From IMG/VR virus record IMGVR_UViG_2936345690_000002: a stretch of DNA of 64,000 nucleotides; one strand, given 5' to 3'. Numbering within the stretch: position 1 is the first letter of the stretch; every line of letters begins with the position of its first letter. This document shows, piece after piece, positions 1-64,000 of the stretch. Source of the stretch: a virus. Taxonomy: Duplodnaviria > Caudoviricetes. A model generated the notes under the pieces. It was not told where the DNA came from. It saw only the letters and a program-made list of their open reading frames with translations, and did not search any database. The position numbers and the translations under genes are program-made.

Positions 1-217
1 GGCTGCCTCAGTTAGTGGGCTGAAGGAACAGTCTGCTTACCTATATTAACGCGCAGCGGCGGCCGAGCAATAACCTGTTGCGCCAAAGGCGAATAACCCC
101 TAAGGTCGGCTATGCGACCGACACAAGCCGATTCCCTATGCTCCTGCGCGTAACCGCTGCCGGTCGGTCGCAAATCGCCATGCGGCGGTTACGCGGAGGG
201 GCAGATAGAGAGGCCAG

Positions 218-454
218 ATGAATGATGCAGTCAACCATCCGAAGCACTACAACAGCCACCCGTCTGGCGTAGAAGCGATCACGATCACCGAACACATGAA
301 CTTCAACGTGGGAAACGCCATGAAATATCTCTGGCGGTCTGATCATAAGAACGGCTTGGAGGATCTGAAGAAAGCGCGGTGGTACATCGACCGCGAGATT
401 CAGCGTCTGGAGGGTGCAGCGTCAGCGTCGGTTTCGGGCAATGCAGCCGCTTGA
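218..454 (+). CDS. DUF3310-family protein (T7 gp1.7/SaV-like nucleotide kinase family)
   Basis: DAVNHPKHY...GNAMKYLWR..HKNGLEDLKKARWY is the family signature; lies next to thyX. Confidence 0.85.
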   Translation: MNDAVNHPKHYNSHPSGVEAITITEHMNFNVGNAMKYLWRSDHKNGLEDLKKARWYIDREIQRLEGAASASVSGNAAA

Positions 455-1151
455 GAACGCGCGGATCGACGTTCTCGATCATGGGTTTGTCCGTCTGATT
501 GACGCGATGGGCTCCGATTTGTCGGTAGTGCGTGCCGCCCGCGTCAGCTATGACGCCGCCTGGCGTGCCGGTGAGGATCAGGGCAGTGATGCCCGGCTTA
601 TCCGCTATCTGTGGAAGAACCACCACACCACGCCGTTTGAAGCCGTCCAGTTCACGTTCGAGATCAAAGCACCGATCTTCGTGTTCCGCCAATGGCACCG
701 GCACCGCACCTGGAGCTACAACGAGCTGTCTGCCCGGTACCGGGAGTTGCCGGAAGAGTTCTATCTGCCGAAGCCAGATCTGATCGGCCAGCAATCGACC
801 AGCAGTAAGCAGGCCCGCGACATCGGCGATGCGACCGATGATATGCTCGAAGGGCGGCATCACCAGCTGATCCTCGCTCGGGAGGCGATGACGGCTTCCT
901 TTGAAGCCTACCGCCAGTTGCTCGCGGCTGGCTGGCCGCGCGAGCTTGCCCGCTCCGTGCTGCCAGTGGCGACCTACAGCCACATGTTCGCCAGCGTTGA
1001 CCTGCTGAACCTGCTCAAGTTCTTGACGCTGCGCTGCCACTCGCACGCCCAGTATGAGATCCGGGTCTATGCGGAGGCGATGCGGGAGCTGATCCAGCCG
1101 ATCGTGCCGGTCTGCGTGGCGGCGTGGGAGGAGGGGCGTCTTCTCACATGA
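441..1151 (+). CDS. thyX: FAD-dependent thymidylate synthase
   Basis: ThyX motif RHRTWSYNELSARY, plus AARVSY, HTTPFE and HAQYEIR; ATG 441 overlaps the upstream gene end. Confidence 0.95.
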   Translation: MQPLENARIDVLDHGFVRLIDAMGSDLSVVRAARVSYDAAWRAGEDQGSDARLIRYLWKNHHTTPFEAVQFTFEIKAPIFVFRQWHRHRTWSYNELSARYRELPEEFYLPKPDLIGQQSTSSKQARDIGDATDDMLEGRHHQLILAREAMTASFEAYRQLLAAGWPRELARSVLPVATYSHMFASVDLLNLLKFLTLRCHSHAQYEIRVYAEAMRELIQPIVPVCVAAWEEGRLLT

Positions 1152-1282
1152 AGGTTGTCAAAGGCTCTGCCTCGACCCCTTGCCGAAGCCTTGTCGATCT
1201 GGTATCAGGAGTGTTTGGAAGGATCGAAACGTGACGATAGCGTTCGAGCAATTCTGATTGTTTGATCCACCAGGGGGCGATC

Positions 1283-1681
1283 ATGGCGACTGTCGTCTTC
1301 GAGTTTTGGACTCCGAACTCCCCGCTTAGCGCGGGAACAGCGCACCCTCTCTACTTCTCGGTGATCTTCAACGGAAGCAATCTGGCCCGCTCAGATTTCG
1401 GGCAAACAGGTACCGGTCAACGCGCGGTGTTCGAGTATACCGTTCCAGATTCTGCAGGTGCAATCGTCTCGGCTGCAGTGCGTCTCGCGGGGCTCGCTCC
1501 CGAGGCCCCCGATAATTGGTTGCCGAATAGAGTTAAACTTACCTATGGAGGCGAAGTCTTAGTTGATACGCCATGGAACCTCCCTTTCGACGAACAGCAC
1601 CGCAGTCATGAAATATATCGACGGGCTTTCGACGCTCTTCGGGGCGCGGAAGAGTATGAGAAGTCCTCGTCTGAGGATTGA
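1283..1681 (+). CDS. hypothetical protein, possible PLAT/LH2-like beta-sandwich
   Basis: beta-rich; SAGT..PLYFSV and DNWLPNRVKL resemble PLAT motifs; RBS GGGGG; lower GC than flanks. Confidence 0.5.
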   Translation: MATVVFEFWTPNSPLSAGTAHPLYFSVIFNGSNLARSDFGQTGTGQRAVFEYTVPDSAGAIVSAAVRLAGLAPEAPDNWLPNRVKLTYGGEVLVDTPWNLPFDEQHRSHEIYRRAFDALRGAEEYEKSSSED

Positions 1682-1692
1682 TCTCTTTCCCC

Positions 1693-4600
1693 TCAAAACA
1701 GCCGCAGCTGCTCCCCGCTGCATTGACGGCGCTTTATCACGGCATGCGCGTGCCCATTCACCGGCTTCGGTGGTTCCGGCAACCTGATCTCCGCCGCTGC
1801 CGGCGGAACAATGGTCGGGGGCGGTTCCACCGTGGGAGGCTCCTCCTGCCTGAATTCGGCCACCTCCGCCGGTTCCACCTCCTGCCGCTTCGCCCGAATC
1901 CTCGCCGTCACCGGCGTTTCCGCGCGTGCCGCCTTCCGGGTCCCTACCCGCTGCGGTGCCGCCTCGACCGTGTTCCGCTCCCGTAAGACCTTGATCTGCT
2001 CCGCCAGACTGGCGACCGAGGATTTTTCCTCATCCCCTGCCTTCTCCGATAGCCCCGCCTTCAGCCGGTCGCGTAGTTCCGAAAGCTCTTCCTGGTAGGC
2101 GGCATGGGCGAATGGCAAGCCCAACCGGGATTCGTAATCCCTCAACTGGCCTTGCTTTACCGCAATATCGGCTTTGAGGCGGCGGCAATCGTAGTCGTAG
2201 CCATTCGCCAGCCGTTCCAGGGCGTTCAGCACGGCACGCGGGCCGGGGTTATCGCGCATCAGCGTCTCGCGGCACCGCACTGCGCCGTCCAGGTAGACCT
2301 CCGTGCCGCCGAGCGGGTGAAGGATGATTCCGCATTCCAGGCCGCGATAGGTGCCGAGCTTTGTGCGGTACGTCTCGCTCACCTTCTCCGGCATCTGCCC
2401 CATGCGCTTGCCGACCGCTTCCTGCGATGGAACGCCGTCATTGGCCGCCAGCGTCGCCTGGTCGGCCGTGAGGCCTTCCAGCCGCCTCTCCAGCCGCCTC
2501 TCCAGCCGCCGGATGTCGTCCGGCAAATCGCGCAGGTTCCGCCGGGCAAGGTACTGCTCGTCGCGGTGGTTCTTGTGCAGGATGGCCAGCCGTTGCAGCT
2601 CGGCATCGGCTTCGGCCAGCGTCAGCACGGCCGGGTTGCCGGAGGCGATGGCCTTCACCTCGGCATAGCTCAGCTCCTGCCCGCCGATATCCTCGGCTTT
2701 CCGCACGGCTGCCTCGCCGCTCATCACCTGGGCAATGAACCGGGCTTTCGTCTCGAGCGCCTGCCACATATATGCATCGAATGAACCCTCGGTGACGTAA
2801 CGGTAGATCGCCACTTCCGCGTTCTGATTGCCCTGCCGGAGAATCCGGCCTTCCCGCTGCTCCACCTCGGCCGGCTTCCACGGCGCGTCCAGGTGATGCA
2901 GGGCCACCAGCCGCTTCTGCACGTTGGTGCCGGTGCCCATCTTGGCCGTCGAGCCGATCAGCACGCGCACCGTGCCCTGGCGCACTTTCTCGAAGAGCAC
3001 CTGCTTCTTGGCGTCGGTGTCGGCATCGCCGACATTGGCGATCTGGTGCCGGGGGATGCCGCGCTCCACCAGCTTGGCTATCACTTCTTCGTAGGCGGAG
3101 AAGCACCAGGGCGTAGGGTTCACGCCCATGTCGCAAAAGATCATCTGCGTGCCGCGCGTCGCCTCGGTCTTTGCCCAGATGCGGGCGACGTTGGCGACCA
3201 GAGCGTTGATCTTCGAGCCAAGGAAATCCTCGCCCGGCTGGAGCATCCTGCCGTCCAGCGCCAGCTTGCGGCCGTCGGTGGTGATGGCGAGCGCGTTGTC
3301 TTCCCGCGGATCGACCTTCTCGTTGCGGATGCGGTCGTACCGCTCCACAAGCTTGGCCTGCAGCTCCTGCTGCTCTTCCGACATCGGGCAGGCTACGGTC
3401 TGCGGCTTGCCGCCTTCCAACGCCGGGCGCGGCAGGTCGAGCATCTCCGCCGTCTGCACGTCGGCGAAGGCGCGGAACATCTGGGTCAGTTCCGGCAGGT
3501 TGACGAACTTGGCGAAGCGGCTGCGAGGCCGGAGCGATGCGCCGTCGGGCGAAATCTCCATGGAATCCACCACCTCGCCGAAGGTAGCCGCCCAGCCGTC
3601 GAAATGATCGATGCCGCGTGAGCGCAGGCCTTCGGGGTCCAGATAGCGGCACTGGGTGTACATCTCCACCATCGAATTGCTGATCGGCGTACCCGAGGCG
3701 AACACCACGCCATGCCCCGGATGCTGCTCGCTCAGGTAGCGGGCTTTCATGTAGAGGTCGAACGCCCGCTCGCTGCCGCCGGTCTGGATGCCCGCCACCC
3801 GATCCATCTTGGTCGGTGTTTCGAGGTTTTTGCCGGCCTGGCTTTCGTCGTAGAAAATCTGGTCGACGCCCAGCTCGTCGAACACCAGCCCGTCATCCTT
3901 CTTATCCTCGGCCAGCAGGTTCTTCAGCTTCTCCTCGCGGGCGGCTTTCTGCTTCTCCAGGCTCTTGATGATGTTGCGGCCGTGGGATGCCTTATCGACC
4001 AGCAGGGATTCGTACTCCGCGATCTGCTCGCGCAGGAACCGCTCCTGAAATTCGCGACTCATGCCGATCCGCTCAAACGAGCTGTGCGTGACGATCACCG
4101 CGTCCCAATCGCCGGTGGCAATCTTGGCTGTCAGGGCTTTGCGCCGCTCGCGCGTGAAGTCGTCTTTGCCGGCCACGAGCAGCTTGGCGTTCGGGTAGAG
4201 CTGCATGAACTCGCGGGAGAATTGCTCGAGCATGTGGTTGGGCAGACAGTAAAGCGGCTTTTTGATAATTCCTGCCTGCTTCATTTTCATGCCAGCCGCA
4301 CACATTTCGTATGTGTTATGCGTTACGATAAAATCGTCGGTCACGTAGAGCCTTGAGGGGTGGGCTACCGAGATACACTGGCATGGTTCGATTCCGTCCG
4401 GTTCGATGGAAACAATACATTTTTTCAAAGAACGGCGTTTGCCTACCGATTCATTCCACGCTTTAACCTTCCTTGGGAGCTTGAAGGGCGGCGCTTTCCC
4501 GGGAATCTTTATGTCCACCCTAAATTTTACGCTTCCCGGGGTCGCGCCTTCGCCAACATGCTTGTGTGCCACCCCGCCCAAGCTGCGGACAAGGGTTACC

Positions 4601-7600
4601 ATGTCGGTCGCCAGTTGAGCAGAATAGCTGGTGAACCTGGCTGTTCTCCCGCACATCCCTCCATCGGCGTCCATCAAGCCTTGCACCAATGCGAAGCGGG
4701 AATCGGCATCGGCCCATAAGTATGGATCTGGGATGAATTTCTCGGGGCTTTTATGCCCCCATAGCCCGAGGTCGCGCAGGATTTGATTCAGAGGATTGGG
4801 GCGGACACCTCCACCCACTAACCAGGCCACTGGACACTTCGGCGGCTTCGACCATGTCTTCGCAGTGATGCCGACCGGCAGTCGAAGGAATTCCAGCTGC
4901 ACCGCCTCTGGAAGGGCAAGCTGAACCGAGAATTGACGGAACGATGCGTTCCCAATGAGAACCCCAAGCGTATAGGGATCGAGCGGCAGCTTTGGACTTT
5001 GAAACTCAATCTGGCCGACAATTGGGACGTAGTGCCGTTGGCCGATCGTTCGCGCAATTTCATCGGTTGTGCGAACCTTCGGCTGGCCCTTGACGGTCAC
5101 ATGCCCGTTGGCTTGTGCCTCTCGCCATGTCTGCCGCTCCTTGCTGGTCTGGGTCAGCCAAAGGTGTTCCCCGCAAGCTCTGGTCGATGCTCCATCAGAG
5201 AAAGCGACTCGAAAGACGGACTTTTCACCCTGCGGATAAACGCCCGTTACTTGCGTGACCGTACCGTCGCCAGCGATCACATCATCTCCCACTCGCAAAT
5301 TCCCCATGCGCGCCCAGCCTGTAGGCGTCAGCACTTTGGCATCCAGAGGCTGAGCTTTCCCCGCCCCGACGCAATGCGCCAGCAGCGTATTCCCGGCGGT
5401 CATGCACCGCCACACCGCGTCGACCTGGTGCGGCTTCAGCGTGATCGCCTGGCTCATCCCCGGAAAATCCAGGTGCGAGCCGTCGAACAGGCGGGGCCGC
5501 AGGTTGTTGTAGGTGTCGTTGTAATCGCGCACCAGCCTCTCGGTGCGATCGGGGTCGGCGAAGACCCAGCTTTTGAATTTCTCCTTGATCAGCTTCTGCT
5601 TCTCGCGTGCGGCCTGCGTCTCTTCCGGGTTCAGCACCCGCTCATCGCCATTCACGCCGCGCACCGTGTCGAAGATGACCGGCGTCTTCAGGTTCAGCGC
5701 CAGCCCGAGCAGCTCGGTGCCGTTGATGCGGCCGGTGCCGTAGTCGGCGGTGGCGGCGACCGAGCTGATAGCACGGTAATCCGGCTCCACGCTCCACACG
5801 GCATCCTTCTTCAGGTGGCCGATCGTAAAGGCTTCCGGCGGCACGTTGAATAGCTCGGCGGCAAACGCCCGGATGTCCGTGGCCGGTATCCACGGCGCGC
5901 CGAGATTGGCGTCGATATCGCCCGGTAGCACGTCTTCCGGCTGCACCTGGCGGAGTGCCTTGGCGTTGTTCGCATAAGCGGGTCCTGCGGCTTCCGCGAT
6001 CTTCAGCTTCTCGCGGACGTTGCCTGATAAATACTGGTCGGCGGTCTGCAATTCCTTGGTCGCTGGGTCGTGATAGATCAGGTCGCCCAGCTCGCTGATG
6101 ATGATCGCACCCGGCTTCCCGTAGAGCTGATTGATGTAGCCGATGTCAACGCAGCCTTTCTCATTGAGCGACACCAGCAACCCCTCTTCGGCGCTGGTGA
6201 CGTGCGTGACCGGCGGCTTTGGGCCGACCACATCCCGCTTCAGGATGGCCGCTTTCACCGCCTTGCCGGTCGCTTCGTCGTATTCCTCCAGGCTCATCAC
6301 CAGCATGGCGTCCGGGTCTTCGCGGTATTTGACCAGGTTCGGCATGCGGCGGATCTGCGTGCCGTCCTTGGTTTCGCTGAGCGTAGTCTTGTTGATCGGG
6401 CCGTAGGCGGCCACGAAGCGGTCATAGGCGCGGTTGAGCTGGTGGCGTTCGGTTTCGCGGGCGGCTTCCGGCCAGCCTTCGTTCTGGCTCTGGAGTACGC
6501 GGCGGGCGGCATCGCGCAAGCCGATCAGCCCGGCGATGCGCTTACCGGTCATGGTGCCGTCGGCTTTGAGCAGCGTGCCGCCGTAGGTAACCGGCTCGGC
6601 CTGGCTGTTGACGACCTGGTGGATCACCTTATCATCGCCGACGAACAGGCTGCTCTCGCCGATGTGCCGGAGCGGCGGCGGCGGTGTGAAGGAGGGTCTG
6701 GCAGATTCTAAAGGGGTCGAATTCGACCGGTTTGGAATTGGCGGCGGATTCGGTCTCTCCGCTTCCGACTGCATCACGCCGGGCAATCGGCCTATCGCCT
6801 CCCGCAACTGCTCGCGCAGATCTCCATTGGCAATGACCGAAAACCCGGAGCCGTAGAGCGTGTCCTTGCGGCTCCAGTCGCCCAGCACCATCTCGTGGTG
6901 GTTGCAGAAGTAGCGGTTGACCGGCAAATCCGCCCCGTCGATGCCGAGGACGGAGGTTTCCAGCCATTCGGGATCGGCGTGGTTCGGCTCCTGCCCCGGT
7001 ACCCGCTTGCGGAGGAACAGGATATCGGTGGTAACCGCCGTACCTTCGGCCTTGAACGCCGTGGACGGCAAGCGGATGGCGCCAAGTAAGTCGGCCTGCT
7101 CCGCGATCAGCTCCCGGGCCGCCGCATTCTGCTTGTCGAGCGTGTAGTGGCTAGTGACCACCGCCAGCACGCCGCCGGGCTTGAGGGCTTCGACCGATCT
7201 GGCGATGAAATAGTCGTGCAGGGAGAGCTTCTGCCCGTGGAAATCGAGGTGGATGTCGGCGAAGGGCACGTTGCCGATTACCGCGTCCAGCGGCGGCAGC
7301 TTCGTGTCGCGGAAATTCTCGATGCGAATATCGGCCTGCGGGTGGAGCGCGCGGGCGATGCGGCCGGAGAGGGAATCCAGCTCCACGCCGATGAACCGCT
7401 GGCCGGGCTTGGCCTGCGCCATGAAATTGCCGACCCCGCACCCCGGCTCCAGCACAACGCCATTATCGGGCACGCCCAGCTGCTCCAGCGCTTCGTGCAT
7501 CGCCGACATGACGACCGGCGCGGTGAAGAACTGGCTGAACGTCGTGCGCCTGGCTGAGTCGTATTCCTCCGGCGTGAGCAGCGATTGCAGCTCCTGGCCG

Positions 7601-7980
7601 ATTGCCTCCCAGCCTTCCTTGAACTGTTTGGTGACCGGGTTCGGGAAGATCGAGAGCGCCACCGGGCCGAAACCGCCGAAGCGGGCAAGTATGTCTAGTT
7701 CATCGGTAGTGGCTAGCCGGTGCTCCCGCTCGATGGTTTTCAGCGTGCGGATGGCGGCCAGGATGTCGCGGGCCTTGCCCTTCTCGCCGCTGGCCGGTGC
7801 CGGCGTGGAGACGGGCGTGGGCTCTAGCTGTTTTGGTGGCTCAGCTGGCGTGCCGAACATCGGCAGCAGCGTCTGGCCGCGCGAGGCGGTGACGCGGGAG
7901 GCGTGCGACTGATGGCCGTTGCTGCGGGGAGGGAAGCGGTCGGCGAAAAGGTCGGGGCGGCGGGAAGAATCCAGGGGCAT
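1693..7980 (-). CDS. giant N6-adenine DNA methylase / SNF2-family helicase fusion (DarB-like, ICE/plasmid type), intein-containing
   Basis: LEPGCGVG (SAM binding), GNVPF (motif IV), Walker A HCVGAGK|T split by an intein, YDESQ, SGTPISNS, MGTGTNVQ, EQREGRILRQGN; true start may be downstream of 7980. Confidence 0.92.
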   Translation of the reverse strand: MPLDSSRRPDLFADRFPPRSNGHQSHASRVTASRGQTLLPMFGTPAEPPKQLEPTPVSTPAPASGEKGKARDILAAIRTLKTIEREHRLATTDELDILARFGGFGPVALSIFPNPVTKQFKEGWEAIGQELQSLLTPEEYDSARRTTFSQFFTAPVVMSAMHEALEQLGVPDNGVVLEPGCGVGNFMAQAKPGQRFIGVELDSLSGRIARALHPQADIRIENFRDTKLPPLDAVIGNVPFADIHLDFHGQKLSLHDYFIARSVEALKPGGVLAVVTSHYTLDKQNAAARELIAEQADLLGAIRLPSTAFKAEGTAVTTDILFLRKRVPGQEPNHADPEWLETSVLGIDGADLPVNRYFCNHHEMVLGDWSRKDTLYGSGFSVIANGDLREQLREAIGRLPGVMQSEAERPNPPPIPNRSNSTPLESARPSFTPPPPLRHIGESSLFVGDDKVIHQVVNSQAEPVTYGGTLLKADGTMTGKRIAGLIGLRDAARRVLQSQNEGWPEAARETERHQLNRAYDRFVAAYGPINKTTLSETKDGTQIRRMPNLVKYREDPDAMLVMSLEEYDEATGKAVKAAILKRDVVGPKPPVTHVTSAEEGLLVSLNEKGCVDIGYINQLYGKPGAIIISELGDLIYHDPATKELQTADQYLSGNVREKLKIAEAAGPAYANNAKALRQVQPEDVLPGDIDANLGAPWIPATDIRAFAAELFNVPPEAFTIGHLKKDAVWSVEPDYRAISSVAATADYGTGRINGTELLGLALNLKTPVIFDTVRGVNGDERVLNPEETQAAREKQKLIKEKFKSWVFADPDRTERLVRDYNDTYNNLRPRLFDGSHLDFPGMSQAITLKPHQVDAVWRCMTAGNTLLAHCVGAGKAQPLDAKVLTPTGWARMGNLRVGDDVIAGDGTVTQVTGVYPQGEKSVFRVAFSDGASTRACGEHLWLTQTSKERQTWREAQANGHVTVKGQPKVRTTDEIARTIGQRHYVPIVGQIEFQSPKLPLDPYTLGVLIGNASFRQFSVQLALPEAVQLEFLRLPVGITAKTWSKPPKCPVAWLVGGGVRPNPLNQILRDLGLWGHKSPEKFIPDPYLWADADSRFALVQGLMDADGGMCGRTARFTSYSAQLATDMVTLVRSLGGVAHKHVGEGATPGSVKFRVDIKIPGKAPPFKLPRKVKAWNESVGKRRSLKKCIVSIEPDGIEPCQCISVAHPSRLYVTDDFIVTHNTYEMCAAGMKMKQAGIIKKPLYCLPNHMLEQFSREFMQLYPNAKLLVAGKDDFTRERRKALTAKIATGDWDAVIVTHSSFERIGMSREFQERFLREQIAEYESLLVDKASHGRNIIKSLEKQKAAREEKLKNLLAEDKKDDGLVFDELGVDQIFYDESQAGKNLETPTKMDRVAGIQTGGSERAFDLYMKARYLSEQHPGHGVVFASGTPISNSMVEMYTQCRYLDPEGLRSRGIDHFDGWAATFGEVVDSMEISPDGASLRPRSRFAKFVNLPELTQMFRAFADVQTAEMLDLPRPALEGGKPQTVACPMSEEQQELQAKLVERYDRIRNEKVDPREDNALAITTDGRKLALDGRMLQPGEDFLGSKINALVANVARIWAKTEATRGTQMIFCDMGVNPTPWCFSAYEEVIAKLVERGIPRHQIANVGDADTDAKKQVLFEKVRQGTVRVLIGSTAKMGTGTNVQKRLVALHHLDAPWKPAEVEQREGRILRQGNQNAEVAIYRYVTEGSFDAYMWQALETKARFIAQVMSGEAAVRKAEDIGGQELSYAEVKAIASGNPAVLTLAEADAELQRLAILHKNHRDEQYLARRNLRDLPDDIRRLERRLERRLEGLTADQATLAANDGVPSQEAVGKRMGQMPEKVSETYRTKLGTYRGLECGIILHPLGGTEVYLDGAVRCRETLMRDNPGPRAVLNALERLANGYDYDCRRLKADIAVKQGQLRDYESRLGLPFAHAAYQEELSELRDRLKAGLSEKAGDEEKSSVASLAEQIKVLRERNTVEAAPQRVGTRKAARAETPVTARIRAKRQEVEPAEVAEFRQEEPPTVEPPPTIVPPAAAEIRLPEPPKPVNGHAHAVIKRRQCSGEQLRLF
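4315..5355 (-). mobile_element. class-3-type intein (347 aa) with LAGLIDADG endonuclease domain, in the helicase Walker A
   Basis: starts AQPLDAKVLTPTGW after GAGK and ends VTHN before T; block B EHLW, block F QCISV; LAGLIDADG-like LGVLIGNAS and VQGLMDADG; lower GC than host gene. Confidence 0.92.
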
Positions 7981-8089
7981 GCGGGGCGTTGACGCTTAAT
8001 CGTTAATGTTCAACGCAGTATCCCGAAAAATGCAGGAATATCAATCAATAAGTTGACGAGTTGACCATAATTCTTGAAGGGCTCACTCT

Positions 8090-8149
8090 GGGTGGGATGG
8101 CCGCCGAGTGGAGCGCAGCGAACGCTCAAGCGAGGCGACTAGCCCACCC
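8090..8149. other. branched hairpin containing a GCGCAGC mini-hairpin
   Basis: GGGTGGG (8090-8096) pairs with CCCACCC (8143-8149); inner GAGTG/CGCTC stem; intergenic. Confidence 0.5.
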
Positions 8150-8192
8150 ACCGCTTTCCGGGTAAAATCGCCCTCCACACGGAGGGTTTGCC

Positions 8193-8399
8193 ATGCAAGC
8201 GACCACGCTATCCGAAGCCGCCGCTGATCTGCTCAAGCGCCGCCTGGCGGGGGAGCGGGTCGAAGTGACCGAGGAAAACCGCTCGCTCTACCGGGAGCTG
8301 GTGACCGCCGGGCTGGCGATTCCGCTTCATAGTTTTGCTCGCGGAAACGAGGGGCATTTCCGGCTCACAGAAGCCGCTTGCGCTTTGAGAGAAGCCTGA
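8193..8399 (+). CDS. hypothetical protein (possible winged-helix)
   Basis: RBS GGAGG upstream; 68 aa; LYRELVTAGL...FRLT. Confidence 0.65.
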   Translation: MQATTLSEAAADLLKRRLAGERVEVTEENRSLYRELVTAGLAIPLHSFARGNEGHFRLTEAACALREA

Positions 8400-8410
8400 T
8401 AAGTTGGAAA

Positions 8411-8585
8411 AGCTGCGGCGGCGTGGGAAGCAGACACGCAAGCTGACGGGCTGGGGCGCATGAGTCCGGGGTATGGACGCGCCTGCCGATAGGTCTGGGC
8501 GGGCAATGCCGACGCAGGGCTGGCACATGAAACTGGGGGTTCGAATCCCTCCATGCCTTGCCGGAGTAGCGACCGGCCCGCAGCT
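8411..8585 (+). ncRNA. tRNA-like structured RNA with a second, internal T-arm
   Basis: AGCTGCGG/CCGCAGCT closing stem; D-like arm GCGTG-GGAAGCAGA-CACGC; terminal arm GCCGG-AGTAGCGA-CCGGC; internal GGGGG-TTCGAAT-CCCTC. Confidence 0.6.
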
Positions 8586-9045
8586 AACGGCCACGCCATC
8601 CGGCTTCCATCCTTCTCAGCAGCTCCCTCGCCGCGTAGCTGATCGGCAGGTTCGTCTCCGGTGCGGCGATGAGCGCCAGCTCGTGATCCCCGTATTCGTG
8701 TTCGGCCAGTTCGTGGGCGATGATGGCCTGCGCCCGGTCTTGCAGCTGGGTCTTCTGCCAGATCCGTTGCGTGGCTTCGTCGTAGTTCGCGGTCAGCAGC
8801 TCCGGGTTCATCAAACCGGAATCCAGCGTCACCTGCCCGGCGGGTGAGATCGTTCCGCCTTCCCGGTCGCCTGGGAAGAAGGTGTGGTGCTCGCTCCGCC
8901 TGTCCGGGTCGCGGGCACCCATCTGATGGTTGGACAAGCCCAGATCGAGCATCGCCTGCCCGGCGACGATATCCAGGTCCTCCGCATAGCGTTGGCTGAA
9001 ATCCTCGGCGTGGTCTGCGGGATCGGTGGGCGGCTTTTCGGTCAT
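8584..9045 (-). CDS. hypothetical protein with a zincin-like His-Glu motif
   Basis: AIIAHELAEHEYGDH; 153 aa. Confidence 0.6.
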   Translation of the reverse strand: MTEKPPTDPADHAEDFSQRYAEDLDIVAGQAMLDLGLSNHQMGARDPDRRSEHHTFFPGDREGGTISPAGQVTLDSGLMNPELLTANYDEATQRIWQKTQLQDRAQAIIAHELAEHEYGDHELALIAAPETNLPISYAARELLRRMEAGWRGR

Positions 9046-9054
9046 CGGGTGAGA

Positions 9055-9339
9055 TTAGCTCACCGGCTGCTCCTGCGCAACCACGGGCTTGGGCTTTACC
9101 GGGTTCTTCCGCAGGCTGACCAGCCCTTTCAGGATGGCCACGCGGCTGAGCTTGGGGGCGGAGAGCCGCTTCCTGACTTCCGAGCAGTAATCGTCGGCCT
9201 GGTGCCGGGTGAAAGCCAGGTTTTCGTCAGTCCAGTCGGCGTACTTTTCGCGCTTTACCTCCGCAAGCACGCGGCGGAATTCTTCGACCGTGCCCGTGTA
9301 GCCCATCTCCGCAAGCTGCTCGGCGACTCGCTTCTTCAC
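9055..9339 (-). CDS. hypothetical protein
   Basis: RBS AGGAGG before GTG; co-oriented with the next ORF. Confidence 0.7.
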   Translation of the reverse strand: MKKRVAEQLAEMGYTGTVEEFRRVLAEVKREKYADWTDENLAFTRHQADDYCSEVRKRLSAPKLSRVAILKGLVSLRKNPVKPKPVVAQEQPVS

Positions 9340-9488
9340 GACTGAGCCTCCTGAATAAAGGTGCGCTAATATTGTAGCGCTAGTGATCCTCTAATCAATA
9401 CTTGCGCTTGCATATTTCAAAGAAAAGGCCGCTTGCGCTCGCGCACAAAACAGCCTAATCTCCTTCTTGTCTAGAGAAGGAGTTTAGC

Positions 9489-10019
9489 ATGTCAGAATGC
9501 AAGGAAGTTGCAAGCGAAGAATGGCGCCCAGTGCTAGGGCACGAAGGGCGGTACGAAGTCTCGAATCGCGGAAACGTCAGAAGCTTGCTTAATCGGTACG
9601 GTAATCCCCGCGTCAAGGTGCTGGCTAAAAACCGATGTGGCAGATACGAACGGGTGACGCTCTGTAAGAACGGAACCAAGGTCACGGCACAGGTGCACCG
9701 CCTGGTGGCGACTGCATTCCTGGAGTTAATCGAGGGAAAGAATTACGTTAACCATATCGACGGGCAACCGTTCAATAATGATCTCGCGAACCTTGAATGG
9801 GTAACCCCAGCCGAAAATATTATTCACGCGGCGGACATTGGCTTAAGGCGAACCGGAGATGACGTCCCGTGGACAAAGCTAAGCGAAGCTGACATTCCAA
9901 GAATCCGGGAGAAACTCGCCCAAGGAGTCTCAATCGGGTCGCTAGCAATAGAGCACGGAGTCGCCACATCAACGATATTCGACATAAAGCGGGGTAAAAG
10001 CTGGAGGCGGGTTGCATAG
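9489..10019 (+). CDS. NUMOD4/HNH homing endonuclease with C-terminal HTH
   Basis: EEWRPV.GHEGRYEVSNRGNVRS (NUMOD4); VHRLVA, VNHIDG..NN.LANLEW (HNH); RBS AAGGAG; low GC. Confidence 0.9.
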   Translation: MSECKEVASEEWRPVLGHEGRYEVSNRGNVRSLLNRYGNPRVKVLAKNRCGRYERVTLCKNGTKVTAQVHRLVATAFLELIEGKNYVNHIDGQPFNNDLANLEWVTPAENIIHAADIGLRRTGDDVPWTKLSEADIPRIREKLAQGVSIGSLAIEHGVATSTIFDIKRGKSWRRVA

Positions 10020-10297
10020 GCCAGAGCTGGCGCATGGCGTAGCCTCCATGAGGATGATGTCCACATGAATAGTACGCAGCGCAACGCGCAAAGCAATAGG
10101 TGCGCTTGGATTTTATCGAGCCCACCCCTTATTCTGCTCCATCCTCACCCCACGGAGCACCATTTGGCTTCCCATCCAGACCATCGCCCCACCCATGATG
10201 GCGAGCATATAGCCGTTGCTCTCCCCATGCCGTTTGGACTCGGAATAGCCGCGACGGGCGATATGGAGGATGTCGCTGGGGATGCCTTGCTCGTAAC

Positions 10298-10387
10298 TCA
10301 CAATGGGAACCGAATGTTGAACATGCAGCGACCCATATCGCACCGGGCACATCCGGTCAGCCAAAGCGTCAGCGTCAGCCAGCGCAC
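10298..10387 (-). CDS. possible tiny lipoprotein at the end of the lysis cassette
   Basis: GTG 1 nt after the upstream TAG; MRWLTLTLWLTGC has lipobox LTGC; only 29 aa. Confidence 0.3.
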   Translation of the reverse strand: MRWLTLTLWLTGCARCDMGRCMFNIRFPL

Positions 10388-10388
10388 A

Positions 10389-10658
10389 CTACTTGTCGTT
10401 CAGAGCCGCAACGGCGGATTCGATGGCCAGGTTGATGGCGTTGTCGATCAGCGGGATGCTCTGGGCCTGGAGGTTAATCACCAGCGCTTTGCGGGCGGCG
10501 TTGTACTTGTCCTTGCCGGAACCGCCCTGTCGCTCGGCGGCGAGCACGGCTTCCTTGGCGGCGGAGATCAGCACTTCACCCCCGGCGCGCGCTAAGAGCT
10601 TCGCTGCGGGTAGGAGGTAGCCGATAAACTTGTTGAATAGGCGTTGGAGTAGGTTCAT
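10389..10658 (-). CDS. LL-H-family holin-like protein
   Basis: AVLAAERQGGSGKDKY...AIESAVAALN; in lysis cassette. Confidence 0.6.
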   Translation of the reverse strand: MNLLQRLFNKFIGYLLPAAKLLARAGGEVLISAAKEAVLAAERQGGSGKDKYNAARKALVINLQAQSIPLIDNAINLAIESAVAALNDK

Positions 10659-10990
10659 TTGGAGTCTCCCTGATTATGATTTTGGTGCCACGGGAAGTCG
10701 CCTTCCTGCCCTGGTGTAATGACCATAGGCGAAGGCTTCCCCACCAGCTTCGGCACGATCTGCTTCTTGATGGGCAGCACGGCTTTCACCCGACCCCACA
10801 TAGCAACGACCCCGACGGCGGCGGAGCCGATGCCGAGGATGAGCTGCAAGCCGTTCTCCACGGTGCCGCGCAGGGCTTCGATATCAATCTCCGCTCCGGT
10901 CGCTGCTGCGTAGATTTGCACCGCGCCAATGATGATGCCGGTCAGCCCAGCCACCATCGTGGCGGAAGTCCACCACGGTTTGCCCGTCAT
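10655..10990 (-). CDS. holin-like membrane protein
   Basis: MTGKPWWTSAT, two hydrophobic segments, then WGR; ATGA overlap with the endolysin. Confidence 0.7.
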   Translation of the reverse strand: MTGKPWWTSATMVAGLTGIIIGAVQIYAAATGAEIDIEALRGTVENGLQLILGIGSAAVGVVAMWGRVKAVLPIKKQIVPKLVGKPSPMVITPGQEGDFPWHQNHNQGDSK

Positions 10991-11499
10991 AAATCCTCCC
11001 TGTTGTTCTCCCACCGCACCGCTTCCGTGAGCACGGTTACATGGCGGTTGTGCCAGCCGTCGCCGTAAGTCGGGTAGTCGGACAGGCGTTTCACGTATTT
11101 CATGCGGAGCTGCGTCATCTTCGCCGCAGCCTTCACGGGGTCGGGGTAAGCCTTCACCGCCGCGATGGTTCGCGGGCCGATAGCCCCGTCCGGGTATGCG
11201 CCCACGGCTTCCTGAAGCCAGCGCACGGGATTCAGCGGGGAGTGGTTGACCACGCAGTCGAAGAGCACTTCCGCCAGCGGCCACGGTAACGCCTCGCAGT
11301 AGAACTTATTCCAGTAATCCTTGCGGTAGAGTTCCTTGGCCTGATCGAGCGTCAGGTTCTTGATATCGATGTGCGGGTATCGGGCTTTGGAGATGCCGTA
11401 TTTCGTCTCGCCGCCGTTGTCGCGGCTGTCGTTTACGTACCCGCCTTCGACGTCGGGGCGCATGAGGATGGCGAATGCCCGGTCGAATTTCGCGGTCAT
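10987..11499 (-). CDS. endolysin, glycoside hydrolase family 108
   Basis: EGGYVND..DNGGETKYGI, YRKDYW, DGAIGPRT, GW.NR. Confidence 0.93.
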   Translation of the reverse strand: MTAKFDRAFAILMRPDVEGGYVNDSRDNGGETKYGISKARYPHIDIKNLTLDQAKELYRKDYWNKFYCEALPWPLAEVLFDCVVNHSPLNPVRWLQEAVGAYPDGAIGPRTIAAVKAYPDPVKAAAKMTQLRMKYVKRLSDYPTYGDGWHNRHVTVLTEAVRWENNREDL

Positions 11500-11762
11500 C
11501 TGTTCCCCTGCCGAAGCAACTGCTTCACGTCGTCCTTGATTTCCTTGATGTATTCCTTCATCTCCCCGAATTTCTCGTTGAGTGTGTTGATGGAACTGCG
11601 ATCCCTCGCCTGCTCAAGCTGCAGCGCCGCAAGGGCCGCCCCGTGCGACTCGATGGTCTTATCCTGTTGCGATATGGCGCGCTTCAAGAGGAACGCGATG
11701 ATGGAGAGGCCGAGCGTGACCCCGAGGATGATGATTTTGAGGTAGGTAGCTTCGTCATTCAT
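11496..11762 (-). CDS. single-TM coiled-coil lysis-associated protein
   Basis: N-terminal TM then coiled coil; ATGA overlap with the endolysin. Confidence 0.65.
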   Translation of the reverse strand: MNDEATYLKIIILGVTLGLSIIAFLLKRAISQQDKTIESHGAALAALQLEQARDRSSINTLNEKFGEMKEYIKEIKDDVKQLLRQGNR

Positions 11763-11850
11763 CACGTCCCCGGTTATCTCAGATTCATATAGACAATTTA
11801 TATTGTGGTTATTATGCACGCCAGGGCCGCTCAGCGCCAGCAATTTCGGC

Positions 11851-12594
11851 CTACGGAGCGCCGAAAACCGCCACGGAAACGCGGGCTGCGTCGGTTAAGC
11901 TGCCGGAGGTGTTGAAGCACCGCGCACGGACGGTTGATGTGGAGGGTTGGGAGCCGGTGCATATCAGCGCCGTGCCATTCCCTTCCGCCGTCACCAGCAC
12001 CGCGCTCGCCGAATCCGCCGTGGCGCTGCTCATGGTCAGGGTATAATCCCCCGCGCCGTTGCGGGTGATGCCGTAGTTGAACCCGACCGCCCGGTGCATG
12101 ACCGGGCTGGAGGAGGGGACGAAATTCGCCACCGCATGCGCCACCGTCATCGGCCTGCCGTATTTCAGGGCGTAGCCGTCCGGCGTGTACAGCACGTCAT
12201 TGGCCGTGCCGGGAGCGTCGGGCAAGATGACAGGGAAGGTCGCGTCGATGCTCTCGGGAACCCGCAGCTCCACCGATTCCATGCCGTTGGTTTCGTTCTC
12301 GTAGAGCCGAAGGCGCGCGGCGGAATCATGGGTGGCGTGGAAGCCGAAGAACCAGTTTCCTTTTCCCCGGAACGAAAGGCTGTAATTATCACCCTGTCCT
12401 AATGCGTAAAATTCCGCGTTCTGGTTGCCTGCCGTGTTGCCCGGCCAATAACCGACGCCGTTGCCGCCGGTTCCCGATGGGTTGGAGCCGAAGGTGATGG
12501 CGGGTACGGAGTCATCGTCGTAGAGGACGGTGGGGCTGGCGCTGGCGGCGAAGGATGCGGACAGGATGGCGGCGGAAAGGAGGCTGGCGTTCAT
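11851..12594 (-). CDS. tail-fibre-like protein with signal-peptide-like N-terminus
   Basis: MNASLLSAAILSASFAASA; C-terminal domain (ITRNGAGDYTLT) paralogous to the upstream fibre. Confidence 0.6.
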   Translation of the reverse strand: MNASLLSAAILSASFAASASPTVLYDDDSVPAITFGSNPSGTGGNGVGYWPGNTAGNQNAEFYALGQGDNYSLSFRGKGNWFFGFHATHDSAARLRLYENETNGMESVELRVPESIDATFPVILPDAPGTANDVLYTPDGYALKYGRPMTVAHAVANFVPSSSPVMHRAVGFNYGITRNGAGDYTLTMSSATADSASAVLVTAEGNGTALICTGSQPSTSTVRARCFNTSGSLTDAARVSVAVFGAP

Positions 12595-13280
12595 TAGAAA
12601 TCTCCGTAGACGATGAGCGAGGCGCGGGTGGGATCGGCCAGCGTAGAGGCCGTATCCGCGTCGTGGAAGCGCACGCGGAAAACCGTGGTGGATGTCTGCG
12701 TGGGCACGGCGACCAGCCCGAATGTGTCGGAGCTGGCAAAGACCGCGCAGGCGGTGTCGCTGGTGCCCTCGGTGAGCGTGATGTTGTAATCTCCCGCGCC
12801 TGTGCGCGAGATCGAGGCGACGTTGTGGCTGCGCTGGATGACGGGCGGGTTGCTTGGCGTGAAATTGATCCACGCCTTCGCCACGCCGGGGTGGTATTTC
12901 ATCCGTCCCGGGCTGGCGAGCTTTGTCGTGCTGCTGGCCGCTTCCAGCTCGTTCTGGCTGGCGGCCTGGCCTAAGACGAACGCCGTGGTGGCCACCTGCG
13001 TGGTGTTGGTGTCCGCCGAAGCGGTCGGTGCGGTCGCGTAGAACACATTGGCGCTGGTGTCGAACTCGCCCAGCGCGATGTCGTCCGATCCGTCATAGAG
13101 ATACAGCGTCCAGCGGGAGGAGCTGGGGCTGTTGTCATCCAGCCAGAGCTGCCCGGCGGAGATGGTGGAAGGGCGGGTGGAGCCTTTGCTGGTGGTGGCG
13201 AGCGCCGCCAGTGCGCTGTTCAGGTCGGCGCGGAACGTCGCGCCGTCTGCGTTGGCGAGAATCATATCATGTTGGGACAT
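12594..13280 (-). CDS. tail fibre protein
   Basis: MSQHDMILAN.DGATFRADLNSALAAL N-terminus; NTTQVATTAFV fibre motif; AKAWINF/RTGAGDY C-domain. Confidence 0.75.
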   Translation of the reverse strand: MSQHDMILANADGATFRADLNSALAALATTSKGSTRPSTISAGQLWLDDNSPSSSRWTLYLYDGSDDIALGEFDTSANVFYATAPTASADTNTTQVATTAFVLGQAASQNELEAASSTTKLASPGRMKYHPGVAKAWINFTPSNPPVIQRSHNVASISRTGAGDYNITLTEGTSDTACAVFASSDTFGLVAVPTQTSTTVFRVRFHDADTASTLADPTRASLIVYGDF

Positions 13281-16200
13281 TAAGTTACCTCGTCTGCGTG
13301 TACGGAAAGGGAAGTGACGGAAATGTTGTAGGTCGGGTCGTCCACCGCCATCTCCAGCATGAACTGGAAGGCGCGGGTGAAAAACTCCCCGGAGTCGAGC
13401 CGCTGCCATGCACCCCAGGTGGGGGTACCGGCGGGGTTGTCGTCGGTCTGGCGCACATAGATGCGGGCATCCCCCGCTGCGGCGTCGGTGCCGTCGAAGG
13501 AAGCCCAGTTGTCGATGGAGTCGGAGCGCGAGTCGATCTGGTCGTAGATTTGCGTGATGGCTGCAACCACCTCGCCGGTCAGGCGAACCGCTTTCACGCT
13601 GCCCAAATCCATCGCACCGGAGAACAAATAGGTGCCGGTGACGCTGGTGCCGCCGTAGGCGTCAAGGTCTGCCACCGCGTCGAAATCCGGGATGGAGTCG
13701 AACTCTCCCGCGCCGGTGAGCTTGAGTGCCCCGCTGTCCACGATGACGCCTGTTTTCGTGCCGGAGAAGGTCGGGTCTTCGGTCAGCGTGGTCAGATTGG
13801 CGAAGGTGAGCGCGGTGGCCTGGTCGGCGGTGACGCTGGCGTAAGCAGCGGACTCGATGCCGGAGGAATCCACCGCCTTGAGCAGGTAGACGCCCGGCTT
13901 GAGCGGCACCGCCCAGCAGGCGGCAGCACCGGGGGCGGGGTTGCCGATGGATATTGTCTGGTTCCACGTCGCGCCCGTGTCCGAGGAATGGCGGATGACG
14001 ATTTTGCCGCCGATCCGCACGTCCACGTCGGGCGTTTGATCCCAGTAGAGGTACGCCATGCCCCCGATGGTGGCGATGGTGAGGTTCTGCGGCTCCTGCG
14101 GCGCGTCCAGCAGGCCGGAAATCTGCCGCGAAGAGGTCGAGTAATCCGACGACACGCCGAGCTGGTTGAGCGCCTTGACGCGGAAATCGTACTCGCCCGG
14201 CTGGATGTCCTCGATGGTGGCGGTCACGCCCTTGGTGGCGGAGAGCTGCCGCCAGATCACTTCGGGTTTGAGCTTGTATTCCGGCTGGTATTCCCGCAGG
14301 AACCCGTCGGGCGAAGCGCCCCAATCCATGATGGCGCGCACTTTTACCCCGTCGCCGGTGCGGGTGATGTACTTCTCTTCAGTGATGGTGACGGCTCCGG
14401 GAGGCTGGACGGTGAAGACGGAAGGCAGCGTGGTGTCCGGTGCCGCGTCCACGATATGCGCCTCGGCGAAGTTCCAGCTGTAGGAGGCGGAGGATTCCTC
14501 CTGAAGCTCCAGCAGGATCGGCCCCGGCACGCCCATACTCCATTTGAGGATGCGGAACGGCTTGGCAGTCCAGCCGAGCTGCGCGTTGGTCAGCGTCACC
14601 ACGTCATAGACGGCGTGTTTCAAAGCGGAATGGTTGACCGGGATCGTCACCCGGATGCCCTGCCTGCCCTTCTCCTGGATGATCTTGGCGATGCGCTGGG
14701 CGGCTTCCGCGTTGGTGGTAAAGGGAAGCTCGATGTCCCGGAAGATGCGCTCGCCCCCGTCCTGTGCCTCATAGGTGGCGTTGGTCATGGCCGGGAAATC
14801 GGTCGGCTGCCATTGCTTGTTCGGATCGACGTAAGTGCCTTTCACCGCGTTGAACAGCTCCTTGCGGGAGGGGCGGGCGTCCATCTGCACGTCACCGGCG
14901 AGCATGTCCAGCCCGATCTCGCCCGAGGGTGAGTCATAGGCGGCGGCGTGGATGCGGAACTGGCCTTGGACATAGGTCACCGCCCCGGCACCTGCGGTCA
15001 GGAGGGAGGAGAGGTTTTCCAGCGGGGCGGTCGCGGTATCCACCACGCCGTTGCAGGTGTAGCGGGCTTGCGTGCCCCCGGCATAAAGGTTCACCGGCTC
15101 ATCCGCGATGTTGGCGGCGGCGATGAAGTAGCTGTCGTTGATCTCGTCGGGCTGGCAGTTAAAGCCGTAATCGGCATAGAGGTAATCACGCACGCACAGC
15201 GCCCAGTTGTCGCTCCACGAAGTCACGCCGGTGCGCGGGTCGTAGAGCTTCTTCCCCTTTACCAGGAAGCTGACGTTCGGGATGCCGGTGGGGAATACAT
15301 CGGCGTTGAACTCGAACCGAAGATAGGCGTAGGCGATGCCCTGCAAGCGGTGATCCGCCGTCCATTCCGGGGCTTCGGCCATGAGGTAGGTGTCAGCGGT
15401 CTGATTGGCGGCTCCGTTATGCTTGCTCACCCGCACATAGCTCTGGGTCTGGGTGGAGGCGGTGGCGACGCTGATATTGCCGCCCGTGGCCGATGCGTCG
15501 GCGGCATAGGCCGCGTTGCTGACGCTGCACACGATGCTGGTAGGGCTGCTGACCGTGCTGACGACGAATCTCCCCGCGAAGCTGCGGTCGCTCAAGTCCT
15601 TGAGTTCAATCGACTGGCCGACGGAAAGCCCGTGCGCGGCACTGGTGGTGATGGACAGCGTGAGCGTGCTGTTGCGGGTGGTGTAGGTGCGCGTGGCCGA
15701 GGCGACGGCGATGATCCGCGTGTCGGTCTTCTCCACCTGCTTCGCATACGGGGAAGATGTCACCCAGTCCCCGCCCACCGTGACCGGCGCATCGTTCAGG
15801 TAAAGCGTGCCGATTTCCTCGACCTCATGCCCGGCCAGGGGCAAGACCATGTGGAGGAATTTGTTGTCGCCGGTCACGGTGGCACCGGTGGAATCCGGGC
15901 CGGAGCTGGTGGTGGTGATGAACACAATCGGGCCGGAAACGCGCGCCTGCCCATAGATGATCTTATGGCTCTCGACGCTGGAGCGGATCATGGACACACG
16001 GCCTGCGGCGTCCGCCTGGAAGTTCTGGCCTTTGGGCTTTTTGGCTAGAGCCTTGCTACCGAGGAAATTAATGCCGGTGGCGACGACCGCCCCAGCGATG
16101 GAGCCGAGGAACGCCGTGGAGAGGCCAAGCCCGGCGAATGCGCCACCAGCAAGGAGGAATGCCGGGGTAGCGGCAACACTCGCGGAAACGGCGGCTCCGG

Positions 16201-16288
16201 CCACGGCGGCGGTCAGGGTGACGGGGTCGGCAAAGGCCGGGGCGGTCAGTGCGGAGGTGACCAGTAGGGCGGCGAGAAGACGCTTCAT
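13280..16288 (-). CDS. central tail-tip / host-specificity protein (lambda J-like, with FN3 domains)
   Basis: IIYGQARVSG, HRLQGIAY, GKKLYDPR, SDNWALC, YDFRVKALN; ATGA overlap. Confidence 0.88.
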   Translation of the reverse strand: MKRLLAALLVTSALTAPAFADPVTLTAAVAGAAVSASVAATPAFLLAGGAFAGLGLSTAFLGSIAGAVVATGINFLGSKALAKKPKGQNFQADAAGRVSMIRSSVESHKIIYGQARVSGPIVFITTTSSGPDSTGATVTGDNKFLHMVLPLAGHEVEEIGTLYLNDAPVTVGGDWVTSSPYAKQVEKTDTRIIAVASATRTYTTRNSTLTLSITTSAAHGLSVGQSIELKDLSDRSFAGRFVVSTVSSPTSIVCSVSNAAYAADASATGGNISVATASTQTQSYVRVSKHNGAANQTADTYLMAEAPEWTADHRLQGIAYAYLRFEFNADVFPTGIPNVSFLVKGKKLYDPRTGVTSWSDNWALCVRDYLYADYGFNCQPDEINDSYFIAAANIADEPVNLYAGGTQARYTCNGVVDTATAPLENLSSLLTAGAGAVTYVQGQFRIHAAAYDSPSGEIGLDMLAGDVQMDARPSRKELFNAVKGTYVDPNKQWQPTDFPAMTNATYEAQDGGERIFRDIELPFTTNAEAAQRIAKIIQEKGRQGIRVTIPVNHSALKHAVYDVVTLTNAQLGWTAKPFRILKWSMGVPGPILLELQEESSASYSWNFAEAHIVDAAPDTTLPSVFTVQPPGAVTITEEKYITRTGDGVKVRAIMDWGASPDGFLREYQPEYKLKPEVIWRQLSATKGVTATIEDIQPGEYDFRVKALNQLGVSSDYSTSSRQISGLLDAPQEPQNLTIATIGGMAYLYWDQTPDVDVRIGGKIVIRHSSDTGATWNQTISIGNPAPGAAACWAVPLKPGVYLLKAVDSSGIESAAYASVTADQATALTFANLTTLTEDPTFSGTKTGVIVDSGALKLTGAGEFDSIPDFDAVADLDAYGGTSVTGTYLFSGAMDLGSVKAVRLTGEVVAAITQIYDQIDSRSDSIDNWASFDGTDAAAGDARIYVRQTDDNPAGTPTWGAWQRLDSGEFFTRAFQFMLEMAVDDPTYNISVTSLSVHADEVT

Positions 16289-16686
16289 ACGCCCCACGCC
16301 TTGAGGCAGGCGAGCGTTTCCTCGACGCACAAGCCCTGAGGCGTGACGAAATGCGAGAACAGACCGTTGCAGATGCCGAGCGCGCCTTGCGGGTGCAGCA
16401 CCAGGTCGCCGCGCATGGCGACCGTCACGGGCTTTTCTTCCAGATGATGGTCGGCGATGTCTTCGACGGTTTCAAATCCCCGGTCGATCATGGCGCGGCG
16501 TGCGCCGAACTCGGTGGCGTAATCGCCCTTCCAGCGGCTGACGTGATCCGACCCGGTGGCGAGCAGCACCCAGGTGGCGGCATAGAGCGCGCAGTCGTGG
16601 CTGCCCCACGCAAACGGCTTGCTGGCGGAGGCGTGCAGGTACTCGCCCAGCAGCGATTCCCAGCCCGGCTTGCGGTTACCCTGCAT
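16285..16686 (-). CDS. NlpC/P60-like tail assembly protein
   Basis: PFAWGSHDCALYAA, RGDLV; position before J. Confidence 0.8.
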   Translation of the reverse strand: MQGNRKPGWESLLGEYLHASASKPFAWGSHDCALYAATWVLLATGSDHVSRWKGDYATEFGARRAMIDRGFETVEDIADHHLEEKPVTVAMRGDLVLHPQGALGICNGLFSHFVTPQGLCVEETLACLKAWGV

Positions 16687-17245
16687 AGCGCTGCCCCCAC
16701 ACGATTTGTTTTTCAGTAGCTTGCTCGACGAACTCACAACCACGGTCACCGGGGTATCGGGACTGCTGGTCGGCGTGGTTATAGCGGCGTGTCAACGGCC
16801 GATCCCACGCGGCGAAGCGGCTCTCCACGGTCACGGTCACGGCGCAGGTTTCTCCCTGCGCGACGGACGCGGTGTCCATCCTGCCGCGGTAGATGATGAT
16901 GGGGTCGGCGGTGAGTAGCCGGGTGGTCTGGTTCAGGTAGCCGAGATAGAGGGTTGCCGTGCGCCCCTGGTAATACTCATTGAGGATGATGCTGATGATG
17001 TCGTTCGGCAGCCCGCGCAGCGTGAGCTTGAGCGTGGAGCGGGTCAGCTCCGCGTCTTCCTCCACGGTGTCGATGCCGCCGATTGCCCCGGCTCCGGTGT
17101 AGGATTCGCCGTCAAAGTTGATGGTGCCGAGCGAGGTATGCAGGCGGATGTCGCCGCTGTCGAATTCGAGCTTGACGAACCACACTGGCAGGATGACATC
17201 GGCTTCGGATGCGGTCTGCGTGGCGGCGTCGATCTGGCGGGTCAT
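16676..17245 (-). CDS. minor tail / hub protein
   Basis: YTGAG.IG.I, RYNHADQQSRYPGDRGCEFV, IVWG; position in tail-tip module. Confidence 0.8.
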   Translation of the reverse strand: MTRQIDAATQTASEADVILPVWFVKLEFDSGDIRLHTSLGTINFDGESYTGAGAIGGIDTVEEDAELTRSTLKLTLRGLPNDIISIILNEYYQGRTATLYLGYLNQTTRLLTADPIIIYRGRMDTASVAQGETCAVTVTVESRFAAWDRPLTRRYNHADQQSRYPGDRGCEFVEQATEKQIVWGQRYAG

Positions 17246-17420
17246 GCGATAATATGCTTGCTGTTTATAGGGTTAGTGCTATGGTCGGCAGGTGGCTGCG
17301 GCGGCATTGACGGAAACGTTAGCTGTGTGTTGCCAGATGGGCTAGAGCAACGGGGACATCTGTAGCCATTCAATCTCCGGCTCCAAATCCGACGCAGCCA
17401 CACAACCGCAGGGAGGCGAT

Positions 17421-17612
17421 ATGGCCAAGGGATACACCGACACGCTCCAGTTCGCCTTCAAGCTGCTTCGAGTGCGCTGGTTGAGGTTTGTTCGCACCGT
17501 GCTCATGGAAACCGGACTCTATCGGCTCAGATCAATCGGTCAGATTCCCGCGTTAATCGGGTTGATCGCCATTATGCTGCTCCTCATCCTGCATGAGATG
17601 AGGATTCTTTAG
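17421..17612 (+). CDS. antisense moron, small membrane protein
   Basis: RBS GGAGG; C-terminal hydrophobic helix; lower GC; inserted between tail-tip genes. Confidence 0.55.
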   Translation: MAKGYTDTLQFAFKLLRVRWLRFVRTVLMETGLYRLRSIGQIPALIGLIAIMLLLILHEMRIL

Positions 17613-18217
17613 AACACCTCCATCGCGCTAAACGTCTTTTCCTCGTACACGCCCATCACATCCGCATCCCACATCCCCTGCCGGTCATCCACGAGGATCA
17701 TCGTGCAAGTGGGGTTGGTGAAGTTCACCGCGCTGTTGTCGGTTGGGCTCCCCCGCCATGCTGGCATGAAGTTGAGGGTTGCCTGCCCCGAGCCGTTGGT
17801 GTTCACGTCGGCGGTGAGCTGCTTGAGTTCGCCGTTGGCCGAAAAATAATCCCCCGCCCTCGCCCATCCGGTGACATTGGCCGTGCAGCCGTCAATGGCG
17901 AGCGTGGTGCCGCTCTGGAAGCTGCCGTTGACCAGGGGAGTCCCGCCCTGCAATCCCTTGGAGCCTTTGCGGTCGGGGTCGTAGGCGTAGAAGGATTCGC
18001 CCATGCCCTGGCATTTGAGGAAGAAGGCGATCCAGTTGCGTGCAAGCTGGTCGTCCTTCCGCATCCGGCGGATGGTGGCGGTCATGATCCAGCGTGAGCC
18101 GGCCAGTATCGCGCGCTGGGTGTTGCGCGTGAGCGGGCTTGTGTACGTTTGCGTATTGGTTTCCAGCCCGAAGTTGCACCGGACGAGGCCAAGCTTGGGG
18201 GGTAGGCTGATCGGCAT
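17609..18217 (-). CDS. distal tail protein
   Basis: first co-oriented gene after the tape measure; TSPLT..TQ, G.RW motifs. Confidence 0.75.
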   Translation of the reverse strand: MPISLPPKLGLVRCNFGLETNTQTYTSPLTRNTQRAILAGSRWIMTATIRRMRKDDQLARNWIAFFLKCQGMGESFYAYDPDRKGSKGLQGGTPLVNGSFQSGTTLAIDGCTANVTGWARAGDYFSANGELKQLTADVNTNGSGQATLNFMPAWRGSPTDNSAVNFTNPTCTMILVDDRQGMWDADVMGVYEEKTFSAMEVF

Positions 18218-18225
18218 AATATCCG

Positions 18226-18254
18226 TTGACGTTAATAATTGTTAATGCTATGGC
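18226..18254 (+). promoter_or_regulatory. sigma70-like promoter for the moron
   Basis: TTGACG-17bp-TATGGC in an AT-rich gap. Confidence 0.5.
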
Positions 18255-18280
18255 TGCTCCCGTTAACCAATGGGGGCACT

Positions 18281-18547
18281 ATGGCGAAATCGATCTGCAA
18301 ACAATGCGGCTCCACCTTGATGCGGTGGGCCGCCAATTCCTTCAACGGCTGGGTCTTCGTCTGGTGGATCGCCGCCTTCGTGGCGCTCACCCTCCAGTTG
18401 GAGGCGCTGCTGTACTGCTGTCTGTTCGCCGCCACGCTCAAGACGCTGCACGGCCTGCTGAACTGGGAGCGCCAGTGCAAGACATGCGGGTCGGACGATG
18501 TGATCCCGGCGGATTCGCCCGTGGGCAGGCGGCTGCTGGCCGATTAG
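18281..18547 (+). CDS. antisense moron, membrane protein with split Zn ribbon
   Basis: CKQCG...two TM segments...CKTCG. Confidence 0.65.
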   Translation: MAKSICKQCGSTLMRWAANSFNGWVFVWWIAAFVALTLQLEALLYCCLFAATLKTLHGLLNWERQCKTCGSDDVIPADSPVGRRLLAD

Positions 18548-20262
18548 CCGCGTATCTGGCGGGTAAACGCGCCGCCCTTCTGCACCTCGGTGGCGACCGC
18601 CTGCTTGGTGGCGGAGATGATGCCGGGGAGCATGCCCGCCACTTCCGAGCGGGTGACGCCGGAGCCGAAGCTGTTGTTCTGGACGATGGTGATTCCGCCG
18701 CCACCCATCTGGTGGTTGGGTATGATCTGCCCGCTGACGGAAGGCGTGAAGATTTCCGGGCCGCGCTCGCCCACGAGGTAGGACTTGCCGCCTCCGACCG
18801 GGCCGCCGTCTGCCCTGGCTCCGCTTAAGAACCCGCCGATGCTCTTGAAAATGTCCGTGCCTTCGATGGCACCCATGATGCCGTCGCTCAGCGGGCCGGT
18901 GACGCTTTTCTTAAGAATCTGGGCGGCGATCTCGTCGAAGAACCGCTTCGCCGCATCGCCTGCGGAGTCGAAGTGCAGGATGATGTCGGTCAGGCCGTCC
19001 GTCAGCTCCTTCCGCCATTCGCGGGCGGTTTCGGCGGCTTCTTCCTGTGCTTTGGTAATTTGTTTGGTCGCTTCTTCGGCCTCGTAGGTGACGCCCGCCT
19101 GCTCGCGTATCTTGTCGATAAGCTCCTGCGACGTGCCGAGCGTCTTATCCTTGATCGCCTGTGCCGTGGCTTCCATCTCGGCGCGGCGTTCGGCCAACGC
19201 CCTGCCGGAAAGCTGCGCCAGTTCGGCCTCCTGCTCGTATTTCAGGAGCAGGTTGCTGAGTGCATCCCCGGCTTCGTCGTAATCCTCGGCTTCTTTTTTC
19301 TTCTTCGTCTTCCCGCTCTTCCCGAAGCTGCCACCACCGCCTTTCGGCCTGTTGCCGGTAACGTCAATAGAGGGAACGGTCGGCGCGTCGTTCTGCGCCA
19401 TGAGTTCATCGAGCAGCGCCTGCTTCACGGCGGGGTCGTCGGTGAACTGCATCGCAATCCCGCCGACGATGGCGTTGAAGCCCTGCTTGAATTTCGGGAT
19501 GTTTTCGTTGGCGGTTAGCGTGAGGTTCTTGATCTCGTCGGCCACGCCCTTAATCAGCGCGGTCAGCCCGGCATCGCCGATGGTCTTGGCGAGCTGGTCG
19601 AAGCTGTCGCCCATGTTGGAGAGCGCCACGGAAAGCGTGCTTTCCTGCTCCTTGATCGCCCCGGCGAACTGCACGTCGCCGATGGAGCGGATGTAGCCTT
19701 CGATACCCGCCGCATTCTTCCTCACCTTGGTTTCCATGCCCTGGAAGGTGAAGATCACGCTGTCACCCGCGTCCTTGGTGCGGATGCCGAACTCTTTCAG
19801 GCGCTCGAACTCTCCCGTGGCGGCGTCGGCCACGGCTTCGACCACCTGGTTGAGCGACTTGCCCATCGCCGAGGCGGTGTTTCCGTAGGACAGCAATGCC
19901 TTCTCCGACGGGTCAAGCCCCAGCGATTTCAGCTTGATGAAGGCATTGGCCACCTCTTCCACGGCAAACGGCGTGGTCGCGGCGAATTTCTGGATCATCC
20001 CGAAAGCAGCGGCGGCATTCTCCGCCGATCCGGTGACGGTGCGCAAGGAGGCTTCGATTTTCTCGAACTTGGTGATGCCGTCGATCAGCTTGCCCCCGGC
20101 CAGCAGGCTGGAGATGGCGGCGAGCTGCACGCGGAACTGCCCCATCGACGCGCCCATCTTCTTGCCCGCGTTTTCGGTGACGGTGGTCGCCTTCTTCATC
20201 TCGCGGTCGAGCTGGGAGGCATCCGCCTTGATTTTCACCGTGAGTTCGCTAAGTGTTGCCAT
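18544..20262 (-). CDS. tape measure protein
   Basis: MATLSELTVKI.AD, FAATTPF, GEFERLKEFGI, RADGGPV..G.SYLVGERGPEIF. Confidence 0.93.
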   Translation of the reverse strand: MATLSELTVKIKADASQLDREMKKATTVTENAGKKMGASMGQFRVQLAAISSLLAGGKLIDGITKFEKIEASLRTVTGSAENAAAAFGMIQKFAATTPFAVEEVANAFIKLKSLGLDPSEKALLSYGNTASAMGKSLNQVVEAVADAATGEFERLKEFGIRTKDAGDSVIFTFQGMETKVRKNAAGIEGYIRSIGDVQFAGAIKEQESTLSVALSNMGDSFDQLAKTIGDAGLTALIKGVADEIKNLTLTANENIPKFKQGFNAIVGGIAMQFTDDPAVKQALLDELMAQNDAPTVPSIDVTGNRPKGGGGSFGKSGKTKKKKEAEDYDEAGDALSNLLLKYEQEAELAQLSGRALAERRAEMEATAQAIKDKTLGTSQELIDKIREQAGVTYEAEEATKQITKAQEEAAETAREWRKELTDGLTDIILHFDSAGDAAKRFFDEIAAQILKKSVTGPLSDGIMGAIEGTDIFKSIGGFLSGARADGGPVGGGKSYLVGERGPEIFTPSVSGQIIPNHQMGGGGITIVQNNSFGSGVTRSEVAGMLPGIISATKQAVATEVQKGGAFTRQIRG

Positions 20263-20859
20263 CCCGTATCCGTTCCTTTGCGATTTCTTCGTCCATCCAT
20301 GCCTTCAGCTCGCTTACCTTTTCCGAAGACAGGGCGGTTTTCTTCTCCGGCTGCTTCAGCCCGTGCTTCAGCGCATAGCCCTCATAGGCTTGTTCCACCT
20401 CCCACACGGTCGCTTGCCAGAATGCCTGCGGCGTCCATCCCAGCGCTCCTAGGCAGAATCGCTGGTAGTCTCGCCAGGGGAAGCCGTCTCCAGCTTCCCG
20501 GTCAGCTTTCCCATCGCTTCGGCCACTCCCTCCCGGTCTTTCGGCGGGGAAAGCAGGATGCGAAGGAACGCGAACAGGTGGATTTTCAGCATGCCGTGCT
20601 CTTCCGAGTCGATCCCGAGGCCGAGGATGGCGTCACCCATGTCCTTCACGGTCGCCTTGTGCCCGCTGCTGGTGAGCATGGCCGCGAGCAGCTTTGCCGT
20701 GTCGGTGACGCCCATGTCCATCACCCGCTTGGCGATGCGGATGATGCCCTCGCCCAGCGCGTGCTCGCAGGCTTCGATCAGCTCGAACGTGCCCAGCAGT
20801 TCGTAGTTCTTCCCCGCCAGCTCTAGGCTGTAGCGGGGGCGGGCTGCGTCGTAGCTCAC
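20249..20859 (-). CDS. tail assembly chaperone G (20449-20859) and -1 frameshift product G-T
   Basis: slippery G GGA AAG at 20506-20512; -1 frame open to TAG 20249, encoding FPWRDYQRFCLGALGWTPQAFWQAT. Confidence 0.85.
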
Positions 20860-21215
20860 CGGTAGTTCGTCAGCTTGACGGCAGCCACGGTCATGCCCGT
20901 TGCATCGCTGAGCGTGTAGTTGACATTGCCGTCCACGTCGTTGAACCGATCCACGGGGAATGGGCCAGCGGCATACCTACCGCCATTCGTGCCGGAACCC
21001 GGCAGGGTGATGACCGTATCCGGGGTGGCAATCGTGCCGAAGCCGGGCTTGGTCGCGTCATTCGCGGCGAAGGTCAGCGTGCGGCTGGAGGCGTTGCTGT
21101 TCAGGAAGATCAGCATCGTGCGCCCGTCGTTGGCGAACTTGTCAGCCGTCGAAGCGGAGCCGAGGGTATAGGCCAGTCCGCCAAAAACAGAAGTTTGAAC
21201 AGAGAGTGTTGCCAT
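20856..21215 (-). CDS. putative virion protein
   Basis: beta-rich 119 aa between the tube and chaperone genes. Confidence 0.6.
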   Translation of the reverse strand: MATLSVQTSVFGGLAYTLGSASTADKFANDGRTMLIFLNSNASSRTLTFAANDATKPGFGTIATPDTVITLPGSGTNGGRYAAGPFPVDRFNDVDGNVNYTLSDATGMTVAAVKLTNYR

Positions 21216-21224
21216 GGGTTACCT

Positions 21225-21632
21225 CTATGCGGCTGCGGTGAAGGTCGGCTCGCCGTGCGATTCGAGCGTGTAGCTGTATTGTTCCACGCCGTCCTTCGCG
21301 CCGTTGCGCGTGTAGCCGGCGATGAGGAAATCGCCCTCGATGGTGTCGCCGTTCGGGAACACCAGCGTGTAGGTGTCGATGGTTCCGGCGAATGCCTTGG
21401 CGCGGATGGATTCGTCCGTGGCGGAATCCTTGAAGAATCCGCTGCACGCGATGGAAAACGACTTCAAAGAGGCATCCTCCACCAGCTCGCGCCAGCCGTT
21501 GGTGTCCTTGGTGCTGCCGTCGACCACGTTGTTGCCCATCGTGATGCTGGTGTCCGTAAGCCCGCCGATGGTAGTTCCCGTAGCGGCATCGCCCAACTTA
21601 ATGAGCATGTCGCGGCCTTTTTGTAGTGCCAT
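21225..21632 (-). CDS. major tail tube protein (TP901-1-like)
   Basis: QKGRDMLIK, VDGSTKD..GWREL, YTLESHG. Confidence 0.88.
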   Translation of the reverse strand: MALQKGRDMLIKLGDAATGTTIGGLTDTSITMGNNVVDGSTKDTNGWRELVEDASLKSFSIACSGFFKDSATDESIRAKAFAGTIDTYTLVFPNGDTIEGDFLIAGYTRNGAKDGVEQYSYTLESHGEPTFTAAA

Positions 21633-21654
21633 AAGCCCTCCTTGGCTAAGTGTG

Positions 21655-22296
21655 TTAAGGGGTGATCAGTTCGACGGTCGCGCTTTCCAGCGTGATCGTC
21701 TCGCCGGTATTGGAAAGCTGCCCGGTCAGGGCCAGGGTCGTCGCTGCCGTGGTGTCCACGCTCGCGGTGACGGCGGTGCTCGATGAAGTACCGAAGGTCA
21801 CGCCCCCGCCGACCCCGCCTTGCGAATTGGTGGCGTTGCGGTTCTGGATGGTGGTATAAACCCGCGATGTGGCCGCCGTGGTCAGCGCGAATGAGGAAAA
21901 GGCGGTGCCGCCCGCGCCGTCGTAGCGCACGCGCAGCGTCTTGGTGTTTGCGGAATTGGTGTGCGACCAGCCGGACGTGATGGCGAGCTGGCCGTTGGTT
22001 CCAAGGACATTCGCCGGGACGGTCACGGTGGCGAGCGTGGTTTCCGTCAGCGTGCCGGTGATGGAGGCCGAAACCGCCGAGGAAGAGAGGATGCAGCGCC
22101 CATTGACCAGCTTGTAGCGGGTGCCGGTGGAGTACCAGAGCGAGCCGTTGCAGACATCGGTGACCAGATACACCTTGCCGGTGTTGCTTGCTGCTGCGGG
22201 GAGGCTTGCAAAGGTCGTCTGCGGGTAGCCGATGCCGGGGGTGTAGGCGAGCGCCGGGGCGGATAACAGCCAGAGCGAAAGCAGGCGTTTCATCAT
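21655..22296 (-). CDS. putative virion appendage protein with signal-peptide-like N-terminus; paralogue of 25949-26581
   Basis: MMKRLLSLWLLSAPALA; NSANTKTLRVR shared with the paralogue. Confidence 0.65.
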   Translation of the reverse strand: MMKRLLSLWLLSAPALAYTPGIGYPQTTFASLPAAASNTGKVYLVTDVCNGSLWYSTGTRYKLVNGRCILSSSAVSASITGTLTETTLATVTVPANVLGTNGQLAITSGWSHTNSANTKTLRVRYDGAGGTAFSSFALTTAATSRVYTTIQNRNATNSQGGVGGGVTFGTSSSTAVTASVDTTAATTLALTGQLSNTGETITLESATVELITP

Positions 22297-24710
22297 GCGG
22301 TGATCCTCCAGGTGGTGCCGTTGTAGTAGAAGGTGAGCGCGCCGTAATTCTCCGAAATGGTCGGGTTCACCACGCCGTCGAAGGTGCCAGTCAGGGTAAT
22401 CGGGTAGGTCTGGGCATTGCCCGCGCCGTCCTTGACGGTGAACTGCTTATAGGGGGTGACTTTCGTGGGGAGCGTCACGCTCGTCGTGGCGGGGACTGTC
22501 TTTGCGATCTCCACCAGCGTGTCGGAATTGGACATCGTGACCGCGCCTGATGCGATGACAACGCGACCGTTCGGCCTTCCGGGGAAGCCGTTGTCGTCCT
22601 CATAGAGCGCGGCGCAGATGGCCGGGGTTCCGATGGCGGTCTTGTTCGTCAGGTTGGTGCTGCCGAAATTGTTGCCGTAAACGTGAACGCTGGTTAATGC
22701 GTTATCGGCCACGGAGCCGGAATCCACGATGATCGGATAGGCGGTCGCGCCCGCGTAGGAAACCGAATTACGCTCCACCTCGAAGCGGGAGACGGCGAGC
22801 GTCTTGGCCGAAGCATTGCCCCCGATAAGGCGGATGAAGCCTTCCGAGCCGGAGCCGTTGGAATTGATGTTCACACACTCGTTGCCCTTCACGCTCAGCC
22901 GGGTGACCGTGGCGTTGTTCGGGAAGTTGAGCACGATGAACGAGCGGGCAAGGCCGGTGACGAAATTGTCGCGGAAGATGATCTCGTTCGCCGCAGCGGT
23001 GGACGACGAACCCGCCGAGCAGGTGATGTAGCCGAAGCGGAACATCGGCCCGTTGATGATTTTGTTGCGCTCCACGATCAGGGTCTTGAAGCCCTTGCTG
23101 GGCAGAACCCCGAGGAAGGCGGAGGTGGCGAGGCAGTTGGAGGCGATATTCCCCGCCACCACCATGTGCTCGCAACTCAGGTTCACGATGGAGCCGGTGG
23201 CGCCGGGCTTGACGTTCTCGAAGTAATTGCTCTCGATGACAGCGGTGCCGTTGTCGGTCTGCTGGACGGTGATGCCGGAACCCGAGGTGAAGGCCATGCC
23301 GTTGGAGGCGATGCCTGCGGTGTTGTCGAGGTTGCGGATCACGTTGTCGCGGATGACGATTTTGCACTGGTTGCCGGAAGACCAGATGATGCCGCCCGTT
23401 CCATAGACGCCACTTTCCACGTCGTAGCAGTCGATGTAATTGCCCTCAAGGATGGTGTCGCCCGGCACTTCGTAGCCGTAGGTGAGCGAGGTCGAAGTGA
23501 TGCCCGGCGCGATGGACTCGCCTTCCACCCCATACTCCCAGTTGCCGATGAGCACGTTGTTGCGGATGATCGTGCCCTTCCAGTTGGAGTTCTGGATGCC
23601 TTCCTGGAAGGCGCGGGTGACGATGTTGTCGGCGATGAGTAACCCCTGCGAGGCGAAGCTTGCGTCATCCCCATCGATCCAGCCTGAAGAAGAGATGCCG
23701 TTGCGCGACCCTAAATGCCCCAGCAAATGCCCGCAATGATCGACGATATTGCGCTGGATGACGCCGTTCCTGCCCCAGTTGCAGTAAATGCCCGAGGACG
23801 GAAGGTTGTAGGCTTCGCAATCCACCACGCTGAAATTGTGGCAGAAGACGATGGAAAAGCCGTTGAGCGACTGGTTGGCGCTGAGATCGGGGCCGGAGTA
23901 GGCGCTGTTGTCGATGGTCAGCCCACGGATGTGGACGTTCTCCACCACCGTCGAATCGGTGACTGACTGGCCGGAGGTAATCCCTGCGCGCTTGCCGTCG
24001 GTCGGGTTGCCGGTAATCATCACCGCGCCCGCGGCGAGCGGGTAGATGTTGCTCAGGGTGATTGTGGACAGGTCGGGGATGATGATGGACTGCGCTTTCA
24101 CCCCTTCGAGCGTGATGTTGCTCGGGATGATGAGCGGCGAAGCCACGTTCCAGCCGCTATAGGTGCCGGGGGGCACATAGACAACACCCCCGCCTAAGCC
24201 GGAGACATAATTGATCGCGGCCTGCCATGCGTTGCGGTGGTTTAAGGAGCCGTTCGAGCCGTAGAAGTCGAGCACGTTCACCTTGAACCGCACCGCGAGC
24301 GTGCGTTCTGTCGTGGAGCCTGCGGCGAGGATGGAGAGCGCGGAATCGCTGCCCCCGTCGAGAATCGTGCCGGAGGTGTCGGCGAAGCGTGCCAGCCTTC
24401 CAACGGTGGCTGCGCCGGAGACGGAGGCTACGGTGCCGCCTGCCCCGGAAGCGGCCTTTGTGGCTGCGGTGCCCAAGCCTAGATTGGTGCGTGCCGTGGC
24501 GGCGCTGGCGAGGCCGGAGAGGTTGCCCGCTGGCTGAAGTGCGGAATCGGCTTTCGTTCCTTGCTCTGTGGTGGCAAACGCCGAAGAATCCTGCGTTGCG
24601 GCGGAGCCTACGGCCACGCGGCGGTTCTCGCCACCCCGTGCCACGGGGATCATGTCGCCGGTTTGTACCGTTCCGCCGTTGGTCAGTGCGCTGATTTTGG
24701 TATCTGCCAT
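22293..24710 (-). CDS. tailspike / right-handed beta-helix depolymerase-like protein
   Basis: VNVLDF..AWQAAIN..GGGVVYVPPGTY, many I.NN.I repeats; MADTKISAL N-terminus. Confidence 0.8.
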   Translation of the reverse strand: MADTKISALTNGGTVQTGDMIPVARGGENRRVAVGSAATQDSSAFATTEQGTKADSALQPAGNLSGLASAATARTNLGLGTAATKAASGAGGTVASVSGAATVGRLARFADTSGTILDGGSDSALSILAAGSTTERTLAVRFKVNVLDFYGSNGSLNHRNAWQAAINYVSGLGGGVVYVPPGTYSGWNVASPLIIPSNITLEGVKAQSIIIPDLSTITLSNIYPLAAGAVMITGNPTDGKRAGITSGQSVTDSTVVENVHIRGLTIDNSAYSGPDLSANQSLNGFSIVFCHNFSVVDCEAYNLPSSGIYCNWGRNGVIQRNIVDHCGHLLGHLGSRNGISSSGWIDGDDASFASQGLLIADNIVTRAFQEGIQNSNWKGTIIRNNVLIGNWEYGVEGESIAPGITSTSLTYGYEVPGDTILEGNYIDCYDVESGVYGTGGIIWSSGNQCKIVIRDNVIRNLDNTAGIASNGMAFTSGSGITVQQTDNGTAVIESNYFENVKPGATGSIVNLSCEHMVVAGNIASNCLATSAFLGVLPSKGFKTLIVERNKIINGPMFRFGYITCSAGSSSTAAANEIIFRDNFVTGLARSFIVLNFPNNATVTRLSVKGNECVNINSNGSGSEGFIRLIGGNASAKTLAVSRFEVERNSVSYAGATAYPIIVDSGSVADNALTSVHVYGNNFGSTNLTNKTAIGTPAICAALYEDDNGFPGRPNGRVVIASGAVTMSNSDTLVEIAKTVPATTSVTLPTKVTPYKQFTVKDGAGNAQTYPITLTGTFDGVVNPTISENYGALTFYYNGTTWRITA

Positions 24711-25199
24711 TTACGCTTCCATGAGTAGGTTGTCTCCGGTTTCGAGGAGCAGGCCGTAGCCGCTCTCAAGGAGGAATTCCGAGCCGGGGAATTCTTGCTC
24801 CTGCACAATCGCGCGGAACCGCATCACGCCGTGGTAGTACCTGTCCGGCTCCGCTTCGTCCCCCGTATCGGGGAGGAGCTGGTTGAACTCGCAGGTGATC
24901 TCGGTGAGGTCGTAGCCTTCCACGTCCACCGCGTTTTCCTGCCGGTCTAATGCCCGGTAGACGCTTTGCATCAGGTCGGCGCATGCCTTGTCGCCGCTGC
25001 CCTGCGTCCATGCATGGAGCGTCACGGTGATTTCCTGCCCGTCGCCGGTCTTGGTGCGGAACGGGATGGATGTTTTCTCGCCGATCACCACATACGGGAA
25101 GGCTGAAGCCTGCGGGATATGGCTGTAGACGTTCGATCCGATGCGGATAACCAATCGGTCGTAGATGCCCTTGTGCAGTGCGTTGACGGCAAGGGTCAT
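24711..25199 (-). CDS. tail terminator (DUF3168-like) with LLLExG C-terminal extension
   Basis: FPYVVIG, TLHAW, YHGVMRFRA; tail FLLESGYGLLLETGDNLLMEA. Confidence 0.85.
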   Translation of the reverse strand: MTLAVNALHKGIYDRLVIRIGSNVYSHIPQASAFPYVVIGEKTSIPFRTKTGDGQEITVTLHAWTQGSGDKACADLMQSVYRALDRQENAVDVEGYDLTEITCEFNQLLPDTGDEAEPDRYYHGVMRFRAIVQEQEFPGSEFLLESGYGLLLETGDNLLMEA

Positions 25200-25792
25200 A
25201 TACCCGCACCATCGGTGTTCTGGCTGCCTTGTCCGATACCGTCATTCACGGCCTTGGCGATGCGTTCCAGGATGAATGGCTTGCTCTTCTCCAATGCGGT
25301 AAACATGAACGGTCGCGGCGCGATCTTGTGCGTGCCGAACTCCAGCATCTTGGCATATTTCGCGGAAGCGCTGACCGTGGCAATCAGTTCGTTGTTTTCC
25401 TTCTTCACGCTGGAATCGACCTGGATGCTGTTGGTCAGATTGCCGGTATCGGATGCCGGCGCTTCGCCGGGCGCGGAGGCGGTGTGCGCCTTACTGCGCT
25501 TGACGAATCCGACCGACCTGCCGTTGATCGTGAACCACGCGGTGGGTTCTTCCCCATCCACGGCGGGGCGCATGTCGTAGGTCTTGCCGGACTTGCCGCC
25601 CTGCTGGATGGATTTCTTCGCCTCGGTCGCAACCCGTTGGGCGGCAACGTACAGGGCTTTCTTGACCTGCTTATCGACGGCTTTCTGTACGAGTTCGGTC
25701 GCCTTGCGAAGGTTATCCAAGCCGTCAATTTCGACCTTGAATCCGAGGGATGAGCGGTCTGTCCCTGAAAACGTGCCTCCCTCAGTCGCCAT
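25196..25792 (-). CDS. HK97 gp10-like neck protein
   Basis: SAPGEAPASDTGNL..SI, YAKMLEFGT, PRPFM. Confidence 0.88.
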   Translation of the reverse strand: MATEGGTFSGTDRSSLGFKVEIDGLDNLRKATELVQKAVDKQVKKALYVAAQRVATEAKKSIQQGGKSGKTYDMRPAVDGEEPTAWFTINGRSVGFVKRSKAHTASAPGEAPASDTGNLTNSIQVDSSVKKENNELIATVSASAKYAKMLEFGTHKIAPRPFMFTALEKSKPFILERIAKAVNDGIGQGSQNTDGAGI

Positions 25793-25949
25793 GCTCTCGT
25801 ACCAGTCCTTTGCGTTTCATTTCCGCCAGTCCGATATCCATGAGCGCGGCGATAACTCTTCCATTGTGCCGTTGCGGGGTTTTCTCCTTGCTGGGCTGGC
25901 TCTTCGCGGCAAGCCGCTCCAGTCCGTCGATCTTGACGCTGATTTCCAT
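25782..25949 (-). CDS. small ORF resembling a gp10 N-terminus remnant
   Basis: MEISVKIDGLERL compared with FKVEIDGLDNL in the next gene; TAATG coupling. Confidence 0.4.
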   Translation of the reverse strand: MEISVKIDGLERLAAKSQPSKEKTPQRHNGRVIAALMDIGLAEMKRKGLVREHGD

Positions 25950-26581
25950 TACGGGATGATCAGCTCGACCATGTGGCGCAGGAGCGTCATCTCCTCGCCC
26001 GCGCCCGCGCTCTGCAACTGGCCGGTGATGACCAGCGTGGTATCCGCCGAGGTGTCGATGGCTCCGGTGACGCCCGCCCCGGAGGACTGACCGTAACCGG
26101 CCGACCCGGCACTCATGCCGAACTGGCTGTTCTGCGCGTTGCGGTTGGTGATGATGGCCGTTGCCTGCTGGGAAATCAGCGTGGTGCTGCCCGCCTGCAG
26201 GAATACCGTGCCTGACGCCCCGCCCAGGCGAATGCGGAGGGTTTTGCTGTTCGCCGAGTTGTTGCCCGAGTTGGTGCAGGTGATCTGGAGGGAGCCGTTG
26301 GCGGTCATGAGGCCGCCGGGCACATTGACCGTCACGAAGGTGGTTTCGGTAGTCGTGCCGCTGAGCGTGGCCGAGGCGACGGCAGATGATGCGAGGAAGC
26401 AGCGACCGAGCGGCTTCCACACCGAGCCGTTGGAGATGAACAGGGTGCCCCCGCCGATATCGGAGAAGTAATAGATTTTGTCCGTGGCCGCCGATGCCGC
26501 AGGGCGGTTGGCGAAAGTCGTGGAGGTAATGGCCATGTCGTTCAATCCATAAGCGTTGAGGAGGGTGAGCAGGCGGCTCAT
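25949..26581 (-). CDS. putative virion appendage protein; paralogue of 21655-22296
   Basis: TTFANRPAA...NSANSKTLRIR...VELIIP. Confidence 0.7.
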   Translation of the reverse strand: MSRLLTLLNAYGLNDMAITSTTFANRPAASAATDKIYYFSDIGGGTLFISNGSVWKPLGRCFLASSAVASATLSGTTTETTFVTVNVPGGLMTANGSLQITCTNSGNNSANSKTLRIRLGGASGTVFLQAGSTTLISQQATAIITNRNAQNSQFGMSAGSAGYGQSSGAGVTGAIDTSADTTLVITGQLQSAGAGEEMTLLRHMVELIIP

Positions 26582-26931
26582 CAGAGGGGCCGGGTGGCGA
26601 GGGTGATGGCGGTATCCCCGGTCTGCGTGCCGGTCACCAGCTTGATGAAGCGAAGTCCTGCGACAACGGGCAGGTTCTCGACCGGGCAGTATTTGCTCGC
26701 CGCCGTGGTGAGCGTGAAATCCACGCCGCCGCTTTGCACGGTGACGAAGGTTCCGCCCGAAGCGGGGGCAGCCTTGATCTGCACGGTGCTGCCGTCGAAG
26801 GTGGAAGGCATGAACAGACCGATCAAATCGGTGCCGTTCAGGTCGATCTCGTTGCTTTCGGTCGCGCCGTTGGCGATGGTCGCCGTCAGGTTGTAGCTGT
26901 CGTTGGGCTGGTACTGGTGGCTCTCGGGCAT
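26581..26931 (-). CDS. putative virion protein
   Basis: coupled ORF; TATIANG, P..FDG motifs. Confidence 0.65.
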   Translation of the reverse strand: MPESHQYQPNDSYNLTATIANGATESNEIDLNGTDLIGLFMPSTFDGSTVQIKAAPASGGTFVTVQSGGVDFTLTTAASKYCPVENLPVVAGLRFIKLVTGTQTGDTAITLATRPL

Positions 26932-27200
26932 TAGCGGCTCCTGATGCGGATGGTGAGTGTCTGGTCTTGCTCCCGCCCTGCGGCGGTGATGATGTGGTTG
27001 ACAAGCGCATATTCCGCGCCGAGCGTACCGCCGGAAAGCCAGATCGTGGCAGTGGTCTGGGTGGACGATTCGTTTTCGACCGTGATCCCGGCGGGTGCCG
27101 TCCAGGTGCTGGTGGCGATCGTGTCTCCGTCAAGCCAATCCTCCCACTCGATGACGTAATCCTTCAGCGCCTGCGGGTCTTTGATCTTGATGTTGCTCAT
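26931..27200 (-). CDS. fibre-tail adaptor-like protein
   Basis: KDP.A.KDY.IEW.DWL.GDTI.TSTW, WLSGG. Confidence 0.7.
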   Translation of the reverse strand: MSNIKIKDPQALKDYVIEWEDWLDGDTIATSTWTAPAGITVENESSTQTTATIWLSGGTLGAEYALVNHIITAAGREQDQTLTIRIRSR

Positions 27201-29326
27201 GCTGCTCTCACGGCTTTCAGTTCAGGGGGCACGCGATACGTGCGGTCTTCCGCCTTCACGCGGTAGGTTCTGTCATCGGCGGGCACGCGGTAGGTGCGAT
27301 CCGGCGGCGTCGAGCCGGGATCGGCGGAGGAGAATTCGCTCCCGGCGGTCAGCAGTTCGCTCCGCGATGCATTCATGGCGCTGAAGGCGGTCAAGCCATC
27401 GGTGGCCGTCAGGGCTTCCGCGAAGGCATGGCCATAGGCCAGCGAGGCAGTGGCGCTGTCGGTTGCGGCGATGTCCTCTGCGTAGCTCGCCGCCTGCGTC
27501 TGAAGAGTGGCGAGGAAATCCTCGGCGGCGGCGGTATCGTCGTAGGCGGCCGCCATCGTCTGGGCGGCCTCCATCCAGTCTTCGGCCAAGGCCGATTCTT
27601 CCATGTCGAGGAAGAGGGTCACGGTATCGGTCAGGCTTTCGGCTGCGGCCGAGTTTTCGTCGTAAGCCGCTTCTTGCGTGGCGATTACGGACTGGGCATC
27701 GCTCGCGGTGGCGGCTTCGCTCACGAACACGTCGTAGGTCTGCGGCCCCACAATCACGTTGCCATCGTAATTGTCATTCGCCGCGAGTGGTTCGTCGTAA
27801 GGCGGAACCAGCGTGGCGGTTGTAGCAAGCGACTCTGCGGCGGCGGCATCCTCGCTGATCGCTGCGTCCATCGCGTGCGCAGCGGCGTAACTTTCGGTGC
27901 TGGTTAGACTTTCGCTCAAAGACGGGTCGAAACTTACGGTGCCGTCGATTCCATCCTCTGCCGAAGCGGATTCGCTGAAGGCTGGGATGAGTGTGGCATC
28001 CACCGCCAGGGGAACGTCCGGCAACACCTCTTCGAGGATGGCCGTATTGGCCATCAGGGAGACCGCTACGGCATCGTCTGCGGCAATGTCCCCTGATAGC
28101 TCCTCTTCGAGTAACAGCCCGCCAAACAGGCTCTCCGTGGCCGTCACGGCTTCGCTCAAGGCTGCATCGGCGATTGCCGTGGCGGCCAGACTCTCCCCGG
28201 CGGCCGCGGATTCGGCTCGCGTGGTGTTGGCGGTCAGCGCCGGGCTAGTGGATTCTGCGGCGGTAAGGGCTTCGGAGAAAGTGTCGTCGTAGGTCGAGCC
28301 GGAAGAGGCGGTGAATTCCGCCACCTGCCAGCCGGGCGTGGAGGCGACCGTTCCGGCATTTCCCTTCCGCGCGGTGACCGTCGTTCCGTTGGTCAGCTCC
28401 GCCGAGGCGAGAATCTGGTAGGTGCTGCTCCCTGTCGTCGAATAGCCGAGGAACGATAGCGCCGATTTGGTCGTATCCACGCCCGTAATCGCGCTGGCGG
28501 CCGAGGTCGCGGAGGTAACCGCCGTTGTCCCCTGCTGGCGGCTGGCCAGCACGCCGGGGACAAACTCGATCACGGTATAGTTGACCGTGCGCGACGACGA
28601 AGATGTGCCCGCGCGCGTCAGCGTGACGGAGGTGCTGCTGGCGAGCTGGAGATGGTAGGAAAATCCGTTCCATGTGCTCGTCGTCGTGCTCACCCCGCCC
28701 CAGATCAGGAGAGTATTGGCGGTATTGACGCTCGAAATCGTGTCCGTGCTGCTAGTGGTGTTCACCGCGAGCGTCACCGAGCGTTTCTGCACGCTCTGTA
28801 TCACGGACGGCTGGAATTCCACCACGCAGTAGGCCGCCGTGACCGTGTTGACCCCGGCGCTTCCGCGTGTGGCCGTGACCGTCGTGCCGTTCGTCAGCTC
28901 AAGTCGCGGGAAGGTGTTGGTCGGTGCCGTGCCGGTGCTGGAGTTGCTGCTGCCGAGGAAGAACACCGCCGAACGGCTGGTATCCACCGAGGCAATCGTG
29001 GCCGTGTTGCTCGCAACGCCGGAGGCGAGGGTGATCGTCCCCTGCTGCACGGAAGCCACCAGCGCGCTGGAGAATTCCACGACCTGACCCCGGACGATGC
29101 AGTTGGTGCCGGTGCCGCCGCGCGTGGCGGTGACGGTGGTGCTGTTCGTCAGCTCGGCGCGGGCGATGACGTTGTTCATCAGCCCGCCGGAATCGGTGCT
29201 CGTGCTCCCGCCGAAGAAGATGACGGACCTGGCCGTATCGACGGCGGCTATCGTGTCAGTGCCCGTGGCCGCGCCGCTGCCGAGCGTTATCTCGAACGGC
29301 TGGGATGACGCGATATAGGAGGCCAT
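27197..29326 (-). CDS. repeat-rich fibre/whisker-like virion protein
   Basis: four ~85-aa Ser/Thr-rich repeats (ELTN.TTVTA.R...VVEF) then acidic ~21-aa repeats. Confidence 0.7.
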   Translation of the reverse strand: MASYIASSQPFEITLGSGAATGTDTIAAVDTARSVIFFGGSTSTDSGGLMNNVIARAELTNSTTVTATRGGTGTNCIVRGQVVEFSSALVASVQQGTITLASGVASNTATIASVDTSRSAVFFLGSSNSSTGTAPTNTFPRLELTNGTTVTATRGSAGVNTVTAAYCVVEFQPSVIQSVQKRSVTLAVNTTSSTDTISSVNTANTLLIWGGVSTTTSTWNGFSYHLQLASSTSVTLTRAGTSSSSRTVNYTVIEFVPGVLASRQQGTTAVTSATSAASAITGVDTTKSALSFLGYSTTGSSTYQILASAELTNGTTVTARKGNAGTVASTPGWQVAEFTASSGSTYDDTFSEALTAAESTSPALTANTTRAESAAAGESLAATAIADAALSEAVTATESLFGGLLLEEELSGDIAADDAVAVSLMANTAILEEVLPDVPLAVDATLIPAFSESASAEDGIDGTVSFDPSLSESLTSTESYAAAHAMDAAISEDAAAAESLATTATLVPPYDEPLAANDNYDGNVIVGPQTYDVFVSEAATASDAQSVIATQEAAYDENSAAAESLTDTVTLFLDMEESALAEDWMEAAQTMAAAYDDTAAAEDFLATLQTQAASYAEDIAATDSATASLAYGHAFAEALTATDGLTAFSAMNASRSELLTAGSEFSSADPGSTPPDRTYRVPADDRTYRVKAEDRTYRVPPELKAVRAA

Positions 29327-29338
29327 CGAAGGCCCCGC

Positions 29339-29875
29339 TTAGCTCACGCTGACGGTCGGAGTGACGTTCAGCGTATCGCCATTTGCCACGGAGCGGGATA
29401 CGGCGAAATCCCCTGCGCTATAAAGAACGCCGGAGGTGCCGGTATTGGCCGAGGCGATAAACGCGCCCGCGACCGTCGCGGTGCCGGTGATGGAGAAGGA
29501 CACGGCGGTGGCGGTGTTGGAGCCGTTGGTCGTGGTGCCGAACGTAATCGCCGGGCGGTTGCCGGAATAGGGCGTGACTTCCGACCACCCGCCATGCGAG
29601 GAGAGCGTGTCGGCGGCGGCTGCGGAGCCTGTCCCCTTAAGCCCCAGATACCACGCGGCGGTATAGGCGGAGCCTTTAAAGTATTTATCCACGAGGTCGG
29701 TCTTGCCCGCGGTGGTCACCACGTTGGTGAAGCTGTCTTCCCACTTGAGGTTGCCGTCGGCGTCGAAGCACTCGAACTTGTAGGTGTATTTGGGGGCGTC
29801 CAGGCCGCTTTCAAAGCCGGGGTTCATCACCGCGCCCGCGTTTACGGAATCGCTGACGTTGGAGTTCTCATTCAT
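29339..29875 (-). CDS. putative collar/neck-associated virion protein
   Basis: KWED..NVVTT.G, WYLGL, GVLYSAGDF, GDTLNVT. Confidence 0.65.
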   Translation of the reverse strand: MNENSNVSDSVNAGAVMNPGFESGLDAPKYTYKFECFDADGNLKWEDSFTNVVTTAGKTDLVDKYFKGSAYTAAWYLGLKGTGSAAAADTLSSHGGWSEVTPYSGNRPAITFGTTTNGSNTATAVSFSITGTATVAGAFIASANTGTSGVLYSAGDFAVSRSVANGDTLNVTPTVSVS

Positions 29876-29884
29876 CTGTCCTCG

Positions 29885-30223
29885 CTAACTGACTGGGTTT
29901 TTCTCGACGCAGAGCAGCCGCAGGAACCGGCCCTCCTCGTTCTCGTTGATGACTTCCTTGATGTGCAGCACGCGCTCGCCGTAGAGCAGGCGCATGGCGT
30001 TGGTGACGCCGGCGCGGTAGCGGATCATCACCTTGTGGGTGAGGGGCGTTTGCAGCTGCATCGCCTGCATCCGCTCGTAGCCCTTCATCGGCATGATCTC
30101 CGCCCAGGTGCTGGCGACGTTGCCCCAGCTGTCGGTGAAGCCGCCCTGGCCGTCCTCGGTCTGGGTCAGGCTCTGGAGCGTCACCCGCTTGTTCATGCGG
30201 GACATCGCGTTGGTGCAGTTCAC
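29885..30223 (-). CDS. head closure / head-tail adaptor (SPP1 gp16-like)
   Basis: MNKRVTLQ, DGQGG, THKVMIRYR; GTGA overlap. Confidence 0.88.
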   Translation of the reverse strand: MNCTNAMSRMNKRVTLQSLTQTEDGQGGFTDSWGNVASTWAEIMPMKGYERMQAMQLQTPLTHKVMIRYRAGVTNAMRLLYGERVLHIKEVINENEEGRFLRLLCVEKNPVS

Positions 30224-30864
30224 AGGCACTCGACGCGGTACTGGCGGAGCAGCTGCTGGGCTGCGGGCGGCACGTCGCAACCGCATTGGCCGCGCGTTTC
30301 GTACAGGCTCGCCGCGTGCATCTGGATGGCCATGCGGATCGCGGGCGGCACGTCAGATGCGGCATCGCCATAGCCGTTGATGGTCACAATCGCCACGGCG
30401 GCGACGGAGCGGAGATTGGTCGGCCAGGTCGCTGTTTCGGCCAGCACGATCCGGTTACCCGCCGTGTCGGCGGTATAATTCGAGGGGTCGAACGTGCTGG
30501 CGGTATTGGCTGTATCGTAGGTGGTGACGCTGGTGATGCTTTGCACCGGCGCGCGGGGCAGCTCGATTTCGTCGGGCAGCTCGCCGTAGAGGGCGGTGAC
30601 CGGCAGGTCATAGACGCCTTCGGGCAGGTCATAGACCATACCGCAGCGGTTCAAATCGAGCGAGAGTTTCCAGCTCTGTGTGATGAACGCCCGGCGGGTG
30701 TATTCCTCCGCAGCCTGGCGCGCCACGGTGATGAAGCTGTCGATCAGGGCTTCTTCCGCGCTCGCGGCGTCGTCGTCCAGCCGCGCGAACGCGGCAAGCT
30801 CGCTCACCGTTACCGGCTCGATGGCCGGGGCGGTGATGAGCGTCAGGTGGCGCCGGGCGGACAC
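30220..30864 (-). CDS. head-tail connector (phiE125 gp8-like)
   Basis: PAIEPVT, RAFITQSW, GYGDAASDVP, LYETR. Confidence 0.88.
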   Translation of the reverse strand: MSARRHLTLITAPAIEPVTVSELAAFARLDDDAASAEEALIDSFITVARQAAEEYTRRAFITQSWKLSLDLNRCGMVYDLPEGVYDLPVTALYGELPDEIELPRAPVQSITSVTTYDTANTASTFDPSNYTADTAGNRIVLAETATWPTNLRSVAAVAIVTINGYGDAASDVPPAIRMAIQMHAASLYETRGQCGCDVPPAAQQLLRQYRVECL

Positions 30865-30866
30865 GG

Positions 30867-31190
30867 TTATTTCTTACCCTTGTTGGCGGGTGCGCGCTGG
30901 ATGGCCTTGTTCTCGGGCGCGAAGTCCAGGGATTTGGTTTGCTCGATCTCGATGGGATCGCCCGGTACGGCCGTTGCGCCTTCCGGCAGTTCGTCTTCCT
31001 GGAGCTTTTCTCCTTCGGCCAGCGTGCGCGGCTGGAGTTCGGTCACCAGCTCCACCGCCCCAAGCTCCACGAAGCAGCGAAGCAGCGTTTCACCGAGCGG
31101 GTATTGGTTGCCCGCCTCATAGGTGCGGGGGTAGATGTCGCCCTCGTCCACGCCGAGCATGGTCTTCAGCATCGTCACGGTTTGCTTCAT
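30867..31190 (-). CDS. hypothetical protein
   Basis: APENK / APANK tail often seen after capsid genes. Confidence 0.65.
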   Translation of the reverse strand: MKQTVTMLKTMLGVDEGDIYPRTYEAGNQYPLGETLLRCFVELGAVELVTELQPRTLAEGEKLQEDELPEGATAVPGDPIEIEQTKSLDFAPENKAIQRAPANKGKK

Positions 31191-31245
31191 AAGAATCCCG
31201 AAAAATGTGAGGGAGCCGGAGCCCCCTCACTCAGTTGGCAATGGC

Positions 31246-31695
31246 TTAGGTGTAGGCGTTCACCGGAGCCTGGCGGTTGCGGCCGCGCAGGCCGAGCACG
31301 CCAACGGGCGTTCCGGTCGAGTGGGTGCCAGTAACGTTGAACACGCCGCGGATGTAGCGCTTGCTGCCTTTGTAGCCGACCGCGAAGACGTTGGAATCCT
31401 CGGCGGGGGCATCGATCACAGCCACCGTGCCCGGGTTGGTGCCGGTGACATAGTTGGTCAGGTCGGCATTGGCCACGTCCGTCCAGTTGGTGTTGTCGTC
31501 GGACTCTTCGACTTCGAGCTCGATATAGACCGAGCCGGAGAGCGTATCGGCGGAATTGCCGACATCGAACAGCAGCACCGCGTCGTCGCAATCCTGCAAA
31601 TCCAGGCCGGTGGAGTTGGCATCCGCCGTGCGAACGGCAGGAATCAACAGGGAGATGAACCCCGTGTTGGCGTAGAGGGAAGTGTGGTTCGGCAT
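31246..31695 (-). CDS. putative capsid decoration protein
   Basis: follows the capsid gene; EESDD, GYKGSKRYIR. Confidence 0.65.
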   Translation of the reverse strand: MPNHTSLYANTGFISLLIPAVRTADANSTGLDLQDCDDAVLLFDVGNSADTLSGSVYIELEVEESDDNTNWTDVANADLTNYVTGTNPGTVAVIDAPAEDSNVFAVGYKGSKRYIRGVFNVTGTHSTGTPVGVLGLRGRNRQAPVNAYT

Positions 31696-31778
31696 AAGGA
31701 ATCCTTTCCTTGGTGTTCAGGTGGGAGCGGGTTGCCCCGCCCCCGGTTAGTCACTCACTGTTACTGGGCTTCAGCAGG

Positions 31779-33080
31779 TTAATTGCTGAGTTTCAGCAGC
31801 TTGTAAGCCTCAAAATTGATCACAGCCCCGCCGACACGTTTGGTCGTGTAGAACGAGATGTACGGCTTGTCCGTGAACGGATCGCGCAGCACGCGGATGC
31901 CCATGCGGTCGACGATCTGGTAGGCGCGCTTGAAGTCGCCGTAGGCCACGCTGAGCGAGGCGGAAGCCGCAACCGGCATGTCGTCGGCGAAGTAAATCTT
32001 CTTTCCGAGCACCATGGTTTCCAGCCCGGCGTTCTTGTCGAGCGTCAGGTTGAAATACAGTCGGTTTTCCGCGTCCTTCAGCTTCATGATCGCGCCCCAG
32101 GAGGAACGCTTCATCAGGAACACCGCGCCCGCCTGGTACGGCTCTTTCAGGCCGTTCTGCAGGGAGATCAGCCCGTCGATGGTGAACGCGCCGGCGGAAC
32201 CGGAGACGATCTGTTCCACCTGCTGGGCGCCGATATCGGTGCCTGCGGTGTAGCTCAGGATGCCCTTGGGCTTCAGCACGCCGGTGCCGGAGATGAACGC
32301 GGTTGCCTCATCGCGGGCGAATTTGTCGACCACCTTGCTGCCGAGCCACGACTCCATGTCGATGCCCGCGTCGTCCAGGATCTTCTGGGTCGCCTTCGGG
32401 TTGGCGTAGAGCTCGTTGACCGGGATGGTCAGCTTGCCCAGCTGCGGGGTGCTGGTCGTGGAACGCGATCCGGTTTCGCCCACCCAGCCGGAGCCTGCCT
32501 CGTCGTTGTCGAGGATAACTTCATAGCTGTCGGTGCCGATGGTGATCACGCTCGCCAGCTGGCGCATCGGCGAGGATTCCCACACCTTCGTCTGGATGAT
32601 CCCGCCGAGTTCCGGCATCACCACGAAGCCGCCGCTCGGGTCGGCGTTGACCGACAGGGCTTTGAGTTCTGGGTTGGCATCGGCCTTCTGGGCGATGAAA
32701 TCGGCGAAGTCTTCGCGGTTCGCGCTCTTGGTGCGGGTGAACTGGTTGAACAGCGTGTTGGCCTGGGCTTTGGCTTCCTTGGATTTGTCCTCGGAGGTGC
32801 CGGGCGCGGGCAGGCGGTTGAACGCCGTTTTCAGGTCGCTCAGTTCCTTATCGTGCTCGACCTGCTTGGCTTCCAGCGCCTTGTTCTGGTCTTCCAGGGC
32901 TTTGGTGCGAGCCGCCTCTTTCTGGCTCTGCTCCAGCGCTTTGCCGATGTCGGTCTGGATGGCATTGAACTTCGCTTCGTCGAACGCGTCGAGCTTGCCG
33001 AGCTTCGGTGCCAGGTCGGTTTTGAAGGCTTCGAACGCGTTCAGCGCATTCTTGACTTCGGTGGTTACATCATTGGTCAT
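31779..33080 (-). CDS. HK97-family major capsid protein
   Basis: coiled-coil delta domain, GGFVV.PE, ATQKILDD, YGDFKRAY.IVDR.G, TTKRVGG. Confidence 0.95.
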   Translation of the reverse strand: MTNDVTTEVKNALNAFEAFKTDLAPKLGKLDAFDEAKFNAIQTDIGKALEQSQKEAARTKALEDQNKALEAKQVEHDKELSDLKTAFNRLPAPGTSEDKSKEAKAQANTLFNQFTRTKSANREDFADFIAQKADANPELKALSVNADPSGGFVVMPELGGIIQTKVWESSPMRQLASVITIGTDSYEVILDNDEAGSGWVGETGSRSTTSTPQLGKLTIPVNELYANPKATQKILDDAGIDMESWLGSKVVDKFARDEATAFISGTGVLKPKGILSYTAGTDIGAQQVEQIVSGSAGAFTIDGLISLQNGLKEPYQAGAVFLMKRSSWGAIMKLKDAENRLYFNLTLDKNAGLETMVLGKKIYFADDMPVAASASLSVAYGDFKRAYQIVDRMGIRVLRDPFTDKPYISFYTTKRVGGAVINFEAYKLLKLSN

Positions 33081-33088
33081 AGGTCCTC

Positions 33089-33727
33089 TTACAGGGTGAG
33101 TTGTTGGGTAAAGCGGCCGAATAGCTCGGCCAGTTCCTTGTGCTCTTCCTCCTCAGCCTCCCGCTCAGGGTTCAGCGCCTTGAAGCCGCGCAGCGCGATG
33201 GTGGTCGCGTCGTCGCGGCTGTATCCTCCTGCCTCCCGCAGGAAATCCTCGAACTGCCGGATGGTTTCCGGCTTGCTCTTCACTCGTGTGATGTTCGCTT
33301 TCTCGTTGGCCGGGAAGGTCACCAGCGACACTTCCCACAGCTCCAGGTCGAGCAGCTTGCGGGTGCCGTTGGCCTGGTCGACTTCGTATTTCTTGGTCGA
33401 ATAGCCGATGGACAGGCCCTTCATCGCCTTCATCTTCGCCAGCTGGTAGGCTTCCTCGCCGAGCGGCGTGTTCGCGAACGTGCCTTCCAGGTAGAGCCCG
33501 CGCGTTCGCTCCTCGTAGACGTCCCAGACGCCGGGGATCATGTCGCTGCGGTGCTGCCAGAGCATGGCCGGCTGGCGGTCTTTCATGCTGCGCAGGAATG
33601 CACCCGGCATGACGATGTCGCCGTAGCTGTCGGTGTTGCCGAACACGGAGCCGTAGCCGCATACTTTCCGGCTGCTGTCGTCGGCCTTCAGCTCGATCAG
33701 CTCGAAGCTTTTGAATTCACGTTCCAT
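33089..33727 (-). CDS. HK97 prohead protease
   Basis: GYGSVFG..D.YGD, MLWQH, GLSIGY, EVSLVTFPAN. Confidence 0.95.
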   Translation of the reverse strand: MEREFKSFELIELKADDSSRKVCGYGSVFGNTDSYGDIVMPGAFLRSMKDRQPAMLWQHRSDMIPGVWDVYEERTRGLYLEGTFANTPLGEEAYQLAKMKAMKGLSIGYSTKKYEVDQANGTRKLLDLELWEVSLVTFPANEKANITRVKSKPETIRQFEDFLREAGGYSRDDATTIALRGFKALNPEREAEEEEHKELAELFGRFTQQLTL

Positions 33728-33752
33728 GGATAGTCCCCTGTCTGTGGGCAAT

Positions 33753-33776
33753 AAAAAACCCCGCCGGAGCGGGGTT
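33753..33776 (-). terminator. intrinsic terminator inside the late operon
   Basis: AACCCCGC-TCCG-GCGGGGTT followed by a T-tract on the minus strand. Confidence 0.75.
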
Positions 33777-33780
33777 ATGA

Positions 33781-34104
33781 TTAGAAAGTGGCTATCGGCT
33801 CCTCAGCGGACTGGGATTTACGCTCCCGTGCTTTTAGAATCGATTCGATCACTTCTGGATGCGATGCGCCGAACGCGATATCGATCTCACCATCCGCGCT
33901 TTTGCTGAAATTGCATACGACGGGGTGGACAAGGCCTTCCGGCTCCTGCTCCGGTAGCGTCTCGTGGTCCGTCACCTGCACGGTAATCGTGTTCTGGATC
34001 AGGTCTTCCCACGTGATAGCAACCTTTTCTACCTTACATTTCCCGCCAAACACTGCTTCAAGCAGTGGTACGGAAATGCGTAGAATTCCAGCCCTCTTTG
34101 TCAT
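33781..34104 (-). CDS. hypothetical protein (moron-like)
   Basis: lower GC; ATGA coupling; followed by the terminator. Confidence 0.6.
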   Translation of the reverse strand: MTKRAGILRISVPLLEAVFGGKCKVEKVAITWEDLIQNTITVQVTDHETLPEQEPEGLVHPVVCNFSKSADGEIDIAFGASHPEVIESILKARERKSQSAEEPIATF

Positions 34105-34844
34105 TCCGCCTCACTGTAAATAATTGAGCACCTGCACGCTATCGTGTTACCCGCACTCCCAGCCGGGTCGCCCGGCCGGTCCATCAGCTCGCCGCCGACG
34201 TTGAATTTCTCGTCCAGCGGGATCGCCGGGTGATTCGCCATCGCAAGGTGCTCCGGGCGCGTGCGGCTATCCGAGGTCGGCAGCCAGGCTTTGAGCATCT
34301 TCATGTCCAGCTGCTGCTCGGCATCCCGCACGCTCTCGATGCTGCCGTAGGTGGCGGCGGCGTGCGTCTCGGTGCGTGCGATCACGCTGGCCCGGCGCGG
34401 CGTCAGGCTGGTCAGCTTGCGGATATTCGAGGCGATGGCCTGCGTGCCCAGCCCCTCGCCGATCCCGGCTTCGATGGCAGCGGCCACGGTATCGCGGTCG
34501 GTGTCGGTGATCATGCGTGCTTTTCGCAGCGCTTCCCGGCGAACCCAGGAGAACATCAGGGCTTCCAGCGGCGTGAGTGCCGATTTCTTGCCCTTGGCGA
34601 TGCCGGAGAGCGCCAGCTTGCCAAAATTCGCGGTCGTTTCCGTGTAATGGGCGAGTAGCGTGTTGAAGACCCGCGTGCGGTGCTTCTCGTTCAGGTGGGC
34701 GGGCACGGTGCCGGTGTCGGCCACGGATCTGGCGACCTGGCGGAGGTAGGAATTGAGCGCGGTACCGGCCTTCAGGCGGAGCTTGTGTTCGTAGAACGTC
34801 ATCCCGCGCTGGAAGGCGACGTGCTGACGGCGGCGGGAGAGCAT
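34101..34844 (-). CDS. minor head protein (SPP1 gp7 / Mu F-like)
   Basis: RASVIARTETH, KAW..D.RTRPEH, PGDP..ACRC. Confidence 0.9.
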   Translation of the reverse strand: MLSRRRQHVAFQRGMTFYEHKLRLKAGTALNSYLRQVARSVADTGTVPAHLNEKHRTRVFNTLLAHYTETTANFGKLALSGIAKGKKSALTPLEALMFSWVRREALRKARMITDTDRDTVAAAIEAGIGEGLGTQAIASNIRKLTSLTPRRASVIARTETHAAATYGSIESVRDAEQQLDMKMLKAWLPTSDSRTRPEHLAMANHPAIPLDEKFNVGGELMDRPGDPAGSAGNTIACRCSIIYSEAE

Positions 34845-35066
34845 CTAGGCTTTGTGTCCGAGCCACATCATCGTGGCCATGAAAGCGAGTGCGGCAATCA
34901 GAACGACGGCCAGGATAGCCGCGTTTTGCGAGTCCATCCCGCCCGGACGGGGGCGCGGGTTCTGCGTCGGAGCAGGCCGGTTGTAGGCGCTCACGTCCTC
35001 CGCAGGCATAGGGCGTTTCGGCTTGTGCACAGTTCCGTCGGGCAGGTATATCAGTTTTTCGGTCAT
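34845..35066 (-). CDS. small membrane protein
   Basis: C-terminal TM segment. Confidence 0.5.
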   Translation of the reverse strand: MTEKLIYLPDGTVHKPKRPMPAEDVSAYNRPAPTQNPRPRPGGMDSQNAAILAVVLIAALAFMATMMWLGHKA

Positions 35067-35069
35067 AAC

Positions 35070-35255
35070 TCAGGCAGGCAGCAGGAAATACGGCTGCCAG
35101 AACCACGGGCCGAACCAGCAGTTCAGCCGCACCAGCTGCACGAATTCATCCTGGTAGACGATGTCGAGTGCGGAACCGGCCTGGGCGTTCGAGCCCGGGA
35201 ACTGGATGCGGATGACCTTGTCGTCCTCTTCGATAATCTCGACCTCAAGCGTCAT
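35070..35255 (-). CDS. hypothetical protein
   Basis: MTLEVEIIEEDDK with RBS GAGG at the portal 3' end. Confidence 0.45.
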   Translation of the reverse strand: MTLEVEIIEEDDKVIRIQFPGSNAQAGSALDIVYQDEFVQLVRLNCWFGPWFWQPYFLLPA

Positions 35256-36633
35256 CCTCGTCCTCTTCTTCTTCCGCCGGTTTAGGCTTCTTGGGCTTCT
35301 TCGGTTTCGGCTCGGGCTCAGGTTCCGGCGACGGCGCATCTTCCTCGCCATCGGCATCGCTGCCCGGCTCGGCCAGATCGGGGATTTCGCCGGCCAGTTC
35401 CAGCGGGATGTTGGTGGACGGCACCAGCACCACGTCGCCGCCGTCCACGTCATCCAGGCCCATCGCCCGGCGTTTCTCGTTGACGGTCATGTAGGTGGCA
35501 GCGTTGATCCGGTCACCCTTTTCCTTGCGGCGCGGCTCCAGCGCGGGAATCGCCTCTTCGTCGTACCAGATCACCAAATCGTCGCCGAACAGCGGGGCCA
35601 GCCAGTTGTTCAGCTCCTCGAGATCGCTCTCCAGGAAGGGGATCACGGTGTCGGAGTAATAGGCGACCTTGGCTTCACCGTAATTAGAATATGTGCTTTC
35701 GCCCGGGATGTTGACCAGCTGCGGCGGGGTGTGGAACACGCCGGCGATGAAGCGGGCGGTAACCAGCATCGTCTCCCGGTGGTCCATGTCCTTCGGGCTG
35801 AGCGAAATCGGCGTCCATTTCATGCCGCCTTCGAGCACCATGGGCTTGCCGGCGTTGTGCTTGCCGGAGAACCGGTCGTCGAGCATGCGCTTGAGGCTGG
35901 AGCGCTGGTCATCGGTCAGGGATACCGGCTTGCCTTCGCGGTCGACAATCTCCAGCGCGCCGGAGGGGCGAGCTTCGTTATCGAGCAGCGCCTTGTTCCA
36001 GGCTTGCCCGGAATTGAACGTGTCCACGCCGAACGCGGCGGCCACCAGCGGCGGCAGGCCGATCGACGGGTTGAGCGGGTTGACGGTCTTCAGGTGCAGG
36101 ATGGCGCACTTGCCGGTGATCCGGTCGACCGGGAAGCGGATCGGCTTGGCCTGGCCGGGGCGGTAGTCGTACCAGGCGGGAAGCGCGCTCTGGGGCTGCG
36201 CCTGCACCGTCACCGACTGCGTCGGCAGGAGCCATAATTCTTTCGGCGGGTTGCCCTTGCGGCTGAACGGGTCGATGCCCTCGCCGTGGACGTAGGCATT
36301 CCCGCCGATCAGGCGGTAGGTGGCCATCGCCTCGCGGAAGCTCCGGCCGCCCGCCATCGGGTTGGGGCGTTCCAGCAGTTTCAGCAGCGGATGGTTCTCC
36401 AGCTTCACCAGCTTGCCGCCCTGCTTGCGGTAGACGTGCAGGTCCACCGAGGCGGACGCCCTGGCGAGCTTGGTCACGCAGGCGTAGACGATCGGGTTCT
36501 GCTCGTAGCCGTCCTTGGCCAGCAGGTCGAAGCGGCGTTCCAGCCAGCGGGCCGCGCCGATGCCGTAAAGGAACGTGGCGTTCTTGACGGCGAATTGATC
36601 GACCGCTTTGGAGCGGCGGGTGAACCAGGCCAC
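35245..36633 (-). CDS. HK97-family portal protein
   Basis: NPIVYACV, HPLLKLL.RPNP, NEARPSG, LEGGMKW, TYSNY, TVNEKR. Confidence 0.95.
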   Translation of the reverse strand: MAWFTRRSKAVDQFAVKNATFLYGIGAARWLERRFDLLAKDGYEQNPIVYACVTKLARASASVDLHVYRKQGGKLVKLENHPLLKLLERPNPMAGGRSFREAMATYRLIGGNAYVHGEGIDPFSRKGNPPKELWLLPTQSVTVQAQPQSALPAWYDYRPGQAKPIRFPVDRITGKCAILHLKTVNPLNPSIGLPPLVAAAFGVDTFNSGQAWNKALLDNEARPSGALEIVDREGKPVSLTDDQRSSLKRMLDDRFSGKHNAGKPMVLEGGMKWTPISLSPKDMDHRETMLVTARFIAGVFHTPPQLVNIPGESTYSNYGEAKVAYYSDTVIPFLESDLEELNNWLAPLFGDDLVIWYDEEAIPALEPRRKEKGDRINAATYMTVNEKRRAMGLDDVDGGDVVLVPSTNIPLELAGEIPDLAEPGSDADGEEDAPSPEPEPEPKPKKPKKPKPAEEEEDEDDA

Positions 36634-36636
36634 GGG

Positions 36637-38049
36637 CTACCAGATGCGGATGTCGGGGGTGACCGACCGGGTGCGCATCCAGTTCAGGAACTGCGTTGTG
36701 CTGTCCACCTGGTCGTCGTGCGGAGCGTTCGGAAAAGTCATCAGTTCCATCTCGTAATCGGTTAGCCAGGCGGCGTGCGTGGGCAGGCTCACCTTGCCCG
36801 CTTCCACGAGGGCGGAGACGGCGCTGGCACGGGTTTCTTTGTCTTTCTCCGGGTTGATCGCCAGCAACGGCAATTGCGTGCTATGTCGGAGATCCTGCAA
36901 AACCTGCTGGCCGGAGGATTTGTCCTCGATCAACACGGCGTTGGCGCCCCATGTTTCGGCGTGCTCGGCCACGCGGGCTTTGAGCTGAGGGTATTCCAGG
37001 CGTTTGACCAGCACATGCAGGAGGTCGTAGCCGTCCGGGCGTATGCCCCATGTGGTGCAGCAGCTCGGGTCATTCAATTCCGCCGCCTTGCTCGCGGTAT
37101 CCCAGCTCTGAACGATCTGCAGGTAGCTGTCCTGCGGCCGCTCGTGGCGTTTGAACCAGCCCGCCTTGAAGATGCCGCCTTCCGCCGGAGCCGGGCGTTG
37201 CTGGTACTGGCCGGCAAAGGCGTAGGAGCCCATGATATTCTTCTGTGCCTCGACCGCCGCCGCACTCTCGCGCTCGGGATGGAGCAGATCGCCTTCCTCG
37301 CGGACCACTTTGACGCGGCCGAAATCGATGACGGTGCGCGTCTCGGCAATCGCCGGGATGCAGAGGTTTTCCCATCCGCCCTTGGCCAGCAGGTGACCGG
37401 AGAGGTCATCCGCGTGAAGTCGCTGCATCACCACGACAATGACGCCGTTTTCTTTGTCGTCGAGGCGGGTGCAAAACCCCTGGTCGAACCACGTATTAGC
37501 TGTTTCCCGGTCAGCGTCCGAAAGGGCCTGCGCCGCATTCAGCGGGTCATCGACGATCAGGAAGTTGCCGCCTTCGCCGATGGCCGAGCCGCCGACCGAA
37601 GTGGCGAAGCGATGGCCGCGAGCGGTGGTGACGAATTTGCGTTTCTCGTTCTGGTCGCCGGTCAGGTGAACGCCGGGAAACACCCGCTTGTACCACTCCG
37701 ACTGGAGGATCAGGCGGGTATCCACGCTGTGCTTGAGCGACAGCACCTCGGCGTAGGAAGCGGCCAGGATGCGTTCGGATGGGTTATGCCCCAGCAGCCA
37801 TGCCGGCCATGCCACGGTGACCGAGATGGATTTCATGTAGCGCGGCGGTATGTTGATGATCAGCCGCTTGATCTCGCGACGGGTGCAGGCTTCGAGATAC
37901 TCCGCGATCAGGTCGATGTGCCAGTTGTGCTTGTAACTGGCGCCCGGATCGACCGTGGCGAAGGCTTTGCGGGTAAACGCCGCCAGGCGGGTGCGCAGGA
38001 GGGCGTCGAACGCCTTCTGGTCACTTACCTTGTTTTGCGTACTCGTCAA
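36637..38049 (-). CDS. terL: terminase large subunit
   Basis: NIPPRYMKS, IVDDP, MQRLH, SWDTA, IEDKSSG, HDDQVD. Confidence 0.95.
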   Translation of the reverse strand: MTSTQNKVSDQKAFDALLRTRLAAFTRKAFATVDPGASYKHNWHIDLIAEYLEACTRREIKRLIINIPPRYMKSISVTVAWPAWLLGHNPSERILAASYAEVLSLKHSVDTRLILQSEWYKRVFPGVHLTGDQNEKRKFVTTARGHRFATSVGGSAIGEGGNFLIVDDPLNAAQALSDADRETANTWFDQGFCTRLDDKENGVIVVVMQRLHADDLSGHLLAKGGWENLCIPAIAETRTVIDFGRVKVVREEGDLLHPERESAAAVEAQKNIMGSYAFAGQYQQRPAPAEGGIFKAGWFKRHERPQDSYLQIVQSWDTASKAAELNDPSCCTTWGIRPDGYDLLHVLVKRLEYPQLKARVAEHAETWGANAVLIEDKSSGQQVLQDLRHSTQLPLLAINPEKDKETRASAVSALVEAGKVSLPTHAAWLTDYEMELMTFPNAPHDDQVDSTTQFLNWMRTRSVTPDIRIW

Positions 38050-38530
38050 GCAGAGCCTTATCCTGCTCCGCCAGCTGTACCCCGTTCACGCTCACGTTCA
38101 CATTGGTATCGCCCTTGGAGCCAAATCGCTTCGGTGCCAGTTTCTCGGCCACCTTGATGCGCGTATCCACCCGCAGCTTGTCGCGTTGTGCGGTGGCGGC
38201 AAGGAACTCCTGCCGCGCCTGGCTATCCTGCGGTGAAACCCCATCGTCGTTGCTGCCGATATGCTCGCGCTCGGCGGGCTCGCCGTCTGCGATATCCACG
38301 GCCTCGTCCATGTAGGATTCCGCCTGCCAGTCGCGCGCACAGGCGTACTGGTCGCAAAACGCCTTGTATGTTTCCTCGCCAGCTGCACCTCTGGTAAGCC
38401 AACGGATCACGGTAGCTTTGTCCGGCATGTGCTCGTCGGAGCAGATTCGACGCAGCGATTCGCCGTTCGCCAACCGCTCACAGATGTCCGTGGCGAGCTT
38501 GGCGGAATATCGTGTCGGCCTTCCGGTCAT
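38021..38530 (-). CDS. terS: terminase small subunit
   Basis: GRPTRYS..LA..IC.RLANGESLR.IC, KLAPKRFG. Confidence 0.9.
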   Translation of the reverse strand: MTGRPTRYSAKLATDICERLANGESLRRICSDEHMPDKATVIRWLTRGAAGEETYKAFCDQYACARDWQAESYMDEAVDIADGEPAEREHIGSNDDGVSPQDSQARQEFLAATAQRDKLRVDTRIKVAEKLAPKRFGSKGDTNVNVSVNGVQLAEQDKALLDEYAKQGK

Positions 38531-38829
38531 TTCACATACTTCTCGGGAAAGCTGATCGCGGAAGCCACGCGCACCAGCTCCTCTTTCGCGATCAGGCGGA
38601 ACCGCACCGCGTCGTCATAATGGCCATCCTGCACCGGCTTCCCGAGCGACCGGTCGCCTTGCCTGGCCGGGAAGAGCGGCGTGTAATCGAAGTCGACCGG
38701 CACGTTGTTGCGGTCGTAAACCGTCTTGCCCTTGATAGCCGGCGGGTAATACTCGCCGTTCACGATTTTCTGGAAGATGGTGCCCTTGGGGCAGGACAGG
38801 AACGATATGCGGGATAGCTCCTTGCTCAT
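38527..38829 (-). CDS. hypothetical protein
   Basis: ATGA-coupled ORF. Confidence 0.55.
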   Translation of the reverse strand: MSKELSRISFLSCPKGTIFQKIVNGEYYPPAIKGKTVYDRNNVPVDFDYTPLFPARQGDRSLGKPVQDGHYDDAVRFRLIAKEELVRVASAISFPEKYVK

Positions 38830-39143
38830 CGCTTGACGAACTTTCCGTTGACGCGTGGCTGCGGCTGGCGGTTGACCTTCGGCTTTGCAGGCACGCAGTT
38901 TTCGGCCGGAGCCGCAGGGGTTTTCACCATCGCCTCGATCAGCTGCCTGCCCGATTCCGTCAGTTGGCGGTCCAGCTCCAGAACGATATCGCCATGGGCT
39001 TTCTCCCGGGATTCCTTGATCGCCTTCCGAAGCGAGCCGATGCCCTTCAGGACGTCCTTCTGCTGCCGATCAATCCTGGCGATGGCCCAGAGCACCAGCA
39101 TCAGCGCCAGTGCCAGCAGGATGACCAGCAGGGCGTTCATCAC
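38826..39143 (-). CDS. N-terminal TM hypothetical protein
   Basis: hydrophobic N-terminus; R.NGKFVK tail. Confidence 0.6.
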   Translation of the reverse strand: MMNALLVILLALALMLVLWAIARIDRQQKDVLKGIGSLRKAIKESREKAHGDIVLELDRQLTESGRQLIEAMVKTPAAPAENCVPAKPKVNRQPQPRVNGKFVKR

Positions 39144-39232
39144 GCGCGGCTCCCCAGGCAGGCCAGGAGTACGCGGAGCGGTAGCTGGACTGCGAGTCCG
39201 AACCAGAGCAGCGGCATAAGCAAAACCTGTGC

Positions 39233-39258
39233 AAAAAGAAACCCCGCGTTGGCGGGGT
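39233..39258 (-). terminator. intrinsic terminator in the late leader
   Basis: ACCCCGC-CAAC-GCGGGGT-TTCTTTTT. Confidence 0.7.
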
Positions 39259-39354
39259 GGAGTGAATTCGATGAGGAGGAATGATGCCAGACGGTCCTAC
39301 AAAAAACGCTCTAAAACCCATGGTTCAGGCGCGCGAACCCCTCTTACGAAAAAC

Positions 39355-39383
39355 AGGCTAGCATACGGAAAATTTATGCGCAA
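39355..39383 (-). promoter_or_regulatory. candidate late promoter
   Basis: TTGCGC-17bp-TAGCCT about 100 nt upstream of the terminator. Confidence 0.5.
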
Positions 39384-39395
39384 GCGTTTTCGAAC

Positions 39396-40124
39396 TTATG
39401 CTGCGTTTATGCCTTCACGCTTCTTCTGCCGCATCTCGCGGTTCGCCTCGCTCCAGGCGTTCGGGTTCTGCCGGTATTCGTCCGCATCGCGGTTGATGGT
39501 GTTGATCGCGTCGGCCATGCGGCGGAACGCATCCAGGAAGGGCTCCCGATTAGCGCATACCCCGATCACCTGCTTTTCGGTCGGGTGGGAGCTGACCAGG
39601 ATATCCACCAGGCGGAGGTCTTTGCGGTCGATTTTCTCCAGCAGCTTGGCGAAACGATCTTCCTTGCTCCAGGCCTCCGGATCGCCGGTGCCGACGTTGG
39701 AATAGCGGGCAGCCTCGGTGACCGCGTAGAATGCGGCGCGCCAATCGGCGTAAATGCTGGCGTGCGTTTGCGAACCGTCGTCCAGAACGCCTTTTTCGAT
39801 CAGCGATGCCAGGATGGACTGGTTCTTGAACCCGGCATGCGTGATGACCCCGTGCAGGATGCGTACCCAGGCGGTACCGGACTGGAAATAGCCGTCGGCG
39901 CGGGGAATGGCGATACCGTGCTGCTCAGGCCATCCACACGGCACGAAATCGTCGGCATGGCCCGGATGCCGGGCGGTGGCCGCTTGCCCCTGCTTCCGCA
40001 TCAGCCGCTCGACGGACTGTTTCAGCTGCCTGTTCTCCGCCAACGTCAGCCGGAGCTGCTTCAGGAGGTCTTTCTTCTTGGCTTGCGTCCAATCATTCTC
40101 GGCTTCGGCGGGGGTGTCGGTCAT
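39396..40124 (-). CDS. hypothetical protein, candidate late regulator by position
   Basis: 242 aa directly upstream of the late leader. Confidence 0.6.
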   Translation of the reverse strand: MTDTPAEAENDWTQAKKKDLLKQLRLTLAENRQLKQSVERLMRKQGQAATARHPGHADDFVPCGWPEQHGIAIPRADGYFQSGTAWVRILHGVITHAGFKNQSILASLIEKGVLDDGSQTHASIYADWRAAFYAVTEAARYSNVGTGDPEAWSKEDRFAKLLEKIDRKDLRLVDILVSSHPTEKQVIGVCANREPFLDAFRRMADAINTINRDADEYRQNPNAWSEANREMRQKKREGINAA

Positions 40125-40309
40125 GCGGGGGCTGGCTCAGGTGGGTTTGACCAGCCTTAGCAGTAAATTCCGCGTCAGGCAAGTGACGCTTTGGTGTAAG
40201 CGCGGCGTAAATGCACGGTCACGCAGGCCCTTGCGGGGAAAGGCGGCCGATGTGAACCGCTGCGCCCGTGCTGCCGGTGTTACAAAGCCACTACCGGCTT
40301 GGCCATGCG

Positions 40310-40693
40310 TCATTTGCCGTTGTCCTCCGGCGATAGCGATTCCCGCTCCGGCCACGGAAAGGGTTTGCCGTCACGCTGTACGATGCGCATTTCGTCTTTT
40401 CGGCCGGTGAATTCGGAATCGAAATTGCGGAAGATCAGGTCATCACCTCGAATTTCCAAGAGCCTCCAGCCGATCGCGCCACGGTTCGTGAGCATGTCAC
40501 CCACCCGCGCCTCCGCCTTCGCCACGCTCTCCGGCGGCAGGTAGCACTTCACGCCTTCCGCCCGGGAGCGGATCGGGTCGCACAGGCGTTCCATCGTGAA
40601 CGGCGAGCCTACCCGGTCCACGGTCTGGATGTCGTGATCGAGCAGCGCGGCCAGGGCGTGGTGGGGCTGGCGGTAGAGGAAACGCTCCGTCAT
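40310..40693 (-). CDS. hypothetical protein
   Basis: ATGA coupling. Confidence 0.55.
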   Translation of the reverse strand: MTERFLYRQPHHALAALLDHDIQTVDRVGSPFTMERLCDPIRSRAEGVKCYLPPESVAKAEARVGDMLTNRGAIGWRLLEIRGDDLIFRNFDSEFTGRKDEMRIVQRDGKPFPWPERESLSPEDNGK

Positions 40694-41256
40694 GCCGCCC
40701 CCGCGAATCGTGCCTGCAGCTGCCGCTCGCGGGCGTCCATTGCCTCGAAGGCACTCAGCAGGGCCTGGAACAACGGCCAATCCTTCCGCTTGAATTCACC
40801 GAGCTGGGCTACGGTATCCTCCCTGGCCGCAACTGCTTTGCGGATATCGGCTTCTGTGTAATTCGCCTTGCCATCCCGCCAGGCGCCGATCCAGATGCTA
40901 AGGCCAACGCCCCGCTCCAACGCCATCTGCCCGATGGGGGAACGCATCAGCCGTTCGGCCAGCGCGGTGTTGGCGTGGCAGAAATACTCCTTCCGGTCCT
41001 GCGGGTTCGAGATGACAGTGCTGGACTGCCGCTCGGCCTTGAGGTGTTCCATGAAATGCGCGATGGTCGGTCGGGTCTTGCAGCTGAGCCGGACCTCTCG
41101 CCATGCTGCATCCAGAGCCTGCTCGCTGAATCTGCCCAAATCGTCGACGTAAGCCTTGATTTGGTCATCGCTCAGCATTCGCATCCCGAAATAGTTGACC
41201 ATTGGATCGATGACAGCGCGTTTTACTTTGTCGTAGTTGATTTCCTTAGCTTGCAT
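40690..41256 (-). CDS. replication-associated protein (possible helicase loader)
   Basis: directly after the initiator; LGRFS..AL..AW....PTIA. Confidence 0.6.
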   Translation of the reverse strand: MQAKEINYDKVKRAVIDPMVNYFGMRMLSDDQIKAYVDDLGRFSEQALDAAWREVRLSCKTRPTIAHFMEHLKAERQSSTVISNPQDRKEYFCHANTALAERLMRSPIGQMALERGVGLSIWIGAWRDGKANYTEADIRKAVAAREDTVAQLGEFKRKDWPLFQALLSAFEAMDARERQLQARFAGAA

Positions 41257-42064
41257 TGAAATTCTCCCTCATGCGTTTGTCCTGTGCTATTCGTTCCTCC
41301 CTCGCCGCCTTGGCGGAAAGGATGGCGTGCGTGAAATACCTGAAACTACCGATATCCCCTCCCTTGGCGGCGATGCGGTCATCCACCGAGGGGATGATGT
41401 CCTGCTCGACATCGCATCCGGCGTTGAGCCATTCATCGATTTCGGGTGATGCGCGTGCCGCGAGCTGCGGCAGGCGGCCGCAGATGTAATCCCTGACCCG
41501 CCGGTGGTCGGGGTGGTTCTGGGCTGGCATCATCCGCGGTGATTTCGGAGGCGGCGGATGGGTCTCCTCGCGTGTGCGCGCGTGCGCGCCGTTCGCGACG
41601 TTGATTCCTTTACTGGATTCATAATTCATGATTCCTATACCTACCATGCAACTGCCGTTATCTAACGGTGCTTTAACGGTTAGGGCACCGTTATTTTCCT
41701 CAAGATGCTGATAATGCACCGTGTTTTTTTCGGTCGCCTCGGGGAGGCTGCTTTCGCGCTCCGTTTTGTGGGGCGATTGGTGCTGGCGGAACTTGTTTAT
41801 CCAAATGTAAAGCAACGCATCGTGCACATAGAAGGTTAGGAAGCCCAACCGTGCCAGTTCCGTTAGATAACGGTTAAGTAACGGGAGATCGATGTCGTCG
41901 TACGGGAAGATCTGCTTTCTCAGCTTCTTGGGACGGTATTCCAGCCGCCCTTCCTTGTCGGCCTCCGTCCACAACCCGATGAAAAGAAGCCTGGCGGCGA
42001 AGTCAAGTTCTGCCAAATGCTCGTTTTCGAAGAAGGACGGCTTGATGTTGCGTGCTCGTGCCAT
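41246..42064 (-). CDS. phage replication initiator (replisome organiser)
   Basis: MARARNIKPSFF, ARLLFIGLW..AD.EGR, F..HQSPH; internal repeats. Confidence 0.85.
   Translation of the reverse strand: MARARNIKPSFFENEHLAELDFAARLLFIGLWTEADKEGRLEYRPKKLRKQIFPYDDIDLPLLNRYLTELARLGFLTFYVHDALLYIWINKFRQHQSPHKTERESSLPEATEKNTVHYQHLEENNGALTVKAPLDNGSCMVGIGIMNYESSKGINVANGAHARTREETHPPPPKSPRMMPAQNHPDHRRVRDYICGRLPQLAARASPEIDEWLNAGCDVEQDIIPSVDDRIAAKGGDIGSFRYFTHAILSAKAAREERIAQDKRMRENFNAS
41610..41875. repeat. iteron-like TAACGG repeats, candidate replication origin
   Basis: TAACGG/CCGTTA six times; CCGTTATCTAACGG (41655) and its reverse complement (41860). Confidence 0.6.
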
Positions 42065-42183
42065 AATCCCTTACGCCCCCCTTATGCCGCCGGCAGCATG
42101 ACCGGATTGCCGCTTGATGTCGCCTGGTATCTCCTGGAACCCCCGCCAGATGCGGGGTGACTGGCTCTCGCGCTGTTTCATGG

Positions 42184-42384
42184 TCATGTCCCGCCCGATG
42201 GCGGCGGGGTCATGCCTGCCCGCTTCAACTTCTCGTCGAATTCCCTCCGCAGCGCATCCAGCTGCTTATCGACCGCTTCACAGACCATCGCGGCTTGCGG
42301 GGATATCTTCGTTTCCTGGTAGCTCGCCGTTCCGAGCTTTTTCTTCTCCCGTACGATGATCCCCAGCTGCTCAATGGTTCGCAT
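42184..42384 (-). CDS. hypothetical protein
   Basis: RBS AGGAGG; MRTIEQLG. Confidence 0.55.
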   Translation of the reverse strand: MRTIEQLGIIVREKKKLGTASYQETKISPQAAMVCEAVDKQLDALRREFDEKLKRAGMTPPPSGGT

Positions 42385-42526
42385 TGGCTGCCTCCTGCTC
42401 AATCTGACGGAGAAGGAGCGTTGAGAGGTAGTTGCTCGGCGAACGGTTCTCGCCCTGGGCCTTCTCCTCAATCCACTTTTGAATTTCCTCGGGAAGATAA
42501 TAGGTTGCGTTGCTCTTCTTACTCAT
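42371..42526 (-). CDS. ribbon-helix-helix (Arc/CopG-like) regulator 1
   Basis: hand-translated MSKKSNATYYLPEEIQKWIEEKAQGENRSPSNYLSTLL; 51 aa. Confidence 0.75.
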   Translation of the reverse strand: MSKKSNATYYLPEEIQKWIEEKAQGENRSPSNYLSTLLLRQIEQEAANANH

Positions 42527-42550
42527 AGTGTACTATCCCTTAATTAGTGG

Positions 42551-42588
42551 TTGACTAATTGCATATATTAGATTACGTCTAAAGTCAA
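42551..42588. promoter_or_regulatory. overlapping divergent promoters
   Basis: plus TTGACT-17-TACGTC; minus TTGACT-17-TATGCA; AT-rich. Confidence 0.6.
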
Positions 42589-42624
42589 GAGCGGCGAGGT
42601 TGCCGCGATAATCATGGAGGGAAC

Positions 42625-42780
42625 ATGCAAAAATCACATCTCACGCTTGTCGTAAACCGCCTGCCGCGCGCCGAGCAGCTACCGCTCTGGCTTGCCGTGC
42701 CGTTCGGGACGCTCTCCCTAATGGCGTTCATGGGCCTGATGCTCTTCGGCGTCGCCCTGCTGCATTCGTTCGCCGGGTAG
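42625..42780 (+). CDS. small membrane protein
   Basis: RBS GGAGG; 51 aa with hydrophobic C-terminal half. Confidence 0.55.
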   Translation: MQKSHLTLVVNRLPRAEQLPLWLAVPFGTLSLMAFMGLMLFGVALLHSFAG

Positions 42781-42784
42781 CGCC

Positions 42785-43933
42785 ATGGAAGCGATCACCC
42801 CATCCGATGATCAGGCGAAAGCGATCCGGGCAATCGTTGATTGGTTCGGCGATGACAGCCGCGAGGAATTCTATCTGGCCGGTTTCGCCGGGGTCGGCAA
42901 GTCCACGATTGCCAACCTCGCCATCGAAGAGATCAAGGAGCAGCATAACGTCAGCAAGGTGCGAACCGCCGCATATACCGGCAAGGCCGCTTCCGTGCTC
43001 CGGAAGAAAGGCATCGAAGACGCCAGCACGATCCACAGCTTGATCTACACGCCGAAAGTGGATGAAGAGACCGGCGAGCTGAAATTCACCCTGTCGGAGG
43101 AGTCTGCGGCGGCGGAAGCAGACCTGATCGTGCTCGACGAATGCTCCATGATCGACGACCGCCTGGCCGACGACCTGCGTTCCTTCGGCAAGAAAATCCT
43201 CGTCATGGGCGATCCTGGGCAGCTGCCGCCGGTCAATGGCCAGGGCGCGTTCACCCGCAACGTGCCGGACGTCTTCCTGCATGAAATCCACCGCCAGAGC
43301 GCCGAAAGCCCGATCATCGAGCTGGCCACGCTGGCGCGCCAGGGGCTGCCCATCCCCCGGAACTACCGGAAGGGCGACGTGGAAGCCATGGTGTTGACCA
43401 AGGCGACGCAGGAGCTGATCTATCGGGAAACCACCCAGCCGATCTGCGGCCTGAACCGCGTCCGCTGGACCTATACCCAGCGGATGCGTGCCCGGAAGGG
43501 TTTCAGCGGCGAGCATCCTGTGGCAGGCGAGCGGATCATCTGCTGCCGGAACAATAACAAAAAGGGCTTGTTCAACGGCGGCATGGGGCAGTTGGTCACC
43601 CGGGGAGCGGACATCATCGGCGTGCGCGAGATCTATTCGCTCACCGTGGACATGGATGATCTGCACGGCACCACGGAGGATTTGCTGACCGACCCCTACC
43701 TCTTCGCCCACCACTTCAATGAGGGTAAGGCGCAGAAGATCCAGGGCGCGCGGCCGATGCTGAACGAGTTCGATTGGGGATACATCATCACCGCGCACAA
43801 GGCTCAGGGCAGTTCCTGGGACCACGTGACGGTGATAGATGACAGCGGGGCGTTTCGGGATAACCGCCGCAACTGGCTCTATACCGCCATCACACGGGCG
43901 GAGACTGGATTAACACTTTTGATGAGGGACTAA
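42785..43933 (+). CDS. RecD2/Dda-like SF1B helicase
   Basis: GFAGVGKS, DECSM, GDPGQLPPV, TAHKAQGS, YTAITRA. Confidence 0.92.
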   Translation: MEAITPSDDQAKAIRAIVDWFGDDSREEFYLAGFAGVGKSTIANLAIEEIKEQHNVSKVRTAAYTGKAASVLRKKGIEDASTIHSLIYTPKVDEETGELKFTLSEESAAAEADLIVLDECSMIDDRLADDLRSFGKKILVMGDPGQLPPVNGQGAFTRNVPDVFLHEIHRQSAESPIIELATLARQGLPIPRNYRKGDVEAMVLTKATQELIYRETTQPICGLNRVRWTYTQRMRARKGFSGEHPVAGERIICCRNNNKKGLFNGGMGQLVTRGADIIGVREIYSLTVDMDDLHGTTEDLLTDPYLFAHHFNEGKAQKIQGARPMLNEFDWGYIITAHKAQGSSWDHVTVIDDSGAFRDNRRNWLYTAITRAETGLTLLMRD

Positions 43934-43935
43934 CG

Positions 43936-44706
43936 ATGACCACGCTAGCACTACCGACGATCGGGCATAATGCCCCACCAAGTGACGCCGAAATGCTCCG
44001 CGAATCGCTGCTCAGCGCGCACGAATCGCTGCTGACCAACGCCGAAAAGCTGGTCGAAAGCGTCGGCCGCATCCCCGAGCGATGCGAGGATGATTCTACC
44101 GCCGGAAAGATCGGCGATCTGATCAAGCTGCTGACCGGGCAGCGGAAGAACCTCGAATCCGCCCGTGTCGCCGAGAAGGAGCCGTTCCTGTCGCTCGGAC
44201 GCGCGGTAGATGGGTTCTTCAAGGGCTACATCGACCAGCTGGATGCCGCCAAGACGAAAGCCCAGAAGCCGCTCGACGCCTACCTCAAGCTGAAAGCCGA
44301 GGAAGAGCGCCGCCGTCGTCTGGAAGAGGCGGAAGCCCTGCGTCTTCAGGCGGAGAAGGAAGCCGAAGCCGCCGCCGCCCTGGAAGCGGCCCAACTCCAG
44401 CCGCTCGCGGAATCCGCCCTGGATCAGGCCCAGGTGACCGAGCAGCAGGCCTTACGCGCCCACGCCTCCGCTGCAGCCAAGCCCGCCGGTATGGCCCAAG
44501 CTCGCGGCTCAAGCGGCAGCCTGGCCAGCCTCCGCACCCGCTGGGTGGGCGAGGTGACTGATCGCAACCAGCTCGATCTGGACGCCCTGCGGGCGCATAT
44601 CCCGCTGGAAGCCCTGCAGAAGGCGGTCAACGCCTTCGTGGCGGCCGGTGGCCGGGAGCTGAAGGGTGCCAAGATCTTTGAGAAATCCGAAGCGGTGGTG
44701 AGGTAG
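43936..44706 (+). CDS. coiled-coil protein of the recombination module
   Basis: IGHN.PP, EK.PFL..GR.VD.FF, RELKGAKIFE. Confidence 0.75.
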   Translation: MTTLALPTIGHNAPPSDAEMLRESLLSAHESLLTNAEKLVESVGRIPERCEDDSTAGKIGDLIKLLTGQRKNLESARVAEKEPFLSLGRAVDGFFKGYIDQLDAAKTKAQKPLDAYLKLKAEEERRRRLEEAEALRLQAEKEAEAAAALEAAQLQPLAESALDQAQVTEQQALRAHASAAAKPAGMAQARGSSGSLASLRTRWVGEVTDRNQLDLDALRAHIPLEALQKAVNAFVAAGGRELKGAKIFEKSEAVVR

Positions 44707-44709
44707 GTA

Positions 44710-45624
44710 GTGCAGACGAGCAAAATTGAAACCGGAACACCCGAATGGCATGCCCAGCGTCGGACCGGGATCGGCGGGAGTGATTGCGCCGCCGTCCTCG
44801 GGCTCTCCAAATGGAAATCCCCGTATCAGCTCTACCTGGAGAAGATCGGCGAGGCCGAACCGGAAGACGAAACGTGGGAAATGATGCGGGGGAAGGCGAT
44901 GGAGCCGCTGTTACGGCAGCATTACGCCGACACTACCGGGCAGGTCGTCATGCTACCTGATGGTGCAATTCGGAGCGATGCGTATCCTTTCATGATCTAC
45001 AACCCGGACGGGTTGACCGAAGACCGACTGCAGGAGTTCAAAACGGCCGCGTACGGCAAGGAATGGGGTGAAGCAGGGAGTGACGAGATCCCGCATGAGT
45101 ATCTCCTGCAGGTCCAGCACGGCATGATCGTGACGGGAAGGCAGGTCGCGGACGTCACCGTTTCGATCGCCTCCAACCGGCCGAAATACTTCGTTGTCCA
45201 GGCCGATCCCGAGTTGCAGGAGATCATCGTTGAGGCCGAGGCACAATTCTGGCGGATGGTGGAAGACCGCACCCCGCCCGAGCCCATCTCAAACGAAGAT
45301 TGCGCCCGCATCTATAGGGCGGTGAGTCTGGGCGCGAGCACGTTAGCGACGGTAGATATCCAGGAGGCACTGGAGGAGCTGAAAGCACTGAAGGCTGTCG
45401 CGAAAAGGGTAGAAACCGAGGAGGAAGCGCTGCAAGTCAAAATCAAAGCCTATATGGGCGAATGCGAGTCGCTCGTGGACGAAGGTGGGAAGACCTTAGC
45501 GACATGGAAACTGGCGAAAGGTGCGGAGCGCATCGACGCCGCAAGCCTGAGGAAAGAGCAGCCTTCCATAGCTCAGCGATACACCGTTATCGGCGAGCCG
45601 AACCGGCGATTCCTGCTGAAATAA
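44710..45624 (+). CDS. YqaJ-like (lambda Exo family) exonuclease
   Basis: W...RRTGIGGSD, PDG, EFKTA, YLLQVQH. Confidence 0.92.
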   Translation: MQTSKIETGTPEWHAQRRTGIGGSDCAAVLGLSKWKSPYQLYLEKIGEAEPEDETWEMMRGKAMEPLLRQHYADTTGQVVMLPDGAIRSDAYPFMIYNPDGLTEDRLQEFKTAAYGKEWGEAGSDEIPHEYLLQVQHGMIVTGRQVADVTVSIASNRPKYFVVQADPELQEIIVEAEAQFWRMVEDRTPPEPISNEDCARIYRAVSLGASTLATVDIQEALEELKALKAVAKRVETEEEALQVKIKAYMGECESLVDEGGKTLATWKLAKGAERIDAASLRKEQPSIAQRYTVIGEPNRRFLLK

Positions 45625-45659
45625 TCAATAATCAATCAACTCAAAAAAGGAGAAACACC

Positions 45660-46898
45660 ATGAACGATATATCAACCAAAGTGGCCCCCATGGAAAACAG
45701 CATGGTCGCGGCATCACCACGAAACGTGCAGAGCCAGACAGCCGGAACGCAAGCCCTCATGCAGCGAACGCTTGCAGAGGTACAGGTAGCCGTCATGATG
45801 GCAAGGCAATTCCCACGCGATAAGATCGAGGCGCGCGAAAAGCTGGTGCTGGATTGCAGCCGCGAAGGGTTGGCCAGCGTGGCGACCTACTCTTACGCCC
45901 GCGGGGGAACTGAGATAACAGGACCTTCCATCCGCCTGGCGGAAGCGGCGAAGAACGCATGGGGCAACCTGCAATCGGGCTGGCGGGAACTTTCCCGCTC
46001 GAAAGGTGCTGACGGCGTCGGTCAAAGCGAGGTGGAAGCGTTCGCCTGGGATGCGGAAAACAATACCCGCGAGAGCGTTACGTTCATCGTCAGGCATTGG
46101 CGGGATACGAAGGGTGGCGGCTATCCACTAAAGGAAGAACGCGACATCAAGGAACTGCTCGCCAACCAAGCCAAGCGCGTAGAGCGCGGATGCATCCTCA
46201 ACAGCATCGACGGCGACATGATCGAAGCCGCCCTGGCCCAATGCAACGTCACGCTCACCACGAAGGTGACCGCCACGCCTGAACGCATCGCTTCCATGGT
46301 CGCCATGTTCAATGAACTGGGAGTCACGAAGGGTCAGATTGAGAAGCGGATTCAACGGCGCGTCGATGCCATCAACCCACCTCTGATCATCTCTCTGACG
46401 AAAATCTACAACAGCCTGAAGGACGGCATGAGCAAGGCTACCGATTGGTTCGAGCCGGAGGAATCGACCGAAGATGCGGCCAAGCCGGGTAGTCGTGCGG
46501 AAGCCATCAAGGAAAAGCTCAGGAAGGAAAAGCCAGCCGCGCAGGAAGGGAAGCCTGGTTACGACCCGGAAACCGGGGAAATCCCCGCTGAAGAGAAGCC
46601 CGAAACCCAGCAGGCCGGCACTCAGGCCGAAGTCAAGCCGAGCGTACCCTTCTCCGCCGCTCTGATCGGCATGAAACCGATGCCCGGGAACACCTCGCAG
46701 TTGGATCTGGACGGCTGGGCAGCCGCATGGGAGGCGATGTGCCTGGCGGCACCGGATGCGGACAAGCTGCAGCTCCTGCAGAAGAATAACGCCAAGCAGC
46801 TGGCTCAGCTGCAGTCGCTGCGGCCTGCCCAGCACCAGTGGTGCATGGAGGTTTATGCCTCCAGCCTGGAACGCCTAGGAGGAAAGCCGGCGGCGTGA
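45660..46898 (+). CDS. putative single-strand annealing protein
   Basis: follows the exonuclease; A.QFPRD, GPSIRLAE, AWD.E.N; RBS AAGGAG. Confidence 0.65.
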   Translation: MNDISTKVAPMENSMVAASPRNVQSQTAGTQALMQRTLAEVQVAVMMARQFPRDKIEAREKLVLDCSREGLASVATYSYARGGTEITGPSIRLAEAAKNAWGNLQSGWRELSRSKGADGVGQSEVEAFAWDAENNTRESVTFIVRHWRDTKGGGYPLKEERDIKELLANQAKRVERGCILNSIDGDMIEAALAQCNVTLTTKVTATPERIASMVAMFNELGVTKGQIEKRIQRRVDAINPPLIISLTKIYNSLKDGMSKATDWFEPEESTEDAAKPGSRAEAIKEKLRKEKPAAQEGKPGYDPETGEIPAEEKPETQQAGTQAEVKPSVPFSAALIGMKPMPGNTSQLDLDGWAAAWEAMCLAAPDADKLQLLQKNNAKQLAQLQSLRPAQHQWCMEVYASSLERLGGKPAA

Positions 46899-47091
46899 CG
46901 CAGGAGGAGAAAGACCGGAAGATGGGCGAGGTGGTGCGGCGCGCCATCTCCGCCTGCCTGGAGCATAACGCCTGCGGTGAATTGCTGCTGGGCCTTAACA
47001 CGGATGGGTATGGCGTTGTGGAGGTGAAAATCCACATCTGCCCGTCCCGCCAGGAATCAGTTAAACATTAGGATTGAAGTGGAAAGACAGT

Positions 47092-47712
47092 ATGGCACTA
47101 CCGGGACATAATAGTAATCGCGCCGGGGGCGTTGCTGGTGAAAGGTTACGAAGCCTGATCGAACGAATCGAACGACTGGAAGAGGAGAAGGCGAGCATAG
47201 CGGCGGATATCCGGGATATCTATGCCGAGGCAAAGGGTAACGGGTTCGATCCGAAGACCATGCGCCACATCATAAAACTGAGGAAAATGGAGCATGCCGA
47301 ACGGGAAGAGCATGAAGCCCTAATTGACATTTACAAGGCATCCCTCGGCATGCTGGATGGCACACCGCTCGGTGAGGCTGCTATCAAGCGATTGACCAAA
47401 GAAGCGATGGCGGAGGGCGAGAATCCTGGCGCCTTCCCTGATGCTTCAGAGCCGGAGCAAGCAGCGAACGCAGACCCACTTTCTGGTATCACGGTCCAGG
47501 AAGCCCGCGACATGGGACGCCAGGCGGCGCTGGAAGGCGAGCCCGTTACGAGCAACCCGTTCCCGGCCCGCGATCCGCGCCGATCGGCGTGGGATGAAGA
47601 GTGGTGCATGACCGCCGGGAGCGACGGCATGGAACTGCCGGAAGCGTGGCGACGCTCGCCGAAGAAAGGACATGGCGGTAGCGAAGGCGGCGCGACGGGA
47701 GAAGCCGCTTGA
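47092..47712 (+). CDS. gapR: GapR (DUF2312) nucleoid protein with a C-terminal Rmf/CrpP-like extension
   Basis: LRSLIERIERLEEEK..IAADIRDIYAEAKGNGFD; tail GRQAA..G...NPF....R.AW. Confidence 0.85.
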   Translation: MALPGHNSNRAGGVAGERLRSLIERIERLEEEKASIAADIRDIYAEAKGNGFDPKTMRHIIKLRKMEHAEREEHEALIDIYKASLGMLDGTPLGEAAIKRLTKEAMAEGENPGAFPDASEPEQAANADPLSGITVQEARDMGRQAALEGEPVTSNPFPARDPRRSAWDEEWCMTAGSDGMELPEAWRRSPKKGHGGSEGGATGEAA

Positions 47713-48617
47713 GCGGGCTTCAGGGCTTCCGGCCAGTGCGGGATATCACCGACTTCGCCGAGGTGCTCAAGCCGGAGGAGGCGGAGCCGCCGATCCTCTC
47801 TCCGGCAATCCGGCTGGCCGTGCGGCAATGGCTGGTCGAGCTGGCGGCGGAGGAGGAATTGGCTTCCTATGGCCTCAAGCCACGCCGCACGGCGATGCTC
47901 TCCGGGCCGCCCGGCTGCGGCAAGACGACGCTCGCCCACCATTTCTCGGCGAGGCTCGGCCTGCCACTGATTCTGGTCAACATGGCCTCCCTGATCACCA
48001 GCTTTCTCGGGGGGACCGGCCAGAACGTGAACAAGCTGTTCGACGCGGTGCGGGCGCAGAGTCAGGAGTGCATCCTGTTCCTGGATGAATTCGACTCGGT
48101 TGCGTCCAAAAGGGTCAGCGGAGCCCGGAACGCCGACAATGAGCGGAACAGCATCGTCATCTCGCTCCTGCAGAAGATCGATACCTTTCCGGGAATCATG
48201 ATCGCCGCGACGAACCGGAGCGACGATATCGACCCCGCCATCTGGCGCCGATTCGGCATGCAGCTCGAAATCCTGGAGCCGGATGCTGACGCTCGGTTTG
48301 CGATCCTGACCCGATACCTGGCGCCTATGACCTTGCCAGAAGAGTCGATGGAACTGCTCACGGAAGTGACTGCCGGGGCATCGCCCGCCGTGCTGCGGCA
48401 GCTCATGGAGGGGCTGAAGCGGGATGTAATCCTTGCACCCCGTTATGGCCAGCCGGTAGAAGCGAAAGCGGTATTATCCCGCCTGGTCGCATCGGTAAGG
48501 CCCCACGCGGAAGCCGTGATGCCGCCGCTGTGGACGGAGACTTGGGCGATGGAATCGATCGCCAAGATGCCGTGGCCGCCGGTCGATGGACGAGAGGATT
48601 CGCCAGAAGCGAGCTGA
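47709..48617 (+). CDS. classic AAA ATPase
   Basis: GPPGCGKT, LFLDEFD, ATNR..DIDPAIWRRF. Confidence 0.9.
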   Translation: MSGLQGFRPVRDITDFAEVLKPEEAEPPILSPAIRLAVRQWLVELAAEEELASYGLKPRRTAMLSGPPGCGKTTLAHHFSARLGLPLILVNMASLITSFLGGTGQNVNKLFDAVRAQSQECILFLDEFDSVASKRVSGARNADNERNSIVISLLQKIDTFPGIMIAATNRSDDIDPAIWRRFGMQLEILEPDADARFAILTRYLAPMTLPEESMELLTEVTAGASPAVLRQLMEGLKRDVILAPRYGQPVEAKAVLSRLVASVRPHAEAVMPPLWTETWAMESIAKMPWPPVDGREDSPEAS

Positions 48618-48673
48618 CGATGGATGTCGCGTGAGCGGGTGCTTTGCGGCCTGATCGGTCAGGACGGCATCCG

Positions 48674-49117
48674 CTACGCGGCCGTTTCCCAGCCTGGCAC
48701 CAGCCGCTCAGCCTGGGCCTTGATCAGCCGGTATTGCCTGGCATCGATGACGACCAGCCGCACCGCCGGGTGGTACTTGGCCATCCGCTTGATCTTGGTG
48801 GCGCTCCGGGCGTCCATCCAGCCCTTCACCTCGTGGTAGGCTTCTTCGCCGTTCCGCTCGATCACCAGAAAGTCAGGCAGGTAGCTCACGCAGCCGCGTT
48901 TGATGCCTGGGAACCAGAACGTGCAGGGCTCGTGCTTCCAGTCCCGGATCTCGCCTAGCGACTTCAGCCATTCCAGGTACCGGGCATAGTTGCTCTCCCA
49001 CGCACTGCGGTAGTAATTCCGCTTTCCGCCGATTTCGCGCCACCCGGCCTTCCAGCGGGTTTGCGGCTGGCTGCCGTCGATTACACTCTGCTTATTCACC
49101 ATCCCTGCCTTCCACAT
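48674..49117 (-). CDS. PD-(D/E)XK nuclease (DUF1064-like)
   Basis: RS.WE..YA, YLPDF, EVKGW. Confidence 0.8.
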   Translation of the reverse strand: MWKAGMVNKQSVIDGSQPQTRWKAGWREIGGKRNYYRSAWESNYARYLEWLKSLGEIRDWKHEPCTFWFPGIKRGCVSYLPDFLVIERNGEEAYHEVKGWMDARSATKIKRMAKYHPAVRLVVIDARQYRLIKAQAERLVPGWETAA

Positions 49118-49502
49118 TGCCTACTGATCCATCCCTCGCTCTACTGGCCGCTCCCTTTGCATGAATGGTGGCGCGGCGGGAAACTCGGCTTACCGCTGAG
49201 CATGCCGCGCCGTATTTCATCCGTCGGTCTTCGGTTGGTGACGATTCGCCGCTCGTGCCGCGGCGGCGATATTCGGCTCCTTCCGGTACGACCGCTTGAC
49301 CAGCGCCTTCTCGGCATCGGTGAGGCACGGCCCGCTCATTACTTAACCCCCGGTTCGTCGTACCAGATGTCGAGGACTTCTTGCGGCGCCGCGCTATAAC
49401 CGGGTTCTATCAAAAGCACGCGAGTAGTTGGGCCGGTCTTGGCTTCGATCTCCCGCCGCAACCGCTTCTTCTCTTGCTTCGTCATAGGCCCGCGCGACCG
49501 AT

Positions 49503-49895
49503 TCACGCGGCGGGCTTCCAGCGTTCGCTGTAGAGCAGCGGCGGGATGTCCTGCTTGGCCGCCTCGGCGTTCGCCATCTGCATGATGTCGTCCAGGTGCC
49601 GCACCCTCCCCTGGTACCGCATGGTGTCGCGGTCGAAATCGCGGAGCATCGATTCGGCGAAGACCAGCGGGTTTACCCGCATCGCGGTAGGCTTCCCTTC
49701 GACGGGAGACTGCTTCCCACGGTCCGGCTTGTAGGGCTTCGGATCGGTCAGCCCGGCAGACGCCAGGATGGCGGAAACGGTCGCCTCCGAACGGCGGAAG
49801 GTATCGGCGATCTGCTTGCCGGTCAGCCGCATGTATTGCCGCTTGAACGCGATGATCCGCGCTCGTTCCGCATCGTCGCAGGGAAGCCCGTTCAT
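49503..49895 (-). CDS. HTH-containing protein
   Basis: TGKQIADTFRRSEATVSAIL. Confidence 0.6.
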   Translation of the reverse strand: MNGLPCDDAERARIIAFKRQYMRLTGKQIADTFRRSEATVSAILASAGLTDPKPYKPDRGKQSPVEGKPTAMRVNPLVFAESMLRDFDRDTMRYQGRVRHLDDIMQMANAEAAKQDIPPLLYSERWKPAA

Positions 49896-50080
49896 AAGGC
49901 GACGGACGGTACAGCGGCTTCGCTGCCATTTACACGCTGAGCACGCGAGCGGTTCACGATTTCTCGCCGCAGCTGCGCTTCGGCTTCCAGACGCTCTGCA
50001 TCCGGCAAAGCACGGATACGGTCGGCTACTTCGGGAGGAGCTTCAGAAACGGGCCAGTGGTCGTTGGTGGGCTGGGACAT
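49892..50080 (-). CDS. hypothetical protein
   Basis: ATGA coupling; RBS GAGG. Confidence 0.45.
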   Translation of the reverse strand: MSQPTNDHWPVSEAPPEVADRIRALPDAERLEAEAQLRREIVNRSRAQRVNGSEAAVPSVAL

Positions 50081-50155
50081 GCGGGGCCTCGAATGGCGGG
50101 TTTGATCGACATTAAGGCGGCATGCGGAATTGTCAAGCGGGATATAAGGGGAGCG

Positions 50156-50590
50156 TCAAGGCTCCTGTTTTGGACGCTTCTTCTGTCTAGCGATCTTGCT
50201 CTCCATGTGGGCTATCCTGCCGTGCCATCCGAATGCTCTTGCTGATAATTCGCGGTTGTTTCCAACACCGGTCATGTTATACATGTGAGCCTTGAGGGCG
50301 AACGCTTTAATGACGCGACTTTCAAACTCCGTCGCGCATTCCGCAGGAACGACAAGCAAGGGCTTGAACTCAAAAGATGCCAGTCCAAAGAGCCAGAAAT
50401 CAACCTGAATCAAGCTGTTAGGGTGGCCATTCAACATTAACGACTGAAAGTGACCGATGATCCGCTTGTCGAGATCTTTGGCCTTTCCGATATACACTCG
50501 CTTCGACTTACGACACGTCATTTTGTAGATCGTGATCGAGTTGGCTGGCGGCCTATGTCGCACATCCGGGCTGACGTTATTTCGCCCCAC
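50156..50590 (-). CDS. GIY-YIG endonuclease
   Basis: TIYK..C....VYIG.A..L..R...H; YN; low GC. Confidence 0.75.
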   Translation of the reverse strand: MGRNNVSPDVRHRPPANSITIYKMTCRKSKRVYIGKAKDLDKRIIGHFQSLMLNGHPNSLIQVDFWLFGLASFEFKPLLVVPAECATEFESRVIKAFALKAHMYNMTGVGNNRELSARAFGWHGRIAHMESKIARQKKRPKQEP

Positions 50591-50744
50591 ACTTCTTCTC
50601 CGATTGTTCCTTGGCCTTCCTTACCAGCTGTGATAACAACTTGCTGGCCGAGCGATCTTGCCGAGCCGCCTCCTCATCTAGCCATTGCATTAGCTCTACC
50701 GGCAGATAGAACCCTCTGACTTTTCCTTGCTTTTCTACCTTCAT
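50577..50744 (-). CDS. ribbon-helix-helix regulator 2
   Basis: hand-translated MKVEKQGKVRGFYLPVELMQWLDEEAARQDRSASKLLSQLV; 55 aa. Confidence 0.75.
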   Translation of the reverse strand: MKVEKQGKVRGFYLPVELMQWLDEEAARQDRSASKLLSQLVRKAKEQSEKKCGAK

Positions 50745-50765
50745 TCTTTCATCTCCTGAAAGCTG

Positions 50766-50806
50766 TTGACATTTGCTATCATATGCAGTAATTCTTATAT
50801 CGTCAA
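50766..50806. promoter_or_regulatory. overlapping divergent promoters
   Basis: plus TTGACA-17-TAATTC; minus TTGACG-17-TATGAT. Confidence 0.7.
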
Positions 50807-50858
50807 GCCGATAGAAGCGGCTTCGCAGTTACTACCAACCAACAAAAGGAATACTACA

Positions 50859-51278
50859 ATGGCACTTCGCATAATCAAACTGGCGCGCGGCTCTTCGGCC
50901 AACCCCAACCCCACCATCACCGTGACGCAAGGCGGCGATCTTCGCATCAACAAGGCCGCGCAGGACGAACTCGGTTTGGCAGCCGGCCAGCACCTTCAGT
51001 TCCTGGATGACCCCGAACGCGCCAACACGCTCTTCCTCAAGCAGGCCGACGCAGGAGAGCAAGATACGCGTGTACTGAAAGGCGATAAGGACGGCAAAGG
51101 CACTTCCCTGACGGTTTCCGCGACCTCGGCCACCAGAAGCCTGAAGATTAAGCCCGGCCGCTATTCCATCCAGCTGGACGAAGAAACTGGTCTTCCGGCG
51201 TTCGAGTTCGTGCAGGCCGAAGTGGCGAACGAGAACGAGCGCGTGTCCAAACCTCGCGCCGCCAAGAAGGCCAGCTAA
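50859..51278 (+). CDS. hypothetical protein (AbrB-like fold possible)
   Basis: RBS AAGGA; ITVTQGGDLRINKAAQDELGL..G. Confidence 0.7.
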   Translation: MALRIIKLARGSSANPNPTITVTQGGDLRINKAAQDELGLAAGQHLQFLDDPERANTLFLKQADAGEQDTRVLKGDKDGKGTSLTVSATSATRSLKIKPGRYSIQLDEETGLPAFEFVQAEVANENERVSKPRAAKKAS

Positions 51279-51488
51279 CCGGAGCACGGCGGGTTCGGTC
51301 GGTGATCGACCCGCCCCACACCGAGGAAAGGAATCCACCATGGCCATCATCCCAATTCAACAGCCAGAATCCCGCGAAGAGAAGCGCGCCCGGCTGGAAC
51401 TCTTCTGCCAGGAGGTGCTGGCACCGCTGGTGAAGCCCGGGATCGACCGCACCAGCGACAGCCTGGTGCAGCACCACGGGAGGCGGCC

Positions 51489-51737
51489 ATGAGGCTCAAT
51501 GAGGCCATGGAGCGGCTGAAGAAGCACGTAGCGCAGGACGAGTTGCTGTACAGCCACGAGAAAACGCTGATCTGCCAGGTGATCGATAATTTCCAGGCGG
51601 AGGAAGAACGGAAAATCCATGAAACGTACGAGGCCAAAAAGCTGCTGCTTCGAAAGAACGACAAGCAGGCCGCCGTGCGGAAGTTATTTCGAGCGAAACC
51701 ATTAAACCTGAAGGAATTGGGCGATGACAAAGAGTAA
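51489..51737 (+). CDS. hypothetical protein
   Basis: RBS GGAGG. Confidence 0.55.
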   Translation: MRLNEAMERLKKHVAQDELLYSHEKTLICQVIDNFQAEEERKIHETYEAKKLLLRKNDKQAAVRKLFRAKPLNLKELGDDKE

Positions 51738-52527
51738 GAAACCCCAGCCGAAGCGTCGCCCGGCGACCAAAGGCTGCCACATGGACGGTGACAAACCGTT
51801 CTGGTCGGCTCTGATCCTCTCCGTCGTCGCCGCCTGCGGCATCGCGTACAGCGTCCAGAGCCAGCCCATCGATGCGGCTCGGTCGGCAAGCTGGGTGATT
51901 ACCGCCGAGGACAAGGCCACGCTGGAACGGGCGAACCGTTCCGCTGCGGTGGAAGCGCAAGAGCTGGTGAGCAAGCCGGTCATCCTTCAGGCGCCGAAAA
52001 AGCCGGAAGCTCCGAAGGAGGCGAAGAAGCAGGTGGCGAAGCTGGACGCGAAACAGGCGGCGAAGGAGGAAGCCAGGCAGAAGCGTGAGGCGGAGAAGCG
52101 AGTGCTTTATGACCTCGCCTACCGCGCCTCGATCCAGGAAGGCGTTGACCCCTACCTCTACATCGGCCTGCTGAAGTCGGAGAACTCGTTCAAGACCAGC
52201 ATGGACGTGAGCAGCGCAGGGGCTATCGGCCCGGCCCAGCTCCTGGCGAGCACGGCGGCGGAGATGGGGCTGAACCCCTGGAACCTGGAGCAGAACGTCA
52301 CCGGCGGCGCGCGGTATCTCAAGCGGAAGCTCGACTCGCTGGGGCAGGAAGCGCTCGCCATCGCCAGCTACAACATGGGCGAGGGGGCGCTGAAAGGCTG
52401 GATGAGGAAAGGCGGTCACCCGGAGCGGCTTCCGGCTGAGACGAAAACCTATGTGATGAAAGTCCAGATGAACGCTGCCTACGAGCGGCATCAGGGCACG
52501 CTGAAACAATACGCGGCGATGGAGTAA
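51724..52527 (+). CDS. membrane-anchored lytic transglycosylase (SLT)
   Basis: N-terminal TM; KSENSF catalytic Glu, SSAGAIGPAQL, ASYNMGEG, ETKTYV. Confidence 0.88.
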   Translation: MTKSKKPQPKRRPATKGCHMDGDKPFWSALILSVVAACGIAYSVQSQPIDAARSASWVITAEDKATLERANRSAAVEAQELVSKPVILQAPKKPEAPKEAKKQVAKLDAKQAAKEEARQKREAEKRVLYDLAYRASIQEGVDPYLYIGLLKSENSFKTSMDVSSAGAIGPAQLLASTAAEMGLNPWNLEQNVTGGARYLKRKLDSLGQEALAIASYNMGEGALKGWMRKGGHPERLPAETKTYVMKVQMNAAYERHQGTLKQYAAME

Positions 52528-52532
52528 GGAGG

Positions 52533-52946
52533 ATGACTCAGGAGGCAATCGTAGACGAAATGCACCGTGCCAGCCGGTCGGTGCTGCCGGCAACCGGCGG
52601 GCAGGAAACGGTGGTGCCGCAGGACTTCGCGGCCTGGCTGAACGGCAAGCTCACGGAATGGTGCCGGGCACGCGGCTACTCGCCGGTGCACCAGGGCGAC
52701 CTGTTCAAGATCGTGGATGAGGCGAAGAGATTTGCCACCTCGGCTGTGATTGCAGATAGACCGCAGACCTGGGAATGCTTCTGCGACATCGCCTATTACG
52801 ATCAGTGGGCCGTGCGTCCGGTGGGGGAGAACCGCTGGGGGTATTGCTTCCACGTGCCTAGCCGGAAGGAAGCGGAGGCGCTGCGGGATTTGCTCCAGGG
52901 CACCGCGTCACCCTTTTCGGCTATCGACGCCCAGGAGGGCGCATGA
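52533..52946 (+). CDS. hypothetical protein
   Basis: RBS AGGAGG. Confidence 0.6.
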   Translation: MTQEAIVDEMHRASRSVLPATGGQETVVPQDFAAWLNGKLTEWCRARGYSPVHQGDLFKIVDEAKRFATSAVIADRPQTWECFCDIAYYDQWAVRPVGENRWGYCFHVPSRKEAEALRDLLQGTASPFSAIDAQEGA

Positions 52947-53386
52947 CCGAACTGGAACGCGCCATGGCCGCGATGGAAGCAGCCATGGAGAAACACGACT
53001 ACCACCACGCCGATGACATCGCATTGCGAATCGCCAAACTGAAGAAGGAGCAGACCATGAAAGTAGAAGACATTTCCCCCGCCTCGCAGACGCTCTGTGC
53101 CGTGGTTTCTCTGCGGCAGCTCCAGGCAGCATGCATCGCCATCACGGATCTAGACCCTGGCCTGATCGACCAGGTGGCCATCAGCGGCGAGCGTGGGCCA
53201 GTCGATCCGCTGACTTTTCTCTCAAAGCTGGGAAGAGACGTATTTTGCGCCGTCGACCGCCTGGAGCGGTACCGCGCTGAGCAGCAGCGGCAGATGGAAT
53301 GCCGTGGCACCGTTGAGGTGAAGCCTTCCCTGAGCGATGCGCAGGCATGGCCTGACCCTGCGGTATGGCCGGAGCCAGCCGCATGA
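52943..53386 (+). CDS. hypothetical protein
   Basis: ATGA coupling; possible internal start near 53057. Confidence 0.5.
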   Translation: MTELERAMAAMEAAMEKHDYHHADDIALRIAKLKKEQTMKVEDISPASQTLCAVVSLRQLQAACIAITDLDPGLIDQVAISGERGPVDPLTFLSKLGRDVFCAVDRLERYRAEQQRQMECRGTVEVKPSLSDAQAWPDPAVWPEPAA

Positions 53387-53955
53387 CGCAGGAGTACCCC
53401 TTGCAATGGCCGACGAGCTGGCCGCGTACGCCACGCCCAGCCAAGAGCCAGTTCAAAACAAGTCTTTCCGCAGCGATCGACAACGTGCTCGGTTCGCTCC
53501 GCCTGTTTGGCGCTGACAGCGGGCGCAAGGTTGAAAAGGTCGTGGTGTCGAGCAACGTGTCCCTGATGGACCGGAACCCGAAGGATTCGGGCGTTGCGGT
53601 CTATTTCACCTGGGACGGCATCGCCACCTGCATTGCCGTCGATCGCTACCTCAAGCTCGAGGAAAACCTGCAGGCGATCCATCACGTCATCGAAGCGGAA
53701 CGGACGAAACTCCGGCACGGTGGCCTGAACCTGGTGCGTGCCTCCTTCCGCGGCTATGCCGCCTTGCCTTCGCCGTTGGCTTTCCCAGACTCGCCGTGGG
53801 AAGTGCTGGGCATCCAGCCGGGCGTATCGCGCGAGGAAATCGAGCGGGCGTTCCGTGAAAAGGCGAAATCGGCTCATCCTGACGCCGGAGGCGATCCTGA
53901 CGCGATGGCACGCCTCAACGATGCCAGGGCGGCGGCTTTGCGGGGTGCTGCGTGA
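53383..53955 (+). CDS. C-terminal J-domain protein
   Basis: YPLQWP..WPRT N-domain; WEVLG...KSAHPDAGG. Confidence 0.88.
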   Translation: MTQEYPLQWPTSWPRTPRPAKSQFKTSLSAAIDNVLGSLRLFGADSGRKVEKVVVSSNVSLMDRNPKDSGVAVYFTWDGIATCIAVDRYLKLEENLQAIHHVIEAERTKLRHGGLNLVRASFRGYAALPSPLAFPDSPWEVLGIQPGVSREEIERAFREKAKSAHPDAGGDPDAMARLNDARAAALRGAA

Positions 53956-54137
53956 CCGGGAATGGGCAGATTTCCGAGCTGGAGGCGGCGCACAACGCCA
54001 TCCGCGACCTGTCGGAGCGGCTACGGCTTGCCCGGGAAGGGCTGATGCTCTGGCGACACGGCTACCCGATGGGGGAAGCCGGCCGGAAGGCGCTCGACGC
54101 CACTGATTTAACCAAGCCACTCAAGGAGGAGCCATGA
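53952..54137 (+). CDS. hypothetical protein
   Basis: GTGA coupling. Confidence 0.45.
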   Translation: MTGNGQISELEAAHNAIRDLSERLRLAREGLMLWRHGYPMGEAGRKALDATDLTKPLKEEP

Positions 54138-54201
54138 CCTATTTCCGCTTTGCCTGCGCCCTGTCCTTCGCCTGCTGGATTTTGCTGTTCGGGTATCCGT
54201 C

Positions 54202-54534
54202 ATGAGTGAGTTAGCGGATATTGCGCTGGCCTTTGCCAAGGAGGTGATGGGCTGGGAGAACTGCCGAGAGGCTACGCTGTATCAGGACGCCGTATGCGGG
54301 CACAACCCGGCCTGCAATGAGGGGCAGATTTTCTCTTATGGAAAGCTCGATTCAGTAATGGCTGCGGTGCGGGAGTGGTGCGACGATGCCGAGCAAGGGC
54401 TTACCATCGCCTACTATGCGGGGTTGCCGAACGCTCCGTGGCGGGTGGTGATTCCTTGGGAAGCAGAGGTAATGCACGATAACCTCTGCCAAGCCCTCAT
54501 GGCCGCCTGTCTGGAAGCGAAGCGGAAGCTATGA
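54202..54534 (+). CDS. hypothetical protein (phage ABA-sandwich-like)
   Basis: A.EVMGW ... L..ALMAACLEA. Confidence 0.55.
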   Translation: MSELADIALAFAKEVMGWENCREATLYQDAVCGHNPACNEGQIFSYGKLDSVMAAVREWCDDAEQGLTIAYYAGLPNAPWRVVIPWEAEVMHDNLCQALMAACLEAKRKL

Positions 54535-54679
54535 ACTGGGCGGAGCAAATCGCCAAAGGCAGGGAAACGCCGCACCATCTGGCCTACTGGCTGCCGGGGG
54601 CGACGTTCCTCTCCGCGTGGATTGCCGCGCTGGTTTGGGCGCTTCAGGACAAAGAACCGCCGGGGCGGGAGCGGTAGCC

Positions 54680-55099
54680 ATGCAGCACAAAGCACGAAGG
54701 CGAAAGCGATTCTTCAGCAACCAGAAAGGCCGGTGCGGCTACTGCGAGGATGGGATGCGGTTTCCGGAGAGTGGCAAACCTCATCCGCTCGATGCGACGT
54801 TCGACCACCTGATTCCCCGTGCCCGGTGGCAAGGGGATAAAGGCAGCCGTTCACGCAACAGCAACCTGGTGCTCTGCTGTCGCGATTGCAACGAAGCGAA
54901 GGCCAACATGACTCCGCGTGAGTTCCTTCGGGCGATCTGGCTGCTGGGCCAGCTGCCTGATTTTGAGATGATGATGCTCCCCTCGCCGCCCGACGGCATC
55001 CCGATATGCCTGCCTGGCCAGCCGACTGCCTGGCTGGATGGCGCGGCGGAAATGCCGCCCCAAGAGGTCATGGCCAGCGTTTCTTCCACCGTGGCATAA
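54680..55099 (+). CDS. HNH endonuclease
   Basis: CGYC, ATFDHLIP, NLVLCCRDCNEAK. Confidence 0.85.
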   Translation: MQHKARRRKRFFSNQKGRCGYCEDGMRFPESGKPHPLDATFDHLIPRARWQGDKGSRSRNSNLVLCCRDCNEAKANMTPREFLRAIWLLGQLPDFEMMMLPSPPDGIPICLPGQPTAWLDGAAEMPPQEVMASVSSTVA

Positions 55100-55104
55100 A
55101 GACA

Positions 55105-55160
55105 GGCGGCTCGGGGGATTCCGCCGTAACATTTCGCCGTATGCGTAGGGTGTATAAGGA
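55105..55160 (+). other. candidate MOBF oriT / nic site
   Basis: TGCGTAGGGTGT^ATAAG at 55142-55158, against F TGCGTGGGGTGT^GGTG and R388 TGCGTATTGTCT^ATAG (recalled); about 70 bp upstream of the relaxase. Confidence 0.65.
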
Positions 55161-55227
55161 AGCCAATTCTTGCTCCAAACCGGCTCGGCGCTATGATGCG
55201 GGTGACGCTCAACCGTGAGGCTGCCCC

Positions 55228-56874
55228 ATGATTAACGCCACCTTCCCCGCTAACGCTGAGGCTGCCATCGGCTACTACGGCCACGCGGGCACGGAGCTGG
55301 AGAAGGTCGGGGAATGGCAGGGCAAAGGGGCGGAGAAGCTCGGCCTGTCCGGTGCCGTGGATATGGCCGACTGGCGGGCGCTTGTGCGGGGAAAAGCCCC
55401 TGACGGCACCAAGCTCGCCCAGCGACTGCGGGATGACCGCCGGGTGCTGCTCGATCTGACACTCAGCGTCAACAAGGATACCGCTGTGCTCCTCTCGCTG
55501 GTCGATCCCCGGATTGAAGGGGTAATCCAGCGGGCAAACGCGGTTGCGATGGAGCTGGCGGAATCCTACCTCGATACCCGCGTGAAGGGGCTGCTCGGCA
55601 CGGAGACGGTGCAGTCGGCGGCGATGATCTCGGCACCGTTCTACCACCAGATCACCCGGGCGCGGGAGCCGGGCTACCACATCCACAACACGATCATCGC
55701 CCTCACGCCGTATAAAGACCGCTGGTATGCCCCGGAGTTTGACCGGCTGGTATCGAACAGCGACCGGATAAAACGGCTATTCCACAGCCAAGTCGCCCGG
55801 GGCATGCGGGAACTGGGCTACCAGACGGAGCTGACGAAAGACAATTTCCGCGTGGTCGGCTTCCCGGATTCCATTCGGCGGGAGTTTTCCACCGGACAGG
55901 GGAACATCGACCACGAGCAGGCGATGCGGGAGACGGCGCTGTCCGAGCAAATCCGCCGGACAAGCGATCCGGTCGAGCTGCGAAAGCTGGAGGGCAAGCT
56001 CGGCTTCGTCAAATCGCCGAAAGGCCGGGCGGCGCTGGCCGTGCAGGTGCGGGAGAAGAAGCAACGCGATCTCGATCCGGCAACGCTCAAGGCAGATTGG
56101 TGGGGCAGGCTCACGCCCGAGGAGGCAAACGCCCTCCAAGCCGTCCTCCGGCAGGCGTCCAGCCGTGAACCCAGCAAGTTGCCTGACCATTCCCGGCAAT
56201 TCTTCGGCCAGTCGGTCAACCGGCTGAGCCAGCAGTATGGCCGCGTGCCGGAGGAAGACCTGTTCACCGACGCCCTCAAAACCGGCGTGGGCGAGGTGAC
56301 GCTGGGCGGCCTGCGGCAAACGCTCGAGCAATCCGAGCTGCTGCGGGTCACGGTGAACGGCACGCCCATGGTGCAGACATGGGAAAACCGCCAGAAGGAA
56401 AAGGAGCTATTGGCGTTCGCCCGTTCCGGCGGCATCGTCTGGATCAGCGGCAAGCCGGACGCGGCCACCGTCCGCGAGGCCGAGCAGCGTGCGGGCAAAA
56501 ACCCGCTCTGGGTCAAGGATGCGGGCAGCCAGCCGTTTGCCGAGCTGCACCGACTGAGTCAGGCAGCTGAGGCCGAGCAGCGTCGCATTGTGCTCCAGGG
56601 CCTGCCGCCGCGGAACGCCCCTGATGGCCACACGCTCCGCCTGCTGCAAGAGGTGGCCGGGCTGAAACCGCTTGACGATAAGCCTTTGAAGCCACGGTCA
56701 AGCGTGCTAAAGCTCCTGCCGAAAGCATGGCGGGAGTCGATGCAGCAGCACGTTGGTCGGCTGAACCGGATGCATTTCTTCAAGTCCATCCAGCAGGAGC
56801 ACGCCATCGATGAGCAGCGCACAAGAGCGGCTAAGGAGCAAGCTGAACGGCGTGAGGCCGTCTGGGAACGGTGA
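55228..56874 (+). CDS. MOBF (TrwC/TraI-type) relaxase lacking an intact helicase domain
   Basis: GYY, W.GKGAEKLGLSG, DLTLSVNK, H..TR..EPGYHIH, REFS; no Walker A. Confidence 0.9.
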   Translation: MINATFPANAEAAIGYYGHAGTELEKVGEWQGKGAEKLGLSGAVDMADWRALVRGKAPDGTKLAQRLRDDRRVLLDLTLSVNKDTAVLLSLVDPRIEGVIQRANAVAMELAESYLDTRVKGLLGTETVQSAAMISAPFYHQITRAREPGYHIHNTIIALTPYKDRWYAPEFDRLVSNSDRIKRLFHSQVARGMRELGYQTELTKDNFRVVGFPDSIRREFSTGQGNIDHEQAMRETALSEQIRRTSDPVELRKLEGKLGFVKSPKGRAALAVQVREKKQRDLDPATLKADWWGRLTPEEANALQAVLRQASSREPSKLPDHSRQFFGQSVNRLSQQYGRVPEEDLFTDALKTGVGEVTLGGLRQTLEQSELLRVTVNGTPMVQTWENRQKEKELLAFARSGGIVWISGKPDAATVREAEQRAGKNPLWVKDAGSQPFAELHRLSQAAEAEQRRIVLQGLPPRNAPDGHTLRLLQEVAGLKPLDDKPLKPRSSVLKLLPKAWRESMQQHVGRLNRMHFFKSIQQEHAIDEQRTRAAKEQAERREAVWER

Positions 56875-57358
56875 GCCCACGCAGGCCGACGGCGTCGCCA
56901 CGGCATCGTCCAGCAACAAGAAACGGGCGGAAGGGGCGAACCAGTCCAAGCTCTGCCTGCGGTACTTCCCGCTCGAAAGCAGCCCCGGATTCGATAACCG
57001 CTGGCTGGCCATGCCCTATTCCTCGATCTGGGACATCAGGGGCAAGCGGGATTTTTCGCAGATGGTCGTTCGCTACATGGACGGCAAGAAGGTCACGATT
57101 GACGGGCCGAACCTGAAATCCATCGCCGACCGGCTGGAAGGCGGCCGCCTGGGCGACGTGATTCAGGCCGATCCGATGGAAATGGCCGGGGAGCGGCACT
57201 GCGTCACGCTCACCGTGCGGGGCGATGAGCTGGAGCCGCTGCTGCAGGCGCTCAAGCTGTTCCGCACCGCGAAGGTGGATGGCGTTCACGCTGCGGACGA
57301 TAGCGATCTGTTGCAATGCCTCGTGACCAAGCTCACGCTGGAGCAGGAGAAGGTGTGA
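56810..57358 (+). CDS. hypothetical protein coupled to the relaxase
   Basis: AMPYS...VTIDGPNL; start uncertain. Confidence 0.55.
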   Translation: MSSAQERLRSKLNGVRPSGNGEPTQADGVATASSSNKKRAEGANQSKLCLRYFPLESSPGFDNRWLAMPYSSIWDIRGKRDFSQMVVRYMDGKKVTIDGPNLKSIADRLEGGRLGDVIQADPMEMAGERHCVTLTVRGDELEPLLQALKLFRTAKVDGVHAADDSDLLQCLVTKLTLEQEKV

Positions 57359-57470
57359 TGCTGGCGGTGGCATCCGGTGGGGATAAGCGAGCGAAGCGAG
57401 CGCGCGGCGGCGGTCGCGCCAGTTAGCTGGGTGACTGAATGGGGCGGCGTGGCTAGCCGCCCCGTGGCGG

Positions 57471-57893
57471 TCAGGCGGCTTCGCCGGTGGCTGCTGCGTG
57501 AGCCTCGAATATCGCCTGATAATCCCGCTCCAGCTGCTCCGCGTTGTCATTCTCGCCAGCCGAATAGGCCAGCTCGATTTGCTCGCGGCCATGCTTCACC
57601 AGCGGTTCGATAGCCGCCAGCAGCTTCGGCGCGGCATGCATCAGCCGCACGCGGGCGGCGTTCTCCTCGTGCGTGCCGAACGGAGCGCCGGTGATTCGCT
57701 GGTAGAGGTCTTGCGCCTGCTGCTCGGTCTGGCAATCGGCGATGGCCTCCACGCCTTCTCCGTCGATGTGGCCGTAGAGCGTCCAGCAATCGGCTTCCGC
57801 CCGTTCGCAAACCTCGAAATAGAAATGGCCGGGCTTGTCAGGTTCTTCGTAGCGGCGGCACGGGCTGATTTCGTAGTTGTCGAATACCTTCAT
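57471..57893 (-). CDS. hypothetical protein
   Basis: RBS AAGGA; NAARVRLMHAAPKLL motif. Confidence 0.7.
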   Translation of the reverse strand: MKVFDNYEISPCRRYEEPDKPGHFYFEVCERAEADCWTLYGHIDGEGVEAIADCQTEQQAQDLYQRITGAPFGTHEENAARVRLMHAAPKLLAAIEPLVKHGREQIELAYSAGENDNAEQLERDYQAIFEAHAAATGEAA

Positions 57894-57945
57894 GGTGTTT
57901 TCCTTCCTTGGTTGCGGGGCAGGCATGCAACCCGCCCCTCGGTAG

Positions 57946-58155
57946 TTATGCCTTCTTCGCGGCGAGCCTGTCGGCCTCGTCCATGGCTTTCCGCAATGCT
58001 ATGGCCTTATCAATCGGCGCTTCGCTCTCTGCCGTGAATGTTGCGCGCTTCGCTTGGCCGTGTCCTTCGCTGGATACGACAATCACGAAGTCCAGCCCGT
58101 TCCTGACCACGCGGAATGTGCCGTTGTCGTGGTGGATATTGGAAATGCTCAACAT
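57946..58155 (-). CDS. hypothetical protein
   Basis: RBS AAGGA; MLSISNIHH. Confidence 0.55.
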   Translation of the reverse strand: MLSISNIHHDNGTFRVVRNGLDFVIVVSSEGHGQAKRATFTAESEAPIDKAIALRKAMDEADRLAAKKA

Positions 58156-58219
58156 AAGTTTTAATTCCTTGGTGGTGGGGCGGCAGGCCAGCGCCGCCCC
58201 GGTTGATTCATGGCTCCGG

Positions 58220-58591
58220 CTACCAGCTCGCCTGATAGACGACAGAGCGCCAAACGCCCTCTTCTTCCTCTTCCAGCCACGCGATGGCTTCCCGGAAGAT
58301 GGCCAGATCTTCCTCCTTCTCGCTGCCGTCGCTGGCACCGAAAAAGAAGCCGGTCGTATGAGGCAACTGCTCCGCCTCAACCGCCGCGATAATCCGCTCC
58401 ATCCGTTCCTTATCCAGATAGATGGGCTGGCACTCGTCCTCGCCGCCCGCGAATTCCTTGACGATGAAGCCGTGAAGGTTCGGGTGCTTCCGCCAGTAGC
58501 CGAGGTCGTAGCGCTCCCCCTTCTTGTCGCCGCGCTTCCGCTTTACTCCATGGAAGTATTTTTCTCCGGTGAGGTACATATCGAGTCCCAT
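58220..58591 (-). CDS. conserved phage hypothetical protein (MGLDMYL/YWRK family)
   Basis: MGLDMYL, GYWRK.PNLHG, GFFFG, YQASW. Confidence 0.8.
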   Translation of the reverse strand: MGLDMYLTGEKYFHGVKRKRGDKKGERYDLGYWRKHPNLHGFIVKEFAGGEDECQPIYLDKERMERIIAAVEAEQLPHTTGFFFGASDGSEKEEDLAIFREAIAWLEEEEEGVWRSVVYQASW

Positions 58592-58627
58592 AGCAAACTC
58601 CATTTTGCTGTTAATCGTTAGGTGTGC

Positions 58628-58863
58628 GTTTCAGGTCGGCTTCTTCGCCGTCCTGAAACCTTGCCAAGCGGCGAGCTGGGCGGGGTGAATCCGCAAGGGT
58701 CGCCGGGCCGTCTGCACGGAGCGCAGCGCAGGAAGATGGTTCGGCGACTCGCGCAGCCCTTGCGGAGAGGGGGCGGAACTGCCCCCTCCTGCGTCAGGAA
58801 TGCGCAGGGCCTGGTCGCCGCAAGGCGACGGAGCGAACAGCGACCCCGGAGCACTCCGCCCGG
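58628..58863. other. large multibranch secondary structure (ssDNA promoter-like or cis-RNA)
   Basis: outer stem 58676-58687/58852-58863; CCGCAAGGG/CCCTTGCGG; further inner hairpins with GCGCAGC and GCAA loops. Confidence 0.65.
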
Positions 58864-58999
58864 ACGCCCTACCCGGCATTCCGCTTCAGCGCCGCCCGCT
58901 TTCTGCATCTATCGCACGGGCAACTTGACAACCACAGAATGCCCTTGATGGCTGCTGTCACAACGAAAGCCGCGACGCACAAAATCCACACCAATAAAT

Positions 59000-59371
59000 T
59001 CATACAATCCCCGCCTGCTTGCGGATGGCGGAAAGGGCGGCTTGTGCATCTGGCGCGCGGGTTTCCCATTCGCGCTCCAGCACCACGTCAACCAATTCAG
59101 GCTCTATCGTGATGCCAGTGACGATCTGCCTGCGCCGTATAGCTCGCGCCATATCCTCCACCGTTTCCGGGTCATCCAGCAGGGCGCGGAGATAGACATC
59201 AATAAATGAACTGCGGATAGATTCCCCTGCCTGCCGAATGAGAAAAGCCCGGTTATCGGCTCGAGTTTCATCCCATGTGCCGTTGTCGTAACCCTGACTA
59301 TACCGATAGACGGTTTCCCATCGCGCTTTAGCGACCGCCTCAAGCGCCCGTTCATGTGCTGTCTGTGTCAT
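59000..59371 (-). CDS. hypothetical protein
   Basis: TGATG coupling; ERALEAVAKA..AQAALSA. Confidence 0.6.
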   Translation of the reverse strand: MTQTAHERALEAVAKARWETVYRYSQGYDNGTWDETRADNRAFLIRQAGESIRSSFIDVYLRALLDDPETVEDMARAIRRRQIVTGITIEPELVDVVLEREWETRAPDAQAALSAIRKQAGIV

Positions 59372-59682
59372 CAATATAAATCCTCGCTGAATAGTTCCTT
59401 GCTGTCGGGGTTCCCGCTCTTGTGACGAATCTGGCCAGCGGCGGTAGCCACCTCGAATGCCTCCCTCCGGTTCATGAACACGCCCCGCTGGTCGATGAAA
59501 CCCTGCTCGGCTTTGTGAACCGCCTTCGTGTAGCCGCTGACCACGTTGAATTCCGGCATCCGGGCAAGCTGACCGTGCATCACCATGTCGAAATGCCGCG
59601 CCCCGGCGATGATCGTATCGCCGATCTTGCAGGCGGCGCAGACAACGCGGCGCTGAGTGCGGTCGTGACCGGGCGTGGTCAT
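59371..59682 (-). CDS. conserved phage hypothetical protein
   Basis: VCAA, GARH, QGF.DQ.G.F..R.EA, LFSEDLY. Confidence 0.8.
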   Translation of the reverse strand: MTTPGHDRTQRRVVCAACKIGDTIIAGARHFDMVMHGQLARMPEFNVVSGYTKAVHKAEQGFIDQRGVFMNRREAFEVATAAGQIRHKSGNPDSKELFSEDLY

Positions 59683-60047
59683 ACTGCGGTTCCTTTCTCT
59701 GCCGTTGGTTTATCGAAGCGGGCAAGCCCGAGAGGAAGCGGCAAACTCTCGCGTGATCCATCCGCGTTTATCCGCGAGTAGCTGATGACATGGAGCATCA
59801 GCCCTTCCTGTTCCAGCGGCACCACGGCGGCTTTGCCCTCCATGATGGCCGCAATCGCCGCTTCGCCGAGCTTCTGCCGGAGCGGGTCGGCGCGCAGCGC
59901 GGCCTTCGCATCCTTATGAGCCTGCCGCCCGTCGCGGTGGCCACGCATCTGATCCACCGGCTTGGGCTGGTTGAGCGCGTCCCGGTTGCGGTTCTGCCAG
60001 ATGGCCGCCCGGATGGTTTGGATGGCTTCTTCGTGATGCGTGGTCAT
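59679..60047 (-). CDS. hypothetical protein
   Basis: ATGA coupling. Confidence 0.6.
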   Translation of the reverse strand: MTTHHEEAIQTIRAAIWQNRNRDALNQPKPVDQMRGHRDGRQAHKDAKAALRADPLRQKLGEAAIAAIMEGKAAVVPLEQEGLMLHVISYSRINADGSRESLPLPLGLARFDKPTAEKGTAV

Positions 60048-60331
60048 GCAGCGGTTCCTTTAAGTTTGTCGCGGATGGCGCGGGCTTTACCGAAAGCGGC
60101 CTCCATCTCCTCGGACTGCCAGCTGGCCTCATAGCAGGTACGGTCGTGGATGTGGTCGAAGGCGAGGATAGCGTCCAGCGCCTCCAACAGCTCGGAGGTG
60201 TCGGCGGCGTGCTGACAAATTATCTCATTAACCTTGTCCAGCGGCACATAGGCGCACAAGCTAACCAAGACATGGGGCAGCGACTGCACCTTCTCGATCA
60301 TCTCCTTCATGTTTCCTTGCTCGATGGTCAT
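60044..60331 (-). CDS. hypothetical protein
   Basis: starts within a junction repeat; ELLEAL...KARA. Confidence 0.6.
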   Translation of the reverse strand: MTIEQGNMKEMIEKVQSLPHVLVSLCAYVPLDKVNEIICQHAADTSELLEALDAILAFDHIHDRTCYEASWQSEEMEAAFGKARAIRDKLKGTAA

Positions 60332-60540
60332 GCCGCCTCGCTTTCCGGCTGCTTCGGCGTGAAGCCGTCGCAGCTTTTCAGCCATAGCGGGTCGTAGTTG
60401 AACGGCCAGGCGAACCAGCCCTTGCGGATGCCGTGCGGGTCGCCGGTCACGGCAGCGGCGGGGTTGGCGCATTGGCTATGGGCATCGCCGGGCAGGTTGC
60501 GGCGGAAGATGCAGGCGTAGCAGTTGGGTTTCGGGGTCAT
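60328..60540 (-). CDS. small Cys-rich protein
   Basis: CYAC..R...GDAHSQC, GWFAWPFNYDP.W..C. Confidence 0.7.
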   Translation of the reverse strand: MTPKPNCYACIFRRNLPGDAHSQCANPAAAVTGDPHGIRKGWFAWPFNYDPLWLKSCDGFTPKQPESEAA

Positions 60541-60836
60541 GCCGCCTCGCTTTCCGGCCACATGCCAAGCTCACGCAGGGCGGCCTTTTTCGCTTCCGGC
60601 AGCGCTTCCAGGGTCAGGATGCTGTCGGGGTGGATGTAGACACGGCTTACCGGGTGCAGCTTACTTCCGGGTCGATTCCGGTAATCCCAGTCGTCAACGA
60701 GGTGGTGGGCGTTGCGTGTACCGTAAGCGTCGTAGTCGCCAGCGGCGGTAGCGCGGAGTATGACCGTCAAATTGCAGTGCTTCGCCGCCCATGCGGCAGT
60801 CAGCGGGTCGGTGAAGAAGAGGTGCTTCTGGGTCAT
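60537..60836 (-). CDS. hypothetical protein
   Basis: bounded by junction repeats; YIHPDS. Confidence 0.65.
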   Translation of the reverse strand: MTQKHLFFTDPLTAAWAAKHCNLTVILRATAAGDYDAYGTRNAHHLVDDWDYRNRPGSKLHPVSRVYIHPDSILTLEALPEAKKAALRELGMWPESEAA

Positions 60837-61444
60837 GCCGCCTCGCTTTCCACCGTCATCTCGGCGATGGCATCGTCCACCAGCTTGTAAAGCGAGCATC
60901 CGAGAGGGATGTCTTCGAGCGCGGCCTGCTGGCTGGGGGCGTAGGCTTTCTGCTGGCTGTTCGATACCTTGTACCGATTCCAGCCGAGCACCTGCTCCGC
61001 GATGATCGCCCCGCGCTTCCAGTTTTCGCAGATCAGTTCTTCGACGCGGCTCCATGCCCGTGCCGCGTCTTCTTCAGCCCTGGCCAGCTTGTCCTTCAGG
61101 ATGCCGACTTCACCGCCGGGATGGGTCATCCGCTCAAGGTAGGCATCCCAGCCGTGGGTCTTGATCCAGAGCGCGGAGCTGATGACGGCCTGGTGCATCG
61201 CCCCGGTTGTTCCGAACTCGCCTGCCGCGTCGCAGGCGGCCTTGCTCAACGCCTTCGCGTCTTCGTTATCCTCGTCGATCACGTCGTAAACGTTCGAGTA
61301 GCCGGTAAATCGGGGGTCTGCCTCCGGGTGGCCGTCCAGCCATTCCAGCGCGGCGATCAGCATCCGGCGGCAACATTCCTCGTAGGCTCCGCCAAAGCCG
61401 CTGATTTCGCGCATGGCGGGGGTAAATTTGTACTTCTGGGGCAT
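60833..61444 (-). CDS. hypothetical protein
   Basis: RBS GAGG; EISGFGG.YE, TGAMH. Confidence 0.7.
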   Translation of the reverse strand: MPQKYKFTPAMREISGFGGAYEECCRRMLIAALEWLDGHPEADPRFTGYSNVYDVIDEDNEDAKALSKAACDAAGEFGTTGAMHQAVISSALWIKTHGWDAYLERMTHPGGEVGILKDKLARAEEDAARAWSRVEELICENWKRGAIIAEQVLGWNRYKVSNSQQKAYAPSQQAALEDIPLGCSLYKLVDDAIAEMTVESEAA

Positions 61445-61530
61445 AGCACCTCTCTTTCAGGTTGGTTGTTAGCGAGCCGCAGGGCGGCGAGCGCGGCGGG
61501 TTGCCCCGCCGTGCCCTGTTGGTTGACTGA

Positions 61531-62085
61531 CTATGCGGCGGTGGCCTTGGTGATGGCATCGTCATTCCCTTGAATCCTCTGAGTGAGGAGCAAGTCGATT
61601 TCAGGCCAGCGCGGATGGTTTTTGTCAGCCACCAGCCGCATTAGTTCGATCGTGTCGTTAGTCAGCACCAGCCTATCCAGCAGCTCCGGCGCGGCGGCGA
61701 TCAGCCGGGCGTTGGCCAATGCCTCGGCACGCGGTCGTGGCGCATACTGGAAGTCACCGACTTGGGCGACGATGGAGCCGGTAGCATCATCGCAATAGAC
61801 CAGTACCGGGCTTTCTCCACGGCTCGGATCGCCGCACTCCCACGGCCCCGGCGTGTGCCGTGCCGTGTCCGTCTGCGGTTCAGCGTTGTCCAGCGGCTCC
61901 AAATCGGCAACCGGCACGGTGAAGAACGGGTAGTCGCCATCGCTCTGGAGCGTCACGCTCCGGTGTTCGACCCCGGTTGCCCGCGTGTCGTCACCGACCA
62001 CTCCGTAGTTCGGCTTGATGCAGTCGTAGACGATGGTTCCGGCAGGGGTGCCAAATCGCTCCGCTTTCAGTTTGTATTTCCTCAT
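61531..62085 (-). CDS. hypothetical protein with HTPGPW / ANARLIAAAP module
   Basis: RBS GGAGG; widespread phage motif. Confidence 0.75.
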   Translation of the reverse strand: MRKYKLKAERFGTPAGTIVYDCIKPNYGVVGDDTRATGVEHRSVTLQSDGDYPFFTVPVADLEPLDNAEPQTDTARHTPGPWECGDPSRGESPVLVYCDDATGSIVAQVGDFQYAPRPRAEALANARLIAAAPELLDRLVLTNDTIELMRLVADKNHPRWPEIDLLLTQRIQGNDDAITKATAA

Positions 62086-62136
62086 GATGTGCCTCCATGC
62101 TGTTGGTGGGCGGCGCATCCACGCCGCCCGGTTTCG

Positions 62137-62496
62137 TTATGCGGCTTGTAGCGCGGCCAATTGCTTTTCCCGCTCCGCGATTTCTTCGGTGAGTCGAGCG
62201 ATTTCGCGTTGTCGCTTCTCTTCCGCCTCCCGCTCCAGTCGCTCCTTGCGGGCTTCTTCCGTTTCGCTCGGTACGGCTGAGAAAAATCGCTGGCCTTTCC
62301 CCGAAATCGGCTGGACGGTGTTGTAATCGAATCCCATCTTCTCACCGAGCGCCGCCCATGCGCGATTGGCATTCTCCTGCGGCGAACTGCTCATGGGCTG
62401 CCCGCCAGACAGGTACATCGCGGGTGTTGGCCTGCAAGCTTCAAGCAGTGTCTTCAGGTCTTCCTCAGTCATCTCGTATTCGGTTCTTGGGTACAT
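62137..62496 (-). CDS. hypothetical protein
   Basis: RBS AAGGA; QENANRAW..LG.KMGF. Confidence 0.7.
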   Translation of the reverse strand: MYPRTEYEMTEEDLKTLLEACRPTPAMYLSGGQPMSSSPQENANRAWAALGEKMGFDYNTVQPISGKGQRFFSAVPSETEEARKERLEREAEEKRQREIARLTEEIAEREKQLAALQAA

Positions 62497-62595
62497 AGCG
62501 GTTCCTTCCATTGCATATGCATTACGGTTAAATGATTTTCCAATTCTCGGCGATTCGTCAGAAACAGGGCGGCGCTCTCACGCCGCCCCGATTCG

Positions 62596-64000
62596 TTACG
62601 CCGCTTCCGCCACGGCCTTGGCTTCTTCCGCACCGAACGCCATGCCTTCGGGGAGCCACTGTCGCAGCGCTTCCACCTGCTCCGGCGTTTTGCCGTGCGT
62701 CTGCGGTTCGGCAAACGCTTCGTTCAGTTGCGTCACCAGCGCCGCCCGTTTCGAGTTCCGGCGGTGCGATACCCACAGGGCACCGAGGACGCGCTCGCCG
62801 ACCTCGAGCAACTGCCCGATCTTGATGCGGCCAAAGAAGTTGGCGGCAGTCGGTCGCCAGTATGCGGCCACGTTCACCCCGGTCTGAGCCAGTGCGGCAT
62901 CGTAGACCGTCCGCTGCTTGCCAGCGCCGGGAGCGAGCTTCGGCTGGAGCGTCATCGCCGTGCAGTAGGCCAGAATCCGGTGCTTGTCGGCCTCGTCCAG
63001 CCGCTGGAAGGCGGCGAGCTGGGCGGCTTCGGTCTTCTCCCGCAGCCACGCCAGCGGCAGGGCTTCGCGGATGGCTTCCAGTCGTGCGGCGGCGGCGGTC
63101 TGCTCGCCTCCGCTGGGGCGTGGGTAGCTCTGGTTGAAGCTGACGTTCGCCCCGTCAAACCCGCCCTGGCTGGTCAGCACCTTCCGGGCGGCGGTCACCA
63201 CCAGCAGGTCGAAGGCGATGGCCGGGTTTTCGGCGATGGCGACCTGAGCCACCTGCGTCCGGTAGGCTTTCAGGTCGTCGATCAGCGCCTGCGAGAGGGC
63301 GGGCTTGGCCGGGGCGGATTCTTCGCTGTCTTCCTCGTCGCTGCTGGCCTGAGCGGTGGCGGCGGCTTTCTTGTCCTCCGGCTTCACCAGCCCTTTGTCG
63401 ATGCTGAGCCTGCCGCCCCAGACCACTCTGACGAAGCATCCGGCCAGCTTCTTCTGCTCGGGGTCGAAGTCGGTGAATGATTCCAGCTTCTCCTCGACAG
63501 CTTCTCGTTTCTCTTCCGCCAAGCGGCACTGCTCATAAAGGGATTCCAGCTCGTCATCGTCTTCGGTCGCGTCAATCGCGTCCTCGATCCGCTGTTCCTC
63601 AGCCTTTGCCGCTTCCAGTTCGGCCATCAGGTCGGCGGGAGCATCCAGCGGCACGGGCTGAATCCGGCCAAATTTCGAGAGCGTCGAGTAATCGCCCTCG
63701 AAATCCGCCTCCACCCATCCCCAGCCATCGGCGCGGAGCTTTTCGGCTTCCGCTTCCAGCTTTTCCCCGGCCAGGCGGTGCAGCAGCGTCATGTCCTCCA
63801 GATACACGTCCTCCCCGAACAGGTCAGACCTCGTCTTGCCGCCAGCGGCTTGATAGGCTTCCAGCCCGACAAATGCGGTCAGCTTGCTGTCGGCCTTCGC
63901 CATCTTGTCGGTCAGCAGCGAGCGAATTTCGCTGGCGTGGTGAATCTGCCAGCCATTCTTCACCTGCTTGTAAACCTTCAGCTGCCGCTTGCGGTCATCC
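62596..64000 (-). CDS. plasmid/ICE-type ParB-like protein, C-terminal part (5' end outside window)
   Basis: FVGLEAY.AAGG...DLF, GWGWVE, WRPTA.NFFGR, WLPEGM.F; frame open to the window edge. Confidence 0.8.
   Translation of the reverse strand, partial: DDRKRQLKVYKQVKNGWQIHHASEIRSLLTDKMAKADSKLTAFVGLEAYQAAGGKTRSDLFGEDVYLEDMTLLHRLAGEKLEAEAEKLRADGWGWVEADFEGDYSTLSKFGRIQPVPLDAPADLMAELEAAKAEEQRIEDAIDATEDDDELESLYEQCRLAEEKREAVEEKLESFTDFDPEQKKLAGCFVRVVWGGRLSIDKGLVKPEDKKAAATAQASSDEEDSEESAPAKPALSQALIDDLKAYRTQVAQVAIAENPAIAFDLLVVTAARKVLTSQGGFDGANVSFNQSYPRPSGGEQTAAAARLEAIREALPLAWLREKTEAAQLAAFQRLDEADKHRILAYCTAMTLQPKLAPGAGKQRTVYDAALAQTGVNVAAYWRPTAANFFGRIKIGQLLEVGERVLGALWVSHRRNSKRAALVTQLNEAFAEPQTHGKTPEQVEALRQWLPEGMAFGAEEAKAVAEAA

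Follow-up and report, generated by a model that had tools for sequence, protein, structure and literature searches.

The 64,000-nt window analysed here (the whole stretch of DNA presented) lies within a temperate siphovirus-type prophage of ~98 kb, which has its own tyrosine integrase and is inserted into an aminotransferase gene at its 3′ end. Because a nicking enzyme, a nick site, a coupling ATPase and early-entry genes are found in this element, and also in its closest phage relatives, two-way spread may occur. Our preferred reading, which we hold tentatively and rate somewhat short of probable, is that the prophage carries a complete MOBF DNA-processing module in its conserved backbone and, if so, would have two routes of spread, by virions and by borrowed conjugation. 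The sequence observation made in the initial annotation was thus confirmed and its interpretation upheld in part; the phage-plasmid status, hairpin promoters and helper type IV secretion system (T4SS) that it had invoked were not supported.

One integrated element encloses phage and plasmid-like genes

The prophage island (~98.35 kb, GC 0.62) sits in a planctomycete chromosome of GC 0.71, in a 9.4-Mb genome that is 99.3% complete with an estimated contamination of 3.8%; the whole window falls inside it and inside a contig of 8.67 Mb. In the terminal (3′) part of the aminotransferase gene, a 20-bp att repeat bounds the island; a whole-genome count gave two copies in total of the att core CGCTTCTGCAAGAAAGACGA, near -9672 and 88679 in window numbering, of which one carries one mismatch. 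Judged against same-genus genomes with an empty site, attR holds the host-type 3′ gene end and attL a lower-GC substitute. The 143 element ORFs scanned include a single tyrosine integrase, accompanied by an excisionase-like ORF with HTH_17, and no second recombinase. A chimeric join or att boundary between the phage and relaxase parts was sought and none was found: the one att pair encloses both, and around the circle plasmid-like genes alternate with phage modules. The proposed phage-plasmid status was not supported: the element is integrated in the chromosome, and neither ParA nor plasmid Rep families were present among the 143 ORFs. Separately, an IS of host type is inserted at about 74.9-76.3 kb, so this copy of the element may be ageing.

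The full virion gene set described earlier was borne out by Pfam and by family matches of further ORFs, from terminases to tail and lysis. The main phage-side features are:

8000..38530, minus strand: virion, packaging and lysis module, a siphovirus-type set
38021-38530, minus strand: small terminase (Pfam)
36637-38049, minus strand: large terminase, TerL (Pfam)
35245-36633, minus strand: portal (Pfam)
33089-33751, minus strand: S78 protease (Pfam)
31779-33080, minus strand: major capsid protein (Pfam)
18544-20262, minus strand: tape measure protein (Pfam)
13280-16330, minus strand: tail protein (Pfam)
10389-11843, minus strand: GH108 lysin and holin ORFs, picked by eye
1693..7980, minus strand: helicase/methylase-like protein, 2095 aa (Helicase_C)
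42785..43933, plus strand: SF1 helicase of RecD/TraI type, not fused to the relaxase (AAA_30 4e-22, UvrD_C_2 7.5e-16)
51724..52527, plus strand: lytic transglycosylase with an SLT domain (Pfam SLT 2.2e-11)

Another 43 ORFs matched 16 families, for example tail tube, head completion, connector, tail completion, GH108 lysin and holin. The 2095-aa protein has SNF2/DrmD-like and MAD2 methylase-like stretches, every one below cut-off; it is 62-80% identical in G518, G511, G422 and G514, and few genes of the family are as conserved as it and TerL. The relative L023 has a homologue of the SF1 helicase (62% identical) 8 kb upstream of its relaxase, and one of the lytic transglycosylase about 630 nt upstream. 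The latter enzyme is distinct from the phage GH108 lysin, shows no sequence similarity to the oriT-adjacent SLT protein of F, and has a hydrophobic N-terminal stretch that we read as a probable membrane anchor.

A MOBF relaxase follows a conserved nic-like motif

The relaxase locus comprises three features:

55142..55155, plus strand: nic-like motif TGCGTAGGGTGTAT, 73 nt 5′ of the relaxase ATG
55228..56874, plus strand: MOBF (TrwC/TraI-type) relaxase, 548 aa (Pfam TrwC, E 5.1e-40, residues 12-294)
56810..57358, plus strand: 182-aa ORF overlapping the relaxase stop, a conserved relaxase partner

Besides Pfam TrwC, the MOBF assignment holds with NCBIfam MobF (133.6 bits; cut-off, 100 bits) and with the sequence of the TrwC crystal structure (E 7e-22), in which FRHETSRERDPQLHTH lies opposite FYHQITRAREPGYHIH of the relaxase. 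Residues Y16, Y17, D76, H140, H151 and H153 are invariant in all four family members. The protein consists of a relaxase domain and an uncharacterised C-terminal half, whose similarity to the part of MobF relaxases that follows the relaxase domain (TM 0.52-0.56) is a lead only. It has no helicase domain, which is kept in the relaxases of G511, G422 and G512, and members of its short-relaxase clade are just 40-46% identical to one another. No PHROG family matched it, and among 50,697 phage records a single one gave a match, a weak one. The 182-aa ORF matched no family in Pfam, NCBIfam or PHROG; homologues lie immediately 3′ of the relaxase in L023 and G514, and a 155-aa ORF occupies this position in G518.

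Taken by itself, the nic motif is within chance, since allowing up to two mismatches gave a match in 16 of 100 shuffles. It is F/R388-like, matching the nic cores of R388 (GCGTATTGTCT) and F (GCGTGGGGTGT) as given in their records, and both close relatives of the relaxase have it upstream as well. The 12-mer GCGTAGGGTGTA, which occurs once in the 9.4-Mb genome, is identical 5′ of the relaxase homologue in Tundrisphaera TA3, and a metagenome homologue is preceded by the variant TTGCGTGATGTCT; the motif is kept in 3/3 members of the short-relaxase clade, and aligning the three shows GCGT...GT.T without variation. If the site works as in R388 and F, nicking is expected between 55153 and 55154 (TGCGTAGGGTGT/AT). 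A hairpin 5′ of nic is absent in the three relatives (z of -0.41, +0.27 and +0.46, versus -7.2 for R388). Unlike in R388 and F, the motif is on the coding strand of the relaxase, so the relaxase gene would lead.

Genes related to the F leading region point towards nic

Downstream of the relaxase operon lie:

57471..62511, minus strand: block of 14 small ORFs (44-203 aa), directed back at nic
58604..58868, no strand assigned: G+C-rich structured intergenic stretch, 265 nt
62596..64512, minus strand: ParB-like gene of F YfjB/HerB type, 638 aa, starting beyond the window (62596..64000 inside it)

The minus-strand block thus exists and points to nic as described, the count of about 13 genes becoming 14 ORFs followed by the ParB-like gene. 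Its content differs among relatives; the ParB-like gene lies within about 600 bp of the relaxase operon in L023, and about 15 kb separate the two in G518. Three small ORFs match PHROGs 839, 7900 and 1273, all of unknown function, and family searches including PHROG gave no match for the remainder; where there is any match, it is to phage and not plasmid families.

The ParB-like protein is 30% identical over 598 aa (E 1e-52) to a ParB-family protein of 652 aa encoded in the F leading region, with weak matches to ParB_N and HTH_ParB, and a DUF932 gene of the same element, beyond the window, is 40% identical to its F leading-region counterpart (E 2e-66). F's ParB-like and DUF932 genes are all directed to oriT, and the element's homologues are oriented likewise relative to nic, which strengthens the earlier description of this region as leading-region-like. 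Phages also carry both families, as phrog_7783 (a full-length match to the ParB-like protein, 5e-82) and phrog_12094 (DUF932).

The foldable intergenic element was found again at 58604-58868, with z = -3.85 as plus-strand ssDNA (0/200 shuffles as good) and only -2.29 as minus-strand RNA; Rfam gave nothing relevant, and the genome and the loci compared contain no further copy. In F, an ssDNA promoter is reported to drive yfjB/herB induction in the recipient (PMC13370423), and the T-strand is described as encoding leading-region genes (PMC11541004). Expression from ssDNA hairpin promoters, which had been suggested for this block, found no support: neither a conserved nor an Frpo-like structure was seen, the sequence 5′ of the ParB-like gene gave z = -1.1, and no convincing ssDNA promoter was found in the element. 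Nor were SSB, PsiB or ArdA families present among the element ORFs scanned.

A TrwB/VirD4-fold coupling protein lies in the same element

The initial annotation recorded no coupling protein; this holds for the window, but one is encoded 17 kb past it in the same element:

element position about 80.95-82.44 kb, outside the window: TrwB/VirD4-fold coupling protein (T4CP)

The gene is 25 kb from the relaxase and adjoins a RepB/ParB-like gene. In Atlas its product scored 0.98 to the TrwB_AAD_bind/TraG-D_C clusters; the family profile matched DotL (8e-14) and TrwB (1.8e-4), and TraG-D_C is present in 42 of 60 relatives. The AlphaFold model (pLDDT 92.4) had Cag-beta and TrwB as its top folds (E about 1e-11, TM 0.57-0.69). 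A Walker A motif, GSSGYGKT, is accompanied by an N-terminal helix that is probably a membrane anchor. The Tundrisphaera element keeps a homologue (38% identity), G511 has a weakly detectable one (E 7.5e-5), and none was found on the G422 C27 contig.

Under our preferred reading, the element would excise and the relaxase would cut the plus strand at nic, putatively at 55153/55154, remaining bound to the 5′ end. The coupling ATPase, if membrane-anchored as predicted, could then pass the relaxase-DNA complex to the type IV secretion channel of another element. DNA 3′ of the nick would go in first, so that the relaxase operon, the variable small-ORF block, the YfjB/HerB-like ParB gene and later DUF932 might enter in that order. 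The transferred strand would serve as template for the relaxase operon, the small ORFs, the ParB-like gene and DUF932, as in the F leading region. The data show the anatomy, the homologies, the integration and the conservation both of nic and of the phage-relaxase linkage; from these we infer that nicking would occur at this site, which way the DNA would move, that the leading genes would be expressed early and that any transfer takes place.

Relatives keep the relaxase linked to the phage

A search of relatives for joint terminase and relaxase genes showed that 5 of 16 family TerL places have a TrwC relaxase at a distance of 15-19 kb (G000; G511, TerL 80% identical; G518, 71%; G422 C27, 71%; G422 C4, 30%). 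Where TerL is at least 71% identical, all four places, the window's own included, have the relaxase; G422 C4 is the one distant phage with a linked TrwC, and no TrwC match was present on the contigs of the other 11. The phage-relaxase gene order is repeated in a complete Tundrisphaera chromosome and on a 258-kb same-genus contig.

Such constancy, like that of a core gene, also suits an unlikely though substantial alternative, in which the relaxase is the phage's replication initiator. A nick at the conserved site would prime rolling-circle (sigma) replication of the excised genome, assisted by the separate RecD/TraI-type helicase and a clamp-like protein, with concatemers feeding terminase; the coupling protein and F-like genes would be relics or serve other purposes. 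Among the 143 ORFs no further family of initiators, primases or replicative helicases appears, the replication-type families being limited to the RecD-like helicase, YqaJ and other exonucleases, an AAA ATPase and DNA_pol3_beta_2. The position of nic, just 5′ of the relaxase gene on the same strand, fits as well: relaxases that also initiate replication, such as ICEBs1 NicK, have a same-strand nic just upstream of their gene. The practical absence of T4SS genes from the phylum sample points the same way. This alternative, however, leaves unexplained a conserved, motif-intact and probably membrane-anchored coupling ATPase, found also in G518 and G422 C4, and the F-like orientation of the YfjB/HerB and DUF932 homologues, and the scarcity of this relaxase in phage records and PHROG counts against it. 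So do the islands of G512, a genome with relaxase and coupling-protein pairs and no terminase homologue: its C8 island has an integrase, a coupling protein and a relaxase, with virion genes undetected, which argues that the module is more than a phage replication device.

VirB4 matches are nearly absent from the phylum sample

The helper T4SS presumed earlier could not be located with VirB4 models. In the host genome (99.3% complete), PF03135, PF12846 and PF11130 had no match, nor did TIGR03744, a search run without a positive control; PF03135 matched 0 of 121 genomes of the host's family and 1 of 401 in the phylum. Given this near-absence, a helper is not in sight. In the same family, TrwC relaxases occur in 48/121 genomes and coupling-protein relatives in 21/121, the two often 10-45 kb apart on one contig, and one planctomycete plasmid, which has TraI next to an AAA-like protein, is typed as mobilisable, with no MPF. 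These counts would fit a relaxase and coupling protein that act without a classical T4SS, in a planctomycete-specific form of DNA transfer or handling, possibly through the phage particle or an envelope machine. We consider this quite improbable: positive evidence of an alternative machine was not found, VirB4 may be too divergent for Pfam or reside on elements outside species-representative genomes, and the lone PF03135 match shows that the model can work in the phylum.

It is very improbable that the plasmid-like genes are functionless and decaying, left over from a phage that long ago fused with a conjugative or mobilisable element. Absent MPF genes, the IS in the region and the lack of a relaxase helicase domain that G511, G422 and G512 retain would agree with decay, but the relaxase, partner ORF, ParB-like, DUF932 and coupling-protein reading frames are intact, with 38-62% identity in another genus, and conservation extends to the catalytic residues and the nic motif. 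Finally, despite the estimated contamination and the phage-ICE tandems on record (PMC13651849), we give scarcely any credence to an assembly chimera or a tandem of two neighbouring elements, because relatives keep the linkage and have the nic motif 5′ of both related relaxases, the window is internal to its contig, one att pair and one integrase serve the interleaved modules, and the gene order is shared with the Tundrisphaera chromosome and the 258-kb contig.

Comparison with known systems

Integrative mobilisable elements (IMEs) that encode their own coupling protein along with a relaxase and oriT share with the prophage an integrase and att sites, a relaxase with cognate nic, a T4CP and the lack of MPF, whereas the element described here, at about 98 kb, adds a full virion, packaging and lysis set, and no helper T4SS is detectable in the host or its family. 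R388 (TrwA-TrwB-TrwC, oriT) and F (TraI, TraD, oriT) have in common with it a TrwC-fold relaxase with His triad and Tyr pair, the nic core GCGT-NNN-GT-N-T and a TrwB-like T4CP. The present relaxase, however, is only about 27% identical and has no fused helicase, its nic is on the relaxase coding strand with the relaxase gene leading, the hairpin 5′ of nic in R388 is missing, and the T4CP is 25 kb off beside a RepB/ParB-like gene. F-like leading regions (yfjB/herB, DUF932, anti-defence cargo, Frpo) likewise contain full-length YfjB/HerB and DUF932 homologues directed at nic with variable small ORFs in between, but here the ssb, psiB and ardA families and any Frpo-like element were not found, the small ORFs are phage-like where matched, and the block is separated from nic by the relaxase operon.

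Phage-plasmids of the P1, N15 and SSU5 types are also hybrids of phage and plasmid-type genes, described as extrachromosomal replicons that move as virions (PMC12282955); the present element differs in being integrated, in having no detected ParA or Rep family, and in carrying plasmid-type genes of the conjugative DNA-processing kind. Phage-ICE tandems, in which a phage is physically joined to conjugation functions and two-route movement is proposed, as here, are presented as a pair of elements, joined by accretion at an att site, of which the ICE provides the T4SS, and their authors describe them as not hybrids (PMC13651849, Sci Adv 2026). In contrast, the prophage reported here has no T4SS, and its phage and relaxase genes share one att pair and one integrase in a linkage that is conserved across genera.

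A single att-bounded temperate phage genome

The window is part of a single integrated temperate phage genome whose backbone carries the conjugative DNA-processing (Dtr) half of a MOBF system together with F-type leading-region genes; we regard this anatomy as secure. It occupies G000:C1:3459263-3523262, inside an 8.67-Mb contig of the 9.4-Mb genome (99.3% complete) of a planctomycete host of the family Isosphaeraceae. Against a chromosomal GC content of 0.71, an island of GC ~0.62 runs from about -9.7 kb to +88.7 kb (window coordinates; values below 0 or above 64000 denote the flanks on the same contig). A direct repeat of 19-20 nt, CGCTTCTGCAAGAAAGACGA, was found at -9672, with one mismatch, and at 88679, and just these two copies occur in the island and the whole genome (≤2 mismatches). 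The left copy sits in a class I/II aminotransferase gene, at its 3' end, and the right copy adjoins a tyrosine integrase gene; no tRNA was detected at the island borders. Four genomes of the same genus keep the aminotransferase flank up to the att point, and in two of these four, G514 and G513, an 81-89-bp piece of the aminotransferase 3' end matches both sites in the host. The attR copy of this gene end is host-like and the attL copy a lower-GC substitute brought by the element. The element is thus a single att-bounded unit of ~98.35 kb, and it restores its target gene. Pfam searches of the 143 ORFs of the island and its borders returned one integrase, one HTH_17 excisionase-like ORF and no further recombinase.

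Two features lie just outside the island. To the right of attR, before normal host DNA resumes, a stretch of ~1.7 kb (L004:4790-6500, window about 88.8-90.5 kb) has a very low GC content of 0.46-0.58. It is not homologous to the sequence 3' of the aminotransferase in same-genus genomes and is perhaps left over from a previous insertion into this site. A ~150-nt repeat (L004:6615-6766, window about 90.6 kb) follows, which has many copies in both orientations in same-genus genomes, in the manner of a MITE or REP element.

Terminase, portal, capsid, protease, tail, tape measure, lysis and integrase genes are united within the att sites, as predicted for a temperate tailed phage.

Phage genes and cargo of the element
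-4831 to -1751 (approximate; L002:13169-16249), L002:9991-13069, L002:16413-17078 and 414-1151: left-arm cargo genes
1693-7980, minus: giant helicase, 2095 aa; C-terminal region of SNF2 helicase type, plus stretches that resemble methylases
~38.5 to ~8 kb, minus: small and large terminase, portal, S78 prohead protease, HK97-type major capsid, tape measure and tail proteins
~38.5 to ~8 kb, minus: family matches to Mu-F-like, head-completion, connector, HK97-gp10-like, tail-completion, tail-tube and tail-assembly-chaperone proteins
10.4-11.8 kb: GH108 lysin with PG_binding_3, and holin (family matches; ORFs placed by eye)
42785-43933, plus: RecD/TraI-type helicase (AAA_30), separate from the relaxase
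from 42.8 kb, plus: exonucleases (YqaJ, phrog_10477), phrog_3657 protein and AAA ATPase
51724-52527, plus: SLT lytic transglycosylase with a hydrophobic N-terminal stretch, 2.6 kb upstream of the nic-like motif and distinct from the GH108 lysin
67477-70406 (approximate; L003:3477-5138 and L003:5573-6406): deaminase-domain and LCIB/C-type genes
87531-88565: tyrosine integrase

A lysis cassette at 51.5-53.4 kb was considered and rejected, as the 82-aa ORF there lacks hydrophobic character and it is at 10.4-11.8 kb that the GH108 lysin and holins are encoded. The SLT protein has a homologue ~630 nt upstream of the relaxase on a metagenome contig piece (L023); F likewise carries an SLT gene beside oriT, but no sequence similarity was found between the F protein and that of the element. 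A DNA_pol3_beta_2 match falls somewhere in 42-88 kb; none of the 143 ORFs matched a family of replication initiators, primases or DnaB-type helicases.

The giant helicase, which may be similar in kind to the large anti-restriction proteins of P1 and plasmids, is with the large terminase (TerL) among the most conserved genes in the element family (62-80% identical in Tundrisphaera sp. TA3, G511, G422 and G514), and also occurs in small islands that lack virion genes. Other cargo of the left arm comprises a 1026-aa Type ISP restriction-modification enzyme, UDG-family and GNAT proteins, a Cas4-like PD-(D/E)XK nuclease and a ThyX thymidylate synthase. Two further cargo products are unusual for a phage: a cytidine/deoxycytidylate deaminase-domain protein of 553 aa and an LCIB/C-type beta-carbonic-anhydrase-like protein. 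A DDE_5/DDE_Tnp_1 transposase gene (L003:10871-12274, window about 74871-76274, minus) lies between the DUF932 and RepB/coupling-protein genes, with a host-like third-position GC of 0.90.

A MOBF relaxase downstream of a conserved nic-like sequence

The conjugation-type genes of the element are as follows.

Conjugation-type features of the element
55142-55155, plus: putative nic, TGCGTAGGGTGT+AT, with the nick mark before AT, 73 nt upstream of the relaxase
55228-56874, plus: MOBF relaxase, TrwC match at residues 12-294
overlapping the relaxase stop: 182-aa ORF, kept beside the relaxase in L023 and G514
57471-62511, minus: 14 ORFs of 44-203 aa that follow the relaxase operon
62596-64512: ParB-like gene, 638 aa
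73332-74153, minus: DUF932 gene
80954-82441: coupling protein, 495 aa, 17 kb beyond the window but inside the element, after a RepB/ParB-like gene

The assignment of the relaxase to MOBF in the initial annotation stands. The protein matches Pfam TrwC (E 5e-40; 138.3 bits, cut-off 25) and NCBIfam MobF (133.6 bits, cut-off 100), and scores below the cut-offs of the TIGR02686 and TraI equivalogs. It aligns with the sequence of the TrwC structure (E 7e-22) across the His-triad block, where H140, H151 and H153 fall on the TrwC motif, and is ~27% identical to R388 TrwC and plasmid TraI proteins. These three residues, with Y16, Y17 and D76, are invariant in four of four members of its family, and we infer that Y16/Y17 are the catalytic tyrosines. 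Only residues 12-294 match a family, and the fused C-terminal SF1 helicase is absent; structural modelling offers as a lead that the C-terminal half may resemble the post-relaxase region of MobF relaxases (TM 0.52-0.56). Close homologues are scarce: among 5.8 billion proteins, three others matched at E < 1e-100, all of 521-547 aa. One of the three is in Tundrisphaera sp. TA3 and another on the 90-kb metagenome contig, of which 21.6 kb (L023) was examined. Public phage genomes gave one weak relaxase match in 50,697 records, no PHROG family was found for the protein, and its peptide patterns had zero matches in a viral contig collection, a search by exact patterns that detects close relatives alone.

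The putative nic core of the element reads GCGTAGGGTGT; public records give nic cores of GCGTATTGTCT in R388 and GCGTGGGGTGT in F; in R388, GCGTATTGTCT is followed by the nick and then ATAG. A single match of this kind within the window is not significant alone. The 12-mer core occurs once in the host genome, it is identical upstream of the Tundrisphaera relaxase gene, and upstream of the L023 relaxase gene it is recognisable as TTGCGTGATGTCT. Across the three upstream regions, column identity is 67% with GCGT...GT.T invariant, the proteins themselves being 40-46% identical. This conservation upstream of relatives' relaxases, together with the R388/F-type core, lends support to the earlier proposal of a nic-like sequence at this position. 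No inverted repeat was found near the motif, and folding 5' of nic gave z-scores against shuffled sequence of -0.41, +0.27 and +0.46 in the three elements, compared with -7.2 for R388. A sigma-70-like promoter downstream of nic (TTGCTC...TATGAT), read from conserved blocks, was discarded because a consensus scan gave no such site in 54-64 kb.

The orientation of the site had been noted as atypical, and this was borne out. The motif is on the coding strand of the relaxase, which places the relaxase on the leading side of nic, whereas in R388 and F the nic strand is opposite to the relaxase operon, so that transfer genes enter last.

A coupling protein in a family with no detectable secretion channel

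The initial annotation had found no coupling protein in the window; one is encoded farther along the same element. In Pfam it is marginal by itself (TraG-D_C 20.2-23.3 bits, cut-off 22), but taken more broadly the evidence is clear. In a protein atlas it falls, at 0.98, into TrwB_AAD_bind/TraG-D_C clusters. Its relatives number 1,008, TraG-D_C is present in 42 of 60 of these, and the family profile matches DotL (8e-14) and TrwB. The predicted structure (pLDDT 92.4) has Cag-beta and TrwB as its best fold matches (E about 1e-11, TM 0.57-0.69), and the sequence contains a Walker A motif and an N-terminal helix read as a membrane anchor. With its TrwB-like fold, Walker motifs and predicted anchor, it conforms to a type IV coupling protein (VirD4/TrwB/TraD), and it is the sole TraG-D_C match in the host genome, which gave no match to PF02534.

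No VirB4 was detected in the host with PF03135, PF12846 or PF11130, nor with TIGR03744, a model run without a positive control, and no VirB4-type or mating-pair formation (MPF) family was found among the 143 ORFs of the element region. PF03135 likewise had no match in the Tundrisphaera genome or in four same-genus genomes, matching 0 of 121 family genomes and 1 of 401 genomes of a phylum sample. No candidate helper type IV secretion system (T4SS) was therefore found in the host or in the 121 family genomes searched with VirB4 models, the one PF03135 match lying among the 401 phylum genomes. TrwC relaxases occur in 48 of the 121 family genomes and coupling-protein relatives in 21, often together on one contig, 10-45 kb apart. 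A planctomycete plasmid in PLSDB that bears TraI and a neighbouring AAA-like protein is typed as mobilisable, without MPF. At the family level this is a puzzle: relaxases and coupling proteins are common and VirB4 was not detected.

Leading-region-like genes

The minus-strand genes beyond the relaxase had been proposed to resemble a conjugative leading region. This proposal holds in part: the element carries homologues of the YfjB/HerB-type ParB and DUF932 genes in T-strand-template orientation, given a plus-strand nick, while ssb, psiB, anti-restriction genes and Frpo promoters were not found. Over 598 residues, the ParB-like protein shares 30% identity (E 1e-52) with a ParB-family protein of 652 aa encoded in the F leading region. 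A 2026 preprint (PMC13370423) calls the F protein YfjB/HerB, describes its induction in recipient cells by way of the ssDNA promoter Frpo2, and reports 426 plasmid and 3 phage homologues. The DUF932 protein is 40% identical (E 2e-66) to that encoded next to F oriT. In the F record, the ParB-family, DUF932 and companion leading genes are all directed at oriT, and the T-strand is described as encoding leading-region genes (PMC11541004). If the plus strand is nicked at the motif, the same geometry would hold in the element from 57471 to ~65954. Families of ssb, psiB and ardA were absent from the scanned ORFs, and a methylase-like ORF of the element had no sequence similarity to the methylase of the F leading region.

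A further suggestion, that these genes are expressed from ssDNA hairpin promoters, found no support, since the stretch upstream of the ParB-like gene, which holds a small Zn-ribbon ORF, shows no unusual folding (z -1.1) and the 265-nt intergenic stretch at 58604-58868, which folds better than its shuffles as plus-strand ssDNA (z -3.85) and less clearly so as RNA (z -2.29), is neither repeated nor conserved. Rfam returned for 54-64 kb just a sub-threshold DUF805b match inside the ParB-like gene.

Three of the small ORFs match PHROGs of unspecified function and the other 11 match no family. Block content is variable: in L023 no more than ~600 bp separate the ParB-like gene from the relaxase operon, and in Tundrisphaera the gap is ~15 kb and holds genes on both strands. 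A 24-nt junction (GGTCATGCCGCCTCGCTTTCC..) recurs at 60326-60349, 60535-60558 and 60831-60854, at the starts of three consecutive small genes, giving these an equal ribosome-binding stretch and first codons and the preceding genes their ...ESEAA end; it may be a recombination scar from gene-cassette shuffling. The repeated junction explains both the ...ESEAA ends and the GKRGGMT starts, and a common domain behind them was rejected. ORFs 57471-57926 and 61531-62118 (minus) have a common C-terminal domain, phrog_1273, and a 40-nt DNA repeat at 57617 and 61677, which suggests that the block has undergone duplication or domain shuffling.

Linkage of virion and relaxase genes in relatives

The Tundrisphaera chromosome contains a low-GC island with the same gene order, including portal and capsid; identities are 80% for the giant helicase, 71% for terminase, 62% for the ParB-like protein, 46% for DUF932, 45% for the relaxase and 38% for the coupling protein. 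TerL homologues (E ≤ 1e-20) were found at 16 places in 11 family genomes, and at five of these TrwC lies on the same contig, 15-19 kb away, so that the terminase-relaxase linkage, which the initial annotation had left to a search of relatives, recurs. The linked places are those of the host, G511 C1 (TerL 80%), Tundrisphaera (71%), G422 C27 (71%) and G422 C4 (30%), the last of which also carries a coupling protein, an excisionase-like ORF and an integrase. No TrwC was found on the contigs of the other 11 places (TerL 30-48% identical), or anywhere in five genomes bearing unlinked TerL places. With five linked and 11 unlinked places, the linkage characterises this phage lineage rather than the phages of the family as a whole. 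Relaxase frames in G511, G422 C27 and G512 are only ~25-28% identical to that of the window and measure about 890-912 aa, the length of a relaxase-helicase fusion; helicase domains are Pfam-confirmed for the G512 copy only.

Smaller low-GC islands were also observed at G518:C1 (Tundrisphaera) about 1.268-1.293 Mb (L067-L068), G512:C8 (L065-L066) and G514:C39 (L063-L064). They have an integrase, an excisionase-like ORF, the coupling protein, the giant helicase and a few small genes in common with the element, and combine either integrase, coupling protein and relaxase, or coupling protein and giant helicase. The stretches seen contain no virion genes, and the G512 genome has no TerL homologue at E ≤ 1e-20. 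They may be satellites that depend on the phage lineage, or islands open to mobilisation.

Possible functions of the conjugation-type module

Our favoured reading, held tentatively at somewhat under even chances, is that the relaxase/coupling-protein module would mobilise the element through the T4SS of a helper element. Otherwise it is hard to see why an intact coupling protein is conserved and why recipient-side establishment genes are correctly oriented, and phage-less islands carry the same module. In the strongest rival, though a rather unlikely one, the phage would use the relaxase to prime rolling-circle replication of its genome. Consistent with this are the core position of the relaxase, the failure to find another replication initiator, the presence of nic and the relaxase gene on one strand and the scarcity of T4SS genes in the phylum sample; the coupling protein and establishment genes that argue for mobilisation weigh on the other side. 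Priming of replication and helper-dependent mobilisation are not mutually exclusive.

The family counts, with relaxases in 48 and coupling proteins in 21 of 121 genomes against VirB4 in none, suggest a different reading, which we consider distinctly unlikely: a planctomycete phage lineage made the relaxase/nic/coupling-protein set part of its core, and the module drives DNA transfer or delivery without a classical T4SS. Variants are a route tied to the phage particle, or small relaxase/coupling-protein islands that act as hitchers of the phage. Use of relaxase and coupling protein independently of a T4SS, taken generally, is improbable. That the plasmid-like genes are a decaying relic seems more improbable still; the conjugation-type genes are retained in the closest phage relatives across three genera. 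An artefact or a phage-ICE tandem is scarcely credible, a tandem being contradicted by one att pair, one integrase and no T4SS. If the module works in mobilisation, the element could spread by virions and by cell contact, gaining a wider host range and escape from receptor limits.

Comparison with known systems

As carriers of gene flow, phages and conjugative elements are regarded as distinct. The bridges known between them are phage-plasmids, plasmid-like solely in how they are maintained, and phage-ICE tandems, in which two elements lie side by side. Here, relaxase, nic-like site, coupling protein and F-type leading genes are placed inside a single att-bounded phage genome, and a recently characterised plasmid establishment protein, YfjB/HerB, now has a homologue in a prophage of a distant phylum. 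Our literature search, which did not extend to supplementary lists, returned no description of a phage or phage lineage with relaxase, nic site and coupling protein; comparable cases may be present in a table of 122 phages with plasmid features (PMC7969092) and among the three phage HerB homologues (PMC13370423).

The designation as a phage-plasmid, raised in the initial annotation, was not upheld: the element is integrated in the chromosome, and it has ParB-family proteins only, with no ParA or Rep families found. Conjugative elements (ICEs or plasmids) require VirB4 and MPF, which were not found in it. Phage-ICE tandems, as outlined in PMC13651849, consist of two recombination modules joined at att, with an ICE that carries a T4SS, an arrangement that the element does not match. 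Integrative mobilizable elements (IMEs) have their own integrase, att sites, relaxase and oriT-like site without MPF, all of which can be recognised in the element at the level of predicted genes and sites. The element is a hybrid mobile element, which would function in the manner of an IME equipped with its own coupling protein, yet is, by its predicted gene content, also a complete phage.
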